This document shows positions 1 to 64,000 of a stretch of DNA of 64,000 nt, in pieces. A program made the translations under genes and the position numbers. The notes below the pieces were generated by a model. That model did no database searches. It was given only the letters and a program-made list of their open reading frames with translations, and was not told the origin of the DNA. The stretch spans positions 28,686-92,685 of the forward strand of contig CAWIQJ010000001.1 in assembly GCA_963838235.1 (NCBI GenBank), read 5' to 3'. This DNA is from an uncultured Pseudomonadota bacterium. GTDB taxonomy: Bacteria; Pseudomonadota; Alphaproteobacteria; Caulobacterales; Caulobacteraceae. Position 1 is the stretch's first letter, and each line of letters starts with the position of its first letter.

Positions 1-350
1 ACGCCGCCGTGAAGGGTCCCGCCCTGATCAACGTCTTCGCCTCCTGGTGCGCGCCGTGCCGCACCGAGCAGCCGCAGCTCCTGCGCCTGAAACAACAGGG
101 CGTGCGGATCATCGGGGTGGCGTGGAAGGACGAACCGGCGAAGACCCAGACTTTGTTGGGCGAAATCGGCGACCCGTTCGCCGCGGTCTACTCCGACCGC
201 GACGGCCGCGCGGCGGTCGAGCTCGGCATCTCGGGCGCGCCCGAAACCTTCGTGGTCAACTCCAAGGGCGTCATCGTGGACAAGTGGCCCGCCCCGATGA
301 CGGACGACGACGCCGACCGGTTGGTCCGGGAGCTGAACAAGGCAGGGTAG
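1..350 (+). CDS. ccmG: thiol:disulfide oxidoreductase DsbE/CcmG, C-terminal part (5' end outside the window)
   Basis: ORF is open to the window edge. It has the WCAPC thioredoxin-fold motif and a CcmG-like C-terminus (ISGAPETFVV...). Confidence 0.8.
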   Translation, partial: AAVKGPALINVFASWCAPCRTEQPQLLRLKQQGVRIIGVAWKDEPAKTQTLLGEIGDPFAAVYSDRDGRAAVELGISGAPETFVVNSKGVIVDKWPAPMTDDDADRLVRELNKAG

Positions 351-423
351 GATCTAAGGGGGTCCACGCAGGCGGCAACACCTCGTTAACCCTTTTTCTA
401 CACCTCTCGTTAAGCCTGTCGGC

Positions 424-669
424 GTGGCCCAGCCGATCCGTCCGACCCCGCCGACCTTCACCCCGTCCGTTCGTCCGAGCGACACGGCGCAGGCGGCGCA
501 GCGCGCGTTTTTCGATGCCGCCCTGGGCCGAGCGACCGCGACCCCGGTTGCTGCCCCGACGATGGCCGCAAAGGCCGTCCAGGCTGCGCCGCATGTGGTT
601 CAGGCGGATACGGACGAACCCGCCGACCGCTGGGCGCGGCCCGGGTTGCGGGTCGATATAAAGGTCTGA
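424..669 (+). CDS. hypothetical small Ala/Pro-rich protein
   Basis: 81-aa ORF with a GTG start and strong GC3 bias. I recognise no family. Confidence 0.4.
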   Translation: MAQPIRPTPPTFTPSVRPSDTAQAAQRAFFDAALGRATATPVAAPTMAAKAVQAAPHVVQADTDEPADRWARPGLRVDIKV

Positions 670-692
670 GAGCGGAGGATCGCAGACGCGGT

Positions 693-1289
693 TCAGGCGG
701 CCTTCTTGATCTTCTTTTTCTTCTTGTCGACCTTCTCGGCCTTGGGCGCCTTGTCGCGCTTGGCGTCCTTCTTGTTTTTCTTCTTCTTGCGGCCGTCCAT
801 GGCCTCGCCGACGGCGGCCGCCGCGGCTTCCTCGCCGGCGCGGGCGAAGGCTCTGAGGCCCGCGATAAAGCTGTTGCGCTTGCCGCGCGGCAAGAGCGTC
901 AGGATCTTCTTGTCGGCAGCGTCGACCTTGGGCTTGGCGTCGCCCAGCTCGGCGCGACCGGCGTCGGTCAGGCTCACCGTGTTGGCGCGCGCGTCGAGGC
1001 TGGAGCGCTCACGCTCGAGCAGGCCCTTGGAGATCATCCGCGCCACCATGTCCGCCAGGGTCGAACGGTCGATGCCGGTGGAGCGGACCAGGTCGGTCTG
1101 GGTCAGGCCCGGATTGTGCGCCACCGCGGTCAGCACCGCATACTGACGTTGGGTCAGGCCGTCGGGCCCGGTTTCGGTGGAATAGAGGTCCAGCGCGAGC
1201 TGCAGCACCCGGTGCAGCAGATGGCTCGGCGACTGGTCCAGCGGGCTGTCCTCGCCCGCGCGGCCCGACTTTCCCTTGGTCTTCGCCAT
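693..1289 (-). CDS. MarR-family transcriptional regulator with a poly-lysine C-terminal tail
   Basis: Winged-helix MarR core (LTQRQYAVLTAV...GLTQTDLVRSTGIDRSTLADMVARM). The last ~45 aa are K-rich (KKKKNKKDAKRDKAPKAEKVDKKKKKIKK). Confidence 0.85.
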   Translation of the reverse strand: MAKTKGKSGRAGEDSPLDQSPSHLLHRVLQLALDLYSTETGPDGLTQRQYAVLTAVAHNPGLTQTDLVRSTGIDRSTLADMVARMISKGLLERERSSLDARANTVSLTDAGRAELGDAKPKVDAADKKILTLLPRGKRNSFIAGLRAFARAGEEAAAAAVGEAMDGRKKKKNKKDAKRDKAPKAEKVDKKKKKIKKAA

Positions 1290-1407
1290 GGTCCGATCCT
1301 CGGCTGACTGCCCCTGGCCTATAGCACGGTTGCGCGACGGTTCGACGACATAAGCTCCGTGGACGGAAACGCTCGCACGGTCAGGCTGGACCGCCTAGAG
1401 TCCTTGT

Positions 1408-2001
1408 GTGGCAAAGCCGAACGCGCCGTCGTTCTCCCTGAAGGTCCCGCCCGGCGACAACCGCCCGCGCCGGGTCTGCGACCGCTGCGGCTTCGTCGAC
1501 TACGTCAATCCGCGGATCGTGGTGGGGGCGGTGGCAGCCATAAGCGACCGGGGTCCGGCCTTCGGCGAGGGCGCTGTTCCGCTGGCGGACGTTGGCTTCT
1601 TGCTCTGCCGCCGCGCCATCATGCCGAGGCGCGGCTATTGGACCCTGCCCGCCGGTTACATGGAGGAGGGCGAGACCGTCGCCGAGGGGACCCTGCGCGA
1701 GGCGCGCGAGGAGGCCCTGGTGGCGCTGGAGCTCGACGGCCTGCTCGCAATCTACGATGTGGCGCACCTCAGCCAGGTGCAGATCTTCCACCGCGCGCGG
1801 ATGAAGACGCCGGACTTCGGCGCCGGCGAGGAAACGCTTGAGGCCCGCGTCTTCGCCTGGGGTGAAATCCCCTGGCGCGACCTCGCCTTCTATTCGGTGT
1901 CCTGGGCGCTCGACGCCTTCGAGCGCAGCCGGCTGGAGACGCGGTTCGCGCCGTTCGGCAATCCGTCCGAACCCGACTGGTTCATCCCCGCCGGGGCCTA
2001 G
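1408..2001 (+). CDS. NUDIX hydrolase with an N-terminal CxxC zinc ribbon
   Basis: Nudix box GYMEEGETVAEGTLREAREEA, plus CDRCGF upstream. Confidence 0.8.
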   Translation: MAKPNAPSFSLKVPPGDNRPRRVCDRCGFVDYVNPRIVVGAVAAISDRGPAFGEGAVPLADVGFLLCRRAIMPRRGYWTLPAGYMEEGETVAEGTLREAREEALVALELDGLLAIYDVAHLSQVQIFHRARMKTPDFGAGEETLEARVFAWGEIPWRDLAFYSVSWALDAFERSRLETRFAPFGNPSEPDWFIPAGA

Positions 2002-2004
2002 GGC

Positions 2005-2397
2005 CTAGTCCTCAAACCGGCTGGTGGCGTCGCGATCGTGATCGTAGCGGCGGGCGAGCGGAAACGGCGGCAACCACGCCTCGCGCCGCGTGATCCAGGA
2101 TTCGTAGGTCGGCGCCAGTTGGTCCGGCGCGTCCAGGGATCCCAGGTTCACTTCGATTTCGTCCGCGGTGCGCGCGAAAACGGTCGAGCCGCAGCGTGGA
2201 CAGAAGGACCGCCCGGCGTAATCGCGCGTTTCGCCCTCAATTGTCACCGCCTCCTGCGGGAAGACCGCGAAAGCCTGAAACAACGCGCCATGGTGCTTGC
2301 GACAGTCCAGACAATGGCAGACGCCGACCCGATAAGGCTGTCCCGACGCCGCAAATCGAACGCCCCCGCACAGGCAACCGCCGGTGAACCGATCCAT
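2005..2397 (-). CDS. GFA (glutathione-dependent formaldehyde-activating / CENP-V) family protein
   Basis: Start taken at MDRFTGGCLCGGVRF. Cys-rich GFA motifs present (CHCLDCRKHHG, CPRCGS). The longer ORF upstream of this Met looks like non-coding extension. Confidence 0.8.
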   Translation of the reverse strand: MDRFTGGCLCGGVRFAASGQPYRVGVCHCLDCRKHHGALFQAFAVFPQEAVTIEGETRDYAGRSFCPRCGSTVFARTADEIEVNLGSLDAPDQLAPTYESWITRREAWLPPFPLARRYDHDRDATSRFED

Positions 2398-2408
2398 TTC
2401 GGCGCCCC

Positions 2409-3020
2409 TTAAAAACCGGGATCCGGCGGCTCGGCCACCGGCGGCGTCTCGCCGTCCTGCTGCATGTGCTTCATCAGGAACGGCGCCTGGGCGAAGGAGA
2501 AGATCAGCACCACGACGAAATAGGCCAGCTTGTATTTCACCCACATGCCGTCGCTCTGGGTGCGCCAGACGATCTCGTTCAGGATCGCGCTGGCGACGAA
2601 GAACAGGGCGTAGCGGATGGTGAGCGTCTTCCACGCCGCATCGGGCATCACGATGCTCGACCCCAGGAGCGCGCGCAGAGGATTGCGCTTGAGCAACAGC
2701 CCCGCGCCGAGCGCGATGGCGAACGCCGCATAGGCGAACGTCGGCTTCATCTTCAGGAAGCTCTTGTCGTGGAAGATCAGCGTCAGCCCGCCGAACACCA
2801 GGGCGAAGGCGCCGTAGGTGAGCGGCATGGGCGCGACGCGCTTCTCGATCAGATAGCCCGCGGCGATCGCGATCACCGAGCCGATCATCAGGATCGGCGT
2901 CGCCGTGATCAGCGCCTCCTTATCGCCGTGCCGGGCAGCGATGAAATAGGCGACCGCGAAGGCGATCAGCGCGCCGTAGTCGACGATCACGCGCAGCCAG
3001 GTCTTCAGTTGTGGGCTCAC
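2409..3020 (-). CDS. yciB: intracellular septation protein A (YciB/IspZ)
   Basis: 203-aa polytopic membrane protein with a typical YciB profile (MKPTFAYAAF...ILNEIVWR). Confidence 0.85.
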   Translation of the reverse strand: MSPQLKTWLRVIVDYGALIAFAVAYFIAARHGDKEALITATPILMIGSVIAIAAGYLIEKRVAPMPLTYGAFALVFGGLTLIFHDKSFLKMKPTFAYAAFAIALGAGLLLKRNPLRALLGSSIVMPDAAWKTLTIRYALFFVASAILNEIVWRTQSDGMWVKYKLAYFVVVLIFSFAQAPFLMKHMQQDGETPPVAEPPDPGF

Positions 3021-3031
3021 CCGCGTCTTCC

Positions 3032-3976
3032 CTATGCCTGGTTCAGGCCCACCAGCGAGCGCGAAAAGGCGCGCGCGTCGAAGGGCTGGAGATCGTCTAT
3101 GCCTTCGCCCACGCCGATCAGCTTGATCGGGGCGTCCGACGCCTGGGCCACCGGCACCAGCACCCCGCCGCGGGCGGTGCCGTCGAGTTTGGTCATCACG
3201 ATGCCGGACACGAGGCGGTCCGGCCGAAGATCTGTTCCTGCGCCAGCGGCGTTGCGCCCCACCGTGGCGTCGAGCACCAGCAGGGTCTCATGCGGCGCGT
3301 CCGGATCGATCTTCTTGAGCACACGGACGATCTTCAAAAGCTCGTCCATCAGGTCCTGCTTGTTCTGCAGCCGCCCGGCGGTGTCGATCAGCACCACGTC
3401 GAAGTCTTCCGCCTTGCGCCTTGCTCATAGGCGTCGTAGGCCAGGCCCGCGGCGTCGGCGCCCGTGCGGGCGCGACATGAACGCTGCGCCGGCGCGTTCG
3501 GCCCAGACCTGCAGCTGCTCCACCGCCGCCGCGCGGAAGGTGTCGCCGGCGACGATCAGCACCTTGGCGCCCTGGCGCGGTGAGGTCGGAGGCGATCTTG
3601 CCCAGCGTGGTGGTCTTGCCCGAGCCGTTCACGCCCACGAACAGCACCACGAAGGGCCGGGGCCCCGACAGCGGATCGAAACTCGCCTGGCGCGGTTCGA
3701 GTTCGGCGGCGACCGCCTCGGCCAGGGCTTCCTTGATCTCGTTCTCGTCGAGGTGCTTGCCGAACCGCAGCTCGCCGAAGCGCTGGGCGATGCGGGCCGC
3801 AGCGGCCGGGCCGAGGTCGGCCTCGATCAGCTGTTCCTCCAGCGCGTCGAGCGCGGCGTCGAGGGGCTCTTCACGAAGCTCGCCACCACCTGTTCGCTCA
3901 TCTGCCGCGAGGACCGCGACAGGCCGTCGGTGAGGCGCTGGAACCAGCCCTTCTTGGCCGTGGAGGTTTCGATCAT
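3032..3976 (-). pseudogene. ftsY: signal recognition particle receptor FtsY, reading frame broken at least five times (probably assembly indels)
   Basis: FtsY segments lie in different frames: MIETSTAKKGWFQRL..., [81 protein letters not shown]...IKLIGVGEGIDDLQPF. Confidence 0.85.
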
Positions 3977-4089
3977 CGCGCCCCTTTAGCGGGTGCGGCC
4001 CGCAGGCGACAGTGCAAAGGCCGGAAAGGCTTTGAGAACCCGCCGCGATTGCCCGGCCCGGTCGGGCGTGGTGAAATCGGGGTCTGGGG

Positions 4090-5730
4090 GTGGGGCTCAT
4101 GCTGCGCGGATTGAGAACGGCGCTGATCGTCCTGATGCTCGCCTGCCTGGGTGCGGCCCCGGCGGCGGTGCGTCCGGCGTTCGGCCAGGAACAGGACCAG
4201 GGCCTCGGCCTGCGCGAGGCCGAGCGCTCGGTGGTGCGGATTATGGTCCTGCACCTCGACGCCAACGACCAGCCGATTGCGGTGGTGGGCGGCTCGGGCT
4301 TCGTCGTGGCGCCCGGCAAGATCGTCACCAACAACCACGTGGTCACCCCAGTCGATGGCTCGGTCAAGCAGCTCTACTACGTCGTGCCCGACCGCTTTTC
4401 CGGGCCCGAGGGCAAGGACGCGCAGCTGTTGCAGACCTGGCCCCAGGCGGACCTCGCCCTGCTCAGCGCGCCGGAGATCGCCGCGCCGTCGCTGAAGATC
4501 GCGGCCACGCCGCCGGGCAAGGAAGCCACCGTGCGCGCGCTCGGCTATCCGGGCGTCACCGACAGCATGCGCAATTTGACCCTGGCCAAGCGGCTCGAAC
4601 CGTCGGAGCCCTACGTCACCTCGGGATCGATCGCGCTGTTCTCCGACACGGCGCCGGGCGGCGAGCCGATCGAGACCATCTTCCACACCGCGGCCATCGA
4701 TCACGGCAACAGCGGCGGCCCACTGCTCGATGAGTGTGACCGCGTCATCGCGGTGAACACCTGGGGCGCCGCCGACACTCTCGCCGACGACGGCCAGGTG
4801 GAAAGCCACCAGGGCCAGTTCGCGGCGATCCGCTCGACCGTGTTGGCCAAGTTCCTCGACAACGCCGGCGTCAAGGGCGACATCGACTACGGCCCGTGCG
4901 TGAAGGCGCCCACGGTCGATCCCAGCCTGGCCGCCGAGGTCGACAAGGCCAATGCAGCGGCGACCCAGGCGCTCGCGGCCGCGCAGAAAGCCGAGGACGA
5001 ACGCGACCAGATCCTGCGCTGGGGCGTGGTGCTGATCGCGCTGGCCGCCGCGGTCGGCGCGCTGGTGATGTTCCTGCGCTGGCGCCAGGCGTCGGCGCCG
5101 GCGCCCGCAGTCTCAGTCGAGGCGCATAGCGAAGCCGCCGCCGCTGCGCCGGTTGTGAAGACGCCGCTGCCGATCGCGGTCTGGGCCTTGCTGGCGGTGT
5201 TCGTGGTCGCCCTGGTCGGTCTGTGGCTGATGACCCATCCCAAGCCGGCCGCGCCGCCTCAGCCGGCGCCGAGCACGGCGGTGACGCTCGCCTGCACGCT
5301 CAATTCGAAACAGAGTTTCAACCCGGTCGCCGGCGCCGGTTCGCTCAGCATCGGCTTTGATCGGCCGATCGCCTGCGTGAACGGCCGCACGCCCTATGAA
5401 AAGAACGCGAGCGGCGGCTACAGCCACATCACCGTGTCCGACAAGGCGCACAGCGTGTCGAAGCTGGAGCTGTCGGGCGACCTTACGACCTTCGTCCGTC
5501 GCGACTTCGTGCTCGGCGACGCCGACTACGCAGCCTATTCCGCGGGCCGCAAGTCGCTCGGCCAGCTTACCTGTCCCATCCCCGGCGATGCGACCTCGGC
5601 CAAGGCGACCAACGACACGCTCGAAAAGATCCGCACCCTGTCGGCGTCGTACCTGGAGGTGGAGTCGTCCCGCGTGATGACCTGGCATTGCGCGCCGCAG
5701 GCGCAGTCCGCGCCGGGGCCAGCCTCCTAA
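4090..5730 (+). CDS. trypsin-like (S1) serine peptidase with signal peptide, central TM helices and a C-terminal domain of unknown function
   Basis: GSGFVVAPGKIVTNNHV and DHGNSGGPL catalytic-type motifs. Hydrophobic N-terminus. TM stretches at about aa 310-380. Confidence 0.75.
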   Translation: MGLMLRGLRTALIVLMLACLGAAPAAVRPAFGQEQDQGLGLREAERSVVRIMVLHLDANDQPIAVVGGSGFVVAPGKIVTNNHVVTPVDGSVKQLYYVVPDRFSGPEGKDAQLLQTWPQADLALLSAPEIAAPSLKIAATPPGKEATVRALGYPGVTDSMRNLTLAKRLEPSEPYVTSGSIALFSDTAPGGEPIETIFHTAAIDHGNSGGPLLDECDRVIAVNTWGAADTLADDGQVESHQGQFAAIRSTVLAKFLDNAGVKGDIDYGPCVKAPTVDPSLAAEVDKANAAATQALAAAQKAEDERDQILRWGVVLIALAAAVGALVMFLRWRQASAPAPAVSVEAHSEAAAAAPVVKTPLPIAVWALLAVFVVALVGLWLMTHPKPAAPPQPAPSTAVTLACTLNSKQSFNPVAGAGSLSIGFDRPIACVNGRTPYEKNASGGYSHITVSDKAHSVSKLELSGDLTTFVRRDFVLGDADYAAYSAGRKSLGQLTCPIPGDATSAKATNDTLEKIRTLSASYLEVESSRVMTWHCAPQAQSAPGPAS

Positions 5731-5734
5731 ATCT

Positions 5735-5982
5735 CCGCTCATCCCGGCGAATGCCGGGACCCAGATCGTAGAACTCCGCACTATAAAAATTATCCGTCAC
5801 CCCGGCCTTGTGCCGGGGTCTGCGCGTCAGAGTGCTGTAAGGCCTGTGTGAGCGCTTGCGCGAACCGTCCGCCAGAAGAGCCTGAACACTCGCCCCGGGT
5901 CCCGGGACAAGCCCGGGATGACGGACAATTGGAAAGGGCCGCGTCATACGATCTGGGTCCCGGCATTCGCCGGGATGAGCGG
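5735..5982. repeat. MITE-like element, family 1: perfect 36-bp terminal inverted repeats with nested hairpins
   Basis: 5735-5770 (ccgctcatcccggcgaatgccgggacccagatcgta) is the exact reverse complement of 5947-5982. Inner hairpins lie at ~5796-5820 and ~5899-5924. The core (gtgagcgcttgcgcgaacc) recurs at 33724. Confidence 0.75.
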
Positions 5983-5994
5983 GTAGGAGGGGAG

Positions 5995-7300
5995 TTACGC
6001 TCGTCCGATCGACACGTATGAGAACCCCAACTCCCGCATCGCGTCGGGGCGGTAGACGTTGCGCAGGTCCACCACCAAGGGCGCCTTCAGCAGGGACTTG
6101 ATGCGGTCGAGTTCCAGCGCGCGGAACTGGTCCCATTCGGTCAGGATGACCAGACAGTCGGCGCCGTCGGCCGCCTCGTAGGGGCCGCTCTTGAATTCGA
6201 CCCCCTGCAGCAGCTTCTGCGCCTCGCCCATGCCTTCCGGATCGAACGCCTGCACCACGGCGCCGCCTGCCTGCAGTGCGGGGATCACGTCGAGGCTCGG
6301 CGCGTCGCGCATGTCGTCGGTATTGGGCTTGAAGGTGAGGCCGAGCACGCCGATGCGCTTGCCCGCGACACTGCCGCCCATAGCCGCGATGACCTTGGCC
6401 GCCATCGCCTTCTTGCGCGCGTCGTTCACCCGCACCGTGGTCTCGACCAGCGACAGGGGCGCGGCGTAGTCCGTGGCCGTGCGCACCAACGCCAAGGTGT
6501 CCTTCGGGAAACACGAACCGCCGTAGCCCGGACCAACGTTTAGGAACTTCGGCCCGATGCGCTTGTCGAGGCCGATGCCGCGCGCCACCGCCTGCACGTC
6601 GCCGCCGACCTTCTCGCACAGATCCGCGATCTCGTTGATGAAGGTGATCTTCATCGCCAGGAAGGCGTTGGCTGCGTATTTGATCAGCTCCGAGGTGCGC
6701 CGGCTGGTGAAGACGATCGGCGTCTCGTTCAGCGACAGCGGGCGATAGAATCTCGCGCATGACGGCCTGGGCGCGCGGCTCTTCCGTGCCCACGACCACG
6801 CGGTCGGGGTGCTTGAAGTCGTTGATCGCGGCGCCTTCGCGCAGGAATTCCGGGTTGGACACCACGGCGAAGTCCGCATCGGGGCGGCGCTCGCGGATGA
6901 TGCGCTCGATCTCGTCGCCGGTGCCGACCGGCACGGTGGATTTGGTCACCACGACGGTGAAGCCCTCGAGCAGGGTCGCGATTTCCTCCGCCGCCGCATA
7001 GACGTAGGACAGGTCCGCGTGGCCGTCGCCGCGGCGCGAAGGTGTGCCGACTCCGATGAACACCGCGTCCGCCTCGCGGATCGCCTGGGCGCCGTCGGTG
7101 GTGAAATTGAGCCGCCCCGCCCGCGCGTTCGACGTCACCAGCTCGTCGAGGCCGGGCTCGAAGATCGGAATCTCACCGCGCGTGAGCCGCTCGATCTTGC
7201 CCGCGTCGGTATCGACGCAGGTCACCACATGGCCGAAGTCGGCAAAACAGGCGCCGGACACCAAGCCGACGTAGCCCGTCCCAATCATGGCGACACGCAT
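5995..7300 (-). pseudogene. ugd: UDP-glucose 6-dehydrogenase with one frameshift near 6750
   Basis: N-terminal MRVAMIGTGYVGLVSGACFA...NPEFLREGAAINDF is in one frame. YRPLSLNETPIVFTSRRTSELIKYAANAFLA...GGSCFPKD continues in another. Confidence 0.85.
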
Positions 7301-7455
7301 TCAAAGCCCTTTGGATATGGCGGCCGCCATTGGGAGGGCGCGACCGGGTTTGCGGCGGGAATAGACGGTTCGCCGGTTCAAGGCCAGAGGCGCGCAAGGC
7401 CCGTTAACCGCGTTTCGCAAAGCCTCCTAAACACCGCCGGGGTACGCTCCCCGTC

Positions 7456-8241
7456 ATGGTTTCCAGGCCGCGCCTTCGCCTTCTCGGCGCCGAGGTGGAT
7501 GTCGTCACACCCGTTGAGGTGCTGGCGTTCACGGCCCAGTGCGCGGGCGTGCGCCGCAAGGCGGTGGTGGCCAACCACAACGCCCACAGCCTCTATCTGG
7601 TCGGGCGCGACTCGGGGATGCGGGCGCTCTATCGCCGCGCCGACCTGATCGAGATCGATTCCGCCCCCTTGATCGCCTGGGGCCGCTTGCTGGGGGCTAA
7701 GGTGTCGCGCCGGCACCGCTCGACCTACCTCGACTGGCGCGAGGCCTTCTGGGCCCGGGCGGCGGCCGAGGGCTGGCGGGTCTTCCACCTGGGCTGCACG
7801 CCGGGCGTGGGCGAGGCGGCCCGGACCGCGATCCGAGAGCGTCATCCCAATGTCGAGATCGGCGTCCGCCACGGCTTCTTCGCCCTGGAGGGGCCCGAGA
7901 ACGACCGGGTGGTCGAGGAAATCCGCGCCTTCGACCCCCACGTGCTGCTGGTCGGCATGGGAATGCCCCGCCAGGAGGCCTGGATCGAGGCCAACTTCGA
8001 CCGCCTGCCGCCTTCGGTGATCTTTCCGATCGGAGCGGCCTTCGATTTCGAGGCGGGACGGTCCAAGACGCCCCCGCGCTGGACCGGGCGGGTCGGCCTG
8101 GAGTGGCTGCACCGCTTCGCCCACGAGCCTAAGCGCCTGTTTTCGCGGTACTTCGTCGAGCCCTGGAGCCTGTTGGGCCACGCGGCCTCCGACCTGAAGC
8201 GGGCGGCGGCGGGGCGCCGGGACCTTGAGGCCGTTCCTTAA
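7456..8241 (+). CDS. WecB/TagA/CpsF-family glycosyltransferase
   Basis: Family-typical LLVGMGMPRQEAWI and PIGAAFDF...P.W....GLEWL.R motifs. Confidence 0.8.
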   Translation: MVSRPRLRLLGAEVDVVTPVEVLAFTAQCAGVRRKAVVANHNAHSLYLVGRDSGMRALYRRADLIEIDSAPLIAWGRLLGAKVSRRHRSTYLDWREAFWARAAAEGWRVFHLGCTPGVGEAARTAIRERHPNVEIGVRHGFFALEGPENDRVVEEIRAFDPHVLLVGMGMPRQEAWIEANFDRLPPSVIFPIGAAFDFEAGRSKTPPRWTGRVGLEWLHRFAHEPKRLFSRYFVEPWSLLGHAASDLKRAAAGRRDLEAVP

Positions 8242-9368
<1,127 letters not shown>

Positions 9369-9393
9369 CGATGGGCGTGTGGGCGCCACTGCC

Positions 9394-10589
9394 ATGACCG
9401 ACAGCTTCCTGCCCTACGGCCGCCAGACCGTCGAGGACGACGACATCTTAGCCGTCGCCGCGGCGCTGCAGGCCGACCTGCTGACCACCGGCCCGCTGGT
9501 CGAGACAATTCGAGCGCGCCTTCGCCGAGGCGGTGGGCGCGCCGCACGCGGTGGTCTGCACCAGCGGCACCGCCGCCCTGCACATGGCGATGCAGGCGCT
9601 GGACCTGCAGCCCGGCGAAGTCTGCGTCGTGCCCACGATCACCTTCCTCGCGACCGCCAACGCGCGCGCGCTACGAGGGCGCCGAGGTGGTGTTCTGCGA
9701 CGTCGATCCTGAAACCGGCCTGATGACCGCAGAGCACCTGAGGCAGGCCCTGCCGCGCGCGCACGGCCGCCGCATCCGCGCCATCCTGCCGGTGCACCTG
9801 CGCGGCGACTCGGTGGCTCCGGACTGAGATCAAAGCCATCGCCGACAAGCTCGACGCGGCAGTGGTCGAGGACGCCTGCCACGCGCTGGGCTCGATGGCC
9901 GCGAAACGACCCGGTCGGCGCCGGCAGCCGAAAGCGCCATGGCCTGTTTCTCGTTCCATCCGGTGAAGACCATCTGCACCGGCGAGGGCGGGGCGGTGAC
10001 CACCCGCGACGAAGGCTTCGCGGCGCGGCTGCGGCTGGCGCGCAACCACGGCATGACGCGCGATCCGGCGGCCTTCCTGCTGGAGGACGAGGCGTTCAGC
10101 GACGGCGTCGCCAATCCCTGGTGGTACGAACAGGTCGAGCTGGGTTGGAACTATCGCCTGCCGGACGTGAACTGCGCGCTGGGTCTCTCGCAGCTGAAGA
10201 AGCTCGACCGCTTTGCCGCGCGTCGTCGCGAACTGGCGGCGCGTTATCGCGAGGTGTTGGCGCCGCTCGCCCCGCTGGTGCGCACGATCGACACGCCGCC
10301 CGGCGCCGATCCGGTGCTGCACCTGATGCAGGTGCGTGTCGACTTCGAAGCCGCCGGTCGTTCGCGGCGCGAGGTGATGGCGCGCTTGAAGTCCAAGGGC
10401 GTCGGAACCCAGGTGCATTACATCCCGGTGCACCGCCAGCCCTACTGGCGTGCGCGCTACAGCGCCCTGAACCTGCCCGGCGCCGACGCCTTCTACGCCC
10501 GGATCCTCAGCCTGCCCCTGTTCCCCGCCATGCACGACGACGATCCTGCGCGCGTGGCGCAAGCCCTTGCCGAAGCGCTCACTCCATGA
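9394..10589 (+). pseudogene. pseC: UDP-4-amino-4,6-dideoxy-N-acetyl-beta-L-altrosamine transaminase PseC/FlmB, frameshifted
   Basis: DegT/DnrJ/EryC1-type N-terminus MTDSFLPYGRQTVEDDDILAV...TSGTAALHMAM. C-terminal part FSFHPVKTICTGEGGAVTT is in another frame. ATGA stop/start overlap with pseI. Confidence 0.85.
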
Positions 10590-11678
10590 CCCGAGACCCT
10601 GAAGCCGAAATCGTCATCGCCGGCCGGCGCATCGGCCCCGCCCACGAACCCTTCGTGATCTGCGAACTGTCGGGTAACCACAACGGCAGCCTCGACCGCG
10701 CCCTGACCATGGTCGACGCCGCGGCGGCCACCGGCTGCGACGCGATCAAGCTGCAGACCTATACCGCCGACACCATCACCATGGACTGCGACCGGCCCGA
10801 GTTCCAAATCGACGGCGGCCCGTGGGACGGCCGCAGTCTGCACGAACTCTACGAAGAGGCGCACACGCCCTTCGAATGGCACGCGGCGCTGTTCGAGCGC
10901 GCCAGACAGCGCGGCGTGGCGATCTTCTCCACGCCCTTCGACGAGACCGCGATCGATCTGCTCGAAGACCTCGGCGCGCCGGCCTACAAGATCGCGTCCT
11001 TCGAGGCGGTGGACCTGCCGCTGATCGCCTATGCGGCGTCCAAGGGTAAGCCGCTGATCATCTCCACCGGCATGGCCTCGCCTGGCCGAGATGACCGCCG
11101 CGCGCGACACCGCATTGAAGGCCGGCGCGGCGGGCGTGGCGCTGTTGCACTGCGTGTCGAGCTATCCCGCCGCCCTGGAAGACGCCAACGTCCGCACCGT
11201 CGCCGACATGGCGCAACGCTTCACGTCGCCCATCGGCCTCTCCGACCATACGCCCGGAACCGCCGCCGCGGTCGCCGCGGTGGCGCTGCGGCGCCAGCGC
11301 TGATCGAGAAACATTTCACCCTGGCCCGCGCCGACGGCGGTCCCGACGCCGCCTTCAGCCTCGAACCCGACGAGTTCACCGCCCTGGTGCGCGACTGCAA
11401 GGCAGGCCTGGCGCGCGCTGGGCAAGGCGCACTACGATGTCCTCGGCTCCGAACGCGCCAGCCTGCAATTCCGCCGCTCGCTCTACGTTACCGCCGACGT
11501 CCGCGCCGGCGAATCCCTCACCCGCGCCAACATCCGATCCATCCGCCCAGGCCTTGGCCTGCCGCCGGGCGAACTGGACAAGATAATCGGCCGCACGGCA
11601 ACGCGCGACCTCACGCGCGGCGAACCCCTGGCGTGGGACATGGTGGACCAAAGCTCCACGCGCGGCGAAGCGGCCTGA
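10586..11678 (+). pseudogene. pseI: pseudaminic acid synthase PseI (NeuB family), frameshifted
   Basis: FVICELSGNHNGSLDRAL...IKLQTY...YKIASFE, then LHCVSSYPA...IGLSDHT and the SAF-domain end (IRSIRPGLGLPPGELDKIIG) lie in shifted frames. Confidence 0.85.
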
Positions 11679-11733
11679 GGCCACATCGCGGTAACGACCA
11701 GCAAGCGGACCCTCCGAATGTCCGCCAAGGGTG

Positions 11734-13313
11734 GAGGCTGTGTGAGAACGCGCTGGCCGCGCGGGTTCGTTAAGCTGAGTAACGCGCGAGACCCTCAGGC
11801 CCGCATCGCGTCGATCAGCGGCGCGACGCCGAGGATCGCGATCATCGCGCTTCAGATTGTAGGCCAGCACGTGGAGGCTCATCTCGGTTCGCGACCTTTT
11901 CGAGGGTCCGCGTCTTGAAGTGGGTCGCGCCCATCCAGGCCTTGAGCGTGCCGAAGGGGTGCTCGACGGTGGCTCGGCGGATGCGCATGGCGTCGGGCTG
12001 TGCGGTCGAGCCGCTCCTGCATGGCGTCGATGACCGCCTCGTGCTCCCAGCGCTTGATCCGCCGCTCCTTGCCGGCTGTGCACTCGGTCTTCAGCGGGCA
12101 GCCGGCGCAGCTGGCGTGGTCCAGTAGCGATGCAGCGTCATGCCCGTCTCTCGACCGTGGTGAAGCGACGCGGTCAGCGGCTCGCCGGCCGGGCAGCGGT
12201 AGACGTCCTCGTCGGGCAGGTAGACGAAGTCCTGCTTGCCGAAGCGGCCCTCGGCCTTGGCGCCCGAGGTCAGCGGCTTGGGCACGTAGGGCGTGACGCC
12301 GAGCGCCTCGCAGGCCAGCACCTCCTCGCCGCTCGAAGTAGCCGCGGTCGGCCAGCACCTCGAGCGCCTCGACGCCCATCGCCGCCTTGGCCTGCGCCGG
12401 CCATGTTCGCGAGCTGGCCGCGGTCGTGGCCGACGTTGGTGACCTCGTGGGCCACGATCAGGTGGTGCTCGGCGTCGACGGCGGCCTGGACGTTGTAGCC
12501 GACGACGCCCGCTGCCGCTTGCCGCTGGTGGCCATGGCCCGCGCGTCCGGGATCGGTCAGCGAGATCTGCTGGTCGGGCGCGGCCTGCACCCCGGCCTCC
12601 AAGCGCCTTGAACGCCGCCATCTGCTCGCGCAGCTGGGCGATCTTGTCCTTCAGCCGGCCGGACTTGGCCTGCGGCCAGCTCGCCCTCCTGGCGGTCGGC
12701 CGTCTCCAGCGCCGCCAGGTAGCGCGCGATGCTGGCCTCGACCTGCTCCATCCGCTGCTGCAGCTTGGCCCGGGTGAAGTTCTTGTCGCGCGCGTTCACC
12801 GCCTTGAACTTGCTGCCGTCGATCGCCGCCACCGCGTGGCGTGAACAGCTCCAGCCGCCGGCACAGCTCCACGAACTGCCGGCAGGTCGCCCGGATCGCC
12901 GGGCCGTTGTCCTTCCGGAAGTCGGCGATGGTCTTGAAGTCCGGCGCCAGCCGCCCCGTCAGCCACATCAGCTCGACGTTGCGCTGCGCCTCCCGCTCCA
13001 GCCGCCGGCTCGACGCGACCTGGTTGAGGTAGCCGTAGACGTAGATCTTCAGCAGCAGGCCCGGGTGGTAGCCCGGCCGGCCCGTCGCCGCCGGGCTCGA
13101 CACCCTCGAACCCCAGCGCTCCCAGGTCCAGCTCGTCGACGAACACGTCGATCACCCGGACCGGGTTCTCCTCGCGACACCTAGTCGTCCAGATATTCCG
13201 GAAGCAGAACGCCCTGCCGGCGATCCTCACCCTCGACGAAGCGCTTCATCGACAACCCCACAGCCTGCGTCGATGAGCGAGCCTAAGCTGCGTCGGCGTT
13301 TTCACACAGCCTC
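11734..13313 (-). mobile_element. IS5/IS1182-family insertion sequence (decayed)
   Basis: 18-bp imperfect terminal inverted repeats: gaggctgtgtgagaacgc at 11734-11751 versus the reverse complement of 13296-13313, with 1 mismatch. GGTG is present on both flanks (candidate 4-bp target duplication). The element encloses the transposase remnant. Confidence 0.7.
11795..13249 (-). pseudogene. IS5/IS1182-family DDE transposase with many frameshifts
   Basis: Fragments lie in all three minus frames: MKRFVEGEDRRQG, NPVRVIDVFVDELDLGALGFEGVEP, TGRPGYHPGLLLKIYVYGYLNQVASSRRLEREAQRNVELMWLTG, VGYNVQAAVDAEHHLIVAHEVTN, EVLADRGY, RIKRWEHEAVIDAMQERL, MSLHVLAYNLKR. Confidence 0.8.
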
Positions 13314-13328
13314 GGTGGAAAGCGGACG

Positions 13329-13796
13329 TTGGCATGGTTGACACGCTCGTCTCGCACGCCCAGCCTGCTCATGTATTCACCCGCAAAGCCGCTTGGAAAG
13401 GTGCGATTGAAAGCCCTATTTGTGTGCTTCTCGCTCGTCGCTATCGCCTCATTTCCTTGCGTGGTGAGGGCGGATGCGCTCGTGACTGCTGACGGCCCTC
13501 AAATTAACTCTCCGGCTCAGCTGCAAGAGCTGAAGCGCAAAGCCCGCTCCGGAGACAACGCGGCGGCTGAGACGCTGTTCTTCGGAAAGCAAGGACTTAA
13601 TTGGCTTAAACTGGCCGCCCGTCGGGGCGACTGTAATGCCATAGATACTTTGATCGAAGAAAACACCTGGGCCAGTCGATGGTCTGGCGCGAGATATTGG
13701 CTAAGACGATCAGAACATTTTTCGTGCGCTAACACACCTGAAAGCCGCAATGAGATTTGCACAAGCATGTATGACTTCGAGTTCACGCGGACGTAA
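13329..13796 (+). CDS. hypothetical exported protein, possibly Sel1/TPR-like, in a low-GC patch
   Basis: Signal-like KALFVCFSLVAIASFPCVVRADA; an alternative start at 13371 is likely. G+C is visibly lower than the flanks. It sits immediately beside the IS end. Confidence 0.45.
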   Translation: MAWLTRSSRTPSLLMYSPAKPLGKVRLKALFVCFSLVAIASFPCVVRADALVTADGPQINSPAQLQELKRKARSGDNAAAETLFFGKQGLNWLKLAARRGDCNAIDTLIEENTWASRWSGARYWLRRSEHFSCANTPESRNEICTSMYDFEFTRT

Positions 13797-14001
13797 TAAA
13801 AAGGGCGAAAGCAGGCGACTGTCGCGCCCTTCGGGGCCTTCTTCTTGGCTACCGTGAAGAGGGACTGTCCGCCCGCCCATGGGTGGAACGCGTGCGACAG
13901 AATTGCAGAGGCGCCGAGGACTGACGTCCGCCTTGGGTCGGTAGCGGTCGGGAGGTCAGAGCCGGAAAGCGGACCCGTCTGACGCCAGCTGGCGCTGGTG
14001 A

Positions 14002-14047
14002 GCGGAAAAGCGGGGACACGTGCCGGTACATGTCCCCACTTTTCCGC
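14002..14047. repeat. long imperfect hairpin / inverted repeat in non-coding DNA
   Basis: gcggaaaag-c-ggggaca ... tgtcccc-a-cttttccgc. About 16 paired positions around a 12-nt loop. Confidence 0.5.
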
Positions 14048-14154
14048 CGTCGCGCTGAGCGCGCGGCAGATTGCGAGCATGTGGTCTGAGCGCTTGCTGG
14101 CGCAACCGAGGTCACGAGCGCGAACGCTCCGATCTCGCGGGCGGCGGCCGCAAC

Positions 14155-14185
14155 AAAAAAGGCCGCCGGAGACCGGCGGCCTTTT
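14155..14185 (-). terminator. rho-independent terminator downstream of the HU gene (bidirectional architecture)
   Basis: A6-ggccgccgg-aga-ccggcggcc-TTTT. It has a 9-bp GC stem and gives a T-run on the minus strand. Confidence 0.75.
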
Positions 14186-14207
14186 CGTGCCGTTGGAAAC
14201 GGCGGTC

Positions 14208-14546
14208 TTAGATCGCTTCCTTGACTTCCTTGGCGGCGCGGAAGGCGAGCTTCTTGCTGGCCTTGATCTTGATCGCCTCGCCGGTCGCCGGGTTGCGGCC
14301 CATGCGGGCGGCGCGCTTGCGGACCTGCAGAATGCCGATGCCGAGGCGGATCTTCTCGCCCTTTTTGAGGTGCTTGACGATCAGGCTGGTCAGGTCGGCC
14401 ATGATCGCTTCGACGGTCTTTTTGGACAGGTCGTGGCTGGCGGCGAGGGTGGCGGCAAGTTGCTTGGACGAGACGGTGACAACCTTGGCGGTGGCGGACT
14501 TGGGGGCTGCAGCCTTGGCGGGGGCGGACTTTTTGGCGACGGGCAT
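14208..14546 (-). CDS. hup: HU-family DNA-binding protein with an Ala/Lys-rich N-terminal extension
   Basis: HU core (KKTVEAIMADLTSLIVKHLKKGEKIRLGIGILQVRKRAARMGRNPATGEAIKIKASK) preceded by MPVAKKSAPAKAAAPKSATAK. Confidence 0.9.
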   Translation of the reverse strand: MPVAKKSAPAKAAAPKSATAKVVTVSSKQLAATLAASHDLSKKTVEAIMADLTSLIVKHLKKGEKIRLGIGILQVRKRAARMGRNPATGEAIKIKASKKLAFRAAKEVKEAI

Positions 14547-14829
14547 ATGACGAATCCTATGTGGTTGGCTCGCAATCGGCGCCGATCAAGCGGGCGATTC
14601 GCGTAACCTAAGCATATGTTGTCGCGCCGTGAAACGGAATGAGCCTTTATTTGCAGGCTCGGAGGCGCTGTCGGAGGCGATTTGAGCGCCTCGATGGGGG
14701 GCGAATCGCGCCCCCGCCTGGACTATCACCGGAGCCCGGGCGGCGACGCGGTCGGGGACCGGGCGCCGCGGTTTGCGCGGCTCGCGGCGTTCCACTAGGT
14801 CCTGTGCAGTTCGTCTTCCTGAGGTCCGG

Positions 14830-16185
14830 ATGTCCATCAACCGCCGGGAATGCTTCAAACAGTCGGCCCTGACGGCGGCGTGGCTCGGTCTCCCGCCCGT
14901 CTGGCGGACCGAGCTCAGCCTGGGGAGCAAGCGTCCCTACCTCGACCTCGCGGTCCGGTGCGCCGAGTGGATCGAGACGTCGCGCCAGCAGACCGACCAC
15001 GGCGTCCGGTGGCCGGCCGACCCGTTGCACCCGGAGAACACCGAGCTCGATCTCTACAACGGCGTCGCCGGCGTCGTCGTGTTTCTGGCCGAGCTGCACA
15101 GGAGCACCGGCGACCGCCGCTGGATGATGTCCGCCGCGGCCGGCGCCGACTATCTGATCTCCGAGGTCGCCGCCCAGGGCGACAAGGTCGACTGCGGCCT
15201 CTACAGCGGGCTCGCGGGATTGAGCTTCGCGGTCGCAAGCGTCACGACCGCCGGCGGCGATCAGCGTTTCGATCAGGCCGCTCGCGACATCCTCGGCCGG
15301 TTGAAGGCGCGCGCCCGGGCCGTCGGCGACGGCGTGCAATGGAGCGACGACTACGACGTGATCAGCGGCTCGGCCGGAATCGGGTTGGCCCTGCTCGAAG
15401 CGCATCGGCGCTGGGGCGATGACGAAGCCTTGGGGCTTGCCCGCAAAGCGGGCGTGCGTCTGATCGGGAACGGCGTTGCGGCCGAAGGCGGGACCATGTG
15501 GTTCCCGTCAGCGACGATCAAGGGGAACTATCCCAACTTCTCGCACGGCACGTCCGGCGTCGGATACTTCCTGGCCAGCCTGTATCATCGCACGCGCGAT
15601 CGCCGCTTTCTCGACGGCGCGCTCGCCGGCGCCCGCTATCTCGACGCGATCGCGACCCGCAAGGACGGCGGCACGCTGATCTTCCACCATGATCCGGGCG
15701 GCCGCGATCTCTACTATCTGAGCTGGTGTCACGGTCCGGGCGGCACCGCGCGTCTGTTCTATCGACTGCATCAAGCGACCGGCGACCCGCAATGGCTCGA
15801 CTGGGTGCATTCGCTCACCCGCGGTTTGCTCGCCGCGGGCGTCCCGGAACAGCGCTCGCCGGGCTACTGGGAAAACATCAGTCAGTGCTGCGGCGACACC
15901 GGGATGGGTCAGTACTTTCTCGATCTGGAGCGATACCTCGACGACCGGACAGCGCGCGCGATGGTCGAACGCGTCGTCGCCGACACCATGCGCAGACGCA
16001 CGGATGACTCAGCGGGACTGCGATGGGTTCAGGCCGAAAACCGGACCGAGCCGGCCAACCGCGTGGCTCAGACCGGGTTCATGCAGGGCGCCGCGGGGGT
16101 GGGAACCTTCCTGCTGCGGCTCGATCGGACGGCGGCGGGCAAGCGTTGGGCCATCGATTTCCCGGACACGCCCTTCGTCGGCTAG
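14830..16185 (+). CDS. LanC-like (lanthionine synthetase C family) protein with a twin-arginine signal
   Basis: MSINRRECFKQSALTAAWLGL, then repeated GxxG alpha-toroid motifs (LYNGVAGV, LYSGLAGL, SGSAGIG), SHGTSGVGYF, WCHGPGG and CCGDTGMG. A GAGG RBS lies 5 nt upstream of the ATG. Confidence 0.8.
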   Translation: MSINRRECFKQSALTAAWLGLPPVWRTELSLGSKRPYLDLAVRCAEWIETSRQQTDHGVRWPADPLHPENTELDLYNGVAGVVVFLAELHRSTGDRRWMMSAAAGADYLISEVAAQGDKVDCGLYSGLAGLSFAVASVTTAGGDQRFDQAARDILGRLKARARAVGDGVQWSDDYDVISGSAGIGLALLEAHRRWGDDEALGLARKAGVRLIGNGVAAEGGTMWFPSATIKGNYPNFSHGTSGVGYFLASLYHRTRDRRFLDGALAGARYLDAIATRKDGGTLIFHHDPGGRDLYYLSWCHGPGGTARLFYRLHQATGDPQWLDWVHSLTRGLLAAGVPEQRSPGYWENISQCCGDTGMGQYFLDLERYLDDRTARAMVERVVADTMRRRTDDSAGLRWVQAENRTEPANRVAQTGFMQGAAGVGTFLLRLDRTAAGKRWAIDFPDTPFVG

Positions 16186-16231
16186 GCGCAGCTTCAGTCC
16201 TTCACGCTTGGTTCCGTGCGGCCCGGCAGCG

Positions 16232-16960
16232 CTACCCCGCGCGCCAATCCGGTTGGGCGGCGATGGTGTGCATATGGTCGGTGAGGCCGGTCCAGCCGAG
16301 GTTCATCAGCGCGTCGATGAAGGCGAGGTAAGGCGTGAAGGCGCCGTCTTCGCCCTGCGCATAGGCGATCGGGGAATAGGAGCGGTAGCGGACCGGGAAG
16401 GCCGCGTCGGCGAAGACACGGTCGGCGGCCATATAGTCCGCGGCCCCGCGCGGTGAGACATAGGTGTCGCCCTCAAGCGCGCGACAGAGTTCCAGTACGT
16501 GCTCGGAGCGGCGGCCGCCACATCCGAGCGCGCTCGCCCGCACCATTTTGCTCTGCAGGCCGAGACGGCGCGCCGCCTGCTCGATAGTGGCGCAGGTCAG
16601 GTCGGTGAGGCGCTCGCGTGGACCGTTCGCGAGCAGGTCGCTGACGAACGCCCAGCCTTCGTCGAACCGCGGCCGTCCGCGATAGGCGGCCTCGATGGCG
16701 GCGAGATGGTCTGACCGCCACGGCTTGTCTTCGTCGATCTCGATGTCGCGCAGCAGGGTCTGCAGCGGCTGCTTGCGCACCGGCACGCTCAGCATCGCTT
16801 CGCCGCCGCCGGGCGCGAGGATGCGGTTCTTCTGTTGCCACGACTTGCGTTCGAACTGGACATCGTCGAGCAGGACGAACACATCGGTTTGGGCGATCAA
16901 GTCGAAATAGCCGAGGTAAGGCAGGTAGGTCGGCTGCATGATCGCGACCGTGCGGCTCAC
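16232..16960 (-). CDS. WbqC-family protein
   Basis: MQPTYLPYLGYFDLI...FERKSWQQKNRI is characteristic of WbqC-like proteins in polysaccharide loci. Confidence 0.8.
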   Translation of the reverse strand: MSRTVAIMQPTYLPYLGYFDLIAQTDVFVLLDDVQFERKSWQQKNRILAPGGGEAMLSVPVRKQPLQTLLRDIEIDEDKPWRSDHLAAIEAAYRGRPRFDEGWAFVSDLLANGPRERLTDLTCATIEQAARRLGLQSKMVRASALGCGGRRSEHVLELCRALEGDTYVSPRGAADYMAADRVFADAAFPVRYRSYSPIAYAQGEDGAFTPYLAFIDALMNLGWTGLTDHMHTIAAQPDWRAG

Positions 16961-17619
16961 GAGGGCGTCACCCCGCTGATCACCAGATCGCTGTTGGGCG
17001 CGATGAGCACGCCCGACTGGATGTTGTCGAAACTGACCCGCAGCACCACCATGTCCTGAAGGTCGAGCGTCTTGCGCAGCAGGGTCACCGCCTCGGCGTC
17101 GTCATAGAAGTGATTGATCAGCCCGGCCTCGCCGGTCTCCCGGGTCGAGAGCCGCCAGCTGTGGGGCGCGACCGCTTCGCCGCGGCCGCAGCGGTAATCC
17201 TCCCGCGTGCGCAGCCGCACGAAGACTTCGCAACCCGGTTTCAGCCGCGGCGCGAAATCCGTCAGCAGTCGCTCCGCGTTCCCGGCGCCGAGATAGTAGA
17301 GGCTGCTGGGCGCCAGCAGGACGTCCCACGGTCCGTCGAGCTCGGGCGGCGAAACCTTGGACAGGTCCGCGACCACCAGGGTCGCGTCATCGCGCAGGTT
17401 CCAGCGCGCATCATCGATCGCCCGCGCGTCGATGTCGGCGCCGGCGACGCGCCAGCCGAACGCCTGATAGAGCGCGAGATTGGAGGCCGAGCCACAGCCA
17501 AGCTCGACCACACGGCACGGCGCGACCTTGGGTCGCCGGTCGAGGCCGCGCCGGAAAAAATGCCGGACCAAGAACTCATCCGGGAACCTCAGGCCGCGAA
17601 TTTCCGTCAGGGGCCGCAA
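16957..17619 (-). CDS. class I SAM-dependent methyltransferase
   Basis: Motif I VVELGCGSASNL. Overlaps the WbqC gene start by 4 nt (operon). Confidence 0.75.
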   Translation of the reverse strand: MRPLTEIRGLRFPDEFLVRHFFRRGLDRRPKVAPCRVVELGCGSASNLALYQAFGWRVAGADIDARAIDDARWNLRDDATLVVADLSKVSPPELDGPWDVLLAPSSLYYLGAGNAERLLTDFAPRLKPGCEVFVRLRTREDYRCGRGEAVAPHSWRLSTRETGEAGLINHFYDDAEAVTLLRKTLDLQDMVVLRVSFDNIQSGVLIAPNSDLVISGVTPS

Positions 17620-17621
17620 CG

Positions 17622-17852
17622 CTAGTGTCCCGAATCCAAAAATCGCATCGCTTTGTGGAGGCCGGTGACGGCCCCGCTGAAGACCAGCGGCAAGGCGAGA
17701 TTGGCGCCGGTTCCCGAACCCAGCTCCACCATACGCCCGGGCCTGCGGTCCAGTCCTTGCTTGAAGAACCGGCGCGTGACGGGGGCGTCAGGGTATTTCA
17801 GGCCTTTGATTTCGCGCAGATGTCGCACGCCGTATCGCCCGTCCGCGTTCAT
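17622..17852 (-). pseudogene. truncated N-terminal paralogue of the adjacent methyltransferase
   Basis: 76 codons (MNADGRYGVRHLREIKGLKYPDAPVTRRFFKQGLDRRPGRMVELGSGTGANLAL...) run parallel to the first ~70 aa of 16957..17619, then stop 2 nt before that gene's start. Confidence 0.5.
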
Positions 17853-17915
17853 CTCTAGACTTGAGAATCGCACGGTTCGGTGATTTGCCGAACACGAAGT
17901 TAAGCAAGGACAACC

Positions 17916-18704
17916 ATGATCCTGGCGGTGCTGCAGGCGCGGATGAGTTCGACCCGCCTGCCGGGCAAGGTGATGAAGCCGCTGCTCGGCGAGCCCATGA
18001 TCCTGCGCCAGCTCGACCGTCTGCGTCATGCGGATCGGATCGACCGGCTGGTGGTGGCGACCAGCGACCATACCTCCGACGACCCGCTTGCGGCCGGGCT
18101 GAGGGAGGCCGGCGTCGAGGTTCATCGCGGGCCACTCGACGACGTGCTGGCGCGGTTCGCCGGCGCCGTGCGCGCGTTCGGGCCGGCGTCGCACGTGGTG
18201 CGCCTGACCGCGGACTGCCCGCTCGCCGACTGGCGGGTGATCGACTCCTGTATCGATTTCCACCTCGACGGTAAGTTCGACTACACGTCCAACGACCTGG
18301 AGCGGACCTTTCCGCACGGCCTCGATGTGGAGGTGATGACCACGGCGGCGCTGGGCATCGCCGCGCGTGAAGCGTCGGCCGGGGAAGAGCGCGAGCACGT
18401 GACGCCCTTCCTCTATCGCCGGCCCGAACGGTTTCGGTTGGGGTCGCTGACCCAGGCCGTTGATCAGAGCGCCGAGCGATGGACGGTGGACACCCAGGCC
18501 GACTTCGACTTCGTGCGCCGGGTCTACGAGCGGCTCTATCCGACGAACGCTGCGTTCACCACCGAGGATGTGATGGCGCTCGACTTCCGCCACACGGCGG
18601 TGGACGCTTACGGTCGTATAGATATTACCGCAGAGAACCAGAGAAAGAAAAGCCGCAGAGACCGCAGGCGGTGCCGAATGTCCTCCATCGCGCGATTTTT
18701 TTAG
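17916..18704 (+). CDS. cytidylyltransferase (SpsF/COG1861 type; candidate CMP-nonulosonate synthetase of the pse pathway). The 3' end runs into a repeat element.
   Basis: MILAVLQARMSSTRLPGKVMKPL...LTADCPL motifs. The last ~27 codons (ITAENQRKKSRRDRRRCRMSSIARFF) are encoded by the family-2 repeat. Confidence 0.75.
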   Translation: MILAVLQARMSSTRLPGKVMKPLLGEPMILRQLDRLRHADRIDRLVVATSDHTSDDPLAAGLREAGVEVHRGPLDDVLARFAGAVRAFGPASHVVRLTADCPLADWRVIDSCIDFHLDGKFDYTSNDLERTFPHGLDVEVMTTAALGIAAREASAGEEREHVTPFLYRRPERFRLGSLTQAVDQSAERWTVDTQADFDFVRRVYERLYPTNAAFTTEDVMALDFRHTAVDAYGRIDITAENQRKKSRRDRRRCRMSSIARFF

Positions 18705-18770
18705 GAGGTCGCTTCGCGAGCTCCCTCTTCTGCGTCCTCTGCGTCTTCTCTGCGATCTCTGCGGTAGAAT
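18624..18770. repeat. MITE-like element, family 2, copy 1
   Basis: Imperfect inverted arms (accgcagaga..cagagaa...gcagag / ctctgc...ttctctgcgatctctgcggt). The core (atgtcctc...aggtcgcttcgcga..ctccctc) is shared with 41049-41209. Confidence 0.65.
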
Positions 18771-18785
18771 CTTTGCCTGGAGACG

Positions 18786-19829
18786 TCAGCGCTTCGTGAT
18801 GAAGTTTAGGAAAGCGTCTGCGACGCGTGACGCACCCAGGCCGTCGCAGAGCTTGGCGCTTTGGGCGGATAGGCGCGCGCACCGTTCAGGACTGCGCATC
18901 AGGCCGGTGAAGGCGCGGTCGAAGGCGGCTTCGAAATCGGAGGCTCGCGCGTCGGCGAGTTCGACGGCGCCATGGTTCGCGAGCCAGGCGCCGAGGGCGG
19001 CCTGGTTGTCGGCCAACACCACCAGCACAGCGGCGAGGCCGAGGGTGCAGCGCTCCCAGACACTGGCCCCGCCGGCGCCGACGCAGAGGTCGGCTTCCGA
19101 CATCAGCGACGCCATGTCTTCCACAGCGATGTGGACGCGCACGCGCGGATCGCGCGCCGCCAGGGCCGTCATTCTCGCTTCGCTTGCGGCGCCCGGGCCG
19201 AGCACCACGTCGAGCGACGTTTCGCCGAGACGCGAAAGCATGCGGTCGACCACGCGGGCGGTGATCCCGCCCACGTCCGTCAATCCCATGGACACCATTA
19301 CGCGCCGAACCGGCCCCTGCGCGCTGCGACGCGCCAGGGTCTCTGCACGCAAGGCGGCGAAGCGCGGGCGCACCGGGGCGTACCCCGGTCCGAGCAGAAG
19401 CCGCGCGCCGGGCGGAACGAGGCCGTCGTAATCCCGCGCGCCGATGCCGGGGTCGGGCTCGACGATCAGGTCGCCGTGCAGCGGCCGGTCGGTGAGATCG
19501 TCGATGATCAGGGTCGGCTTGCCGTGTGCAATGGCGCGGTGGGCCTCTGCGTCGAGACGGAAACTGTCGAAAACAAGGGCGTCGAACCCGACCGCCGCCT
19601 GCGCTGCGTCCTCAGCCAGTATCGCGGGATCGGCGTCGCGCGCCGCGATCCGCCCGACCTCGGGACCCGCGAACAGGTCGAGGATGCCGGCCGCCGGCGG
19701 CGAGGCCATGAAGGCGGTGGCCGCGCCCCGCGCCCTAAGCGCCTCGGCCAGGGTCAGGCAGCGCATGACGTGGCCACCGCCGATCTCGGGGCCCGCGTCG
19801 GCGACGAAGAGGATCCGCAGCGCGCTCAT
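18786..19829 (-). CDS. pseG: UDP-2,4-diacetamido-2,4,6-trideoxy-beta-L-altropyranose hydrolase PseG/FlmD-like
   Basis: MSALRILFVADAGPEIGGGHVMRCLTLAEAL N-terminus and a GT-B-like C-terminal half, typical of PseG. Lies within the pse gene neighbourhood. Confidence 0.8.
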   Translation of the reverse strand: MSALRILFVADAGPEIGGGHVMRCLTLAEALRARGAATAFMASPPAAGILDLFAGPEVGRIAARDADPAILAEDAAQAAVGFDALVFDSFRLDAEAHRAIAHGKPTLIIDDLTDRPLHGDLIVEPDPGIGARDYDGLVPPGARLLLGPGYAPVRPRFAALRAETLARRSAQGPVRRVMVSMGLTDVGGITARVVDRMLSRLGETSLDVVLGPGAASEARMTALAARDPRVRVHIAVEDMASLMSEADLCVGAGGASVWERCTLGLAAVLVVLADNQAALGAWLANHGAVELADARASDFEAAFDRAFTGLMRSPERCARLSAQSAKLCDGLGASRVADAFLNFITKR

Positions 19830-19904
19830 GCCTCCGCCCTAGCTTGGTTCTCGCCGCGACGATAGACGCACGCGCGTCGCCGATCTCGCGCTAAGCTGGC
19901 CCCC

Positions 19905-21945
19905 ATGGCTCCTCTCGACGCGCCGCCGGCCGACGCCTCGACCCCGCCGCCGGCGGTGGTGGAGATGGTGACCGTGCGCGGCGCGCGCCTGCCGCCGGCG
20001 CTGGGCGACAAGGCCTTTTCGATCATCCGCCTCGACCGTCAGGACCTGCAGGACCAGCCGCGCCTGGACGATGCGCTGGAACAGGTCCCGGGCGTGTCGC
20101 TGTTTCGCCGCTCGTCGAGCCTGGGGGGCAATCCGACCACCCAGGGCCTGTCGTTGCGCGCCATCGCGCCGTCGGGGTCGAGCCGCGCGCTCGTGACGCT
20201 GGACGGCGTGCCGCAGAACGACCCCTTCGGCGGTTGGGTGATCTGGACCGCCTTGCCGTCGGAAGACATCGAGGGGGTGAACATCGTGCGCGGCGCGGGC
20301 GCGGGGCCCTATGGCGCGGGCGCACTCACGGGCGTCGTGGCGCTGGAGGAGCGCACGCCGGCCGCGGGCGACTGGGCGGCGGATGTCGAGGGCGGCACGC
20401 TGGGGACCGCGCGTGCGGCGGGCGTCGCCGACATGGCCGCGGGGGCGGGCGATCTCTACGCCGAAGCGTCGGGCGAGAGCAGCGACGGCTGGGTCCCGGT
20501 GCACGCGGGGCGCGGTTTTGCCGACACCTCCCTCAGCCTGCACGACCGCCAGGGCGCCGTGCGCTGGACCGAGGACCTCGACGGCGGCGTGTTCGCGGCG
20601 CGCGCCGGCGCCTATGACGAGGATCGCGGCACGGGGACACGCGGCGGCACCGCGCACGCGGACGGGACCGACGAGAGCCTGAGCTGGGCCAGGGCGCCGA
20701 GCGCCGACGCCTACGGCTATCGTCTGCAGGTCTGGGCGCGGCAGTCGGGCTTTTCGCAACTGTCGTTGTCGGACGCGCTCGGCCACACCACCGCGACGCC
20801 GGCGGATCAGCAGTATGCGACACCGGCGCAGGGCATCGGCTTCAACGCCGCGCTGCGCCGCGCGACCGACGCGTGGAGCTGGGAAGTCGGCGCCGATGCA
20901 CGCGAGGCCGAGGGCGAGACGGAGGAACATTTCAAATTCGTCTCCGGCGCCTTCACCGAAAACCGCCTCGCCGGCGGTAAGAACGGCGTAGCGGGCGTCT
21001 ATGCGGAAGCGGCGCGCACGGACGGGCCGTGGCTGTTCACGGTCGGCGCCCGCGTCGACGGCTGGAGCAGTTGGGACGGCAAGCGCATCGAGACCCTGTT
21101 GTCGACCGGCGCCGTCACCTTGGACGATCAGCCGGTGAACCGCTTCGGAAGTCGTGCCGACGGCGCGCGCAGGCCTGACGCGCGACCTCGGCGATGGGTT
21201 TTATGCGCGCGCGGCGACCTATGCGGGGTTCCGGCCGCCGACGCTCAACGAGTTGCACCGACCGTTCCGTGTCGGCAATACGGTGACGGAATCCAATCCC
21301 GCGCTCGAACCTGAACGGCTCTACGGCGCCGAGGCGGGGATAGGCCGCGCGACCGGAGCGACCACCGTCGAAGCCACCGTGTTCGTGAACCGGCTCGACG
21401 ACGCGGTGACCAATGTCACCCTCGGCGTGGGGCCGGGCGTGTTTCCGAAGGCGGGCTTCATTCCGGCCGGCGGCGTGTTCCAGATGCGCGAGAACGCCGG
21501 CGCGGTTCAGGCGACGGGTTTGGAGTTCGACGCGCGGCACAAGCTTGCGGGCGATCGTGTGGTGCTGCGCGCAGCGTTGTCCGCGACGGACGCGCGGGTG
21601 GACGGCGGCGACCAGGCGCCGCAACTCACCGGCAAACGCCCCGCCGAGGCGCCGATCTGGACCGCGACGGCGGGCGCGTCCTGGCGTGCGGGCGAGCGGC
21701 TGACTCTCGATCTCGACGCGCGCTATGAATCGAAACGGTTCGAGGACGACCTGAACACCCGGGTGATCCGCGCCGACGTGGTCGCCGACGCGCGCGCGAC
21801 CTGGATGCTGACGCCGCACGCGTCCCTGTTCGTCGCGGCGGAGAACCTGTTCGATACCAGCGAGCCGACCGCGGTCGGAACCGACGGCGTGGTCAGCTAC
21901 GGGGCGCCGCGGATTTTGAGCGTCGGGGTTTCCCTCCGCCGCTGA
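19905..21945 (+). pseudogene. TonB-dependent receptor with one frameshift near 21150 and no recognisable signal peptide
   Basis: Plug motifs (VVEMVTVRGARL, VPGVSLFRRSSS, VTLDGVPQNDPFGG, IEGVNIVRGAGAGPYGAGALTGVV). C-terminal beta-barrel end ...YGAPRILSVGVSLRR is in a second frame. An in-frame stop lies at 19863. Confidence 0.8.
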
Positions 21946-23101
21946 GCGTCTGTTTGGCGATCGAGGCGAAGCGATCGATATCCTCTGGGTCGTGATAGAG
22001 CCCCAGGCCCACGCGCAGCACGTCGTCGCGGACGTCGGTGACCGCGCCCGCCTCTAGTAACTTCGCCTTCCACGCGTTTGCATCCGGGTGACGAAAGGCC
22101 AGGAAGCGTGCGTGCGGTTTGTCGTCGAGCGGATTGAGCAGTTGCGCGTCGCGGAACGGTCCCGCCTCGCCCGCGGCGACGAGGTCTAGGAACTGCGCCT
22201 GCAGCCCGGTGACATGCGCCGACACGGCTGCGGTCGAGAGCCCCTCGTCGGCCAGCATCTTGAACACGGCGTTGAAGCGGTAGAGCCCGCTGGGATCGAA
22301 GGTGGCGCCCATGAAGCGCGTGGCGTCGCGCGCGAAACCCACGCCGCCCGGCAGGCCTTCCAGGTCGGCGAACTCCGCATACCAGCCGCTGATCTCGGGC
22401 CGCGGACCGTAGCCCGGCGGCGCGTGCATAAAGGCCGCGCCTTCGCCGGCCATGGCGTATTTGTAGCCGCCGGCCAGATAGAACACGCGGTCCGATGCGC
22501 GCTTGAAGTCGGTGGGGATGGCCAAAAATCCGTGATAGCCGTCGAGCACCACCCACGGCCCCTCTGGCTTCGACAGGCGCGCCAGGTCGGCGAGCTTGTC
22601 GAATACCCGGCCCGACTTGAAAAAGACCTGGCTGACGAAGATCAGGTCGTAATGACCGCTCTTCGCTTTTGCGACAAAACGCTCGGCGAAATCGTCGAAG
22701 GGTTCGGCCGGGACAAGGCCGAGCTCGAAGGCGCCGCTCTCGGCCCAGCGCGCGCCCTGGCGGCGGAAGGAATGAAACTCGCCGTCGGTCGAGAGGACAC
22801 GCAGCGGCCGCTTCGGAAGCGCCGAGACCAGGCGCACGATCAGCTCGTGGGTGTTGGGCGCGAACACCACCGTCTCATGCGAGGGCAGCTTCAGTTCGGT
22901 CGCGACATTCTTGCGCGCCGTCTCCCATACCTCGCCCATGACCTTGTCCCACTTGCGGTCGGCGAACGCAGCGGCGTCGTCCCAGGCCTCGATCTGGGCG
23001 TCGCGCGAGACGTCGGGCCACAGGTGGTGGCTGTGCGCGGCCATGTGCAGCCGGCCGGGGGCGGCGTCGAGGGCGTGGGAGAACAGACGCTTGAACTTCA
23101 T
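21893..23101 (-). CDS. kynU: kynureninase-like class-V-fold PLP enzyme
   Basis: HLWP..., SQVFFKSG, LDGYHGF and a GGYKYAMAGEG PLP-lysine region. Adjacent to tryptophan 2,3-dioxygenase. An alternative GTG start lies at 23113. Confidence 0.7.
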   Translation of the reverse strand: MKFKRLFSHALDAAPGRLHMAAHSHHLWPDVSRDAQIEAWDDAAAFADRKWDKVMGEVWETARKNVATELKLPSHETVVFAPNTHELIVRLVSALPKRPLRVLSTDGEFHSFRRQGARWAESGAFELGLVPAEPFDDFAERFVAKAKSGHYDLIFVSQVFFKSGRVFDKLADLARLSKPEGPWVVLDGYHGFLAIPTDFKRASDRVFYLAGGYKYAMAGEGAAFMHAPPGYGPRPEISGWYAEFADLEGLPGGVGFARDATRFMGATFDPSGLYRFNAVFKMLADEGLSTAAVSAHVTGLQAQFLDLVAAGEAGPFRDAQLLNPLDDKPHARFLAFRHPDANAWKAKLLEAGAVTDVRDDVLRVGLGLYHDPEDIDRFASIAKQTLSGGGKPRRSKSAAPRS

Positions 23102-23112
23102 GACAGGTCTCA

Positions 23113-23224
23113 CTCAAGCGCTTTCAGGCGAAATGGAAGCCGGTTCGCCGCCCGGAAAGCGCGCTCAACTAAAGCGCTTTCAGGCGAAGTGGAAGCCGGT
23201 TCGCCGCCAGGAACGCGCGCTAAA
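23113..23224. repeat. tandem direct repeat, 2 x 56 bp (a third unit begins at 23225)
   Basis: ct(c/a)aagcgctttcaggcgaa(a/g)tggaagccggttcgccgcc(c/a)gga(a/-)... is repeated head-to-tail. Each unit contains a ggcgaa-N11-ttcgcc hairpin. Confidence 0.85.
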
Positions 23225-24022
23225 CTAAAGTCTCGTGCGAAGCGACCACAGTTCGGGGAAACAGCGCCGCTCCAGGGTGCGGGTCAGATAGCCGACGCCC
23301 TCGGTGCCGCCGGTGCCGCGCTTGCGGCCGATGATGCGCTCGACCGTGATCACGTGCTTGTGCCGCCAGGTCAAAAGCGCGTCGTCGAGGTCCACCAGTT
23401 TTTCGGCGAGCTGGTACAGCTCCCAATATTTTTCCGTGTTGCGATAGACCTCGAGCCAAGCGTCCTCGACCGCCGCGGACGGGACGTAGGGCTGCGACCA
23501 GTCGCGGGTCAGGGTCTCGGCGGGAATCGGCAGGCCGCGCGCGGCGACCTGGGCCAGGGCGTCGTCGTAGAGGCTCGGACTGTCGAGCGCGGCCTTCAGC
23601 TGCGCCAGCGCCTGCGGCCGCTCCTCGTGAAAGCGCAGGAAGCTCCCGTCCTTCAGGCCGAGGGTATATTCCAGCGTGCGGAACTGGTGCGACTGGAAGC
23701 CCGAGCTGGTGCCGAGCTCGCCGCGAAAGCTCAGATAGTCCGACGGCGTCATGGTCGCCAGGATGTCCCAGGACAGGGTCATCACCGTCCAGATGCGCGA
23801 GACCCGCGCCAGGGACTTGTAGGCCGGCTCCAGGTCGCCGCCGCGGATCAGCCGCTGCGCCAGGGCGAGATCGTAGATGATCTCCTTCAGCCACAGCTCC
23901 TTGGCCTGGTGGATGACGATGAACAGCATCTCGTCATGCCGGTCGCTGCGCGGCCGCTGGCAGGCGAGGAGGTCGTCGAGGCCGAGGTATTCGGCGTAGG
24001 TGGGGGAGGATGGGGAGTCCAT
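23225..24022 (-). CDS. kynA: tryptophan 2,3-dioxygenase
   Basis: YAEYLGLDDLL..Q......HDEMLFIVIHQAKELW...SGFQS.QFR..E...G and RHKHVITVERIIG..GTGG motifs. Confidence 0.85.
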   Translation of the reverse strand: MDSPSSPTYAEYLGLDDLLACQRPRSDRHDEMLFIVIHQAKELWLKEIIYDLALAQRLIRGGDLEPAYKSLARVSRIWTVMTLSWDILATMTPSDYLSFRGELGTSSGFQSHQFRTLEYTLGLKDGSFLRFHEERPQALAQLKAALDSPSLYDDALAQVAARGLPIPAETLTRDWSQPYVPSAAVEDAWLEVYRNTEKYWELYQLAEKLVDLDDALLTWRHKHVITVERIIGRKRGTGGTEGVGYLTRTLERRCFPELWSLRTRL

Positions 24023-24191
24023 GAGCGGGCTTCTAGCCCTTAGGGTCCGGGCTTCACAACCGGCGAAGGGTTGTCCCTGGGGCGTCGCTGCGGACCCCCG
24101 CCGCAAGTCCGTTCCAAAACCGGCCTTTACGCTCTAGTTTGCCCGTTCGGCCCGCGCCGGGGGGACCAGCGCGCGGCGGAGGGGAAATTTC

Positions 24192-25688
24192 ATGGCTTCT
24201 TTCTTGACCCGGACCAAGTCGATCGACCTGGCCACCACCCATGCCGCGGACAAACAGCTCAAGCCGACGCTGAGCTGGCCGCACCTGATCGCGCTGGGCG
24301 TCGGCGCCATCGTCGGCACCGGCATCTATACCCTGACCGGCATTGCCGCCGCCCTGGCCGGGCCGGGCATGATCTTCTCGTTCCTGCTGTGCGGCGTGCT
24401 CGTGCTGACCGCGGCGTTATGTTACGCCGAGATGGCGACCATGGTGCCGGCGTCGGGCAGCGCCTTCACTTACAGCTATACCGCGCTCGGTGAGACCGTC
24501 GCCTGGATCATCGGCTGGGCTCTGGTGCTGGAGTACGCGGTCGGCGCGGCGGCGGTGGCCGTCGGCTGGTCCGGCCACGCCAACGAGTTCCTGCACTGGT
24601 CGGCCATGCGTTTCCACACGCCGCTCTTGCCCGACAACCTGACCAAGGGCGTGCTCGCCGGCGCGCCGATCATGGATCTGATCCACGGCAAGGCGCAGGT
24701 GGACCTGTCGAAGGCCTTCCTCGACATTCCGGCCATGTTCATCGTGCTGGTGGTGACCGGCCTGCTTGCGCTCGGTACGCGCGAGAGCGCGACGGTCAAC
24801 ATCGTGCTGGTGACCATCAAGCTCGCCGCCCTGGTGATGTTCGTGGTGATCGCCGCGCCCTATTTCGACGCGCACTACCTGCATCCGATCGCACCGCACG
24901 GCTGGGGCGCGACGCCCAACCTGACCGACGGTCGCAACTACGGTGTTCTAGGCGCCGCGGGGCTGGTGTTCTTCGCCTTCTACGGCTTCGACGCGGTGTC
25001 CACCGCGGCGGAAGAGACCAAGCGGCCGGAACGCGACATGACCATCGGCATCGTGGGATCGATGGTCGTTTGCACCGTGATCTATATGGGCGTGGCGCTG
25101 ACCGCGCTGGGCGCCATGTATTACACCGGCTGGGCGGACGACCGCATCCCGCTGGTGACCATCCTGAAGTATCTCAAGTCGCCGCAGGCGGCGACCTGGC
25201 TCACGGTCGCGGTGCTGGTGGCGGTGCCGACGGTGATCCTGGTCTTGTTGTACGGCCAGAGCCGCATCTTCTTCGTGATGTCGCGCGACGGCCTGCTACC
25301 GGAGAGCTTCAGCAAAGTGAACCCCAAGACCCGCACGCCGATCGCCCTGACGATGGGTACGGGCGTGCTGGTGGCGCTGGTCGCGGGCACCGTGCCGCTG
25401 GCCGACATCGGGGTGCTGGCCAACGCCGGGACGCTGGCGGCGTTCATGGCGGTGGCGTTGAGCGTGATCGTGCTCCGGCTGAAACAGCCCGAGCGCAAGC
25501 GCGTGTTCAAGACGCCGCTGGTGTGGGTGACCGCGCCGCTCTGCGTGGTCGGCTGCTTTTATCTGTTCGTGGTCGGACTGCCGCGCCTCACCCACATGCT
25601 GTTCCTGGCGTGGGGCGGGATCGGCCTTGCCTTCTATCTGCTGTACGGCGCCTGGCGCTCGAAACTGGCGCGCGGGGAGCAGGGCTAG
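24192..25688 (+). CDS. APC-family amino acid permease
   Basis: 498 aa, about 12 TM segments. N-terminal GVGAIVGTGIY signature. Divergent from kynA. Confidence 0.85.
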   Translation: MASFLTRTKSIDLATTHAADKQLKPTLSWPHLIALGVGAIVGTGIYTLTGIAAALAGPGMIFSFLLCGVLVLTAALCYAEMATMVPASGSAFTYSYTALGETVAWIIGWALVLEYAVGAAAVAVGWSGHANEFLHWSAMRFHTPLLPDNLTKGVLAGAPIMDLIHGKAQVDLSKAFLDIPAMFIVLVVTGLLALGTRESATVNIVLVTIKLAALVMFVVIAAPYFDAHYLHPIAPHGWGATPNLTDGRNYGVLGAAGLVFFAFYGFDAVSTAAEETKRPERDMTIGIVGSMVVCTVIYMGVALTALGAMYYTGWADDRIPLVTILKYLKSPQAATWLTVAVLVAVPTVILVLLYGQSRIFFVMSRDGLLPESFSKVNPKTRTPIALTMGTGVLVALVAGTVPLADIGVLANAGTLAAFMAVALSVIVLRLKQPERKRVFKTPLVWVTAPLCVVGCFYLFVVGLPRLTHMLFLAWGGIGLAFYLLYGAWRSKLARGEQG

Positions 25689-25706
25689 ATCACGTCCTCA
25701 TCGGGG

Positions 25707-26114
25707 TCAGGGCCGCGCCTTCTTGGGGAGGGCCTTGACCTCGTCGGGCGTCAGGTGGGCCGCCACCTTCACGGGGCAGCGCTGTTCGCCGATGCCGGAC
25801 TGGCGATAGACCACGTCGGCCGGGTCGCCGACGCAGATCCAGCCGCCGCCGCCGCGGTCGACCAGCCGGATGCCCATGGTCCAGTCGAGGTCCATGCACG
25901 GGCCGAAGGTCTCCAGCCGGTAGACGTCGTTCACCGACACCCGGACGTAGACGGTGTGCTCGTCCGGCGCCGAAAAGCCGTTCAACTCGCTGTGGAAGAA
26001 GCAGGATTTGTTCGCCGGCTTGGCCTTGCTGTCGGGGGCGCCGACGGCGACGGCGGAAGCGGAGAGAAAGAAGAGGGTGGCGAGGGTGCAAGCCCTCAGG
26101 ACATAGCCGCGCAT
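25707..26114 (-). CDS. hypothetical exported protein
   Basis: Start taken at MRGYVLRACTLATLFFLSASAVAVGA (signal peptide). Cys-containing ~110-aa mature part. The upstream part of the long ORF overlaps mnmC and looks non-coding. Confidence 0.55.
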   Translation of the reverse strand: MRGYVLRACTLATLFFLSASAVAVGAPDSKAKPANKSCFFHSELNGFSAPDEHTVYVRVSVNDVYRLETFGPCMDLDWTMGIRLVDRGGGGWICVGDPADVVYRQSGIGEQRCPVKVAAHLTPDEVKALPKKARP

Positions 26115-26211
26115 GGGCCGGTCTCCTGGTCTGTCTGCGTTCCCCGACGGACGCAGTCTAAGCCGCGACGGTTCAATCCGGAAATCCGGCCGATCCGTCG
26201 CCGAGCCCGCG

Positions 26212-27993
26212 TCATCGCTGAAAGCGTGCAGGCGCGACCAGGGTTCCGAGGTCGAAGGGCAGCGGCGAGGGCGCGTCTGCGGCCAAGGCCGCCACATGCT
26301 CCGCCAGCAGGGGCGCGGCGGTGAAGCCACGCGAGCCCAGACCGCCCAGGACGTAGAACCCCTCCCCGACCGCGCCGGCCAGCGGCAGCCGGTCCGCGGT
26401 CAGCGCCCGCACCGCCGCCCAGCCCTGTCGGGGGGCGTCGGCGAGGCTCCGCGCCAGGCCCGGCGTCACCCGCTCCAGGCTCTCCAGATTGCGCCGGTCG
26501 TCTTCGTCGCGGGCGTCGGATGCGGCGTCGCCCCGGTCGTGGGTCGCGCCAACCAGGACCCCGCCCGGCAGCGGGACGACATAGCCGCCCCAGGCGAAGG
26601 CGGGCGGCGCGGCCTCGGTCTCGAACCGGGTCGCCTGGCCCCGCGTCGCCGTAAGCAAACCTTCCGGCAGGAACGCGCGCGCGCCCCAGCCGCCGGCGAT
26701 GCAGACGATGTCAGCGTTCAGGATCACCGCGCCGCTCGCATCCTTCACCGTCCAGCCGTCGGCGTTGCGTTCGACGCCGCCGACCTCCGCGTCAATGCGT
26801 TGCGCTCCGTCGAGCCAGGCCGCGATCACGCGCGCCGGATCGATGGCGAGACCGTCGCCCAGATCGAGCGCGCCGCGGGATACGGGCTCGCCGGTGCGAT
26901 GGGAGACGACGTCCTGGGCGACGCGCGTCATGGACTCGCGCGGCCACAGCGCCTGAGCGGCGATCTTGTCGAAGCGCGCGGCGTCGCGCGCCTGGTGTTC
27001 GAGCTGCAGCACGCCTTCGCTCAGAATCGCGTCAGGTGTTTCGCGGCGATAGGCGTCGACCGCACGGTCGAACGCCTGGGCGAACAATCGCGCGACCGTG
27101 TCGCCGGCGGCGTCGAAGCGCGGCGTGACCAGGGCGGCGGGAACGTCGGAGGCGCGCGCTTCGGCGCGATCGATCACCGTGCACGCGCACCCGAGCGCCT
27201 TGAACGCGCGGGCAAGCGACGCGCCGGCAATTCCGCCGCCGACGATCGCAACCGTCCTGACGGGAGCGTATTCCCGAACGCCGGGCAACACCGCTTCCAG
27301 ACGTTCGCGTTTGCGGCCGAAGCCGGGGCGTTTGGCGACCTCGAAGCCTTGCGCCGCCAAGCCGCGCCGCACCTCGCCCGCGACGGTGAAGGTGGCGGCC
27401 CGCGCGCCGGAGGCGGACCGTTGCGCGATCAGCGACAGCACATCCTCGCGCCACATCTGGGGATTGGCGGCGGGCGCGAAGCCGTCGAGGAACCAGGCGT
27501 CGGCGTGGCCCTGCCACAGGGCGAGCGCGTCGGCGGCTTCGAGGTAGGCGAGGTCGAGGGTGGCGGCGAACTCCGGCAGGTCGACGCGATGGAAGCCCGG
27601 CGTGCGCGGCGGCAGGCGCGCGGTCACAAGCGCGGCGATCTCCGCCAGCTCGGGCCAGCGCGCCAGCGCGCGCTCGACGTCGCCCCGCGCCATCGGAAAG
27701 GCCTCGACGGAGAAGATGTGGAGCGTCGCTTCGTCAGGTCTTGTCCGGCGCCACAGGTCGAGCAGGGCCGTGACGTTCAGGCCCGTACCGAAACCGAGTT
27801 CACCCACGGTGAAACGGCGGCGTCCGCGCCAGCTGTCCGGCAGGCCGCAACCTTCGAGGAACACCGCGCGCGATTCTTCCAGGCCGTTCTCGGCGGAGAA
27901 ATAGACGTCGCCGAACCGCCCCGACCGCGGTTCGCCGTCGGCGCTCCAGTCGAGCTCTGGATCGTTCAACGGTGTCGTCGGATCGGCTGTCAT
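26212..27993 (-). CDS. mnmC: bifunctional tRNA (mnm5s2U34) methyltransferase / FAD-dependent cmnm5s2U34 oxidoreductase MnmC
   Basis: N-terminal DUF752/MTase (GELGFGTGLN, DAWFLDGFAP) fused to an FAD domain (VAIVGGGIAGASLA). Confidence 0.85.
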   Translation of the reverse strand: MTADPTTPLNDPELDWSADGEPRSGRFGDVYFSAENGLEESRAVFLEGCGLPDSWRGRRRFTVGELGFGTGLNVTALLDLWRRTRPDEATLHIFSVEAFPMARGDVERALARWPELAEIAALVTARLPPRTPGFHRVDLPEFAATLDLAYLEAADALALWQGHADAWFLDGFAPAANPQMWREDVLSLIAQRSASGARAATFTVAGEVRRGLAAQGFEVAKRPGFGRKRERLEAVLPGVREYAPVRTVAIVGGGIAGASLARAFKALGCACTVIDRAEARASDVPAALVTPRFDAAGDTVARLFAQAFDRAVDAYRRETPDAILSEGVLQLEHQARDAARFDKIAAQALWPRESMTRVAQDVVSHRTGEPVSRGALDLGDGLAIDPARVIAAWLDGAQRIDAEVGGVERNADGWTVKDASGAVILNADIVCIAGGWGARAFLPEGLLTATRGQATRFETEAAPPAFAWGGYVVPLPGGVLVGATHDRGDAASDARDEDDRRNLESLERVTPGLARSLADAPRQGWAAVRALTADRLPLAGAVGEGFYVLGGLGSRGFTAAPLLAEHVAALAADAPSPLPFDLGTLVAPARFQR

Positions 27994-28003
27994 GCGGGCA
28001 TAG

Positions 28004-28033
28004 AAAAAGGGCCGCTCCGGGTGGAGCGGCCCT
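28004..28033 (-). terminator. rho-independent terminator after the small lipoprotein gene
   Basis: The minus strand reads agggccgctcc-accc-ggagcggccct followed by TTTTTCT. Confidence 0.6.
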
Positions 28034-28060
28034 CACTCATAACCCCAAAGGGTCGTGAGA

Positions 28061-28312
28061 TTACTTCTTCGCCGGTTCAGCGGCCTTCATGTCGCCAGCC
28101 GGAGCAGCCATGTTGCCGGCGGGGGCAGCGGCGGCGCCCTTGGCGTCGGTCGCGGCGGTGTTCGAGGCGGCGGCGGCGTCCGGAGCCGTGGTGTTGGTCG
28201 CGGCGGCCGGGGTCGCGTCGGCGGCGTTGTTCGCGGCGTCAGCGGGCTTCTTGCAGGCGGTGACGGAGAGAGCGGCCATAGCGACGCCGACGATGAGGAT
28301 CTTGCGGATCAT
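28061..28312 (-). CDS. small Ala-rich lipoprotein
   Basis: Signal plus lipobox MIRKILIVGVAMAALSVTAC. Low-complexity A/T/N/P-rich mature part. Confidence 0.6.
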   Translation of the reverse strand: MIRKILIVGVAMAALSVTACKKPADAANNAADATPAAATNTTAPDAAAASNTAATDAKGAAAAPAGNMAAPAGDMKAAEPAKK

Positions 28313-28488
28313 GTTTGTGTTCCCTGGTCCCTAGAAGGAGAGTTTGGGGCTCCGAGAAGGGATTTCTCGACGCCCCCCGCGTCAGCCTGTACGCGCGCCG
28401 CGGGCGGTTCGCAAGCAAAATCTCACGGTTTCGTGATGGGCGCGTGACCGTATACGGACAGGGATTGCGGCCGCTCAGCTAGGGCGGA

Positions 28489-29363
28489 TCAGGCGGCTTC
28501 GGCGGTGATGCCGTTCAGGGATTCTTCCAGTTCGGCGAAGCTGGGCTGGGAGGTCGAGGGCACATTGCCGCGGCCGATCTCCACCGAGATCTGGGCGGCG
28601 TTGCCGTGCAGGTGGGCCACCAGCGCCGCCTGGATGATTTTGTAGAACGCGGCTTCCTCGTCGATCACGTCCTTCATGCGCGTGGCCATGGGACCGACCA
28701 TGCCGTAGGCCAGGAACACGCCCAGGAAGGTGCCGACGAGCGCCCCGCCGATCATGGCGCCCAGCACTTCGGGCGGCTCGGTGATCGCGCCCATGGTCTT
28801 GATCACGCCCAGCACGGCGGCGACGATGCCCAGCGCCGGCAAGCGCGTCGGCCATGCTCTGCAGCGCGTGCGCCGGTCCCAGAGCCTCGTGGTGGTGCTT
28901 CTCCAGCTGCTTTTCCATGGCGTCTTCGATCTGGTGCGGATCCTCCAGGTTCATCGTCATCATCCGCAGCGTGTCGCAGATGAAGTCGATGGCGAAGTGG
29001 TCCTTCATGATCCGCGGGAAGCGCGTGAAGATGGTGCTCTCCGCCGGGCGCTCGATATGGCTTTCGAGCGCGATGACGCCCTTCGACTTCATCGTCTTGG
29101 TCAGCAGGAAGAGCAGCGCCAGCAGGTCGCGATAGTCGCCGGCCTTCCACTTGGGCCCGGCGAACACCTTGCCGAAGCCGCCCAGGGTGCCCTTGATCAC
29201 GGGCATGGAGTTGGAGGTCAGGAAGGCCCCGATGGCCGCCCCGAAGATGCACATCAGCTCGTGCGGCAGCTCCTTCAGAACGACACCCATGTTGCCGCCT
29301 GAGATGATGAAGCTGCCGAACACCATCCCGAACAGGAGCGACGATGCCGATGATCTGGAACAT
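28489..29363 (-). pseudogene. motA: flagellar motor stator protein MotA with two frameshifts (~29335 and ~28845)
   Basis: MFQIIGIVA / SLLFGMVFGSFIISGGNMGVVLKELPHELM...EKHHHEALGPAHALQSMADAL / PALGIVAAVLGVIKTMG...AFYKII lie in different frames. Confidence 0.8.
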
Positions 29364-29448
29364 GAGGGGCCCGCGAATAACTCGGGCGGATCATGCCGGT
29401 TAATGCTTAAGGGCGCGTTTTCGTAAGGCTTTACGGGGGGTAAACGGC

Positions 29449-30690
29449 CTAGCTCTGGGCCGCCGCCAGCCGGGCCGCGATCTCGGGCGTCAGATAGCCG
29501 TCCGCGATCAGGCCGTTCTTCTTCTCCCAGGCCCTCAGCGCCGCCCGGGTCGCCGCCCCGATCTGGCCGTCGGGCAGGCCCACCGGATAGCCAAGCCGGT
29601 CGAGCGCCGCCTGGGCGGCGAAGCGCTGGGCCCGGGACAGCGGGACCTCGTGCGGCCAGGGGGTGCGCAGGGGCGGCTCGCCCCGGATCGCATCCGCCAT
29701 CAGGCCGATGGAAAGGGCGTAGGCGATGGAGTTGTTGTACTTGCGGATGACGAAGTGGTTGGGGAAGGCCAGGAAGGCCGGCCCGCCCGCCCCGGCCGGG
29801 ACCAGCAGCATGGCCTCGGCCCCCTGGTCGGCCATAGGCCACGGCCGCCCGTCGGCCCGCTTCACCCCGTGGGTGGTCCACCAGACCGGCGCGTGTTTCT
29901 CGCTCTCGGAGATCGAATAGTCGAAGCCCGGCGGGACCAGCACCTCCACCGCCCAGTCCTGACCCCGCTGCCAGCCCTGTTTGGCCAGATGGTTGGCGGC
30001 CGAGGCCAGGGCGTCAGCCGGGTCGTTCCAGATGTCGATCTTGCCGTCGCCGTCGCCGTCCTGGCCGAGCTCGAGATAGGCGCCGGGGATGAACTGGGTC
30101 TGGCCCATGGCCCCCGCCCAGGACCCCTTCAGGCGCGACCGTGGAATGCCCTTGTCGCGGATGATGATCAGGGCGTCGATCAGCTGGTCCTCGGCCCAGT
30201 CGCGCCGGCGCCCGTCGTAGGCCAGGGTCGCAAAGGCCGAGATCACGTCATAGTCGCCCTGGATCTTTCCGAACCCGGACTCCTGGGCCCAGATCGCGAT
30301 CAGCACCTCGGGCGGCACGCCGTAGCGGGGCTCCAGGGTATTCATCCAGGGGTATTGCAGACGCAGGTTGCGACCTTCGGCCTCCCGCGCCGGCGAGATG
30401 GCGGTGCGGATGTAGTCGCTGATCGGTTTGACGAACTCGGGCTGGCCCGTGTCGTGGTTCAGGATGGAAGGGTTCAGGGTCACGTCGCTGAGCTGCTGCT
30501 CGACGAAGCCGCGGTCGAAGCCCTTCGCCACCGCCTTGTTCACAAACTGCACGCGCCAGGCGTCGAAGCTGATGGCCGGGCCGGTAGAGGGCGGCGGGAC
30601 CTGGATGACCGGCGGCGACGTCTGGGCCGCCGCGCCAAGCGGGGCGCAGGCGCTGAACAGAAACAGAAAAAGAAGACCCCAACGACGCAT
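29449..30690 (-). CDS. lytic murein transglycosylase (MltB-like) with a C-terminal peptidoglycan-binding domain
   Basis: Signal peptide, ...IWAQESGFG..., GAMGQTQFIP, and a PG_binding_1-like end (AQAALDRLGYPVGLPDGQIGAATRAALRAWEKKNGL). Confidence 0.85.
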   Translation of the reverse strand: MRRWGLLFLFLFSACAPLGAAAQTSPPVIQVPPPSTGPAISFDAWRVQFVNKAVAKGFDRGFVEQQLSDVTLNPSILNHDTGQPEFVKPISDYIRTAISPAREAEGRNLRLQYPWMNTLEPRYGVPPEVLIAIWAQESGFGKIQGDYDVISAFATLAYDGRRRDWAEDQLIDALIIIRDKGIPRSRLKGSWAGAMGQTQFIPGAYLELGQDGDGDGKIDIWNDPADALASAANHLAKQGWQRGQDWAVEVLVPPGFDYSISESEKHAPVWWTTHGVKRADGRPWPMADQGAEAMLLVPAGAGGPAFLAFPNHFVIRKYNNSIAYALSIGLMADAIRGEPPLRTPWPHEVPLSRAQRFAAQAALDRLGYPVGLPDGQIGAATRAALRAWEKKNGLIADGYLTPEIAARLAAAQS

Positions 30691-30830
30691 AGGGAATAGC
30701 TAAGGGCGAACCGGCTAAGCCTTCAATCACAACTATGAGAAGGCTGGGTTTTCCGGCGCGACGAATTGGCCTTGGCGTCCACTCTCCCCTTCTAGGGGAG
30801 GGTTTAGGAGGCGGCCGCCGCCTCCTCGCG

Positions 30831-30859
30831 TTGACAGCCGAACCCTGCCCCAGTATAGG
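30831..30859 (+). promoter_or_regulatory. candidate sigma-70 promoter for rpmJ
   Basis: TTGACA at 30831-30836, a 17-nt spacer, then TATAGG at 30854-30859, about 57 nt upstream of the rpmJ ATG. Confidence 0.45.
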
Positions 30860-30915
30860 CCTGCGCTCGCTCCGCCGGCCCTCCGGCGGGGTTCTTGTTT
30901 GATAAGGCCGAGACG

Positions 30916-31041
30916 ATGAAGGTCCGCAGCTCGCTGAAATCCCTGAAGGGTCGCCACCGCGACTGCAAGGTCGTGCGCCGCAAGGGCCGGGTCTACGTCA
31001 TCAACAAGACCAACCCGCGCTTCAAGGCCAGGCAGGGCTGA
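30916..31041 (+). CDS. rpmJ: 50S ribosomal protein L36
   Basis: Manual translation gives [41 protein letters not shown]. It is below the ORF-track length cut-off. Confidence 0.9.
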
Positions 31042-31067
31042 GGCTCCGCCTCCTTCGAACGCTTCCG

Positions 31068-31093
31068 AGGCCGCGGCGCTCCGCGGCCTTTTT
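31068..31093 (+). terminator. rho-independent terminator of rpmJ
   Basis: aggccgcgg-cgct-ccgcggcct followed by TTTTG. Confidence 0.7.
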
Positions 31094-31119
31094 GCTGCGC
31101 CAAACCCCGCCTCGGGTGG

Positions 31120-31128
31120 TTATCCACA
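31120..31128 (+). promoter_or_regulatory. consensus DnaA box upstream of gapR
   Basis: Exact TTATCCACA, 111 nt upstream of the gapR ATG. Confidence 0.45.
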
Positions 31129-31238
31129 AACTATCCCCGCCTGATCGGCGCCCGCGACAGGGCGCGCCGTTGAGGCCGTGGGGGGCGGGTGGTTAGCGTC
31201 TGCGGGAAACCAAGTCCCGATTCCCCCGGAGCAGACCC

Positions 31239-31517
31239 ATGGCCGCCGACGACGCCTCCTTCCCCACCAACGCCGACGTGCTGAGCTCCACCGCCCAGGG
31301 CAAGCTGAAGAGCCTGATCGAACGCATCGAGCGTCTGGAAGAGGACAAGGCCGCCGTGGCCGCCGACCTGAAGGAGGTGTTCGGCGAGGCCAAGGGCGAG
31401 GGCTTCGACACCAAGATCGTGCGCAAGGTCGTGCGCCTGCGCAAACAGGACAAGGCCAAGCGCCAGGAGGAGGAGGCGCTGATCGACCTCTACCTTTCTG
31501 CTATCGGAGGGCTGTGA
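31239..31517 (+). CDS. gapR: nucleoid-associated protein GapR (DUF2312)
   Basis: [74 protein letters not shown] closely resembles Caulobacter GapR as I remember it. Confidence 0.9.
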
Positions 31518-31906
31518 AGCGATCCTCCTTCGGCGACCGATCGAAGCCCAAGCCGTCTCGCAAAGAAGCGGCGAGCAAGACGCCGCCTGACCGGAAGGCC
31601 GCCGCCCGCAAGGCGGCGGTTCGCGCCTTGGAAAAAGCCAAGCGCCTCGCCGACCGCGCCGGCGTCAAACTCTCCGACTGGGAAGACGAGTTCCTCGGTT
31701 CGGTGGCGACCCGTGTGAAGACCTTCGGCCGCGCCTTCGCCGACCCCGAAAAAGGCGACCCGCGCGCACCCCTGTCGATGCTGCAGGCGGTGAAGCTGAA
31801 GGAGATTGTCGCCAAGGCGAAAGGGGGAAAGACGAAGGGAGAGGGGGCGAAGGGGGATAAGCGCCGTTCCAGCCTCCTGAAGCGAAAAAAATCTCCACGC
31901 GCCTGA
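31514..31906 (+). CDS. hypothetical Lys/Arg-rich protein translationally coupled to gapR
   Basis: The GTG overlaps the gapR TGA (GTGA). 130 aa with basic termini and a conserved-looking core ([29 protein letters not shown]). Confidence 0.55.
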
Positions 31907-32055
31907 CCTTTCGGTGATCCGATTTGCCGATCCGTGCGTATAAAGGGCGACTTTGTGTCAGGAACCGATCCCGGGCTTCGGCCGTCTAAGGATCGGTCGG
32001 ACCCTCTGACCACGGGTCGCTCACCTTCGACGGGGGCGTCGAAAGGAGTGTTCGC

Positions 32056-33115
32056 GTGACGACGCCCGCAAGGCTGCTGTCGCTTGCCACCGCAAGCCCG
32101 CCCCACATTATCGACCAGCGTGACGCCGCCGCCGCGTGCGAACGGCTGTTCGCCGGCCGCTATCGCGAATTCGAACGCTTGTCCGCGGTGTTCGGGACCA
32201 CCGGCATCCGTCAGCGCCAGTCGGTCAAACCCATCGAATGGTACTTCGAGGACCGAGGCTGGCCCGAACGCACCGCCGCCTACCTCGAAGGCGCCGACGA
32301 TCTGTTTGTCGACTGCGCGACCAAGGCGCTGGAGATCGCCGAGGTCCTGGCGTCGGAGATCGACACCATCGTCACCGTCTCCTCCACCGGCATCGCGACG
32401 CCGAGCCTGGAGGCGCGGGTGATGACGCGCATGGGCTTCCGCAACGACGTGCAACGCGTGCCGGTGTTCGGCCTAGGCTGCGCCGGCGGCGTGAGCGGGC
32501 TGTCGCTCGCCGACCGTCTGGCGCGGGCGCAACCCGGGATCGAAGGTGCTGTTCGTCACCATCGAGATCTGCACCCTGGCCTTCCGTCTCGACGAACTGA
32601 CCAGGGCCAACATCGTCGCCACCGCCCTGTTCGGTGACGGCGCCGCGGCGTGCGTGATCTCGACCGAAGGCCGCTCGCCGCTGGTGATCGAAGGCGCGGG
32701 CGAACACACCTGGTACGACACCCTCGACATCATGGGTTGGAACGTCGATCCGCAGGGTTTCGGCGTGATCTTCGACCGCTCGATTCCGCCGTTCGCGACC
32801 AAGAACCTCGGCCCCGCGATGGAAGGCATCCTCGCGCGCCTGGGTCTTTCCATGGAGGACGTGGACCGCTTCGTCTGCCACCCCGGCGGCGCCAAGGTGG
32901 TCACGCGCTGGAGGCCGCCTACCGCCTCGATCAGGGCGCGCTCGACCACGAGCGCGAGGTGCTGGCCAACCACGGCAACATGACGCGCGCCCACGGTGAT
33001 GTTCGTGCTCGACCGGCTGATGCAGCACGAAACCCTGCCGCGACGTTCGGTGCTGTCCTCGCTCGGCCCGGGGTTCACCGCCAGCGCGGTCTCGCTGCTG
33101 AATGAGGCGGCGTGA
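32056..33115 (+). pseudogene. type III polyketide synthase (chalcone/stilbene synthase family) with two frameshifts
   Basis: VPVFGLGCAGGVSGL (active-site Cys), LFVTIEICTLAF, FGDGAAACV, FVCHPGGAKV, GNMS/APTVMFVL and GPGFTA lie in three frames. Confidence 0.85.
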
Positions 33116-33611
33116 TCACCGCGTTGGCCGTCCTGGCGGTTCGTCACCCTGCTGCGGCTGGGCGAACTGGTCTATGCGCGCGCCAACACCAAGCGCCTGC
33201 TCGCCCAGGGCGGCTATGAGGTCGGCGCCGCGCACTATCCGCTGATCGTCGTCATGCACGCGGCCTGGCTGATCGGGCTGTGGGCGCTGGGCTGGAACCG
33301 CGCGGTGTCGTCTGCCCTGGCTCGCGGTGTTCGTCGTGATCGAAGTCGCGCGTGTCTGGGTGCTGGCCTCGATCGGCCGCCGCTGGACCACGCGCATCAT
33401 CGTGGTGCCAGGCGAGACGCTGGTGCGCAAAGGACCCTACCGGTTCTTTCCGCATCCGAACTATGCGGTGGTGGTGGCCGAAATCCTGGTCCTGCCGATG
33501 GTGTTCGGCCTGTGGTGGTTCGCGCTGGTGTTCACCGTGCTGAACGCGGGCGTGCTGTGGATTCGCATCCGCGCAGAAAACACGGTGCTGGAGCCGGCGC
33601 GGACCGCTTAG
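33112..33611 (+). pseudogene. isoprenylcysteine carboxyl methyltransferase (ICMT)-family membrane methyltransferase, frameshifted
   Basis: GTGA overlap with the PKS stop. C-terminal signature GPYRFFPHPNYAVVVAEILVLPMVFG. The N-terminal part is in other frames. Confidence 0.75.
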
Positions 33612-33668
33612 GCGGTCGCCCTTCGCAAGGAAGGGGCCCACGAAAAACACGAACGCTACCCCCCACGC

Positions 33669-33835
33669 CCGTCATCCCCGGACTTGTTCCGGGGATCCAT
33701 GGTGGCCCTGACAGAAAGCGATGCGTGAGCGCTCGCGCGAACCGGCGCTGCGCGCGCAGTGGCTCGCTGGACGCTCGCTCAACCCGTCGGAGCTTGCGGA
33801 ACGATGGACCCCCGGAACAAGTCGGGGGGTGACGG
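33669..33835. repeat. MITE-like element, family 1, copy 2
   Basis: Arms ccgtcatccccggacttgttccggggatccat (33669-33700) and atggacccccggaacaagtcggggggtgacgg (33804-33835) are imperfect reverse complements. The core gcgtgagcgctcgcgcgaacc matches 5848-5868. Confidence 0.65.
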
Positions 33836-33864
33836 CATGTTAGAGAGAGGGTACGCGAGCGACC

Positions 33865-35367
<1,503 letters not shown>

Positions 35368-35535
35368 TTTGCCGCGGCCTCTGACGGACCGGCTTGCTTG
35401 TCGCGAATTGAGACAGAGGCGGGTGAAGATCAGGTTTAGGACTTCCTCACGAAGACCTAACCGTTTGCCTTAACGAGAGGTTTGCGGTTGATAGGCGTCC
35501 GCGCGCCAACCCCTTTCCGCCCAGGAGATTTCGCC

Positions 35536-37337
35536 TTGGATGCCCGGACCCGCAGTGAGCTTCCCGTGTGGGACTCGTCCGACCTCTATGCGGCGCCCGA
35601 CGACCCCAGGATCGCCGCCGACCTGACCGCGGCGGCGGCTTGAGGTTGCGGTGCTGAAAAAATATGAGGGCGCGTTCGAGGCGGCGCGGTCGGAAGCGGC
35701 TAAGCTCGGCGGGCTCATCGCCGAGGGGATCGCGCTCTACGAGACCATCGCCGACCGGCTGGGCGCGGTGGGCGCCTACGCCGCGCTGAAGGCGCAGACG
35801 GCCCTGGCGGATCCGGAGATCGGCAAGTTCCAGGCGGACGTGTCGCTGAAGATCCAGACCATCGCGCTCGACACCCTGTTCGTGACGCTGGAACTGAACC
35901 GTCTCGAGGATGCGGAGATCGACGCCGCGCTCGACGCGGTTCCGGCGGCCAAGCGATGGACGCCGTGGCTGCGGCGCGTGCGGCTCAACCGGCCGCACGA
36001 ACTCGACGCCGAACTCGAGCGCTTCATGGCCGAGCGCACCGCCGCGGTGATGCAGTGGACGCGGCTCTACGACGAAACCTTCGCGCGGCTGCAGGTGAAG
36101 GCCGGCCGCGAGACCCTGACCTTCAACGCGGCGCTGGCGCGCCTGTCCGATGCGGACGCGGGCAAACGCAAACGCGCGGCCGAGGGCGCGGCCGTGGCGA
36201 TGGAGCGCCGTGCAGCAACAAACTCGCGCTCGTCCTGAACACGCTGGCGCTGGAGAAACAGGTGGAGGACCGCTGGCGCAAGTTCGCCGATCCCGCCGCC
36301 TCGCGCCACCTGGCCAACGAGGTCGACGCCGAAGCGGTGGTGGCCATGACCGCAGCGGTGGTCGAAGCCTACCCCCGCCTCAGCCACCGCTATTACGCCT
36401 TGAAGGCCAAGGCTGATGGGCAAGACCCAAGCTCGACTACTGGGACCGCAACGCGCCGCTCGAAAAGACCGCGCCCGCGCGCGCTACGACTGGGCGCGCG
36501 CCAAAAAGGTCGTGCTGTCGGCGTTCGGCGATCTGGCGCCCGACTTCGCCGCGCGCGCCGAGGGCTTCTTCGACCGGCCCTGGATCGACGCCGAGCCCCG
36601 GCCCGGCAAGAACTCCGGCGCCTATCTGCCATCCGGTGACCGCCGACCGGCACCCGTACGTGCTGCTGAACTTCATGCGGCGAGCGGCGCGACGTGCTGA
36701 CCCTGGCGCACGAACTCGGCCACGCGGTGCACCAGACCCTGGCCGCAGCCGCTCGGCACGCTCTTGGCCGACACGCCGCTGACGCTGGCGGAAACCGCGT
36801 CGATCTTCGGCGAGGGCCTGGTGTTCGAGCGCCTGCTGGCCGAGGCCAAGCCGCGCGAACAGCGGGGCCTGCTCGCCGGCAAGATCGAGGACGGACTGAA
36901 CACGGTGGTGCGCCAGATCGCCTTCCACCGCTTCGAGACTCGCTTCCACGCCGCCCGCGCCGAGGGCGAGGTGTCGGCCGATCAGATCGGCGGCGATATG
37001 GATGGAGGCCGATGGGCGAGAGCCTGGGCCCGGCGATCACGGCTGAACCCCGGCTACGAGGTCTAGTGGGCCTACGTCAGCCACTTCGTCCACGCCCGTT
37101 CTATGTCTATGCCTATGCCTTCGGGAACCTTCTGGTCGAGGCGCTGATGGAGGCGCCGCTCGCAGGACCCGGCCGGGTTCGCCGCCGCTGTACGAGGCGC
37201 TGCTGGCCGGCGGCGGGACCCGTACCTATGTCGAGGCGCTGGCCCCCTTCGGCCTCGATCCGCTGAAGCCGGAATTCTGGCGCATGGGCCTTGCCCGGCT
37301 CGAGGGCCTGATCGACCGGTTCGAGACCGTCGCCTGA
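35536..37337 (+). pseudogene. pepF: M3-family oligoendopeptidase F (PepF) with many frameshifts
   Basis: AGGAGA RBS plus TTG start. LAHELGHAVH zinc motif. PepF-like blocks (WDRNAPL, PGKNSGAY, ETASIFGE, RQIAFHRFE, FYVYAYAFG) lie in alternating frames. Confidence 0.8.
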
Positions 37338-37405
37338 CCCCTTGAGCCTGACGCTTCCGCCGGTATATTCCGCGCCGCAAGATCAGCTTCAGGAGACCGC
37401 GACCC

Positions 37406-37645
37406 ATGGCCGCTAGCGAGTACAACATCGGCGACCAGGAGATCGACCAGGCCAAGGCGACCTATTCGGCCTTCATCACGGCCTCGAAGTGGAGTTCGCT
37501 CTGGCTGGCGGCCGTGATCGTCGCCCTGGTCGTCTGGTTCTGCACGGACCAGGGCTTCCTGCCGGGCGCGATCTCGGCGGTCGTGATCCTGATCCTGGGC
37601 TATATGCTGTTGCGCAAGCGACCGGCGAAGGCGACCGGACACTGA
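37406..37645 (+). CDS. small membrane protein, aa3-type cytochrome oxidase subunit IV-like (COX4_pro_2 type)
   Basis: 79 aa. QAKATYSAFITASKWSSLWLAAVIVALVVWF pattern. It occupies the position upstream of pntA that I recall in other alphaproteobacteria. Confidence 0.55.
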   Translation: MAASEYNIGDQEIDQAKATYSAFITASKWSSLWLAAVIVALVVWFCTDQGFLPGAISAVVILILGYMLLRKRPAKATGH

Positions 37646-37748
37646 TCCGCCGCGCGGGCCAATCGCCCCGCAGCTTCCGGCATCGAAACGATTTGCGCGG
37701 CGGTCGAACCACGCTAGCGTCCTTTGACGACTCGACGGGGAGGGCGAC

Positions 37749-38882
37749 TTGGCTTTCACGATCGCGGTGACCACAGAGCGGCGGGCCGATGAGACCCGCG
37801 TCGCGGCGACGCCCGATGCGGTGAAGAAGCTCGTGGCCCTGGGCGCCGAGGTGGTCGTCGAGCGCGGCGCCGGCGACGGCGCTTCCATTCCCGACAACGC
37901 CTATCTCGATGCGGGCGCCAAGATCGTCCCCGACGCTCAGTCCGCGCTGGCCGCGGCCGACCTGGTGTTCAAGGTGCGTGCGCCCGAGGCCAGCGAGATC
38001 AAGGCGATGAAGTCCGGCGCCATGCTCTGCGCCATGCTCGACGCCTTCCGCGAGGGCGACACGGTCCAGGCCTTAGCCGCCCAGGGCGTCACCGCCTTCG
38101 CCATGGAGTTCGTGCCCCGCATCACCCGCGCCCAGGCCATGGACGTGCTGTCCTCCCAGGCCAACCTCGCCGGCTATCGCGCGGTGATCGAGGCGGCGGA
38201 GGCCTACGGTCGCGTGTTCCCGATGATGATGACCGCCGCGGGCACGGTGGCTGCGGCCAAGGTGTTCGTGATGGGCGCGGGCGTCGCCGGCCTGCAGGCG
38301 ATCGCGACGGCCAGGCGGATGGGCGCCATCGTCACCGCCACCGACGTCAGGCCCGCCGCCAAGGAGCAGGTGGAAAGCCTCGGCGCCAAGTTCGTCGCCG
38401 TCGAGGACGAAGAGTTCAAGGCCGCCGAAACCGCCGCCGGCTACGCCAAGGAAATGAGCGCCGAGTACAAGGCCAAACAGGCCGACCTCGTCGCCGGTCA
38501 CATCACCAAACAGGACGTGGTGATCACCACCGCGCTGATCCCTGGCCGCCCCGCGCCCAAGCTGGTGTCGCGCGCCCACGTCGACTCGATGAAGCCGGGC
38601 TCGGTGATCGTCGACCTGGCAGTGGAGCAGGGCGGCAACTGCGAATCGAGCGAACCCGGCAAGATCGCCACCACGCCGAACGGCGTGACCATCGTGGGCC
38701 TGTACAATCTTCCCGGCCGCGTCGCCGCCGACGCGTCCCAGCTCTATGCGCGCAACCTCGTGTCCTTCGCCGGCCTGCTGGTGAAGGACGGTGCGCTGCA
38801 GCCCGATTTCGAGGACGAGATCCTCAAGGGCGCCTGTGTGACGCGCGACGGCAAGGTCGTACATCCCGCGCTGACGAAATGA
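37749..38882 (+). CDS. pntAA: NAD(P) transhydrogenase subunit alpha, part 1
   Basis: TTG start. Alanine-dehydrogenase/PNT domain and [18 protein letters not shown] Rossmann motif. Confidence 0.9.
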
Positions 38883-38895
38883 CGGAGTTCAGCTG

Positions 38896-39252
38896 ATGGA
38901 AAGCGTCGTCGACCCGACCGTCTTCCGCCTCGCCATCTTCGTGCTGGCGATCTTCGTGGGCTACTATGTGGTGTGGAGCGTGACGCCCGCCCTGCACACG
39001 CCCCTGATGGCGGTGACCAATGCCATTTCGTCGGTGATCGTGGTGGGCGCCTTGCTCGCGGCCTCGGCCATGAGCGCCCACACCGGCGATCCGGCGTCGG
39101 CCAAGGTGTGGATTTCCAAGGGCGCCGGCGCGGTGGCGGCCGGGCTCGCCAGTGTCAACATCTTCGGCGGGTTTCTGGTCACCCAGCGCATGCTGGCCAT
39201 GTATCGCAAGAAGACGCCCGCCCAAAAAGCGCCGGCAAAGAGCGCGTCGTGA
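38896..39252 (+). CDS. pntAB: NAD(P) transhydrogenase subunit alpha, part 2 (membrane)
   Basis: [21 protein letters not shown]...[13 protein letters not shown]. Confidence 0.9.
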
Positions 39253-39578
39253 TGAGCCCCGCCGTGCTGGCCGACATCATCGACTACGCCTGCTGGTTCA
39301 CCGCCTTTGCGTCGATCGGCAGCTATGTGATCGTGTTCCTGCGCAATCGCCCGCACCTGCGGCCGCTGAATGCGTTGGGCCTGCTGCTGGTGGGCGCCGC
39401 CCTGCTCGGTCTGCCCACGGTGATCGGCCATCCGGTTCCGGCGGGGCGCGCGCCGATCACCATCTACATCGTGCTGTTGCTGGTCGCTTCGGCGATCTTC
39501 CAGGCGATCTCGGCCTTCCGCCGCAGGCCGCGCGAACGCGCGGGCGCAGCGACGCCTGCCGCGGCGGCGGGACAGTGA
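39252..39578 (+). CDS. hypothetical membrane protein inserted between pntAB and pntB
   Basis: The ATG overlaps the pntAB TGA by 1 nt. ~108 aa with three predicted TM helices and high GC3. Confidence 0.5.
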   Translation: MSPAVLADIIDYACWFTAFASIGSYVIVFLRNRPHLRPLNALGLLLVGAALLGLPTVIGHPVPAGRAPITIYIVLLLVASAIFQAISAFRRRPRERAGAATPAAAAGQ

Positions 39579-39600
39579 CGGCGATGGGGGACCAAGGCGC

Positions 39601-41028
39601 ATGACACCTCAACTCGCCGCCAACGGCGCGGCCCTGGCCTATCTCGCCTCGGGGGTTCTTTTCATCCTCGCCCTGCGCGGGCTGAGCAATCCGGAGACCA
39701 GCCGCAGAGGCAATACGCTGGGCATGATCGGCATGGCGATCGCCATCGCGGTCACCCTGATGACCGCCTATGCGCAGGGCGCGCTCGATGTGGTGACGCT
39801 CGGCATGATCGGCGCGGGCGTGGTGGTCGGCGGCGGCGTCGGCGCGGTGATCGCGCGCTCGGTGAAGATGACCGCCATGCCGCAACTCGTCGCTGCCTTT
39901 CACTCGCTGGTCGGCATGGCCGCGTGCCTGGTCGCGGTGGGCGCGATCTATACGCCGGGCGCCTTCGGCATCACCGGGCCCGACGGTGTTATCCATCTGC
40001 AGTCGATTATCGAGCTGTCGATCGGGGTGGCCATCGGGGCGGTGACGTTCACCGGTTCGGTGATCGCCTTCGCCAAGCTGAACGGCAATATGTCGGGCGC
40101 GCCGATCCTGCTGCCCGCGCGGCATCTGCTGAACATCGCCATCGCCGTCGGCATCGTGGTGCTGATCGTCTTGCTGGTGATGTCGCACGGCCAGGCCTAC
40201 TGGGCGTTCTGGGGCGTGTTCGGCCTGTCGCTACTGATGGGGATCACCCTGATCATCCCGATCGGCGGCGCCGACATGCCGGTCGTGGTCTCGATGCTGA
40301 ACAGCTATTCGGGCTGGGCGGCGGCCGCGCTGGGGTTCACGCTCGAGAACACCGCGCTGATCATCACCGGCGCCCTGGTGGGCTCGTCGGGCGCCATCCT
40401 CAGCTACATCATGTGCAAGGGGATGAACCGCAGCTTCATCTCGGTGATCTTGGGCGGCTTCGGCGGCGAAGTGGCGGCGGGCGCCGGCGGCAAGGTCGAG
40501 ACGCGGCCGGTGAAGCAGGGCTCCGCCGAAGACGCCGCCTTCATTATGAAGAACGCGGGCAAGGTGATCATCGTCCCCGGCTACGGCATGGCGGTGGCCC
40601 AGGCCCAGCACGCGCTGCGCGAAATGGGCGACCGGCTGAAGGCCGAGGGCGTCGACGTCAGCTACGCCATCCACCCGGTGGCCGGCCGCATGCCCGGCCA
40701 CATGAACGTGCTGCTGGCCGAGGCCAACGTCCCCTACGACGAGGTGTTCGAGCTCGAGGACATCAACGCCGAGTTCGCCCAGGCCGACGTCGCCTTCGTC
40801 ATCGGGGCCAACGACGTGACCAATCCGGCAGCCAAGACCGACCCGACCTCGCCCATCTACGGCATGCCCATCCTGGACGTGGACAAGGCCAAGACCGTGC
40901 TCTTCATCAAGCGCGGCATGGGCTCCGGCTATGCCGGGGTCGAGAACGAGCTCTTCTTCCGCGACAACACCATGATGCTGTTCGGCGACGCCAAGAAAAT
41001 GGTCGAGGGCATCCTGAAGGCGCTCTGA
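39601..41028 (+). CDS. pntB: NAD(P) transhydrogenase subunit beta
   Basis: 475 aa. Membrane N-terminal half and dIII NADP(H) domain (GYGMAVAQAQH...HPVAGRMPGHMNVLLAEA). Confidence 0.9.
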   Translation: MTPQLAANGAALAYLASGVLFILALRGLSNPETSRRGNTLGMIGMAIAIAVTLMTAYAQGALDVVTLGMIGAGVVVGGGVGAVIARSVKMTAMPQLVAAFHSLVGMAACLVAVGAIYTPGAFGITGPDGVIHLQSIIELSIGVAIGAVTFTGSVIAFAKLNGNMSGAPILLPARHLLNIAIAVGIVVLIVLLVMSHGQAYWAFWGVFGLSLLMGITLIIPIGGADMPVVVSMLNSYSGWAAAALGFTLENTALIITGALVGSSGAILSYIMCKGMNRSFISVILGGFGGEVAAGAGGKVETRPVKQGSAEDAAFIMKNAGKVIIVPGYGMAVAQAQHALREMGDRLKAEGVDVSYAIHPVAGRMPGHMNVLLAEANVPYDEVFELEDINAEFAQADVAFVIGANDVTNPAAKTDPTSPIYGMPILDVDKAKTVLFIKRGMGSGYAGVENELFFRDNTMMLFGDAKKMVEGILKAL

Positions 41029-41048
41029 CGAGGCGCGCCGAAGGCGTT

Positions 41049-41209
41049 CAAGAAAACTGCAGAGATCGCAGAGAAAGAAAACCGCAGAGACCGCGGAGCG
41101 GTCCCAGATGTCCTCACCCTGGAGATCTTTGGAAGGTCGCTTCGCGACAAGCGCTCCCTCTCTGCGCCCTCTGCGGTTTTCTTTCTCCGCGATCTCTGCG
41201 GTTGAATCC
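41049..41209. repeat. MITE-like element, family 2, copy 2
   Basis: The left arm cgcagagatcgcagagaaagaaaaccgcagag matches the reverse complement of the right arm, with 1-2 mismatches. The core is shared with 18624-18770. Confidence 0.7.
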
Positions 41210-41520
41210 TTCGGAAGCCACTGCCGGGCCGCTAGGAGCAGGGTCCGGCGCACGCCCTGGGCCGGAAATACATTGAAAACCCCTGTGTTCGTCCGTACCT
41301 CGGCTGCGAAGACCGCCCCTGTTCATGGCAAGCGGCCTCCCCCAAGCGGCTAGACCGGTGTTGGCGCCGCGTTAACCAGTTGCGCGCCGATGAATACAAA
41401 TAGAGTGACGTTTAATATCTCGAATAGACACCCAGGACACGCCGGTGCGGCCGATTAACAACAGTCATGCTTGTTTGAGAATTACAGAAACGTGATGAGC
41501 AAAGCTGAGCCGCGGGACAT

Positions 41521-41560
41521 TCTGTCACCTTTTGACAGAGCCTGATCCGGGCGATATAGC
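41521..41560 (+). promoter_or_regulatory. candidate sigma-70 promoter with an overlapping palindrome, upstream of the M23 peptidase gene
   Basis: TTGACA (41532-41537), 17 nt, TATAGC (41555-41560). The palindrome tctgtca-N5-tgacaga (41521-41539) covers the -35. Lies in an AT-rich ~280-nt leader region. Confidence 0.4.
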
Positions 41561-41657
41561 CTACGCACCCTCCCCGAGATATTCACGCCCACCGGCGGAT
41601 CATCTCGCCCCAGTGCGACAAAATTCTGCCTTATTCGGGCGACGTCACGAGTACCTG

Positions 41658-42410
41658 ATGACTGCGAAAGCTTATCTGACCCGCCACGGCGGGTATCTGT
41701 CAGCCGTTTTTGCGGCCGGCCTCCTCGCCGCCGGCGCCACCTTGAGCGCCGCCAAAGCCGACATCGCGCCGGTGGCGCCCGTGCGCCAGACTCTGTCGCA
41801 AGCGATGTTGAGCGGCGTCGCGCGCATGGCCGCGACCCCGCCGCCGGTTGCGCCGAAGGTCACCGAGATCGACTTCCAGGAGCCGTTACCCGGTTTCGCG
41901 GTGAATTCGCCCTTCGGCCCGCGCAAGTGGAACGACGAGGACCGCGGCGGCCGCATCCATGAGGGCGTCGACATCGCCGCGCCGCGGGGCACGCTGATCC
42001 ACGCCACCCTCGACGGCGCGATCGTGAAGACCGGCCTGTCGTCCTCCTACGGCAACTTCGTCGAAGTGCAGCACGTGGACGGCATCAGCTCGTTCTATGC
42101 GCACATGAGCCGCACCGCGGGCCTGAAGGTCGGCGATCCGGTGACGGCCGGCGAGGTGATCGGCTACGTCGGCGCCACGGGCGATGCGACCGGTCCGCAC
42201 CTGCATTTCGAAATCCGCAAGGACGGCGCGCACTTCGACCCGGCCAAGTTCATGGGTCACGCCTTCACCACGGTGGCGTCCCTGCCGCTCGACGTCGAAC
42301 GCTTCGGTGAGCCGGCGGCCCGGCGCGTGTTCCGCCCGATCCGCGTGGCCTACCGCTCAGCGACCGGCCGCGTGCACCACGTCTACGGCGGCCGTTCCTA
42401 CGCCCCCTGA
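41658..42410 (+). CDS. M23-family metallopeptidase
   Basis: HEGVDIAAPRGT, GNFVEVQH and TGPHLHFEIR motifs. N-terminal signal/anchor. Confidence 0.8.
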   Translation: MTAKAYLTRHGGYLSAVFAAGLLAAGATLSAAKADIAPVAPVRQTLSQAMLSGVARMAATPPPVAPKVTEIDFQEPLPGFAVNSPFGPRKWNDEDRGGRIHEGVDIAAPRGTLIHATLDGAIVKTGLSSSYGNFVEVQHVDGISSFYAHMSRTAGLKVGDPVTAGEVIGYVGATGDATGPHLHFEIRKDGAHFDPAKFMGHAFTTVASLPLDVERFGEPAARRVFRPIRVAYRSATGRVHHVYGGRSYAP

Positions 42411-42491
42411 AGAATCGAAGCGGCTGAGCTTCCGCATTCGCTCCCTTCACGCCATATGCCTTCGCGGACCTGATCCCGGAGGGCAATCGTG

Positions 42492-43544
42492 ATGCGCTAC
42501 AACCAGCTCGGCCGCAGCGGCCTGTTCGTGTCCGAGATTCTGCCTCGGGGCCATGACCTTCGGCGGGGGCGCCGAGCAGGGCATCTACAAGCACATCGGC
42601 AGCCTGGATCAGAAGGCGGTCGACGATGTGGTCAAGGGCGCGCTCGACGCCGGTGTGAACTTCATCGACACCGCCGACGTCTATTCCATCGGCCAGTCCG
42701 AGGCGCGGGTCGGTCAGGCGCTGAGAAACCTCGGCGTGAAGCGCAATGACGCGGTCATCGCCACCAAGTTCTTCGGCGAGATGGGTCCGGGCCCGAACGA
42801 CCGCGGCGGCTCGCGCGGTCACATCTTCGATTCCGTCGACGCCAGCCTGAAGCGGCTGCAGACCGACCACATCGACCTCTATCAGATTCCACTCCACCGA
42901 TGTGGTTACGCCGATCGAGGAGACGCTGCGCGCGCTCGACGATCTCGTGCGCATGGGGAAGGTGCGTTACATCGGCGTCTCCAACCAGGCCGCCTGGCGC
43001 ATCGCCAAGTCCTTGGGGATCAGCGAGCGCGCCGGCTACGCGCGCTACGAAACCATCCAGGCCTACTATTCCATCGCCGGGCGCGATCTCGAACGTGAGA
43101 TCGCGCCGCTGATCGCGGAGGAGAAGACTCGGTCTGATGGTGTGGTCGCCGCTCGCCGGCGGCCTGCTCTCGGGCAAGTTCGGGCCCGGCGCTTCAACGC
43201 CGGAGAACGCACGCCGCGTCAGCTTCGACTTTCCGCCGGTGAACACCGACCGCGCCTGGGCCTGCGTCGCGGCCATGCGCGAGATCGGCGACAAGCGCGG
43301 CGTGTCGGTGGCGCGGGTGGCCCTGGCCTGGGTGCTGTCGCGGCCGTTCGTGATGAGCGTCATCATCGGCGCCCGCACCCTCGACCAGTTGAACGACAAC
43401 CTGGCCGCGGTGGACCTGACTCTCGACGCCGACGACCTGGCCAGGCTCGACACGGTCAGCGCCCTGCCGGCGGAATACCCGGGCTGGATGATCGAACGCC
43501 AAGCCTCGAACCGCTACCCGAAGCCTTTCAAAAAGGCCGAGTAA
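42492..43544 (+). pseudogene. aldo/keto reductase with at least three frameshifts
   Basis: MRYNQLGRSGLFVSE / LGAMTFGG...GVNFIDTADVYS...DHIDLYQI / IEETLRALDDLVRMGKVRYIGVSN / GLMVWSPLAGGLLSGKF...VIIGARTLDQL lie in alternating frames. Confidence 0.8.
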
Positions 43545-43617
43545 GGGGCGCGATTCGGCCGTGGTTTCGACGCGAGGCCCGGCTTAGCCTTAGGGTGAGC
43601 CTGGGAGGGTTGTCGCC

Positions 43618-44274
43618 GTGACGCCATCGCGCCGTTTCGTTCTGATCGCCGCCGCGGTCCTTGCCTTCGCAACCACGGCCGCCACGCCGGCGGAGAAGTC
43701 CGTCCCGACCGGCAAGGCGTTTCCGTACCTCGAGAATTATCTGAGGCTTCCGGCCGCCGAACGCAGCCATTTCACCGTCGGCTATTTTCTCACCATCGGC
43801 GGCAAGCCCGCGGCCGGGGTGAAGGCCTGGCTGATCGACGGCGCCAAACGCACGCCCATGACCGTCGGCGCTGATGGCCGCGTGTTGCGCACGCCCAATC
43901 TCGGCGAACTCGAACGCAAGGCTATGGTGCTGTTCGACGCGCCGCCGCAGACCAAGTTCGGCCTGCAGCTTCAGATCGAACCGCTGGTGACCCGCGGCGC
44001 CGAGATGGACGCCCAGGCGCTGGCGCTCGCGACGGTCCAGGCCGACGCCGCCGTGCGCAAGGCGGCGGGCGTGCTGGGCTTCGCCGCGCCGCACATGACG
44101 CGCGTCTATTTCAAGGATTCCACCGGCGGCGAGGCGGTGTTCGCCGACGGCCATGCGGTGAAGCTTGGCGTGCTGAAAAGTTTCGCCTTCTACGACATCG
44201 ATACCGAGCACGGCGCCAAGACCATTCGCTTCACCAAGCCGCCGTCGTTGGCGATGATCGGGCCGGCCGGTTAA
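43618..44274 (+). CDS. hypothetical exported protein
   Basis: GTG start. Signal peptide RRFVLIAAAVLAFATTAATPA. 218 aa with good GC3. Confidence 0.6.
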   Translation: MTPSRRFVLIAAAVLAFATTAATPAEKSVPTGKAFPYLENYLRLPAAERSHFTVGYFLTIGGKPAAGVKAWLIDGAKRTPMTVGADGRVLRTPNLGELERKAMVLFDAPPQTKFGLQLQIEPLVTRGAEMDAQALALATVQADAAVRKAAGVLGFAAPHMTRVYFKDSTGGEAVFADGHAVKLGVLKSFAFYDIDTEHGAKTIRFTKPPSLAMIGPAG

Positions 44275-44325
44275 AGCGGGTTGAGGAAAAGTGTGCAGCG
44301 GCTTTCCGCCCGCAACCCGCTCAAA

Positions 44326-44748
44326 TCAGACGTGTTCGACGTCGGGGTCGAACAGCGTCGCCAGACGTCCTGCGCCGAAGCCCGAGGCGGCGACGAACAG
44401 CACGCTGAGGATCACGAACCAGATCGGATGCGGCCAGAAGATTGCAAACAGCACCGCCGCGATCGCCATGACCGCGGCCGCGGCCCAGGCCGGCCACTCG
44501 CCGCTCTCACCCTGGCGCGCGGCGACATAGCCGCCGCCGAGCCCGGCGAGGATCCAGGCGATGAGGCCCACCACGATCTCGCCCACCGGCATCGGCAGGG
44601 TGCGGGCCAGTTGCGGGTTCATGTCGGCGGGCAGTTGCGGGGGAAACGCATAGTTGCCGAACCAGCCCACCAGGGCCGCCAGGATCAGGCCGGTGACCGC
44701 CCCCACGGCTACGGCGAAAACGGTCTTTCCCATTCGGCTGGCTCCCAA
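44326..44748 (-). CDS. hypothetical integral membrane protein
   Basis: 140 aa with four hydrophobic segments. Confidence 0.55.
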   Translation of the reverse strand: MGASRMGKTVFAVAVGAVTGLILAALVGWFGNYAFPPQLPADMNPQLARTLPMPVGEIVVGLIAWILAGLGGGYVAARQGESGEWPAWAAAAVMAIAAVLFAIFWPHPIWFVILSVLFVAASGFGAGRLATLFDPDVEHV

Positions 44749-44822
44749 CCCGGGGCGACCCTGTCGCGCGCGCGTGCGGGCGTCAACTCGACGCGTCCGA
44801 AAAACCTAGGCATATCGAAGCC

Positions 44823-45804
44823 ATGAGCCTGCTGGTGCGCATCCTGGGCGGCATCGCCCTGCTGGTCTGCCTGATCGCAGCCTTCGGCGGCGGCGTGCGC
44901 GCCTTCGCCGCCCGGCGTCCGCCCTTTCGCGGCGAGATGGTCGACATCGGCGGGCGCAAGATCCGCGTCGTCTGCGAGGGCCCCCAATCTTCTGGTGTCG
45001 GGTCGGACAAGCCGCTGGTGGTGACTGAAGTCCGGCATCTTCGGCTTCGCCGCCGACTGGGGCGAGGTGCAGAAGGGCCTGACCGCCGCGGGCATCCGAA
45101 GTTGCGCCTACGACCGCGCCGGCCTCGGCTGGTCCGATCCGGGGCCCTCGCCGCGCGACGGAATCGCCGTCGTCACCGACGAAGAAGCCTGGCTGAAGGC
45201 CCGGGGCGAGACCGGGCCGCTGATCCTCGTGGGTCATTCCATGGCGGGCCTGCACGTGCGTCTGTTCGCCCTACGCAATCCGCAGCGGGTGAAGGGCCTG
45301 GTGTTGATCGACGCGGCGTCGCCGCAGATGGCGTCCTCGCCCGAGGGCCAGAAGATGCTGCAGAGGTTCGCGTCGTTCGGAAAGTCGGTGGTGTTCTTAT
45401 CACGGCTCGGCGTGCTGAAGGCGATCTCGCCGTGGCAGGGCGATAGCATCGGGCTCGACGATCCGGCGCACAGCGAGAAGGTCTATTTCTTCGGCGACAC
45501 GCGCTTCAACACGGTCGGCGCGGAAGAGACCGTGCAGGCCGGCCGCGCCGCCCAACAGGCCGCCGCCGCGGGCACGCTCGATCCGAACATGCCCGTCGCG
45601 GTAATCACTGAAAGCCCGCGCAATTCCGTCCGCCAGGGCGCGATGAAGGCCTGGGGCTCGGGCCGCGAGGTCGCAGCGCTCGCCTCACACCACGGCAGCG
45701 TCGAAACCGTCCCCGGCGCCTCCCACGCCAGCCTGCTCGGCCGCGACCACGCCGCCGTCATCGTGGCGGCAGTGCAGCGCGTGATGAAGGACGCGGGCTA
45801 CTGA
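44823..45804 (+). pseudogene. alpha/beta hydrolase with frameshift(s) near 44990-45070
   Basis: N-terminal TM plus GRKIRVVCEG in one frame. The remainder (LILVGHSMAGLHV nucleophile elbow, ...PGASHASLL) is in another. Confidence 0.75.
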
Positions 45805-45817
45805 GCCCGGCTCAGAC

Positions 45818-45992
45818 GAAGAAAAGATTGCCCACGTAAAACACGAAAAGCACGAACGCGACGACGCCAACCGAGGGGCAGCGCCAGATCATCGAATGCG
45901 CGCCTTTGGCGCGCGACAATCGGAATTCACGAAGGCGCGACAGCCGCGACCTGTTCGTGTCTTTTCGTGTTTTACGTGGGCAGTCTTTCTTC
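45818..45992. repeat. MITE-like element, family 3
   Basis: ~41-bp arms gaagaaaagattgcccacgtaaaacacgaaaagcacgaacg (45818-45858) and ctgttcgtgtcttttcgtgttttacgtgggcagtctttcttc (45951-45992) are near-perfect reverse complements. Central hairpin gcgcgcc-tttg-gcgcgc. Confidence 0.7.
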
Positions 45993-46068
45993 CAGATACG
46001 CAGAAAGCCGCCCTGACGGACGGCTTTCGGAACGCTGAACCTCGGCAGCGGCGCGGGGCCGCGCCGGG

Positions 46069-46299
46069 TCAGGTGGGCTTTTTGACCGGGGTCAGGCCGC
46101 CTTCGCGCTGGGCGCGTTTGCGGGCCAGCTTGCGGGCGCGGCGCACGGCCTCGGCCTTTTGGCGGGCGCGCTTTTCGGAGGGCTTTTCGTAGTGCACGTG
46201 CCGCTTCATTTCGCGGAACGAGCCTTCGCGCTGCATCTTCTTCTTCAGGGCCTTCAGCGCCTGATCGACGTTGTTGTCGCGAACGAAAATCTGAACCAG
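46069..46299 (-). CDS. rpsU: 30S ribosomal protein S21 (apparent CTG start)
   Basis: Manual translation gives (L/M)[75 protein letters not shown]. An AAGGAG RBS lies 7 nt upstream of the CTG. Absent from the ORF track because no ATG/GTG/TTG start occupies that position. Confidence 0.85.
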
Positions 46300-46477
46300 G
46301 ACCTTGCTCCTTCAGCTCGCCCGCCGCGCGTCAGGTCCCAGGGGATGCTGCATGCGGGCGGCCAAAACAATAGTGTGGCCCGGAGGGAGGACCCGCCGGG
46401 CGAGGGCGCGGAGATACATCAGGGCCCCTGGTTTGTCTAGGCGCGCGCGAGCGCAAACGCCTTGGTATCATGGGGAC

Positions 46478-47149
46478 ATGACCGGAAAAGACGGCTGGGC
46501 CGAACGCACCGAACAGAAGGTCCTGGACGCCGCCCTGGAGCGGGCCCCCCAGACCGGCTGGACCTTCGCCCTCCTGGACCAGGCGGCCAAGGATTGCGGC
46601 CTGTCCCGCGGCGACGCGGAGTTGCTTTTCCCCAACGGCGCCAAGGACTTGGCGGCCCTGCTGTCACGCCGCCACGACGACCGGGCCTTGGCGGCCCTGG
46701 CCGCCACCGACCCCAAGAGCTTGAAGATTCGCGAGCGGATCGCCAAGGGGATCGAGGCCCGCTTGGACGCCACAGCCCAGGACGAGCCCGCCGCACGGCG
46801 CTGGGCCGCCTTCCTGGCCCTGCCGATGAACGCGCCCTTGGGCCTGCGCCTGGCCTGGGAAACCGCCGACAGGATCTGGCGCTGGGCCGGGGACGAGGCC
46901 ACCGACGAGAACCACTATTCCAAGCGGGCGATTCTCTCGGGGATCCTGATCCCGGCCATGGGCCTTCGTCTGACCGAGGGCGAAGACGCCGCCCGGGCCT
47001 TCATCGCCGCCCGCATCGAGAACGTCATGGCCTTCGAAAAGTGGAAGGCCGGGGTGAAGCCGATGGAAAGGGCTCGCGAATTCGCCCAGGCGCTCGGCCG
47101 CATGCGCTACGGCGCCGGCGAGCCGCCGGCCCCGCCGCCCGAAACCTAG
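46478..47149 (+). CDS. COQ9-family protein ('rpsU-divergently transcribed protein')
   Basis: Divergent from rpsU. KVLDAALERAPQTGWT...RERI...R...W....A motif pattern of bacterial COQ9 homologues. Confidence 0.8.
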   Translation: MTGKDGWAERTEQKVLDAALERAPQTGWTFALLDQAAKDCGLSRGDAELLFPNGAKDLAALLSRRHDDRALAALAATDPKSLKIRERIAKGIEARLDATAQDEPAARRWAAFLALPMNAPLGLRLAWETADRIWRWAGDEATDENHYSKRAILSGILIPAMGLRLTEGEDAARAFIAARIENVMAFEKWKAGVKPMERAREFAQALGRMRYGAGEPPAPPPET

Positions 47150-47152
47150 ACC

Positions 47153-47557
47153 TCAGGCGCTCCGCGGCGTCCCCGGCAGGGCGTGGACGTCCTGGGCCCA
47201 GGGGAGGGCCGATTGCAGCCAGATGTGGCGCCTGGGGGTGATCTCGGTCCGCTGAGCCAATGCGCCGAGGCGCAGCATGTAGGCCTTGGGATTGTCCACA
47301 TCGGCGGAATAGAGCGGCGAGCCGCAGGCGCCGCAGAAGGCCTGGACGCGGGGGTTGCCGCTGTCGGCGGTCTTCACATAGCGCTGGGGTTCGCCCTTGG
47401 TGACGCGGAAGCGGGCGGCCTCGGCCGGGACGCTGGCGCGAAAGGGCGCGCCCGAGAAGCTCTGGCAGTCGGTGCAATGACAGATTGAGGCCCGCTCGGG
47501 ATCGACCTCGGCCTCCCATTCCACCGCGCCGCAGTGGCAACGACCGTGAACCTGCAT
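47153..47557 (-). CDS. GFA-family protein (second copy in the window)
   Basis: MQVHGRCHCGAVEWEAEV...CHCTDCQSFSGAPF...FCGACGSPL. Confidence 0.8.
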   Translation of the reverse strand: MQVHGRCHCGAVEWEAEVDPERASICHCTDCQSFSGAPFRASVPAEAARFRVTKGEPQRYVKTADSGNPRVQAFCGACGSPLYSADVDNPKAYMLRLGALAQRTEITPRRHIWLQSALPWAQDVHALPGTPRSA

Positions 47558-47661
47558 CTTGCGTCTCCTAGACGATGAACCCTGGCTAAAGACCGAACCC
47601 AGGCCGTGTTCAAGCGGGACCGCGCAATCTGCCTCCGACGCTGAGATCAAAGGAGGAGATC

Positions 47662-47763
47662 ATGCGCGCCCTGACCAGTCTGATCGCGATCCTCTTCGTG
47701 GTCGCCGGCGCCGTCGCCGGCTTTCTGAGCCCCGAGACCTTGCTCGAACCCTTCGAGTTTTAA
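47662..47763 (+). CDS. possible 33-aa single-TM peptide
   Basis: AGGAGG RBS 5 nt upstream of the ATG. MRALTSLIAILFVVAGAVAGFLSPETLLEPFEF*. Overlaps the purK stop by 4 nt. Confidence 0.3.
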   Translation: MRALTSLIAILFVVAGAVAGFLSPETLLEPFEF

Positions 47764-48845
47764 TCGAGCGGCTTAAGCCGGTTCACATGCCCCATCTTGC
47801 GGCCGGGCCGCGGCTCGCCCTTGCCGTAGAGATGCAGTCGCGCGTCCGGCTCGCGCGCGATCTCGCGCCAGCGCTCGGCATCCGGGCCGATCAGGTTTTC
47901 CATCTCGATGCGCGCGTGCGCCGATGTCGGTCCGAGCGGCCAGCCGGCGATGGCGCGGATGTGCTGTTCGAACTGGCTGCAGGCGCAACCGTCCATGGTC
48001 CAGTGGCCGGTGTTGTGCACCCGCGGCGCGATCTCGTTGACCAGCAGGCGCCCGTCCTCGAGTTCGAACAGTTCGACGCCGAGCACGCCGACATAGTCGA
48101 GTCCATCAAGAATCTTGCGCGCGATCGCTTCGGCGCGGGGCTGCACGTCGCGCCAGTCTTGCGCCGGCGCTTTGGTGACGCGCAATATGCCGTCGCCGTG
48201 TTGGTTCTCGCCGACCGGATAGCAGGCCGTGGCCCCGTCGCGACCGCGTGCGGCGATGATCGACAGCTCGCGCACGAAGTCGGCGCGCGCCTCTAAGATC
48301 GCGGGCTTGGCGCCGATGCCGGCGAAGGCGCGATCGGCGTCGGACGCGTCCTGCACCCAGGCCTGGCCCTTGCCGTCATAGCCTTCGCGGCGGGTCTTCA
48401 GCAGCGCGGGTGCGCGCGTGCCGGCGAGCGCCGACGGGATTTCGTCCGCGCTCCGAACGGCTTCGAAGTCGACGGTGGCCACGCCGCAGTCGCCGAGGAA
48501 ACGTTTCTCCTCGACGCGGTCCTGGGTGAAGGCCAGCGCCTTCGGTCCCGGCGCCACCTCGCAACCCAACGCGATCAGCGCGTCCAACGCCTTTGACGGC
48601 ACGTTCTCGAACTCGAAGGTGACGACGTCGCTGAGATCGGCGAGCGCCTGCAATCCGTCTGGATCGTCGTAGGCCGAGGTGATGCGGTGCGCCGAAACGC
48701 GCGCGTCCGGCGCGTCCTTGCGCGGCGTCAGCACGGCGGTGTCGAACCCGAGTTGGGCTGCGGCGGCGGCCAGCATGCGCCCGAGTTGTCCTCCGCCGAG
48801 AATGCCGATGGTCGAGCCGGGGGGCAGCGGGAGCGGCTTGCCCAT
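47760..48845 (-). CDS. purK: N5-carboxyaminoimidazole ribonucleotide synthase
   Basis: IGILGGGQLGRML ATP-grasp N-terminus, ...NEIAPRVHNTGHWT..., and ATGA overlap with purE. Confidence 0.9.
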   Translation of the reverse strand: MGKPLPLPPGSTIGILGGGQLGRMLAAAAAQLGFDTAVLTPRKDAPDARVSAHRITSAYDDPDGLQALADLSDVVTFEFENVPSKALDALIALGCEVAPGPKALAFTQDRVEEKRFLGDCGVATVDFEAVRSADEIPSALAGTRAPALLKTRREGYDGKGQAWVQDASDADRAFAGIGAKPAILEARADFVRELSIIAARGRDGATACYPVGENQHGDGILRVTKAPAQDWRDVQPRAEAIARKILDGLDYVGVLGVELFELEDGRLLVNEIAPRVHNTGHWTMDGCACSQFEQHIRAIAGWPLGPTSAHARIEMENLIGPDAERWREIAREPDARLHLYGKGEPRPGRKMGHVNRLKPLD

Positions 48846-49330
48846 CAGTCCTCGACGGTGTCCGGCACGGTCGCGGTCTGGGCCGCGCGCCACTTGGCGA
48901 CGCGCTTGGCGAGCAGCGGATCGTTCAGCGCCAAAATCTGCGCGGCCAGCAGGCCCGCGTTGCGCGCGCCCGCCTCGCCCACCGCCAGGGTGCCGACCGG
49001 AATACCCGCGGGCATCTGGACGATTGAAAGCAGCGAATCGAGCCCATCCCGCAGCTTGGTCCTGACCGGCACGCCCAGCACCGGCAGGTCGGTCATCGAC
49101 GCGCACATGCCGGGCAGGTGCGCAGCACCTCCGGCGCCGGCGATCACCACCTTGAAGCCTGACTTCTTGGCCTGTTTGGCGAAGGCGTAGAGCCGGTCGG
49201 GGGTGCGGTGGGCCGAGATCACCCGGGCGTCGAACGCCACGCCCAGGGTTTCCAGCACCTCGGCGGCCGCTTTCAGCGTGGGCCAGTCCGAGCGGCTGCC
49301 CATGATGATCGCGACAGGCGGTTTGGCCAT
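48845..49330 (-). CDS. purE: N5-carboxyaminoimidazole ribonucleotide mutase
   Basis: IIMGSRSDW...SAHRTP...[10 protein letters not shown]...VPV motifs. Confidence 0.9.
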
Positions 49331-49446
49331 TTAGCCCGGTCCCCGGAAAAGGCGCGGAGTATAGGCGCCGGCTTGGCCGCCGCAACCGCCCGGCCTACCA
49401 TTCCAACCAACGCCAGCTGCGAGCCCCCCGCTGAAACCCCTGCCCA

Positions 49447-50003
49447 ATGAGCCATCCACGGAAGAAACCGAGCTCGACCGGCTGCGGCGTGAGACCGACG
49501 CCCTGCGGACCGAGGTCGCACGGCTTACGGCGCTGGCCGATCACGACCCCCTGACGCCGGTGCTGAACCGCCGGGCCTTCGTGCGCGAGCTGGCCCGCGC
49601 CATGGCCTTCTCCCGCCGCTACGGATCGCCTGCGGCGCTGCTCTATGTCGACCTCGACGGGTTCAAGGCGGTGAACGACGCCCACGGCCACCTGGCCGGC
49701 GACGCAGCGCTGAAGCGCGTGGCCGAGCTGCTGGTCGCCAATGTGCGCGAGAGCGACATGGTGGGCCGCATGGGCGGCGACGAATTCGCGGTCCTCTTGC
49801 AACAGGCTGACCTGGAGACTGCGCGGACCAAGGCGGTCAGCCTCTCGGGCCTGATCGAAGCCGAGCCGTTCGAGGTCCAGGGCGTCCGCGTGCCGCTCGG
49901 CGGCTCGTTCGGCGTGCGCGCCTTCGAGGGCCAGGACAACGCCGAGACCTGGCTGTCCGAAGCCGACGCCGCGATGTTCGTGCGCAAACGCTCCGTGCGG
50001 TGA
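49447..50003 (+). pseudogene. GGDEF-domain diguanylate cyclase with an N-terminal coiled coil; start region out of frame
   Basis: The GGDEF frame (EETELDRLRRETDALRTEVARLTALADHDPLTPVLNRRAF...RMGGDEFAVLL) is open from 49365. It has no ATG/GTG/TTG before 49560. The ATG at 49447 is in another frame, suggesting an indel just after the start. Confidence 0.7.
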
Positions 50004-50029
50004 CGAAGTGTTCGCGGAGCGCGGTAGCG

Positions 50030-50878
50030 CTACCAGGTGCGCCAATTGTCCATTTCTTCGAAAAGCGCCGTTTGGCCGGCCACGGAGGCTAATTCCTGCA
50101 GGGTCACGCAGATATCTTCTCGTTCTTCAGTTTCGATAACCCCTCCCGCGCTCTCGTCGGCATCGTTGAACCATTGGACGCAACTTTGCATCACGGCACG
50201 AACGTTTTCCTTCTTGGGCTTCGGCCCAAGAGCCTTAAGCTTTCTGCAGGTGTCGTGGATGACGTCGCGGGCCTTCAGGACGAAATCTTTAGGTGGAAAA
50301 GGAGGCGAGGGCGTCCATCTTTCGAACGGAGTCTCGGCCAGAAGTTGACTCCAGGTAAGCTTGCTAAGACGCGAGCGGTATCGCTCTTGCTCGATCGCTC
50401 GTTCCTCGCTCTGCTTCTTAGATCGCTGCTCATATTCTTCTGAGTACGCTTGGCGATCGTGAGTCCAGCGCCATTCACCTTCAGCAGCATAGTTTGCGCT
50501 GCTCAACGCAGAAAAACGCGTTCCCGGCCTGAAGCTCATTGTGTCGATTGCGAGCGCCGCCTCCTCGGACGAGACGGCTGTGTTTCCGATCAGGGTGAGG
50601 TCGGCAAGGTTCGGGTGCCGCCACTCCGCGGCGTTAACGCCAAGCACGGCCTGCTCTCCGTTCCAACCAAACCGGTGCTCTCGCAAGATGGATGCGTTGC
50701 GCGCCTCTGCTAGAGCGGGGCGCGCATTCCAGATTTTATCGAGCACCGCGATGACGGTCAGGTGCTTGTCCGCACCGAGTACTTTTATCGCTGCCCACCG
50801 GCCAGTTTCCGGGGCCGAAAACTCACTCGTTGGCTCTGTCCGGAAGACGTAGATATCTCCAGCGTTCGGCTTCTGCAT
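50030..50878 (-). CDS. hypothetical protein (orphan, lower-GC gene)
   Basis: 282-aa ORF with a charged coiled-coil-like centre (EEYEQRSKKQSEERAIEQERYRSRL). I recognise no family. G+C is visibly below the flanks. Confidence 0.55.
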   Translation of the reverse strand: MQKPNAGDIYVFRTEPTSEFSAPETGRWAAIKVLGADKHLTVIAVLDKIWNARPALAEARNASILREHRFGWNGEQAVLGVNAAEWRHPNLADLTLIGNTAVSSEEAALAIDTMSFRPGTRFSALSSANYAAEGEWRWTHDRQAYSEEYEQRSKKQSEERAIEQERYRSRLSKLTWSQLLAETPFERWTPSPPFPPKDFVLKARDVIHDTCRKLKALGPKPKKENVRAVMQSCVQWFNDADESAGGVIETEEREDICVTLQELASVAGQTALFEEMDNWRTW

Positions 50879-50918
50879 CGTCGCAATCCATCGTGCTGGC
50901 GTGCGAATGCCGTAGCGG

Positions 50919-51143
50919 CTACGCGATGATATCCGGCAGGATGCTGTCGGCCAGGACGCTGATCTCGTCGCGCAGGGCGAGTTTGCGGCGTTTCAGCCGC
51001 GCGATCATCAGCTGGTCCGGGCGCGGCATCAACTCGAGCGCCCGGATCGAGGCGTCCATGTCGTGGTGTTCCTGGCGCAGGGCCGCGACGCGTCCGCGGA
51101 TGGAGTCGTCGCCGGCGCCGGAGGACAGGTGGTCGTCGTTCAT
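50919..51143 (-). CDS. YdcH/DUF465-family protein
   Basis: RVAALRQEHHDMDASI...LMIARLKRRKLALRDEI pattern. Confidence 0.75.
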   Translation of the reverse strand: MNDDHLSSGAGDDSIRGRVAALRQEHHDMDASIRALELMPRPDQLMIARLKRRKLALRDEISVLADSILPDIIA

Positions 51144-51200
51144 CGGCAGATCGTTTTGATCGGGCGCGAGGGGGTGCGCGCAGGCCGCATTATACGAAAT

Positions 51201-51671
51201 TCAGGACAGGTCCGAAAGCGCTGCGGCGAGGGCTTCGAGCTGGGCGCGGGGCGTGACCTTCGACCAGGCCTTGGCGGCGGCCACCAGGGCAGGGGCCAGC
51301 GGCAGGGCTTGGGGTTTGGCGTCCGGGGCCAGGGTTTCCAGGTCTTCCAGCAACAGGCGCTCGGCGGACAGCTCGGCCGCCTTCACCTGGGCGCGCAGGG
51401 TCTCGCGGGCTTCGTCGCCCATGTCCGGAATGGGTTTTTTCAGGCGCCGGCGGATGACGCGCAGGGGCTCGATCGCCGCGTTGTCCCAGACCCGCGAGGT
51501 CTCGCCGCCGAACTCCAGGGTTTCCGCGTCCAGTGCGCGTCCTGAGGCCGCGGCCCAGGCGGCCCACAGCAGATAGGGGACGCTTTGATCATAGCCGTCC
51601 TGCAGCTCGAGACAGGCCTCTTCGACGCCTTCGCGGGCGTAGGCCGCGGCGGCCCAGTCCCACAGGCGCAT
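51201..51671 (-). CDS. TIGR02444 (DUF2390) family protein
   Basis: LWDWAAAAYAREGVEEACLELQDGYDQSVPYLLWAAWAA N-terminus, as remembered for this family. Confidence 0.65.
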   Translation of the reverse strand: MRLWDWAAAAYAREGVEEACLELQDGYDQSVPYLLWAAWAAASGRALDAETLEFGGETSRVWDNAAIEPLRVIRRRLKKPIPDMGDEARETLRAQVKAAELSAERLLLEDLETLAPDAKPQALPLAPALVAAAKAWSKVTPRAQLEALAAALSDLS

Positions 51672-51675
51672 GGGT

Positions 51676-52278
51676 CTAGCCTTCGGCCAGGGGGCCGACG
51701 TCGCGGCCCCAACGTTTCACCGACTTCCAGTCGAGGCCGAACAGATCCAGCGCGCGGCCTACCGACTGGTCGACCAGCTCGGCGATGGTCTCAGGCTTCG
51801 CATAGAAGGCCGGCAGGGGCGGGGCGATGATCGCGCCCATCTCGGCCAGCTTCACCAGGGTGCGCAGATGGCCCAGGTGCAGGGGCGTCTCGCGCACCAT
51901 CAGGACCAGGGGACGGCGCTCCTTCAGGGTCACGTCGGCGGCCCGGGTCAAGAGCGTCGAGGTCACGCCGGTGGCGATCTCGCTCATGGTGCGCACCGAA
52001 CAGGGCGCCACGATCATACCGAGCGCGTGGAACGAGCCCGAGGCGATGGACGCCCCGACCTCGCCGATCCGGTGGTTAACCGTAGCCTTGGCGGTCAGGT
52101 CCTGCAGGCTGAGGTCGGTTTCCTCGGAAAGGGTCAGGGCGGCGGCCTTGGAGACCACCAGGTGGCTCTCCACCCCAAGGTCCTTCAGGGCGTCGAGAAC
52201 CCGGACGCCGTAAAGGCTTCCCGAGGCGCCCGAGATTCCCACGATCAGCCGCGAAGGCTCGTTCACGCTCTTGGGCAC
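51676..52278 (-). CDS. ubiX: flavin prenyltransferase UbiX
   Basis: RLIVGISGASGSLYGVR...MIVAPCSVRTMSEIATG...RRPLVLMVRETPL. GTG start is at 52278 (alternative 52266). Confidence 0.85.
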   Translation of the reverse strand: MPKSVNEPSRLIVGISGASGSLYGVRVLDALKDLGVESHLVVSKAAALTLSEETDLSLQDLTAKATVNHRIGEVGASIASGSFHALGMIVAPCSVRTMSEIATGVTSTLLTRAADVTLKERRPLVLMVRETPLHLGHLRTLVKLAEMGAIIAPPLPAFYAKPETIAELVDQSVGRALDLFGLDWKSVKRWGRDVGPLAEG

Positions 52279-52381
52279 CGCTTGGCTCCGGAAAGTGTGA
52301 ACAACCGTAACCCAATTTGATTCAACAGGGATCAATACCGGGTGTGCACTATCGCGTGCTGTTCCTGAAGGAGAAGCGCCC

Positions 52382-52558
52382 ATGGCGATAGACGCCCGGA
52401 TTCGCGAACTCGGCAACCGCCACCGTTCGCTCGAAGCGGCCATTGAAGATGAAATGACCCGCCCGGCTGTCGACTCGTTACGATTGTGGGACCTGAAGCG
52501 CCGAAAGCTGAAGCTGAAGGAAGAGATGGAATCGCTGAAGGGCGAACTCCACCACTGA
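52382..52558 (+). CDS. YdcH/DUF465-family protein (58 aa)
   Basis: Manual translation gives MAIDARIRELGNRHRSLEAAIEDEMTRPAVDSLRLWDLKRRKLKLKEEMESLKGELHH*. Confidence 0.7.
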   Translation: MAIDARIRELGNRHRSLEAAIEDEMTRPAVDSLRLWDLKRRKLKLKEEMESLKGELHH

Positions 52559-52569
52559 CCTCGCGCCGA

Positions 52570-52590
52570 CCGCGGGGTTGAACCCCGCGG
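52570..52590. terminator. GC hairpin between convergent genes
   Basis: ccgcgggg-ttgaa-ccccgcgg, followed by a second small hairpin (cggcc-ttc-ggccg). No clear T-run. Confidence 0.4.
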
Positions 52591-52620
52591 ATCGGCCTTC
52601 GGCCGCGCCCGGTCTTGTCC

Positions 52621-53367
52621 TTACGCCTCTTCTGCAGGCGCGGAGTCGCTTACGTCCGATTCGTAGTCCGCATCCTCGGCGTCGTGTTCCGCTTCCGCGA
52701 CATCCTCGGCATGCGAATCATCCGTGGACGCATCATCGTCTTCGAGCGGGCCGTCCTCCGCCGTGGTCTCGTGAGCGGGCTTCAGGGTCGCGCCGGCGGC
52801 GCCCGAGGCCTTGGCCTTCTTGGCGTCGTCGCGGGCGCTTCTTCTCGGCCGCCTTCTTCACCAGATGCGTCCAGCTCGAGCTGGGTCGACCAGGCCCAGC
52901 GTCACCGGGTCCACCGGCTTGATGTTGGACGAGTTCCAGTGGGTGCGGTCGCGCACCTGCTCGATGGTGGCCTTGGTGGTGCCGAGCAGTCTTGGAGATC
53001 TGGGCGTCGGTGACTTCCGGGTGGTTGCGGATGAACCAGGCGATGGCGTCCGGGCGGTCCTGGCGGCGCGACACCGGCGTGTAGCGCGGGGCCTTCTTGG
53101 GCGGCTTCAGCAGCTCCGCGTGGCGGCTGGCTTCTGCGCCTTCATCCGGTACTTGGGGTCGCCCTGGGCCCGGTCCAGCTCCTCGCGGGTGAGCTGGCCG
53201 TTGGCGATGGGGTCGGCGCCGCGGATGTCGCGCGCCACTTCGCCGTCGGCGATGCCCTTCACCTCCAGGGGGTGCAGGCCGCAGAAGTCGGCGATCTGCT
53301 CGAAGGTGAGGGAGGTGTTGTCGACCAGCCAGACGGCGGTCGCCTTGGGCATGAGAACGTCGGTCAT
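52621..53367 (-). pseudogene. DUF1013-domain protein with an acidic C-terminal tail, frameshifted at least twice
   Basis: MTDVLMPKATAVWLVDNTSLTFEQIADFCGLHPLEVKGIADGEVA / PRYTPVSRRQDRPDAIAWFIRNHPEVTDAQISK / THWNSSN...DPVTLGL / acidic tail ...EDDDASTDDSHAEDVAEAEHDAEDADYESD lie in different frames. Confidence 0.8.
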
Positions 53368-53479
53368 CGTCTTTTCCTTGGGGCGCGCCTTGCCGGACGC
53401 CGGAAACAGCGGCGCCCGGCCTTTCGGCCGGGCGCGTGTCGGCCGCCTCTATAACCACTGGTGGGCGAGAAGGAAACAG

Positions 53480-53773
53480 GTGAGGAGCGGCCGGTCCGCA
53501 GGACCGGCATGGAATCGACAAGGATGCGTTGCCTTTTTGACGCCGGGCGTCCCTGTGCTCCTCAAGGGTCTGCGACCCGAGTTTCGCACGAACGGTACGG
53601 ACGAGTTAGCCGTCCGACTGCGGCGCAGGCGGCGGGCCCTCAGTCTCACCATGGACCAAGCAGTCAAACTGATCCGGGTGCGGTGGGCGACGTACAGCGG
53701 ATGGAAAGAGGGGTGTGTGGAGCCAGCAGCGAGGTTCACCCCGGTGCTCAAATCGTTCGTGAGAGGTGGTTGA
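53480..53773 (+). CDS. small XRE-like HTH protein, module copy A
   Basis: GTG with an AAGGA RBS. NRQGCVAFLTPGVPVLLKGLRPEF block, then LAVRLRRRRRALSLTMDQAVKLIRVRWATYSGWKEGCVEP (HTH_XRE pattern). Paralogous to 59567 and 63445. Confidence 0.55.
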   Translation: MRSGRSAGPAWNRQGCVAFLTPGVPVLLKGLRPEFRTNGTDELAVRLRRRRRALSLTMDQAVKLIRVRWATYSGWKEGCVEPAARFTPVLKSFVRGG

Positions 53774-53839
53774 TCGCCCATGCGCCCTGGCGGGCGAGGC
53801 GTGTTCGACAATCCTATTTGACGAGCGCATCAAGTTGTT

Positions 53840-53865
53840 CTACATGTGTAGCACTACAAGCGTAG
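53840..53865 (+). promoter_or_regulatory. candidate BlaI operator (two TACA/TGTA dyads) overlapping the putative blaI promoter
   Basis: CTACA-TG-TGTAG (53840-53851) and CTACA-AG-CGTAG (53854-53865), 11-36 nt upstream of the blaI ATG. TTGACG at 53816, then 17 nt, then TACATG. Confidence 0.5.
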
Positions 53866-53875
53866 AGGAAGCTCG

Positions 53876-54310
53876 ATGTCAGGCCCCGCCCAACCGGTTC
53901 AAGCGTCGCCGAACGAGACCGCCGAGCGGGATCCGGTCACCCTCAGCGATCTGCAGATGGACGTGATGCGCACGCTCTGGCGCGGCGGCGAGCGCAGCGT
54001 GGGCGAGGTCGTCCAAGACCTGCAGGCCCAGGGACGCCGACTGGCCCACACCACCGTTTCGACCTTGCTCACCCGCCTGCAGAAGCGCGGCCTGGTCGCC
54101 GGCCGGCGCGACGGGAAGCAGTGGATTTATCGCGCCGAGGTCGACGAGCCGCGGGTCCGCCGCGCCATGGTCTCGGGCTTGCTTGGTTCGGTGTTCGGCG
54201 GCGACGCCCAGGCGCTCGTCGCCCACCTGATCCGGGAGGATGCGATCAAGACCGACGACCTGACCGCGATCCGCGACCTCTTGTCCGAAAAGGCGTCCGT
54301 CGATGACTGA
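53876..54310 (+). CDS. blaI: BlaI/MecI/CopY-family transcriptional repressor
   Basis: LSDLQMDVMRTLW.....SVGEVVQDL......AHTTVSTLLTRLQKRGLV winged helix. 8-nt overlap with the M56 gene. Confidence 0.85.
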   Translation: MSGPAQPVQASPNETAERDPVTLSDLQMDVMRTLWRGGERSVGEVVQDLQAQGRRLAHTTVSTLLTRLQKRGLVAGRRDGKQWIYRAEVDEPRVRRAMVSGLLGSVFGGDAQALVAHLIREDAIKTDDLTAIRDLLSEKASVDD

Positions 54311-55703
54311 CGTGGGTTCGTCGCTGTTCGCCTGGTTCGCCACGGCGTGGCTGCACGGGGCGGCGCTGTTCGTCCTGATCTGGGGCGCCGAGCGCCTCGG
54401 CCTGCTGCGCCGTCCCCTGATGCGACAGACCGCGTGGCGCGCGGTGCTGCTGGCGCCCCTGCTCAGCGCGGCGCTGCAGGTCTTCGTGCTCGGCGGTTCG
54501 CCGATCGGACGCGAGACGCTGACCCTCGCAACGCCCGCAACACCTTCTGTAACCGCTGATGCGCGCGCAGCGGCGCCGCCCGCCGTCGCAATGGTCGCCC
54601 CGGCGCAATCCGCTTCCATTGCCGCCGCAGAGCAACCCTCGGCTCGGCGCCGAGCGGCGCAGGACGCGCCGTCGTTCCTTGGCTTGGCGTGGCTTGGATG
54701 GATGGCGATCGCGGCGGCCTGGCTCGCGGTTCAGGCCGGACGGCTCGTGCTCTATCGGCGTGGTCTGGCGCCCGTCCGCGACGCGGACACCCTCGCCGTC
54801 GCCGAGCGCCTGCGCCGCCGCGCCGGATTGGCGGAGATCGTCTTGCTCGAACACCCGGACCTGACCAGTCCCCTGTCGGTGGCCCCATCCACGATCGTTC
54901 TGCCCGCCTGGACGCGGACCCTGTCGGAGCTTCAGCGTGCGGCCATGCTGGCGCACGAGGCGCACCATCTTCGCCGCCGAGATCCGCAATGGCGCGGCCT
55001 GACGCTCGTGGCGGCGTTGGCGCTGCTCGCGCCCTGGGCCAAGGTCGCCCTCGACCGCCTGGAGGCGCTCTCCGAGGACGCCTGTGACGCTTGGTCGGCC
55101 GCGCAGGTCGGCGGCGGAGCGCCTCTGGCCGAGTGCCTGTTCGCCTGCGTCGAGCACGGCCTCGACCGTCGCACGCCGATGCTCGCCGCCGCCATGGCCG
55201 TGCCGCAATCACCGGTCGTCGATCGCGTGCGCCGTCTCGTGGAGGATCGCGTGCAAGGCTTTGAGAGCGACGCAGGACGCGAACGTGCAGCCTTTGCGAT
55301 CGTGCTCGGGCTCGCGGTCATCGCCCTTCCCGACATCTCACTCGGACATGGCTCTGTGTCGCCGTCGCCGGCCGTCGCCGGTGTGCCCCAGGTCGCGACC
55401 GCCCGCCTCGCTGCACCATCGTCGGTCGCCCCTGCAGTGCGACGCGCCACGCACCGATCGCCGCCGCACGTCGTCGCCCGGCCGGTCGCCTCGGCGCAGA
55501 CTGCGACCACCGCCGTCCCGGCGATCCGCGCGCAGCTCGCCACAGCCGCACAACCGGCGGTTCCGGCCCAAGAAGCAACGCCCGCGATCAAGCCCGTTCC
55601 GGCGTCGCCTGCGGTCGCGGCGTTTGAGCCAGTGACCAAGCCGGCGGCGCCGGCGCAATTCGTTCTCGGCAAATCCATCCTCGGTGGTGGCGATGTCATC
55701 TGA
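54303..55703 (+). CDS. M56-family (BlaR1-like) membrane metallopeptidase lacking a penicillin-binding sensor domain
   Basis: N-terminal TM helices, HEAHH (HExxH) motif, SEDACD. The C-terminal ~170 aa is Ala/Pro-rich low complexity rather than a transpeptidase-like sensor. Confidence 0.8.
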   Translation: MTDVGSSLFAWFATAWLHGAALFVLIWGAERLGLLRRPLMRQTAWRAVLLAPLLSAALQVFVLGGSPIGRETLTLATPATPSVTADARAAAPPAVAMVAPAQSASIAAAEQPSARRRAAQDAPSFLGLAWLGWMAIAAAWLAVQAGRLVLYRRGLAPVRDADTLAVAERLRRRAGLAEIVLLEHPDLTSPLSVAPSTIVLPAWTRTLSELQRAAMLAHEAHHLRRRDPQWRGLTLVAALALLAPWAKVALDRLEALSEDACDAWSAAQVGGGAPLAECLFACVEHGLDRRTPMLAAAMAVPQSPVVDRVRRLVEDRVQGFESDAGRERAAFAIVLGLAVIALPDISLGHGSVSPSPAVAGVPQVATARLAAPSSVAPAVRRATHRSPPHVVARPVASAQTATTAVPAIRAQLATAAQPAVPAQEATPAIKPVPASPAVAAFEPVTKPAAPAQFVLGKSILGGGDVI

Positions 55704-55788
55704 CCGGCTTCGCGAGCGGTCGCCGCCGGGCGCCTGACCCGACAGCCTGCTCGTTCAAAATCCTGATCTCACACTTTGGAGTACGGAC

Positions 55789-57663
55789 ATGCGTCTCGTG
55801 CCGTCGATAGCTTGCGCCCTGGCAACCGCGCTGGCCCTGACCGCCAGCATCGATCCCACACGCGCCGCCGACACAACCTCGCCCGCCGCGGCGAGCGCGG
55901 CGGACCTGACCGGGCTGTGGAAGGCGCGAATTCGCTTCGGGCCGGACGCCCATGGGCCGCTGATGCTGATGAAGTCCCCTGACGGATGGATCGCCGACTT
56001 CATGGGCCGGCGCCTGACGGTGCGCCGCGATGGCGACGTCCTGACGTTCGCCCTGCCCAACGACCAGGGATCATTTCGCGCACACCTCGAACCCGACGGC
56101 GGCGTGTCGCACGGACAATGGTATCAGCCGAAGAGCGCGATCAATCCGTGGTTCGCCACCGGCGTGCGCTTTCACGCCGACGGTGCCGGCCGCTGGAGCG
56201 GAGACGTGCGGCCGGTGGACGATGTGGTGACCTTCTATCTGAAGATCGCGCCGCGGTCGGACGGATCGCTCGGTGTCTTCATCCGCAACCCCGAGCGCAA
56301 CCTTGGCGTCTTTTTCAAGGCTGATCACATCGAGCGCGCTGGCGACGAGGTGCGGGTGATCGGCCGTGGTCCAGGCGACGCCCAGGACGCGGTGTTGATG
56401 AGCGGCGTCTTCGATCCGACCCAGGGCGATCTGCGACTCTATCTGCCGGCCCGCGGCTGGAGCTTCGACTTTGGGCGCGAGGGCGACGACAGCGACTTCT
56501 ATCCGCGCGGCCGCGCCCCCCAGCCCTACCACTATGCGCCGCCACCGGCGCGCGACGACGGCTGGCCGGTGGGCACGCTGGAAGAGGCGGGCATCGATCG
56601 CAAGGGCATGGAGGCCTTCGTCGAGACCATCCTGCACACGCCGATGGATTCCCTCGAAGCCCCTCAGGTGGACGGGATTCTGATCGCCCGCCACGGCAAG
56701 CTGGTGTTCGAGGAATATTTCCACGGTGAGAGTCGCGACCGGCTGCACGAGACCCGCTCCGCCGGCAAGAGCCTGACCGCCACCCTGGTGGGCGCGACGA
56801 TCCAGGCAGGCCTGCCGGTGAAGATGTCCACGCCGGTCTATCAGACCCTTTACGACGGCCGTCCGCCAGCCGACCTCGATCCCCGCAAGCGCGCCATGAC
56901 GTTGGAGAACCTGGAGACCATGAGCTCCGGCTACTGGTGCGACGACGGCGACCCTAAGGCGCCCGGCAATGAAGACACCATGACCGACCAATCCGCCGAT
57001 CCCGACTTCTGGCACTACACGCTCAAGGTCCCCATGGCCTACGATCCGGGGCGGATCGCGGTCTATTGCAGCGCCAATCCGAATCTCGCCATCGGGGTTC
57101 TCACCCATGCCACCGGCGAATACGCCATGGACCTCTACGACCGGCTGCTGGGTGATCCGCTCGGCATCGACCAGGACGTCTGGTTTGTTTCGCCCTCCAA
57201 ACAGCCCTACGGCGGCGGCAGCGCGCGGATGACGCCGCGCGACTACATGAAGCTCGGCCAGTTGATGCTGAACCGCGGGACGTGGAAGGGGCGTCGCGTC
57301 CTCGACGCCGACTGGGTCAAACGCGCGTCGAGCCCGATCTATGACCTGAACGGCATCAAGTACGGCTATTCCTGGTGGGGGATCGACTATCCGTACAAGA
57401 ACCGCACCGTCCACGCCTTCTTCGCCGGCGGCAACGGCGGCCAAGGGGTGATGGTGATCCCCGAGCTCGACATGGTGGTCGCCACCTATGCGGCGAACTT
57501 CGCCAGTCACACCGGGTTGGAGATTCAGCAGGGCTATGTCCCACGCTACATCCTGCCCGCGGTGCGGGAGAGGGGCGACCGGACGGACGCGGCCGTGGCG
57601 CCGCGCGAATACAAGGTCATCTACGGCCGCCGCCAACCCCCGCCGCCGTCGTTGGCGCAATGA
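55789..57663 (+). CDS. exported serine hydrolase (beta-lactamase/PBP4* family) with an N-terminal ~280-aa domain of unknown function
   Basis: Signal peptide. SAGK (SxxK) in TRSAGKSLTATLVG. Paralogue of the next gene. Confidence 0.85.
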   Translation: MRLVPSIACALATALALTASIDPTRAADTTSPAAASAADLTGLWKARIRFGPDAHGPLMLMKSPDGWIADFMGRRLTVRRDGDVLTFALPNDQGSFRAHLEPDGGVSHGQWYQPKSAINPWFATGVRFHADGAGRWSGDVRPVDDVVTFYLKIAPRSDGSLGVFIRNPERNLGVFFKADHIERAGDEVRVIGRGPGDAQDAVLMSGVFDPTQGDLRLYLPARGWSFDFGREGDDSDFYPRGRAPQPYHYAPPPARDDGWPVGTLEEAGIDRKGMEAFVETILHTPMDSLEAPQVDGILIARHGKLVFEEYFHGESRDRLHETRSAGKSLTATLVGATIQAGLPVKMSTPVYQTLYDGRPPADLDPRKRAMTLENLETMSSGYWCDDGDPKAPGNEDTMTDQSADPDFWHYTLKVPMAYDPGRIAVYCSANPNLAIGVLTHATGEYAMDLYDRLLGDPLGIDQDVWFVSPSKQPYGGGSARMTPRDYMKLGQLMLNRGTWKGRRVLDADWVKRASSPIYDLNGIKYGYSWWGIDYPYKNRTVHAFFAGGNGGQGVMVIPELDMVVATYAANFASHTGLEIQQGYVPRYILPAVRERGDRTDAAVAPREYKVIYGRRQPPPPSLAQ

Positions 57664-59438
57664 TCGGAACACCTCACATGCGCTCCGCACTCATCCTGTT
57701 CTTCGCCTTCGTGATCGGGTTCCCTGGATCCGTGCTCGCGCAGGCCGCACCGCCGGCCGCGGCGTCCGACCTCGCGGGCCTATGGAAGGCCAAGCGGTGG
57801 TTCGGGCCCGAGGCGCACGGCCCGCTGATCCTGCGCCGGGAGGCCGGGCGCTTCGCCGCGGAGATGGCTGGTCATGTCGTCCCCGTCCGCGCCGACAAGG
57901 GCGCGCTCGCCTTCGAGCTGCCCGACGGGGAGGGCGCTTTCAAAGGTCGGCTCGATGCGAGCGGCGCAGTCCTCGGTCACTGGTATCCGCCGGCTTCGTC
58001 CGCGGTGCTGATCGGATTTAGGTACGCTTCGCCCGTTCGCCTGGAACCTGCGGGACCTGGTCGCTGGGATGGGGTGGTCGCGCCGGTCGAGGACACCTTC
58101 ACTTTTTACCTCCTTGCCACATCGCAGGCGGACGGCTCGATGGGCGTGGTGCTGCGCAACCCCGAGCGCGACTACGGCAATCAGCTCAAGGTCCACGTCC
58201 TGGTGCGCGACGGCGATGTCGTGAAACTCATCGGCGTGCGCGGCGGCAAGGATGTGGAGGTGGCGCGCGGCCGCTTCGACGCGGACAACCAGGTGCTCAC
58301 CCTCGCGTTTCCCGGTCGCGGCGGCTGGTCCTACGACTTCGTCCGCGACGGCGACGACAGCGACTTCTATCCACGCGGCAAACACCCGGGCCGCTACGTC
58401 TATCACCCGCCGCCGGCGCGCGACGACGGATGGCCGGTAGGCACGTTGGAGGAAGCGGGCATCGACCGCGCCGCCATGGAGCGCTTCGTCCAATCGGTCA
58501 TCGACGAACCGATGGAGCCCGTGGACGCCCACCAGATTCACGGCCTGCTAATCGCCCGTCATGGCAGGCTGGTGCTCGAGGAATACTTCCACGGCGAGAA
58601 CCGCGACCGCATGCACGACACGCGCTCGGCCAGCAAAAGCCTCACCGCGACGCTCGTGGGCGCGGCTATGGAGGCCGGCGCGCCGCTCAAGCTCTCCACC
58701 CCGGTCTATCAGTTGATGAACGGAGGGACGTTTCCACCGGATCTGGAGCCGCGCAAACGGGCGATGACGCTGGAGAACCTCTTGACCATGACCTCGGGCT
58801 ATTTCTGCGACGACAACAATGACGCCGCGCCCGGCAACGAGGTCGGCATGCTCGATCAGACCGCCGAGCCCGACTATCTGCGTTTCACTCTGAGCCTTCC
58901 CATGGCTTTCGATCCGGGCAAGACGGCGATCTATTGCAGTATCAATCCGAACCTGGCGCTGGGCATGACGGGACGCGCGCTGGGCGAGGATCCCATGGCC
59001 AGCTTCGATCGCATGCTCGGCCGCCCGCTGAAGATCACGAGCTACGGCTGGATGCTCGATCCGTCCGGGCAGCCCTACGGCGGCGGCAGCGTGCAGATGC
59101 TTCCGCGCGACTTCATGAAGCTGGGCCAGCTGATGCTGAACGGCGGGACCTGGCAGGGCCGTCGGCTGCTCGACCGCGACTATGTGCGCAAGCTGAGCTC
59201 GACCCTCTACACCATAACCGGTCGAGGCTACGGCTTCGGCTGGTGGACGGTGGAATACCCCTACAGAGGACGCACGGTGCATGCCTTCTTCGCGGACGGC
59301 CGGGGCGGTCAGTGGGTGATCGTGATTCCGGAGTTGGACCTGGTCGCCGCCGCCTACAGCGGCAACTACTTCACTAAGGGGCAGAGGGTGTTCCAGCAGG
59401 AGTTCGTGCCCAACGTCATCCTGCCGGCCGTCCACTAG
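57660..59438 (+). CDS. exported serine hydrolase (beta-lactamase/PBP4* family), tandem paralogue
   Basis: ATGA overlap with the upstream gene (alternative ATG at 57678, followed by a signal peptide). SASK in TRSASKSLTATLVG. Collinear similarity to 55789..57663 throughout. Confidence 0.85.
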   Translation: MIGTPHMRSALILFFAFVIGFPGSVLAQAAPPAAASDLAGLWKAKRWFGPEAHGPLILRREAGRFAAEMAGHVVPVRADKGALAFELPDGEGAFKGRLDASGAVLGHWYPPASSAVLIGFRYASPVRLEPAGPGRWDGVVAPVEDTFTFYLLATSQADGSMGVVLRNPERDYGNQLKVHVLVRDGDVVKLIGVRGGKDVEVARGRFDADNQVLTLAFPGRGGWSYDFVRDGDDSDFYPRGKHPGRYVYHPPPARDDGWPVGTLEEAGIDRAAMERFVQSVIDEPMEPVDAHQIHGLLIARHGRLVLEEYFHGENRDRMHDTRSASKSLTATLVGAAMEAGAPLKLSTPVYQLMNGGTFPPDLEPRKRAMTLENLLTMTSGYFCDDNNDAAPGNEVGMLDQTAEPDYLRFTLSLPMAFDPGKTAIYCSINPNLALGMTGRALGEDPMASFDRMLGRPLKITSYGWMLDPSGQPYGGGSVQMLPRDFMKLGQLMLNGGTWQGRRLLDRDYVRKLSSTLYTITGRGYGFGWWTVEYPYRGRTVHAFFADGRGGQWVIVIPELDLVAAAYSGNYFTKGQRVFQQEFVPNVILPAVH

Positions 59439-59566
59439 GGGAGAGTTCAGTCTACAACCCTTGCCGGCTCAAGAAATTGGCGGAGAAGCAACTCCTCAAT
59501 CCTTTCCGCTGAGAGCCTCCACTGCCGAGTCCTGGGTGGCTCACTAGGTCATCGGCGGGCCGGTTT

Positions 59567-59833
59567 TTGCCTGCAATCGATCGACAAGGATACGTTGCCT
59601 TTTTGACGCCGGGCGTCCCGGTGCGTTTGAACGGCTTTCGGCCTGAGTTTCAAAACGAAATCGGCGATAGCCTTTCGGTGCGACTATGTAAACGGCGGCG
59701 GGCGCTCGGGTTTACCATTGAGCAAGCGGCGGCGTGGGTGCGGGTGCGTAGAGCCACTTTCAGCGGTTGGGAGAAGGGACAGGTCAATCCCGCAGCGCGC
59801 TTCCTGGAGGCGCTCGAACAGTTCTTAAAGTGA
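59567..59833 (+). CDS. small XRE-like HTH protein, module copy B
   Basis: TTG start. DRQGYVAFLTPGVPVRLNGFRPEF, then LSVRLCKRRRALGFTIEQAAAWVRVRRATFSGWEKGQVNP. Confidence 0.6.
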   Translation: MPAIDRQGYVAFLTPGVPVRLNGFRPEFQNEIGDSLSVRLCKRRRALGFTIEQAAAWVRVRRATFSGWEKGQVNPAARFLEALEQFLK

Positions 59834-59948
59834 GAGGCGGGTAATGGCACGGTGCTGGACGCCGTGACCATAACGTTCTGATCACAACTCGGTTGAGCGA
59901 GGTAGTTAGCCCTAATCCGATGCTTCGGTGCGCCGCATCAGCTTAGAA

Positions 59949-60662
59949 TCAATCAGGAACGGGCGTCGTCTCCGGACCGTCGATGAGCGGGTCGAGGCCG
60001 CAGCCTGCGGCGAGCCGCTCACTGTCCCGGATCAGGATCGTATCGCCTTGGACGGTGACGCCATGCATTTGAAGAGCGGACAGTGCTCGCGAAAAGCTCT
60101 CGCGGGTCATTCCAAGTTCTGAAGCGATGAGGTTTTTTTCGTAAGGCAAAACGGCTCGATGCGGCGTGCCCTGCCGCTTGGACAGCGCGAGCAGGTAGCA
60201 CCCGGCGCGTTCGGCGGTGGTGCGGAGTTTGAGGTTCTTAATCTGCCGAACCAGACGTCGGAACTGTCCTGCGAGACTCGCGATTACTTCCTGCGCCAGC
60301 AAGGGTTGGTGCAGAACGGCGCGGCGGAACACGCCGGCGTTGATCAAGAGCAGCCGAGAAGGTTCTGGCACGCGCGCTCGCATGAGATAGGGCGCTCCCG
60401 TAACGACGGCGGCCGGGATGACGAGTTCCGGCGGTTCCACCACCTCTATCAACACCTCACGTCCGGTGCTTGATCGACCGAGGAGGTGCGCCGACCCGGT
60501 CAGGACGACATGCTGGAAGGTCGGCGTGTCGCCTTGTTCGAACAGGATCGTTCCCGGTTTCACCGCGTGAATGAGAGCATTTTCGAGCAATTTCGCCCGG
60601 CTCGCAGCGGGCAGAGCAGCCAGCAGGGGCAGGCTTTCAATGTCTGGGCCCGGCTTTCGCAT
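59949..60662 (-). CDS. Crp/Fnr-family transcriptional regulator (Dnr/NnrR-like by context)
   Basis: Start taken at MRKPGPDIESL. cNMP-binding-like beta-roll and C-terminal HTH (LIASELGMTRESFSRALSAL). Divergent from qNOR. Confidence 0.85.
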   Translation of the reverse strand: MRKPGPDIESLPLLAALPAASRAKLLENALIHAVKPGTILFEQGDTPTFQHVVLTGSAHLLGRSSTGREVLIEVVEPPELVIPAAVVTGAPYLMRARVPEPSRLLLINAGVFRRAVLHQPLLAQEVIASLAGQFRRLVRQIKNLKLRTTAERAGCYLLALSKRQGTPHRAVLPYEKNLIASELGMTRESFSRALSALQMHGVTVQGDTILIRDSERLAAGCGLDPLIDGPETTPVPD

Positions 60663-60721
60663 GTCGTCTAACAGCTCCGAATCGTGAGTGGAGCGTCGCC
60701 CCCGACAGATCGTAACGCCAC

Positions 60722-60737
60722 TGTGATATATATCACG
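60722..60737. promoter_or_regulatory. CRP-like palindrome TGTGA-N6-TCACg
   Basis: The perfect 14-bp palindrome GTGATATATATCAC lies in the crp/fnr-norZ divergent intergenic region. Confidence 0.45.
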
Positions 60738-60744
60738 GATCGCG

Positions 60745-60758
60745 TTGATATAGATCAA
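60745..60758. promoter_or_regulatory. FNR/Dnr box TTGAT-N4-ATCAA
   Basis: Exact consensus half-sites (gTTGATatagATCAAc), about 90 nt upstream of the norZ ATG. Confidence 0.6.
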
Positions 60759-60841
60759 CGCTTGAAGAGCTGGTCGTCGCCAGGTTGCGGCAGGACGCTG
60801 GTCGGAACTGCGGACACTCGGCCCGGGAGGACAAGGGGAAA

Positions 60842-63184
60842 ATGGACACGGACACGCGCGCGAGCGCCGCTGAACACCCGACGGTAGACCCGGTCAGCAA
60901 CATCCTCAAATGGGTGCTCCTGCTCGTGGCGATCAGCACGTTCGCCTGCCTCGGCTGGGCCACATGGCAGACATATACCGCCGCCCCGCCCCAGCCGGAC
61001 CGGTATGTCGCCACCGACGGACAAGTCCTGATGACCAACGACGACATCGTGGCCGGCAAGGCTGGATTCCAGCGCGCCGACCTTATGGACTACGGCAGTC
61101 TCTACGGCATGGGGTCCTATTTCGGCGAGGACTACACCGCATCGAATCTCGTGGCCCTGGCGACCCTGACCCAGAGCAACATCGCCGCCGCCCGATTTGG
61201 GCGGCCTTTTGCCCTCCTGAAGCCCGAACAAACGTGGCTCGTCCACACTTCGATGCAGGCAGAGCTTCAGGGGCTGGACCTCACGGCCAAACAGGCCACG
61301 GTCCCGCCGGCCCTCGCCGCCGCCATCACCACCTTGCGCGGACAGATTAGCACCCAGCTACTGCACGACGATTTCGCCAAGGGCTGGACGCACGCCGCCA
61401 GCCTGGATGCGGCCAGCGCGGCGCAGACCGCCGACTTCCTGATCTATTCCTCGCTGACAACCGTTGCACGGCGACCAGGGAGCCAGACCTCCTGGACTCA
61501 AAACTGGCCGTTCGAACCCTTGGTGGGCAATGCGCCGTCGGCCTCCACCTTCCTCTGGACCTGGGCCAGCATCGGATTCACGTTCCTGGCCATGGGCATG
61601 GTGCTGTTCGTCTATGAGCGTTACCTCAACACACCCGACAATGCGCCGATGGACCCGGTTCTGGCCAAGTTCCGGCCATTGACGTCCAGCCAGCGCAAGA
61701 CCGGGAAATACTTCCTGGTCGTAGCCCTGGTGTTCCTGCTGCAGATTCTCGTGGGCGCGATCATGGCCCACTACTACTCCGAGCGCGCAGACTTCTACGG
61801 CCTGGCCGTAGACAAGTTCCTGCCGTTCAATTTCCTGCGCGACGTCCACACCCAGACGCCGATCGTTTGGATCGGCCTCTCCTGGATCGCGGCGGCGCTC
61901 TTTCTCGCGCCAGCGATCAGCGGACAAGAGGCAAGGTGGCAGGGTCTGTTGGTCGATGTGCTGTTCTACGTCACCCTCGCGGTCGTGGTTGGCGCGCTGG
62001 CCGGCGACTACTTCGGGGTGATGGGATACATCGGGAAGGGCTGGTTCTGGTTCGGCAACCAGGGCCTATCCTATATTCAGTTGGGCCGATTCTGGCAGAT
62101 CGGCTTCTTCTCCGGCCTGGTTATCTGGAGCCTCTTGGTGTTCCGCGCGATGTGGCCGACGCGCTTGATGCTGTCCCAGGCGACACGTCAGTTCTGGAGC
62201 GGCGCGATCCGGCTAGAGAATCTCTTGTGGGCGTCGACGATAAACATCGCGCTCCTCTACGCCTTCGGCATGATCCCGCTTACCGGGATCGAGAATTCGT
62301 TCACCATCACCGATTTCTGGCGCTGGTGGGTGGTTCACCTTTGGGTCGAGCAATCGTTCGAGTTTTTCGCTGCGGCGATGAGCGCCTACTTGCTGATGGC
62401 CATCGGCCTGGTGTCGCGCAAGCTGGCCGAGCGAGCGGTCTATTTCGAGCTGATCCTGATCTTCCTGGGAGGCGTGCTGGGCACCGGCCACCACCTCTAC
62501 TGGGTCGGCGGCCCGGATCTCTGGGTGCCGCTGGGATCGATCTTCTCGTTCATAGAGGTCTTGCCGCTGGTGCTGTTGATTCTCGATGCGATCCGCCATC
62601 GCCAAATGATCAAGAGCCAGACCGAGTTCAAATACGGCCTCGCCTATACCTATATCCTCGGCGCGGCGTTCTGGAATTTCGTGGGTGCCGGCGTCTTCGG
62701 CGGCGGCGTGCTGAACGCGCCGCTCGTGAACTACTACGAGCACGGAACGTTCCTGACGCTGAACCATGCGCACACCGCGCTTTTCGGTGCCTTCGGCCTC
62801 CTGGGTCTTGGCCTGATCTATTTTTGCCTTCGCTACATGGCCGGCGAGAACGCCAAGTTCGGCGAAAGGCTCGGACGCTGGGCTTTTTGGCTCTACAATG
62901 GCGGCTTGGCGCTTTGGATCGTCTTCAACTTCTTCCCGATCGGCTGGGCACAGCTGGAGGCGGTCTACAGCCACGGTTACGCCTACGCCCGCAGTGCGGC
63001 CTTCTATGAAACCACCCTGTTCTGGCAGTGGATGCGCTTCCCAGGCGACGTGGTCTTCGCACTCGGGGCCTTGCTGATGGCATGGGACTTCGTCATCAAG
63101 CTGCGGCCAATCTTCCCGCGTTTCATCGAGCGGGCGATCCCAGGTCGCCGCGGCGATCCCAGAGCGACCGACGCGGCGTCATGA
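60842..63184 (+). CDS. norZ: quinol-dependent nitric oxide reductase (qNOR, NorZ), large single-subunit type
   Basis: 780 aa. N-terminal TM plus periplasmic extension fused to a NorB/heme-copper oxidase core (multiple His ligands, e.g. HLWVEQSFEFF, GTGHHLYW, LNHAHTALFGAFG). Confidence 0.9.
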   Translation: MDTDTRASAAEHPTVDPVSNILKWVLLLVAISTFACLGWATWQTYTAAPPQPDRYVATDGQVLMTNDDIVAGKAGFQRADLMDYGSLYGMGSYFGEDYTASNLVALATLTQSNIAAARFGRPFALLKPEQTWLVHTSMQAELQGLDLTAKQATVPPALAAAITTLRGQISTQLLHDDFAKGWTHAASLDAASAAQTADFLIYSSLTTVARRPGSQTSWTQNWPFEPLVGNAPSASTFLWTWASIGFTFLAMGMVLFVYERYLNTPDNAPMDPVLAKFRPLTSSQRKTGKYFLVVALVFLLQILVGAIMAHYYSERADFYGLAVDKFLPFNFLRDVHTQTPIVWIGLSWIAAALFLAPAISGQEARWQGLLVDVLFYVTLAVVVGALAGDYFGVMGYIGKGWFWFGNQGLSYIQLGRFWQIGFFSGLVIWSLLVFRAMWPTRLMLSQATRQFWSGAIRLENLLWASTINIALLYAFGMIPLTGIENSFTITDFWRWWVVHLWVEQSFEFFAAAMSAYLLMAIGLVSRKLAERAVYFELILIFLGGVLGTGHHLYWVGGPDLWVPLGSIFSFIEVLPLVLLILDAIRHRQMIKSQTEFKYGLAYTYILGAAFWNFVGAGVFGGGVLNAPLVNYYEHGTFLTLNHAHTALFGAFGLLGLGLIYFCLRYMAGENAKFGERLGRWAFWLYNGGLALWIVFNFFPIGWAQLEAVYSHGYAYARSAAFYETTLFWQWMRFPGDVVFALGALLMAWDFVIKLRPIFPRFIERAIPGRRGDPRATDAAS

Positions 63185-63444
63185 ACATTGACTCACTTCG
63201 CGACGGCTGACAGAGGCTCCAGTTAGGTCGCCTTCTGCCGGAAGCCCCTGGGCTCGATCCAAACGCTCATGTCGTCGCTGGACCTCAGGCCAGCACGCGA
63301 GTGCAGCGTGCGGCTGAAGGGGTTCGTGTCCTGCCGAAAGCTCTCGTGCGAGCGGACGTTCTCGATCGTGCGGCGGCCAGAACTACCTACTGGCGGGCCA
63401 CACCGGATGCTGGCCGGCTCAGTCAGTAATCGGCGGGCCTTTTT

Positions 63445-63669
63445 TTGCCTGCAATCAACCCACAAGGATACGCTGCCTTTTTGACGCTTGGCGTCCCAGT
63501 TCGCTTGGAAGGCATCAGACCTGAATTTCCGTGCAAAGAGTGGTCCCCCCAAGTCTCAGCCAGCGAGGAGGCCACGACGACACGCAAACCCTTGCGCGGC
63601 GTCCAAGCACATGCCCGCCTCAGGCGACCCAGCCCCGAGTGTGAATTTGTCGGGGCCGCGTGCGGCTGA
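63445..63669 (+). pseudogene. XRE-like module copy C (N-terminal block conserved, HTH part degenerate)
   Basis: TTG start and the upstream 45 nt are shared with copy B. NPQGYAAFLTLGVPVRLEGIRPEF is conserved. Downstream sequence shows only a faint residual resemblance to the HTH, in any frame. Confidence 0.4.
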
Positions 63670-63857
63670 GGGCACTCCCTCACCAACGCGTTCGTCCGTA
63701 GCCAAGTGCGCAGGGTTTCGAAATAGGTCGGAATGAAACGGTTCAGGTGGCGCAGCTCCCTGGGGCCCCCGGTCCGCGCCGCCCACATCGTGTGCTTAGC
63801 CCTGGGAATGATCGCGATGGCGTAATTCCTGTCGCCGGGACCGGCCGTCGCGGCCTG

Positions 63858-64000
63858 CTAGGCGTGATGCGCCGCAAGCCACGCGTCGATCCCGGCCTTC
63901 ATCTTCTGTTGGGCGACGGTGTCCTCATGCCTTTTGGCGACGGTTTTCAGCTCCGCCTGGTCGATGGGCCTGAGTTTGTGGCCGTACGCCTCAGCGTGCG
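63858..64000 (-). CDS. 3' end of an unidentified gene (5' part outside the window)
   Basis: Minus-frame ...AHAEAYGHKLRPIDQAELKTVAKRHEDTVAQQKMKAGIDAWLAAHHA* is open to the window edge. I recognise no family. Confidence 0.3.
   Translation of the reverse strand, partial: HAEAYGHKLRPIDQAELKTVAKRHEDTVAQQKMKAGIDAWLAAHHA

Follow-up and report, generated by a model that had tools for sequence, protein, structure and literature searches.

Repeated XRE-family modules at the joints of a probable tandem array of small recombinase-less integrative cassettes in an uncultured Caulobacteraceae bacterium

Why does one small gene module occur three times, always in the same orientation, around two unrelated sets of genes? 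The stretch of DNA that we analysed, 64,000 nucleotides from an uncultured member of the Caulobacteraceae (hereafter the window), raises this question towards its right end. A repeat search of the window found a same-strand 72-nt block at 53514-53585 (A), 59580-59651 (B) and 63458-63529 (C), with B 83% and C 74% identical to A and spacings of 6066 nt (A-B) and 3878 nt (B-C); we refer to this as repeat family D3. In a second family, D4, the likeness of B and C reaches about 55 nt further upstream (59525-59651 versus 63403-63529, 79%), and a separate alignment agrees. Three repeats of this length and identity (72 nt, 74-83%) far exceed what chance would give. With up to three mismatches, a 15-nt core pattern matched 10 times, against 2.95 expected; with up to two mismatches it matched A, B and C only. 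The three same-orientation copies described in a first-pass annotation are thus borne out, and a six-frame scan with the family HMM found no fourth copy in the other 53 kb of the window. The modules are as follows.

53480..53773, plus strand: module A, an XRE-family ORF of 97 aa with a GTG start, lying over the attL-like left junction of the putative array (family HMM, E=1e-31)
59567..59833, plus strand: module B, an XRE-family ORF of 88 aa with a TTG start, which begins inside the predicted P arm and crosses an attP-like joint (Pfam HTH_31, HTH_3)
63445..63540, plus strand: remnant of module C, joint and N-terminal block only, presumably where a third unit begins, which continues beyond the window (family HMM)

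An XRE-type helix-turn-helix (HTH) domain is present in A and B and absent from C. Module B matches HTH_31 (1.2e-7, 32.3 bits; cut-off 27) and HTH_3 (1.9e-5, 25.1 bits; cut-off 23), and AlphaFold2 models the HTH at residues 36-87 as five helices with pLDDT >90, residues 1-30 having no secondary structure at pLDDT 51-65. Module A, 59% identical to B and 58% to P0001, has no Pfam match at E<0.01, yet it is recognized by the family HMM. The match of C to that model is confined to columns 4-34 (63448-63540, E=5e-5), and the alignment showed no DNA similarity to A or B beyond about 63540; the HTH part of C was probably deleted or replaced. The earlier description of A and B as continuing into an XRE HTH and of C as decayed therefore stands, although its end for C at about 63736 was too generous. 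The N-terminal block, which the same annotation could place in no family, heads an XRE subfamily of hundreds: phmmer with the module returned 293 matches, many covering the block, and a profile search found members in Caulobacteraceae, Sphingosinicella, Reyranella and Bradyrhizobium MAGs. On this sequence evidence the module appears to belong to a mostly alphaproteobacterial XRE subfamily that has no Pfam name of its own and in which two-domain HTH_XRE genes also occur. Searching phage records and IMG/VR with a family member by tblastn gave no matches.

The block is constrained in two different ways. Its first 24 nt (..CA-AGGAT-RCGYTGCCTTTTTG, encoding QGYVAFLT) are free of synonymous changes in every pairwise comparison: among A, B, C and the module of relative L001, third positions of the first 8 codons differ in none of the 6 pairs, and those of the next 14 codons differ at 4-9 sites per pair. 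In the same comparisons pS in the HTH is 0.62-0.76, codons neighbouring the first 8 are near saturation, and dN/dS in block codons 9-22 is about 0.1-0.2. For Phe in the motif, 53 of about 60 family modules use TTT, whereas TTC predominates at other Phe columns. Moreover, the identical motif TCGCGTTGCCTTTT is translated in one frame in 22 unique modules and in another in 49; the stretch read in two frames among relatives is 14 nt long. Because third-position changes are absent and the same motif occurs in two reading frames, we read the first 24 nt as being conserved as a DNA site rather than as protein, and the 14 codons that follow, together with the HTH, as probably evolving as protein. Purifying selection on the sense frame, claimed earlier for the block as a whole, thus holds for codons 9-22 but gives way to DNA-level constraint in the first 24 nt, and the third-codon-position bias on which it was based is real but restricted to codons 9-22.

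Relatives of the module suggested what such a site might be for. There, elements have inserted into comM behind codons AAMNPC and the module starts precisely at their junction, either fused in frame to the 5' part of comM (13 loci) or abutting an inverted 3' part (11 loci). A complete comM insertion of 3.5 kb is found in locus L062, where the module occupies one terminus and a gene for a large serine recombinase (LSR; Resolvase+Recombinase) the opposite one. When its two ends are put back together, they give an attP in which a dyad, GCGTTGCCCTTT, is perfect over 12 bp and lies 5 nt to each side of a central CA; across L062 and L094 the attP dyad is perfect over 12-13 bp. In L057 an LSR C-terminus is followed directly by a module across a palindromic site, and 10 among the top 120 homologues of the LSR have the XRE part, N-terminal block included, fused to it in frame across attP (LSR::XRE; E 1e-17 to 1e-27). 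The LSR gene was found in relatives L062, L025, L057, L094 and L097, and same-strand module arrays with recombinase-less cargo occur in L008 and L006. Of all predicted site-specific LSRs, 12.4% have Mg-chelatase/comM as their target (PMC10083194).

Transferring this geometry to the window places the junctions and cassette ends as follows.

53514..53539, plus strand: core of junction A, ATCGA-CA-AGGAT-GCGTTGCCTTTTTG (geometry from the attL/attR pair of L062; no synonymous change across copies)
59525..59586, plus strand: right end (P arm) of a first putative cassette, E1, ending at the predicted central CA at 59585-59586 (D4 and match to L001)
63403..63464, plus strand: right end (P arm) of a second putative cassette, E2, ending at the predicted central CA at 63463-63464 (D4 and alignment)

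In junction A the CA that we infer to be the crossover dinucleotide lies at 53519-53520 and is followed by the P' half-site. The E1 P arm is 79% identical to that of E2 (D4) and matches the right end of a cassette in L001 (12516-12550) at 94% over 35 nt, the similarity ending at GACAA. As an attP the window joint has a P' motif correctly spaced from a CA, but its P arm fits the mirror image only at GCAA..ATC, so that dyad symmetry with P' is weak.

L001 is the only close relative. It carries one 2.5-kb recombinase-less cassette (10040-12556) with a module, a DUF4440 gene and a hydrolase gene, and its right end matches the 5' flanks of both B and C. The right end of the window array lies beyond 64000, and the test for a discrete insertion was done on the L001 cassette. 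This cassette is flanked by direct repeats, GATCGACAA, with a 9-nt identical core at both ends; the rebuilt target, GGGATCGACAA-CGCT-TTGTCGATCCC, is a palindrome, and an empty look-alike lies 5.6 kb away in the same locus (18161-18197). L001 thus shows a discrete insertion with a short common core and a rebuildable target, the symmetry centre of the rebuilt attB being 3-4 nt off the predicted CA. The 5' arm of module A is common to L001 only, from the GTG start codon on, and the two left arms are alike for about 45 nt despite different neighbours (a TrcR/DUF1013 gene versus ndk), a likeness that a simple host-arm reading leaves unexplained. The roughly 45 nt shared upstream of B and C had been described as non-coding sequence; we rejected a promoter or leader here, as the same sequence ends the L001 cassette on the right and is the right end of the preceding cassette.

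XRE proteins commonly autoregulate, and the three modules could be ordinary, locally duplicated paralogous regulators whose block is a shared operator, promoter or leader, with no mobile cassettes involved. Intact A and B genes under purifying selection would fit, as would the small palindrome GACGC-N3-GCGTC found inside the block of A, B and C. The palindrome is indeed in all three copies, but in its GACGCC-G-GGCGTC form it is limited to the window and L001 and not conserved in the wider family, which argues against the operator role once proposed for it. Neither a promoter-like site nor an Rfam match was found at the modules, the motif is retained in two reading frames, relatives lie at comM breakpoints with an LSR, and the B/C 5' flank recurs at the far end of the L001 insertion with similarity ending at one exact base. 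We consider local duplication very improbable.

We instead consider it probable, at roughly two chances in three, that the region consists of small non-autonomous LSR-type integrative cassettes arranged in tandem. Each would extend from a P' half-site (AGGAT-RCGYTGCCTTTTTG, right after the central CA) to a P arm of about 60 nt ending ..TGCAATCRAYCSA-CA, and its XRE-family gene would start inside the attachment site, with the first codons as the predicted recombinase binding site. Junction A (53519/20) would be attL-like, a host-side arm plus P'. Junctions B (59585/86) and C (63463/64) would be attP-like, because serial insertion beside a resident cassette yields joins between the P arm of one cassette and the P' of the next. 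E1 would be a unit of 6066 bp with a blaI/blaR1/hydrolase set, E2 one of 3878 bp with crp/fnr and qNOR, and E3 would have lost its XRE gene. The proposed role of GTTGCCTTTTTG in the block is in recombination, and the GGATCGACAA-N4-TTGTCGATCC site is the proposed partner with which a cognate LSR would recombine the B joint. The first-pass suggestion that recombination assembled a modular island at these copies, as its joints or landing pads, gains support from the L001 insertion, the P arm/P' joints and the comM/LSR relatives, mobility of E1 and E2 themselves being the probable rather than the observed part; the alternative that it offered, a regulator gene at the start of its cassette, is supported too. 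The XRE protein may regulate the element, and the 5' end of its gene would change with integration state.

Neither phmmer with the LSR of L062 nor a catalytic-motif scan detected an LSR in L001 or anywhere in the 64 kb of the window, and comM was likewise not found in either; an LSR encoded elsewhere in the genome would have moved the cassettes in trans. The same architecture of cassettes and joints might be the work of a tyrosine recombinase or other site-specific enzyme, the window type having diverged from the comM/LSR type. This would accommodate the lack of an LSR in the window and L001, the poor symmetry of the window-type P arm with P' and the 9-nt core of GATCGACAA at both L001 cassette ends; Tsy elements, which carry a small HTH gene and are of the tyrosine-recombinase type, also target comM (PMC10293859). 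Yet Tsy and Tn6022 target the Walker B region and not the AAMNPC codons (PMC10293859), and no Phage_integrase gene adjoins any module in the annotated loci. In addition, the motif that forms the LSR attP dyad in L062, L094 and L057 is matched on the P' side by ACGTTGCCTTTTTG, with the same spacing to the GVP codons, and the module protein belongs to the same family as the LSR-fused XRE. We regard a tyrosine or other enzyme as unlikely and retain the serine-recombinase array as our reading.

The gene content that had been read in the two intervals was confirmed by Pfam.

53876..59438, plus strand: E1 cargo, a blaI-like repressor, a BlaR1-like M56 peptidase and two tandem paralogous beta-lactamase-fold hydrolases (Pfam; repeat families)
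53876-54310, plus strand: Penicillinase_R (blaI-type) (Pfam)
54303-55703, plus strand: Peptidase_M56 (Pfam)
55789-57663, plus strand: first Beta-lactamase-fold protein (Pfam)
57675-59438, plus strand: second Beta-lactamase-fold protein (Pfam), the two being paralogues by repeat families D1, D2, D5 and D6
59949..63184, both strands: E2 cargo, a crp/fnr regulator and a quinol-type nitric oxide reductase (Pfam, composition)
59949-60758, minus strand: Crp/Fnr (Pfam)
60785-63184, plus strand: qNOR (Pfam)

Cargo in the window, L001, L006, L008, L062, L090 and L091 consists of metabolic, signalling or defence genes. As a separate observation, comM-targeting elements of soil Alphaproteobacteria often carry defence genes. 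The drop in G+C that had been noticed at the junctions is present but modest (0.59-0.64, versus 0.66-0.74 in the A-B interval), and the entire B-C interval is low (0.58-0.67). The joints could be genuinely att-type and the intervals still not mobile, if elements that inserted independently and then decayed had enclosed genes already resident in the island or chromosome. The G+C of E1, which is like that of the flanking chromosome, the decay of C and the lack of a recombinase in either interval would agree with this. On the other hand, E2 is clearly below its surroundings in G+C, B and C join a P arm directly to P', so that each interval has exactly one element's ends, the two P arms are 79% identical, and L001 gives an example of a unit with these ends and no recombinase that had entered a target. 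Trapping of resident genes is, in our view, quite improbable, and we keep to the cassette array.

We rate the array not as a new system but as a variant within an established type of genomic island. SCCmec-type composite islands and pseudo-SCC consist of head-to-tail cargo elements between direct repeats that contain the integration site, and many units lack ccr and are served in trans. The window array likewise has head-to-tail, recombinase-less units between site-bearing direct repeats, but SCCmec has Firmicutes hosts, an rlmH target, another recombinase clade and no regulator gene over the site. Integron arrays resemble it in their same-orientation, serially inserted cassettes without a recombinase of their own, each ending in a recombination site. 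They differ in that the cassettes here are multi-gene, with genes on both strands and a regulator gene first, and no IntI tyrosine recombinase gene was found in the window (Pfam on local genes), nor an attI or a folded attC with a GTTRRRY core, and the joints have no attC-type inverted-repeat structure. In SSV1-type integrases attP lies inside the gene, and the split inactivates a tyrosine integrase; in relatives of the module attP lies inside the LSR::XRE ORF, so that integration splits it too, but the split would detach the C-terminal XRE extension only.

Another close parallel is with comM/yifB-targeting LSR elements (Durrant et al. 2022, PMC10083194): module relatives lie at comM breakpoints, and one complete element has a Resolvase+Recombinase gene and a dyad attP around a central dinucleotide, whereas the window array is outside comM and has no recombinase. 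That study describes neither an XRE gene starting inside attP nor arrays of recombinase-less mini-cassettes (PMC10083194). Wolbachia sr1WO prophages have an LSR at one end, a Mg-chelatase attB and single-domain HTH_XRE regulators at the opposite end, and other WO types have two-domain HTH_XRE genes, with a secondary intergenic attB in WOCauB3 (Bordenstein and Bordenstein 2022, PMC9203015). The alphaproteobacterial host, the LSR with a Mg-chelatase attB, the terminal HTH_XRE and the two-domain forms recur in the module family as a likeness of architecture; WO, however, is a tailed prophage of 20-60 kb, while the present units measure 2.5-6 kb, lack phage genes and carry metabolic, resistance or defence cargo. 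Tn6022/Tsy elements (Faure et al. 2023, PMC10293859) share comM as a dedicated landing site and, in Tsy, a small HTH gene, but are TnsF-guided to the Walker B region; the break in comM seen here lies some 40 codons further downstream, at AAMNPC, and the elements are linked to a serine recombinase.

The triple repeat becomes a map of exact cassette borders in an island with a bla-type sensor/hydrolase set and a nitric oxide reductase, and the signature RCGYTGCCYTTTTG followed by an XRE gene marks a widespread, unnamed class of comM-targeting elements in soil Alphaproteobacteria. We put forward a wider scheme only tentatively, and hold it to be rather doubtful: an integron-like cargo system in which P'/P-bounded recombinase-less units are moved in trans by a serine recombinase, attP lies inside the LSR::XRE ORF of the parents, and integration detaches the XRE domain, one class fusing it in frame to ComM residues 1-351, so that expression and form of the regulator would report the integrated versus the excised state. 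If movement in trans and an attP that splits a recombinase-regulator fusion are both true, the system would do with a serine recombinase what integrons do in shuffling cargo, would have its own sensor of integration state, and would supply natural att-site/recombinase pairs for genome engineering.

The claim of three same-orientation copies of an XRE-like module was borne out by repeat analysis and alignment, and a six-frame scan with the family HMM found no further copies in the 64 kb.

Blocks and module reading frames in the window
53514-53585, same strand as B and C: block A, 72 nt, reference for identities
59580-59651, same strand as A and C: block B, 83% identical to A
63458-63529, same strand as A and B: block C, 74% identical to A
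53480-53773: module A reading frame, GTG start, 97 aa, runs on into an XRE-type helix-turn-helix
59567-59833: module B reading frame, TTG start, 88 aa, runs on into an XRE-type helix-turn-helix

The first-pass annotation had put pairwise identity at about 80%. It had also described upstream sequence common to B and C, and we find ~55 nt shared 5' of the block in the repeat and alignment comparison. As claimed, an XRE helix-turn-helix (HTH) follows the block in A and B and has decayed in C: module B is above the Pfam thresholds for HTH_31 and HTH_3, the A and B proteins are 59% identical, and the HMM recognizes module C as the block alone, with sequence past ~63540 unrelated to A or B. AlphaFold2 modelled the HTH with pLDDT above 90. 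The N-terminal block was rejected as a folded domain (pLDDT 51-65 for residues 1-30, without secondary structure), and we infer the putative function of the XRE protein from fold and position alone.

The block, which the first-pass annotation could not place in a known family, heads a wider XRE family. A word-indexed search of 5.8 billion clusters returned a single close homologue (P0001, 72% identical), and phmmer against 1.8 billion representatives gave 293 matches; about one-third of the best 150 of these align from the N-terminal block on, as single-HTH proteins or with 2-4 tandem HTH repeats. Members found by profile search are labelled Caulobacteraceae, Sphingosinicella, Reyranella and Bradyrhizobium, and are annotated as XRE or helix-turn-helix regulators, nothing more specific. 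The four matches of an exact DNA pattern scan of the genome collection were set aside as they look like chance: three come from unrelated phyla, and no module is present at the Sneathiella match, which we inspected. No relatives turned up when metagenomes were scanned with the A/B/P0001 alignment. As a tblastn query against plasmids, module B had just two matches, both weak, HTH-only and in Streptomyces plasmids, a family-member query matched no phages or plasmids, and in IMG/VR a DNA-pattern scan was empty and a protein scan gave one weak HTH-only match. A phage or plasmid origin is thus not supported by these searches.

The block shows two layers of constraint. We compared codons in all six pairs of A, B, C and the module of L001, the only close relative locus. 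Third positions do not differ anywhere in codons 1-8 (QGYVAFLT, 24 nt), the following 14 codons have 4-9 such differences per pair with dN/dS of about 0.1-0.2, and pS in the HTH part is 0.62-0.76. The Phe codon of the motif is TTT in 53 of 67 distinct family modules, and other conserved Phe columns favour TTC over TTT (52 to 10 and 38 to 7); the motif Leu codon is TTG in 22 of 25. The DNA string TCGCGTTGCCTTTT is translated as R-V-A-F-L in 22 unique modules and lies one base off register in 49, where it reads V-A-L-P-F or V-P-F-C. The lack of third-position change, the biased Phe and Leu codons and the use of two reading frames argue that ..RCGYTGCCYTTTTG.. is conserved as DNA; the downstream part is conserved as protein. 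Purifying selection on the sense frame, as previously proposed, therefore holds for the 14 codons after the first eight but not for the first 24 nt, where conservation is at the DNA level.

The 5' flanks of relatives, mapped in 80 metagenome loci and several assembly loci, point to comM. Several family members carry ComM/YifB residues (..VTFPARVQLVAAMNPC) in frame immediately before the block, and at one relative locus (L006) comM passes directly into a two-HTH module after codon 351. The 5' part of comM is fused in frame to the module at 13 loci and the inverted 3' part abuts it at 11; other modules with enough 5' flank mostly follow short comM-like remnants, and a few follow a palindromic arm. 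Both orientations join comM at one dinucleotide, AACCCG-TG-CCGCTGCGG, which one class shows as TG and the other as CA. At L007 1-2200 (= L010), comM is intact, and its codons 321-351 (93 nt) recur almost unchanged ~0.6 kb downstream, ahead of a module; it looks as if a 1.06-kb patch (comM 3' part and a small membrane protein) restored an earlier-interrupted comM. Cargo behind comM-type modules (L090, L091 and L006, downstream) often consists of defence or conflict genes, including a UvrD-helicase gene beside an OLD-like TOPRIM ATPase gene, an LmuB_C-domain gene (Lamassu component), a ThiF/E2/ubiquitin-like set, Fic, caspase-like peptidases, nucleases and RHS toxins.

At locus L062, comM is interrupted by a complete 3.5-kb element, in which a module at one end is followed by genes for a DprA-like protein and a zincin, and the opposite end encodes a 520-aa Resolvase + Recombinase protein. 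Its junctions are ..GACCGCAGCGG-CA-AAGTC-GCGTTGCCCTTT.. and ..AAAGGGCAACGC-ACAAA-CA-GGGGTTCATCGCC.., and the attP that they imply has a central CA, with the arms of a perfect 12-bp inverted repeat placed 5 nt from it on both sides. Judged from these junctions, it has the form expected of a large serine recombinase (LSR) site. A Tn7-like end starting TGT, considered for the comM junctions, was abandoned when the LSR and its dyad attP came to light. At another locus (L057), an LSR C-terminus is directly followed by the module, with a palindromic site across the boundary. At an E-value limit of 1e-30, more than 5600 homologues of the L062 recombinase were found; 10 of the best 120 are in-frame LSR::XRE fusions of 580-680 aa, with C-termini recognized by the module HMM, block included (..GGRKATELH-RRVAFLPFVRVCLK.., E 1e-17 to 1e-27). 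The LSR::XRE reading frame of L094 contains the palindrome GCAAAAGAGCAAC..GTTGCTCTTTTGC, which suggests that in such relatives attP is within a recombinase-regulator frame and that integration separates both parts. Conjugation-type genes neighbour them in these relatives. The DprA-like gene (L062 683-1579; DNA_processg_A, E=1e-56) lies inside the comM-interrupting element; DprA is reported to recruit ComM in natural transformation (PMC12012524).

In L001 a single module directly follows ndk. Some 2.5 kb downstream of it, L001 12516-12556 matches the B 5' flank at 94% identity, and in a five-way alignment the similarity of the L001 right end to B and C ends exactly at ..ATCGACAA. GATCGACAA is present at both ends of the unit, which carries a DUF4440 protein and a hydrolase; no recombinase was found in it. 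Its outer flanks joined give GGGATCGACAA-CGCT-TTGTCGATCCC, and a similar but unoccupied site, AGGATCGACAA-ATCA-TTGTCGATCCT, is present in the same locus after another 5.6 kb. When the L062 geometry is applied to the window, the copies become predicted attachment sites, or joints, with cassette contents as assigned by Pfam, which agrees with the gene contents claimed previously.

Predicted joints and cassettes in the window
53519-20: central CA of A, attL-like
E1, 6066 bp, A-B interval: blaI-like repressor, BlaR1-like M56 peptidase, two paralogous beta-lactamase-fold proteins
59585-86: central CA of B, attP-like joint between successive cassettes
E2, 3878 bp, B-C interval: crp/fnr and qNOR
63463-64: central CA of C, attP-like joint between successive cassettes
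E3, from 63465: would begin with the truncated module

The joints would carry the recognition signature CA-AGGAT-RCGYTGCCTTTTTG, with GTTGCCTTTTTG as the motif at the predicted site; for B as attP, a candidate target form is GGATCGACAA-N4-TTGTCGATCC, and the right end of the array is expected as the P arm followed by ..CGCTTTGTCGATCC-like sequence. The left arms of A and L001 are alike for ~45 nt from the GTG start codon and have different neighbours (a TrcR/DUF1013 gene and ndk, respectively). Immediately 5' of the joint, within the predicted first 11 codons, both form a hairpin with an 8-bp stem (window 53483-53511, GCCGGTCC-GCA-GGACCGGC; L001 10004-10032, GCCAGCGC-GAA-GCGCTGGC), and the differences are fully compensatory. 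In copy C, in-frame AINPQGY resembles the LSR tail ATNPQRG. A comM remnant in the window joints was discarded, as the match of copy C GCAATCAACCCACAAGG to GCGATGAACCCGTGTGA is too short to carry weight. Symmetry between the window-type P arm and P' is only weak, and a tyrosine recombinase would also fit the 9-nt common core. Neither a serine recombinase nor comM was found in the window. Same-strand module arrays whose cargo lacks a recombinase are also seen in L006 and in a Caulobacteraceae MAG (L008, with three modules over 8 kb). The earlier idea that the copies are recombination scars or landing pads gains from the joint anatomy and the L001 unit ends.

The E1 beta-lactamase-fold genes (window 55789-59438) form a tandemly duplicated pair in a register of 1868 nt, 72-79% identical in DNA. 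The TrcR/DUF1013 gene immediately left of A (52700-53367, minus strand) is split over at least three reading frames, its first ORF matching Pfam profile positions 1-49 of 139 and the remainder being spread over other frames; either the gene is a pseudogene or the assembly has indel errors here. Scans of the region for Rfam families (E up to 1) and tRNAs gave no relevant match, so an RNA motif or tRNA-linked island was rejected. A promoter scan found no promoter-like site at the copies, and the P arm of B gave its only find, a weak hairpin resembling a terminator. Inverted-repeat elements built on the motif CCGCTCATCCCGGCGAAYGCCGGGA occur at window 5735-5982 and 33669-33835 and at L001 12620-12650, immediately to the right of the cassette there; the motif is apparently a dispersed repeat common to both organisms. 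The window also holds a tandem 56-nt repeat (91% identity) and two further long inverted repeats (arms of 47 nt at 87% and 28 nt at 96%), at 23112-23223, 41055-41211 and 45823-45988.

Site-specific LSRs use Mg-chelatase/comM more often than any other target (PMC10083194), an LSR occurs together with a Mg-chelatase attB and terminal HTH_XRE genes in Wolbachia sr1WO prophages (PMC9203015), and Tn6022 and Tsy strike comM at the Walker B region (PMC10293859). In the literature searched we found no description of an XRE gene beginning inside an attachment site, an attP within an LSR::XRE reading frame, 2.5-6-kb recombinase-less cassettes or a non-comM palindromic target in this lineage. SCCmec-type islands are arrays of recombinase-less units between att repeats, and it is in this arrangement that the predicted cassettes of the window would resemble them.
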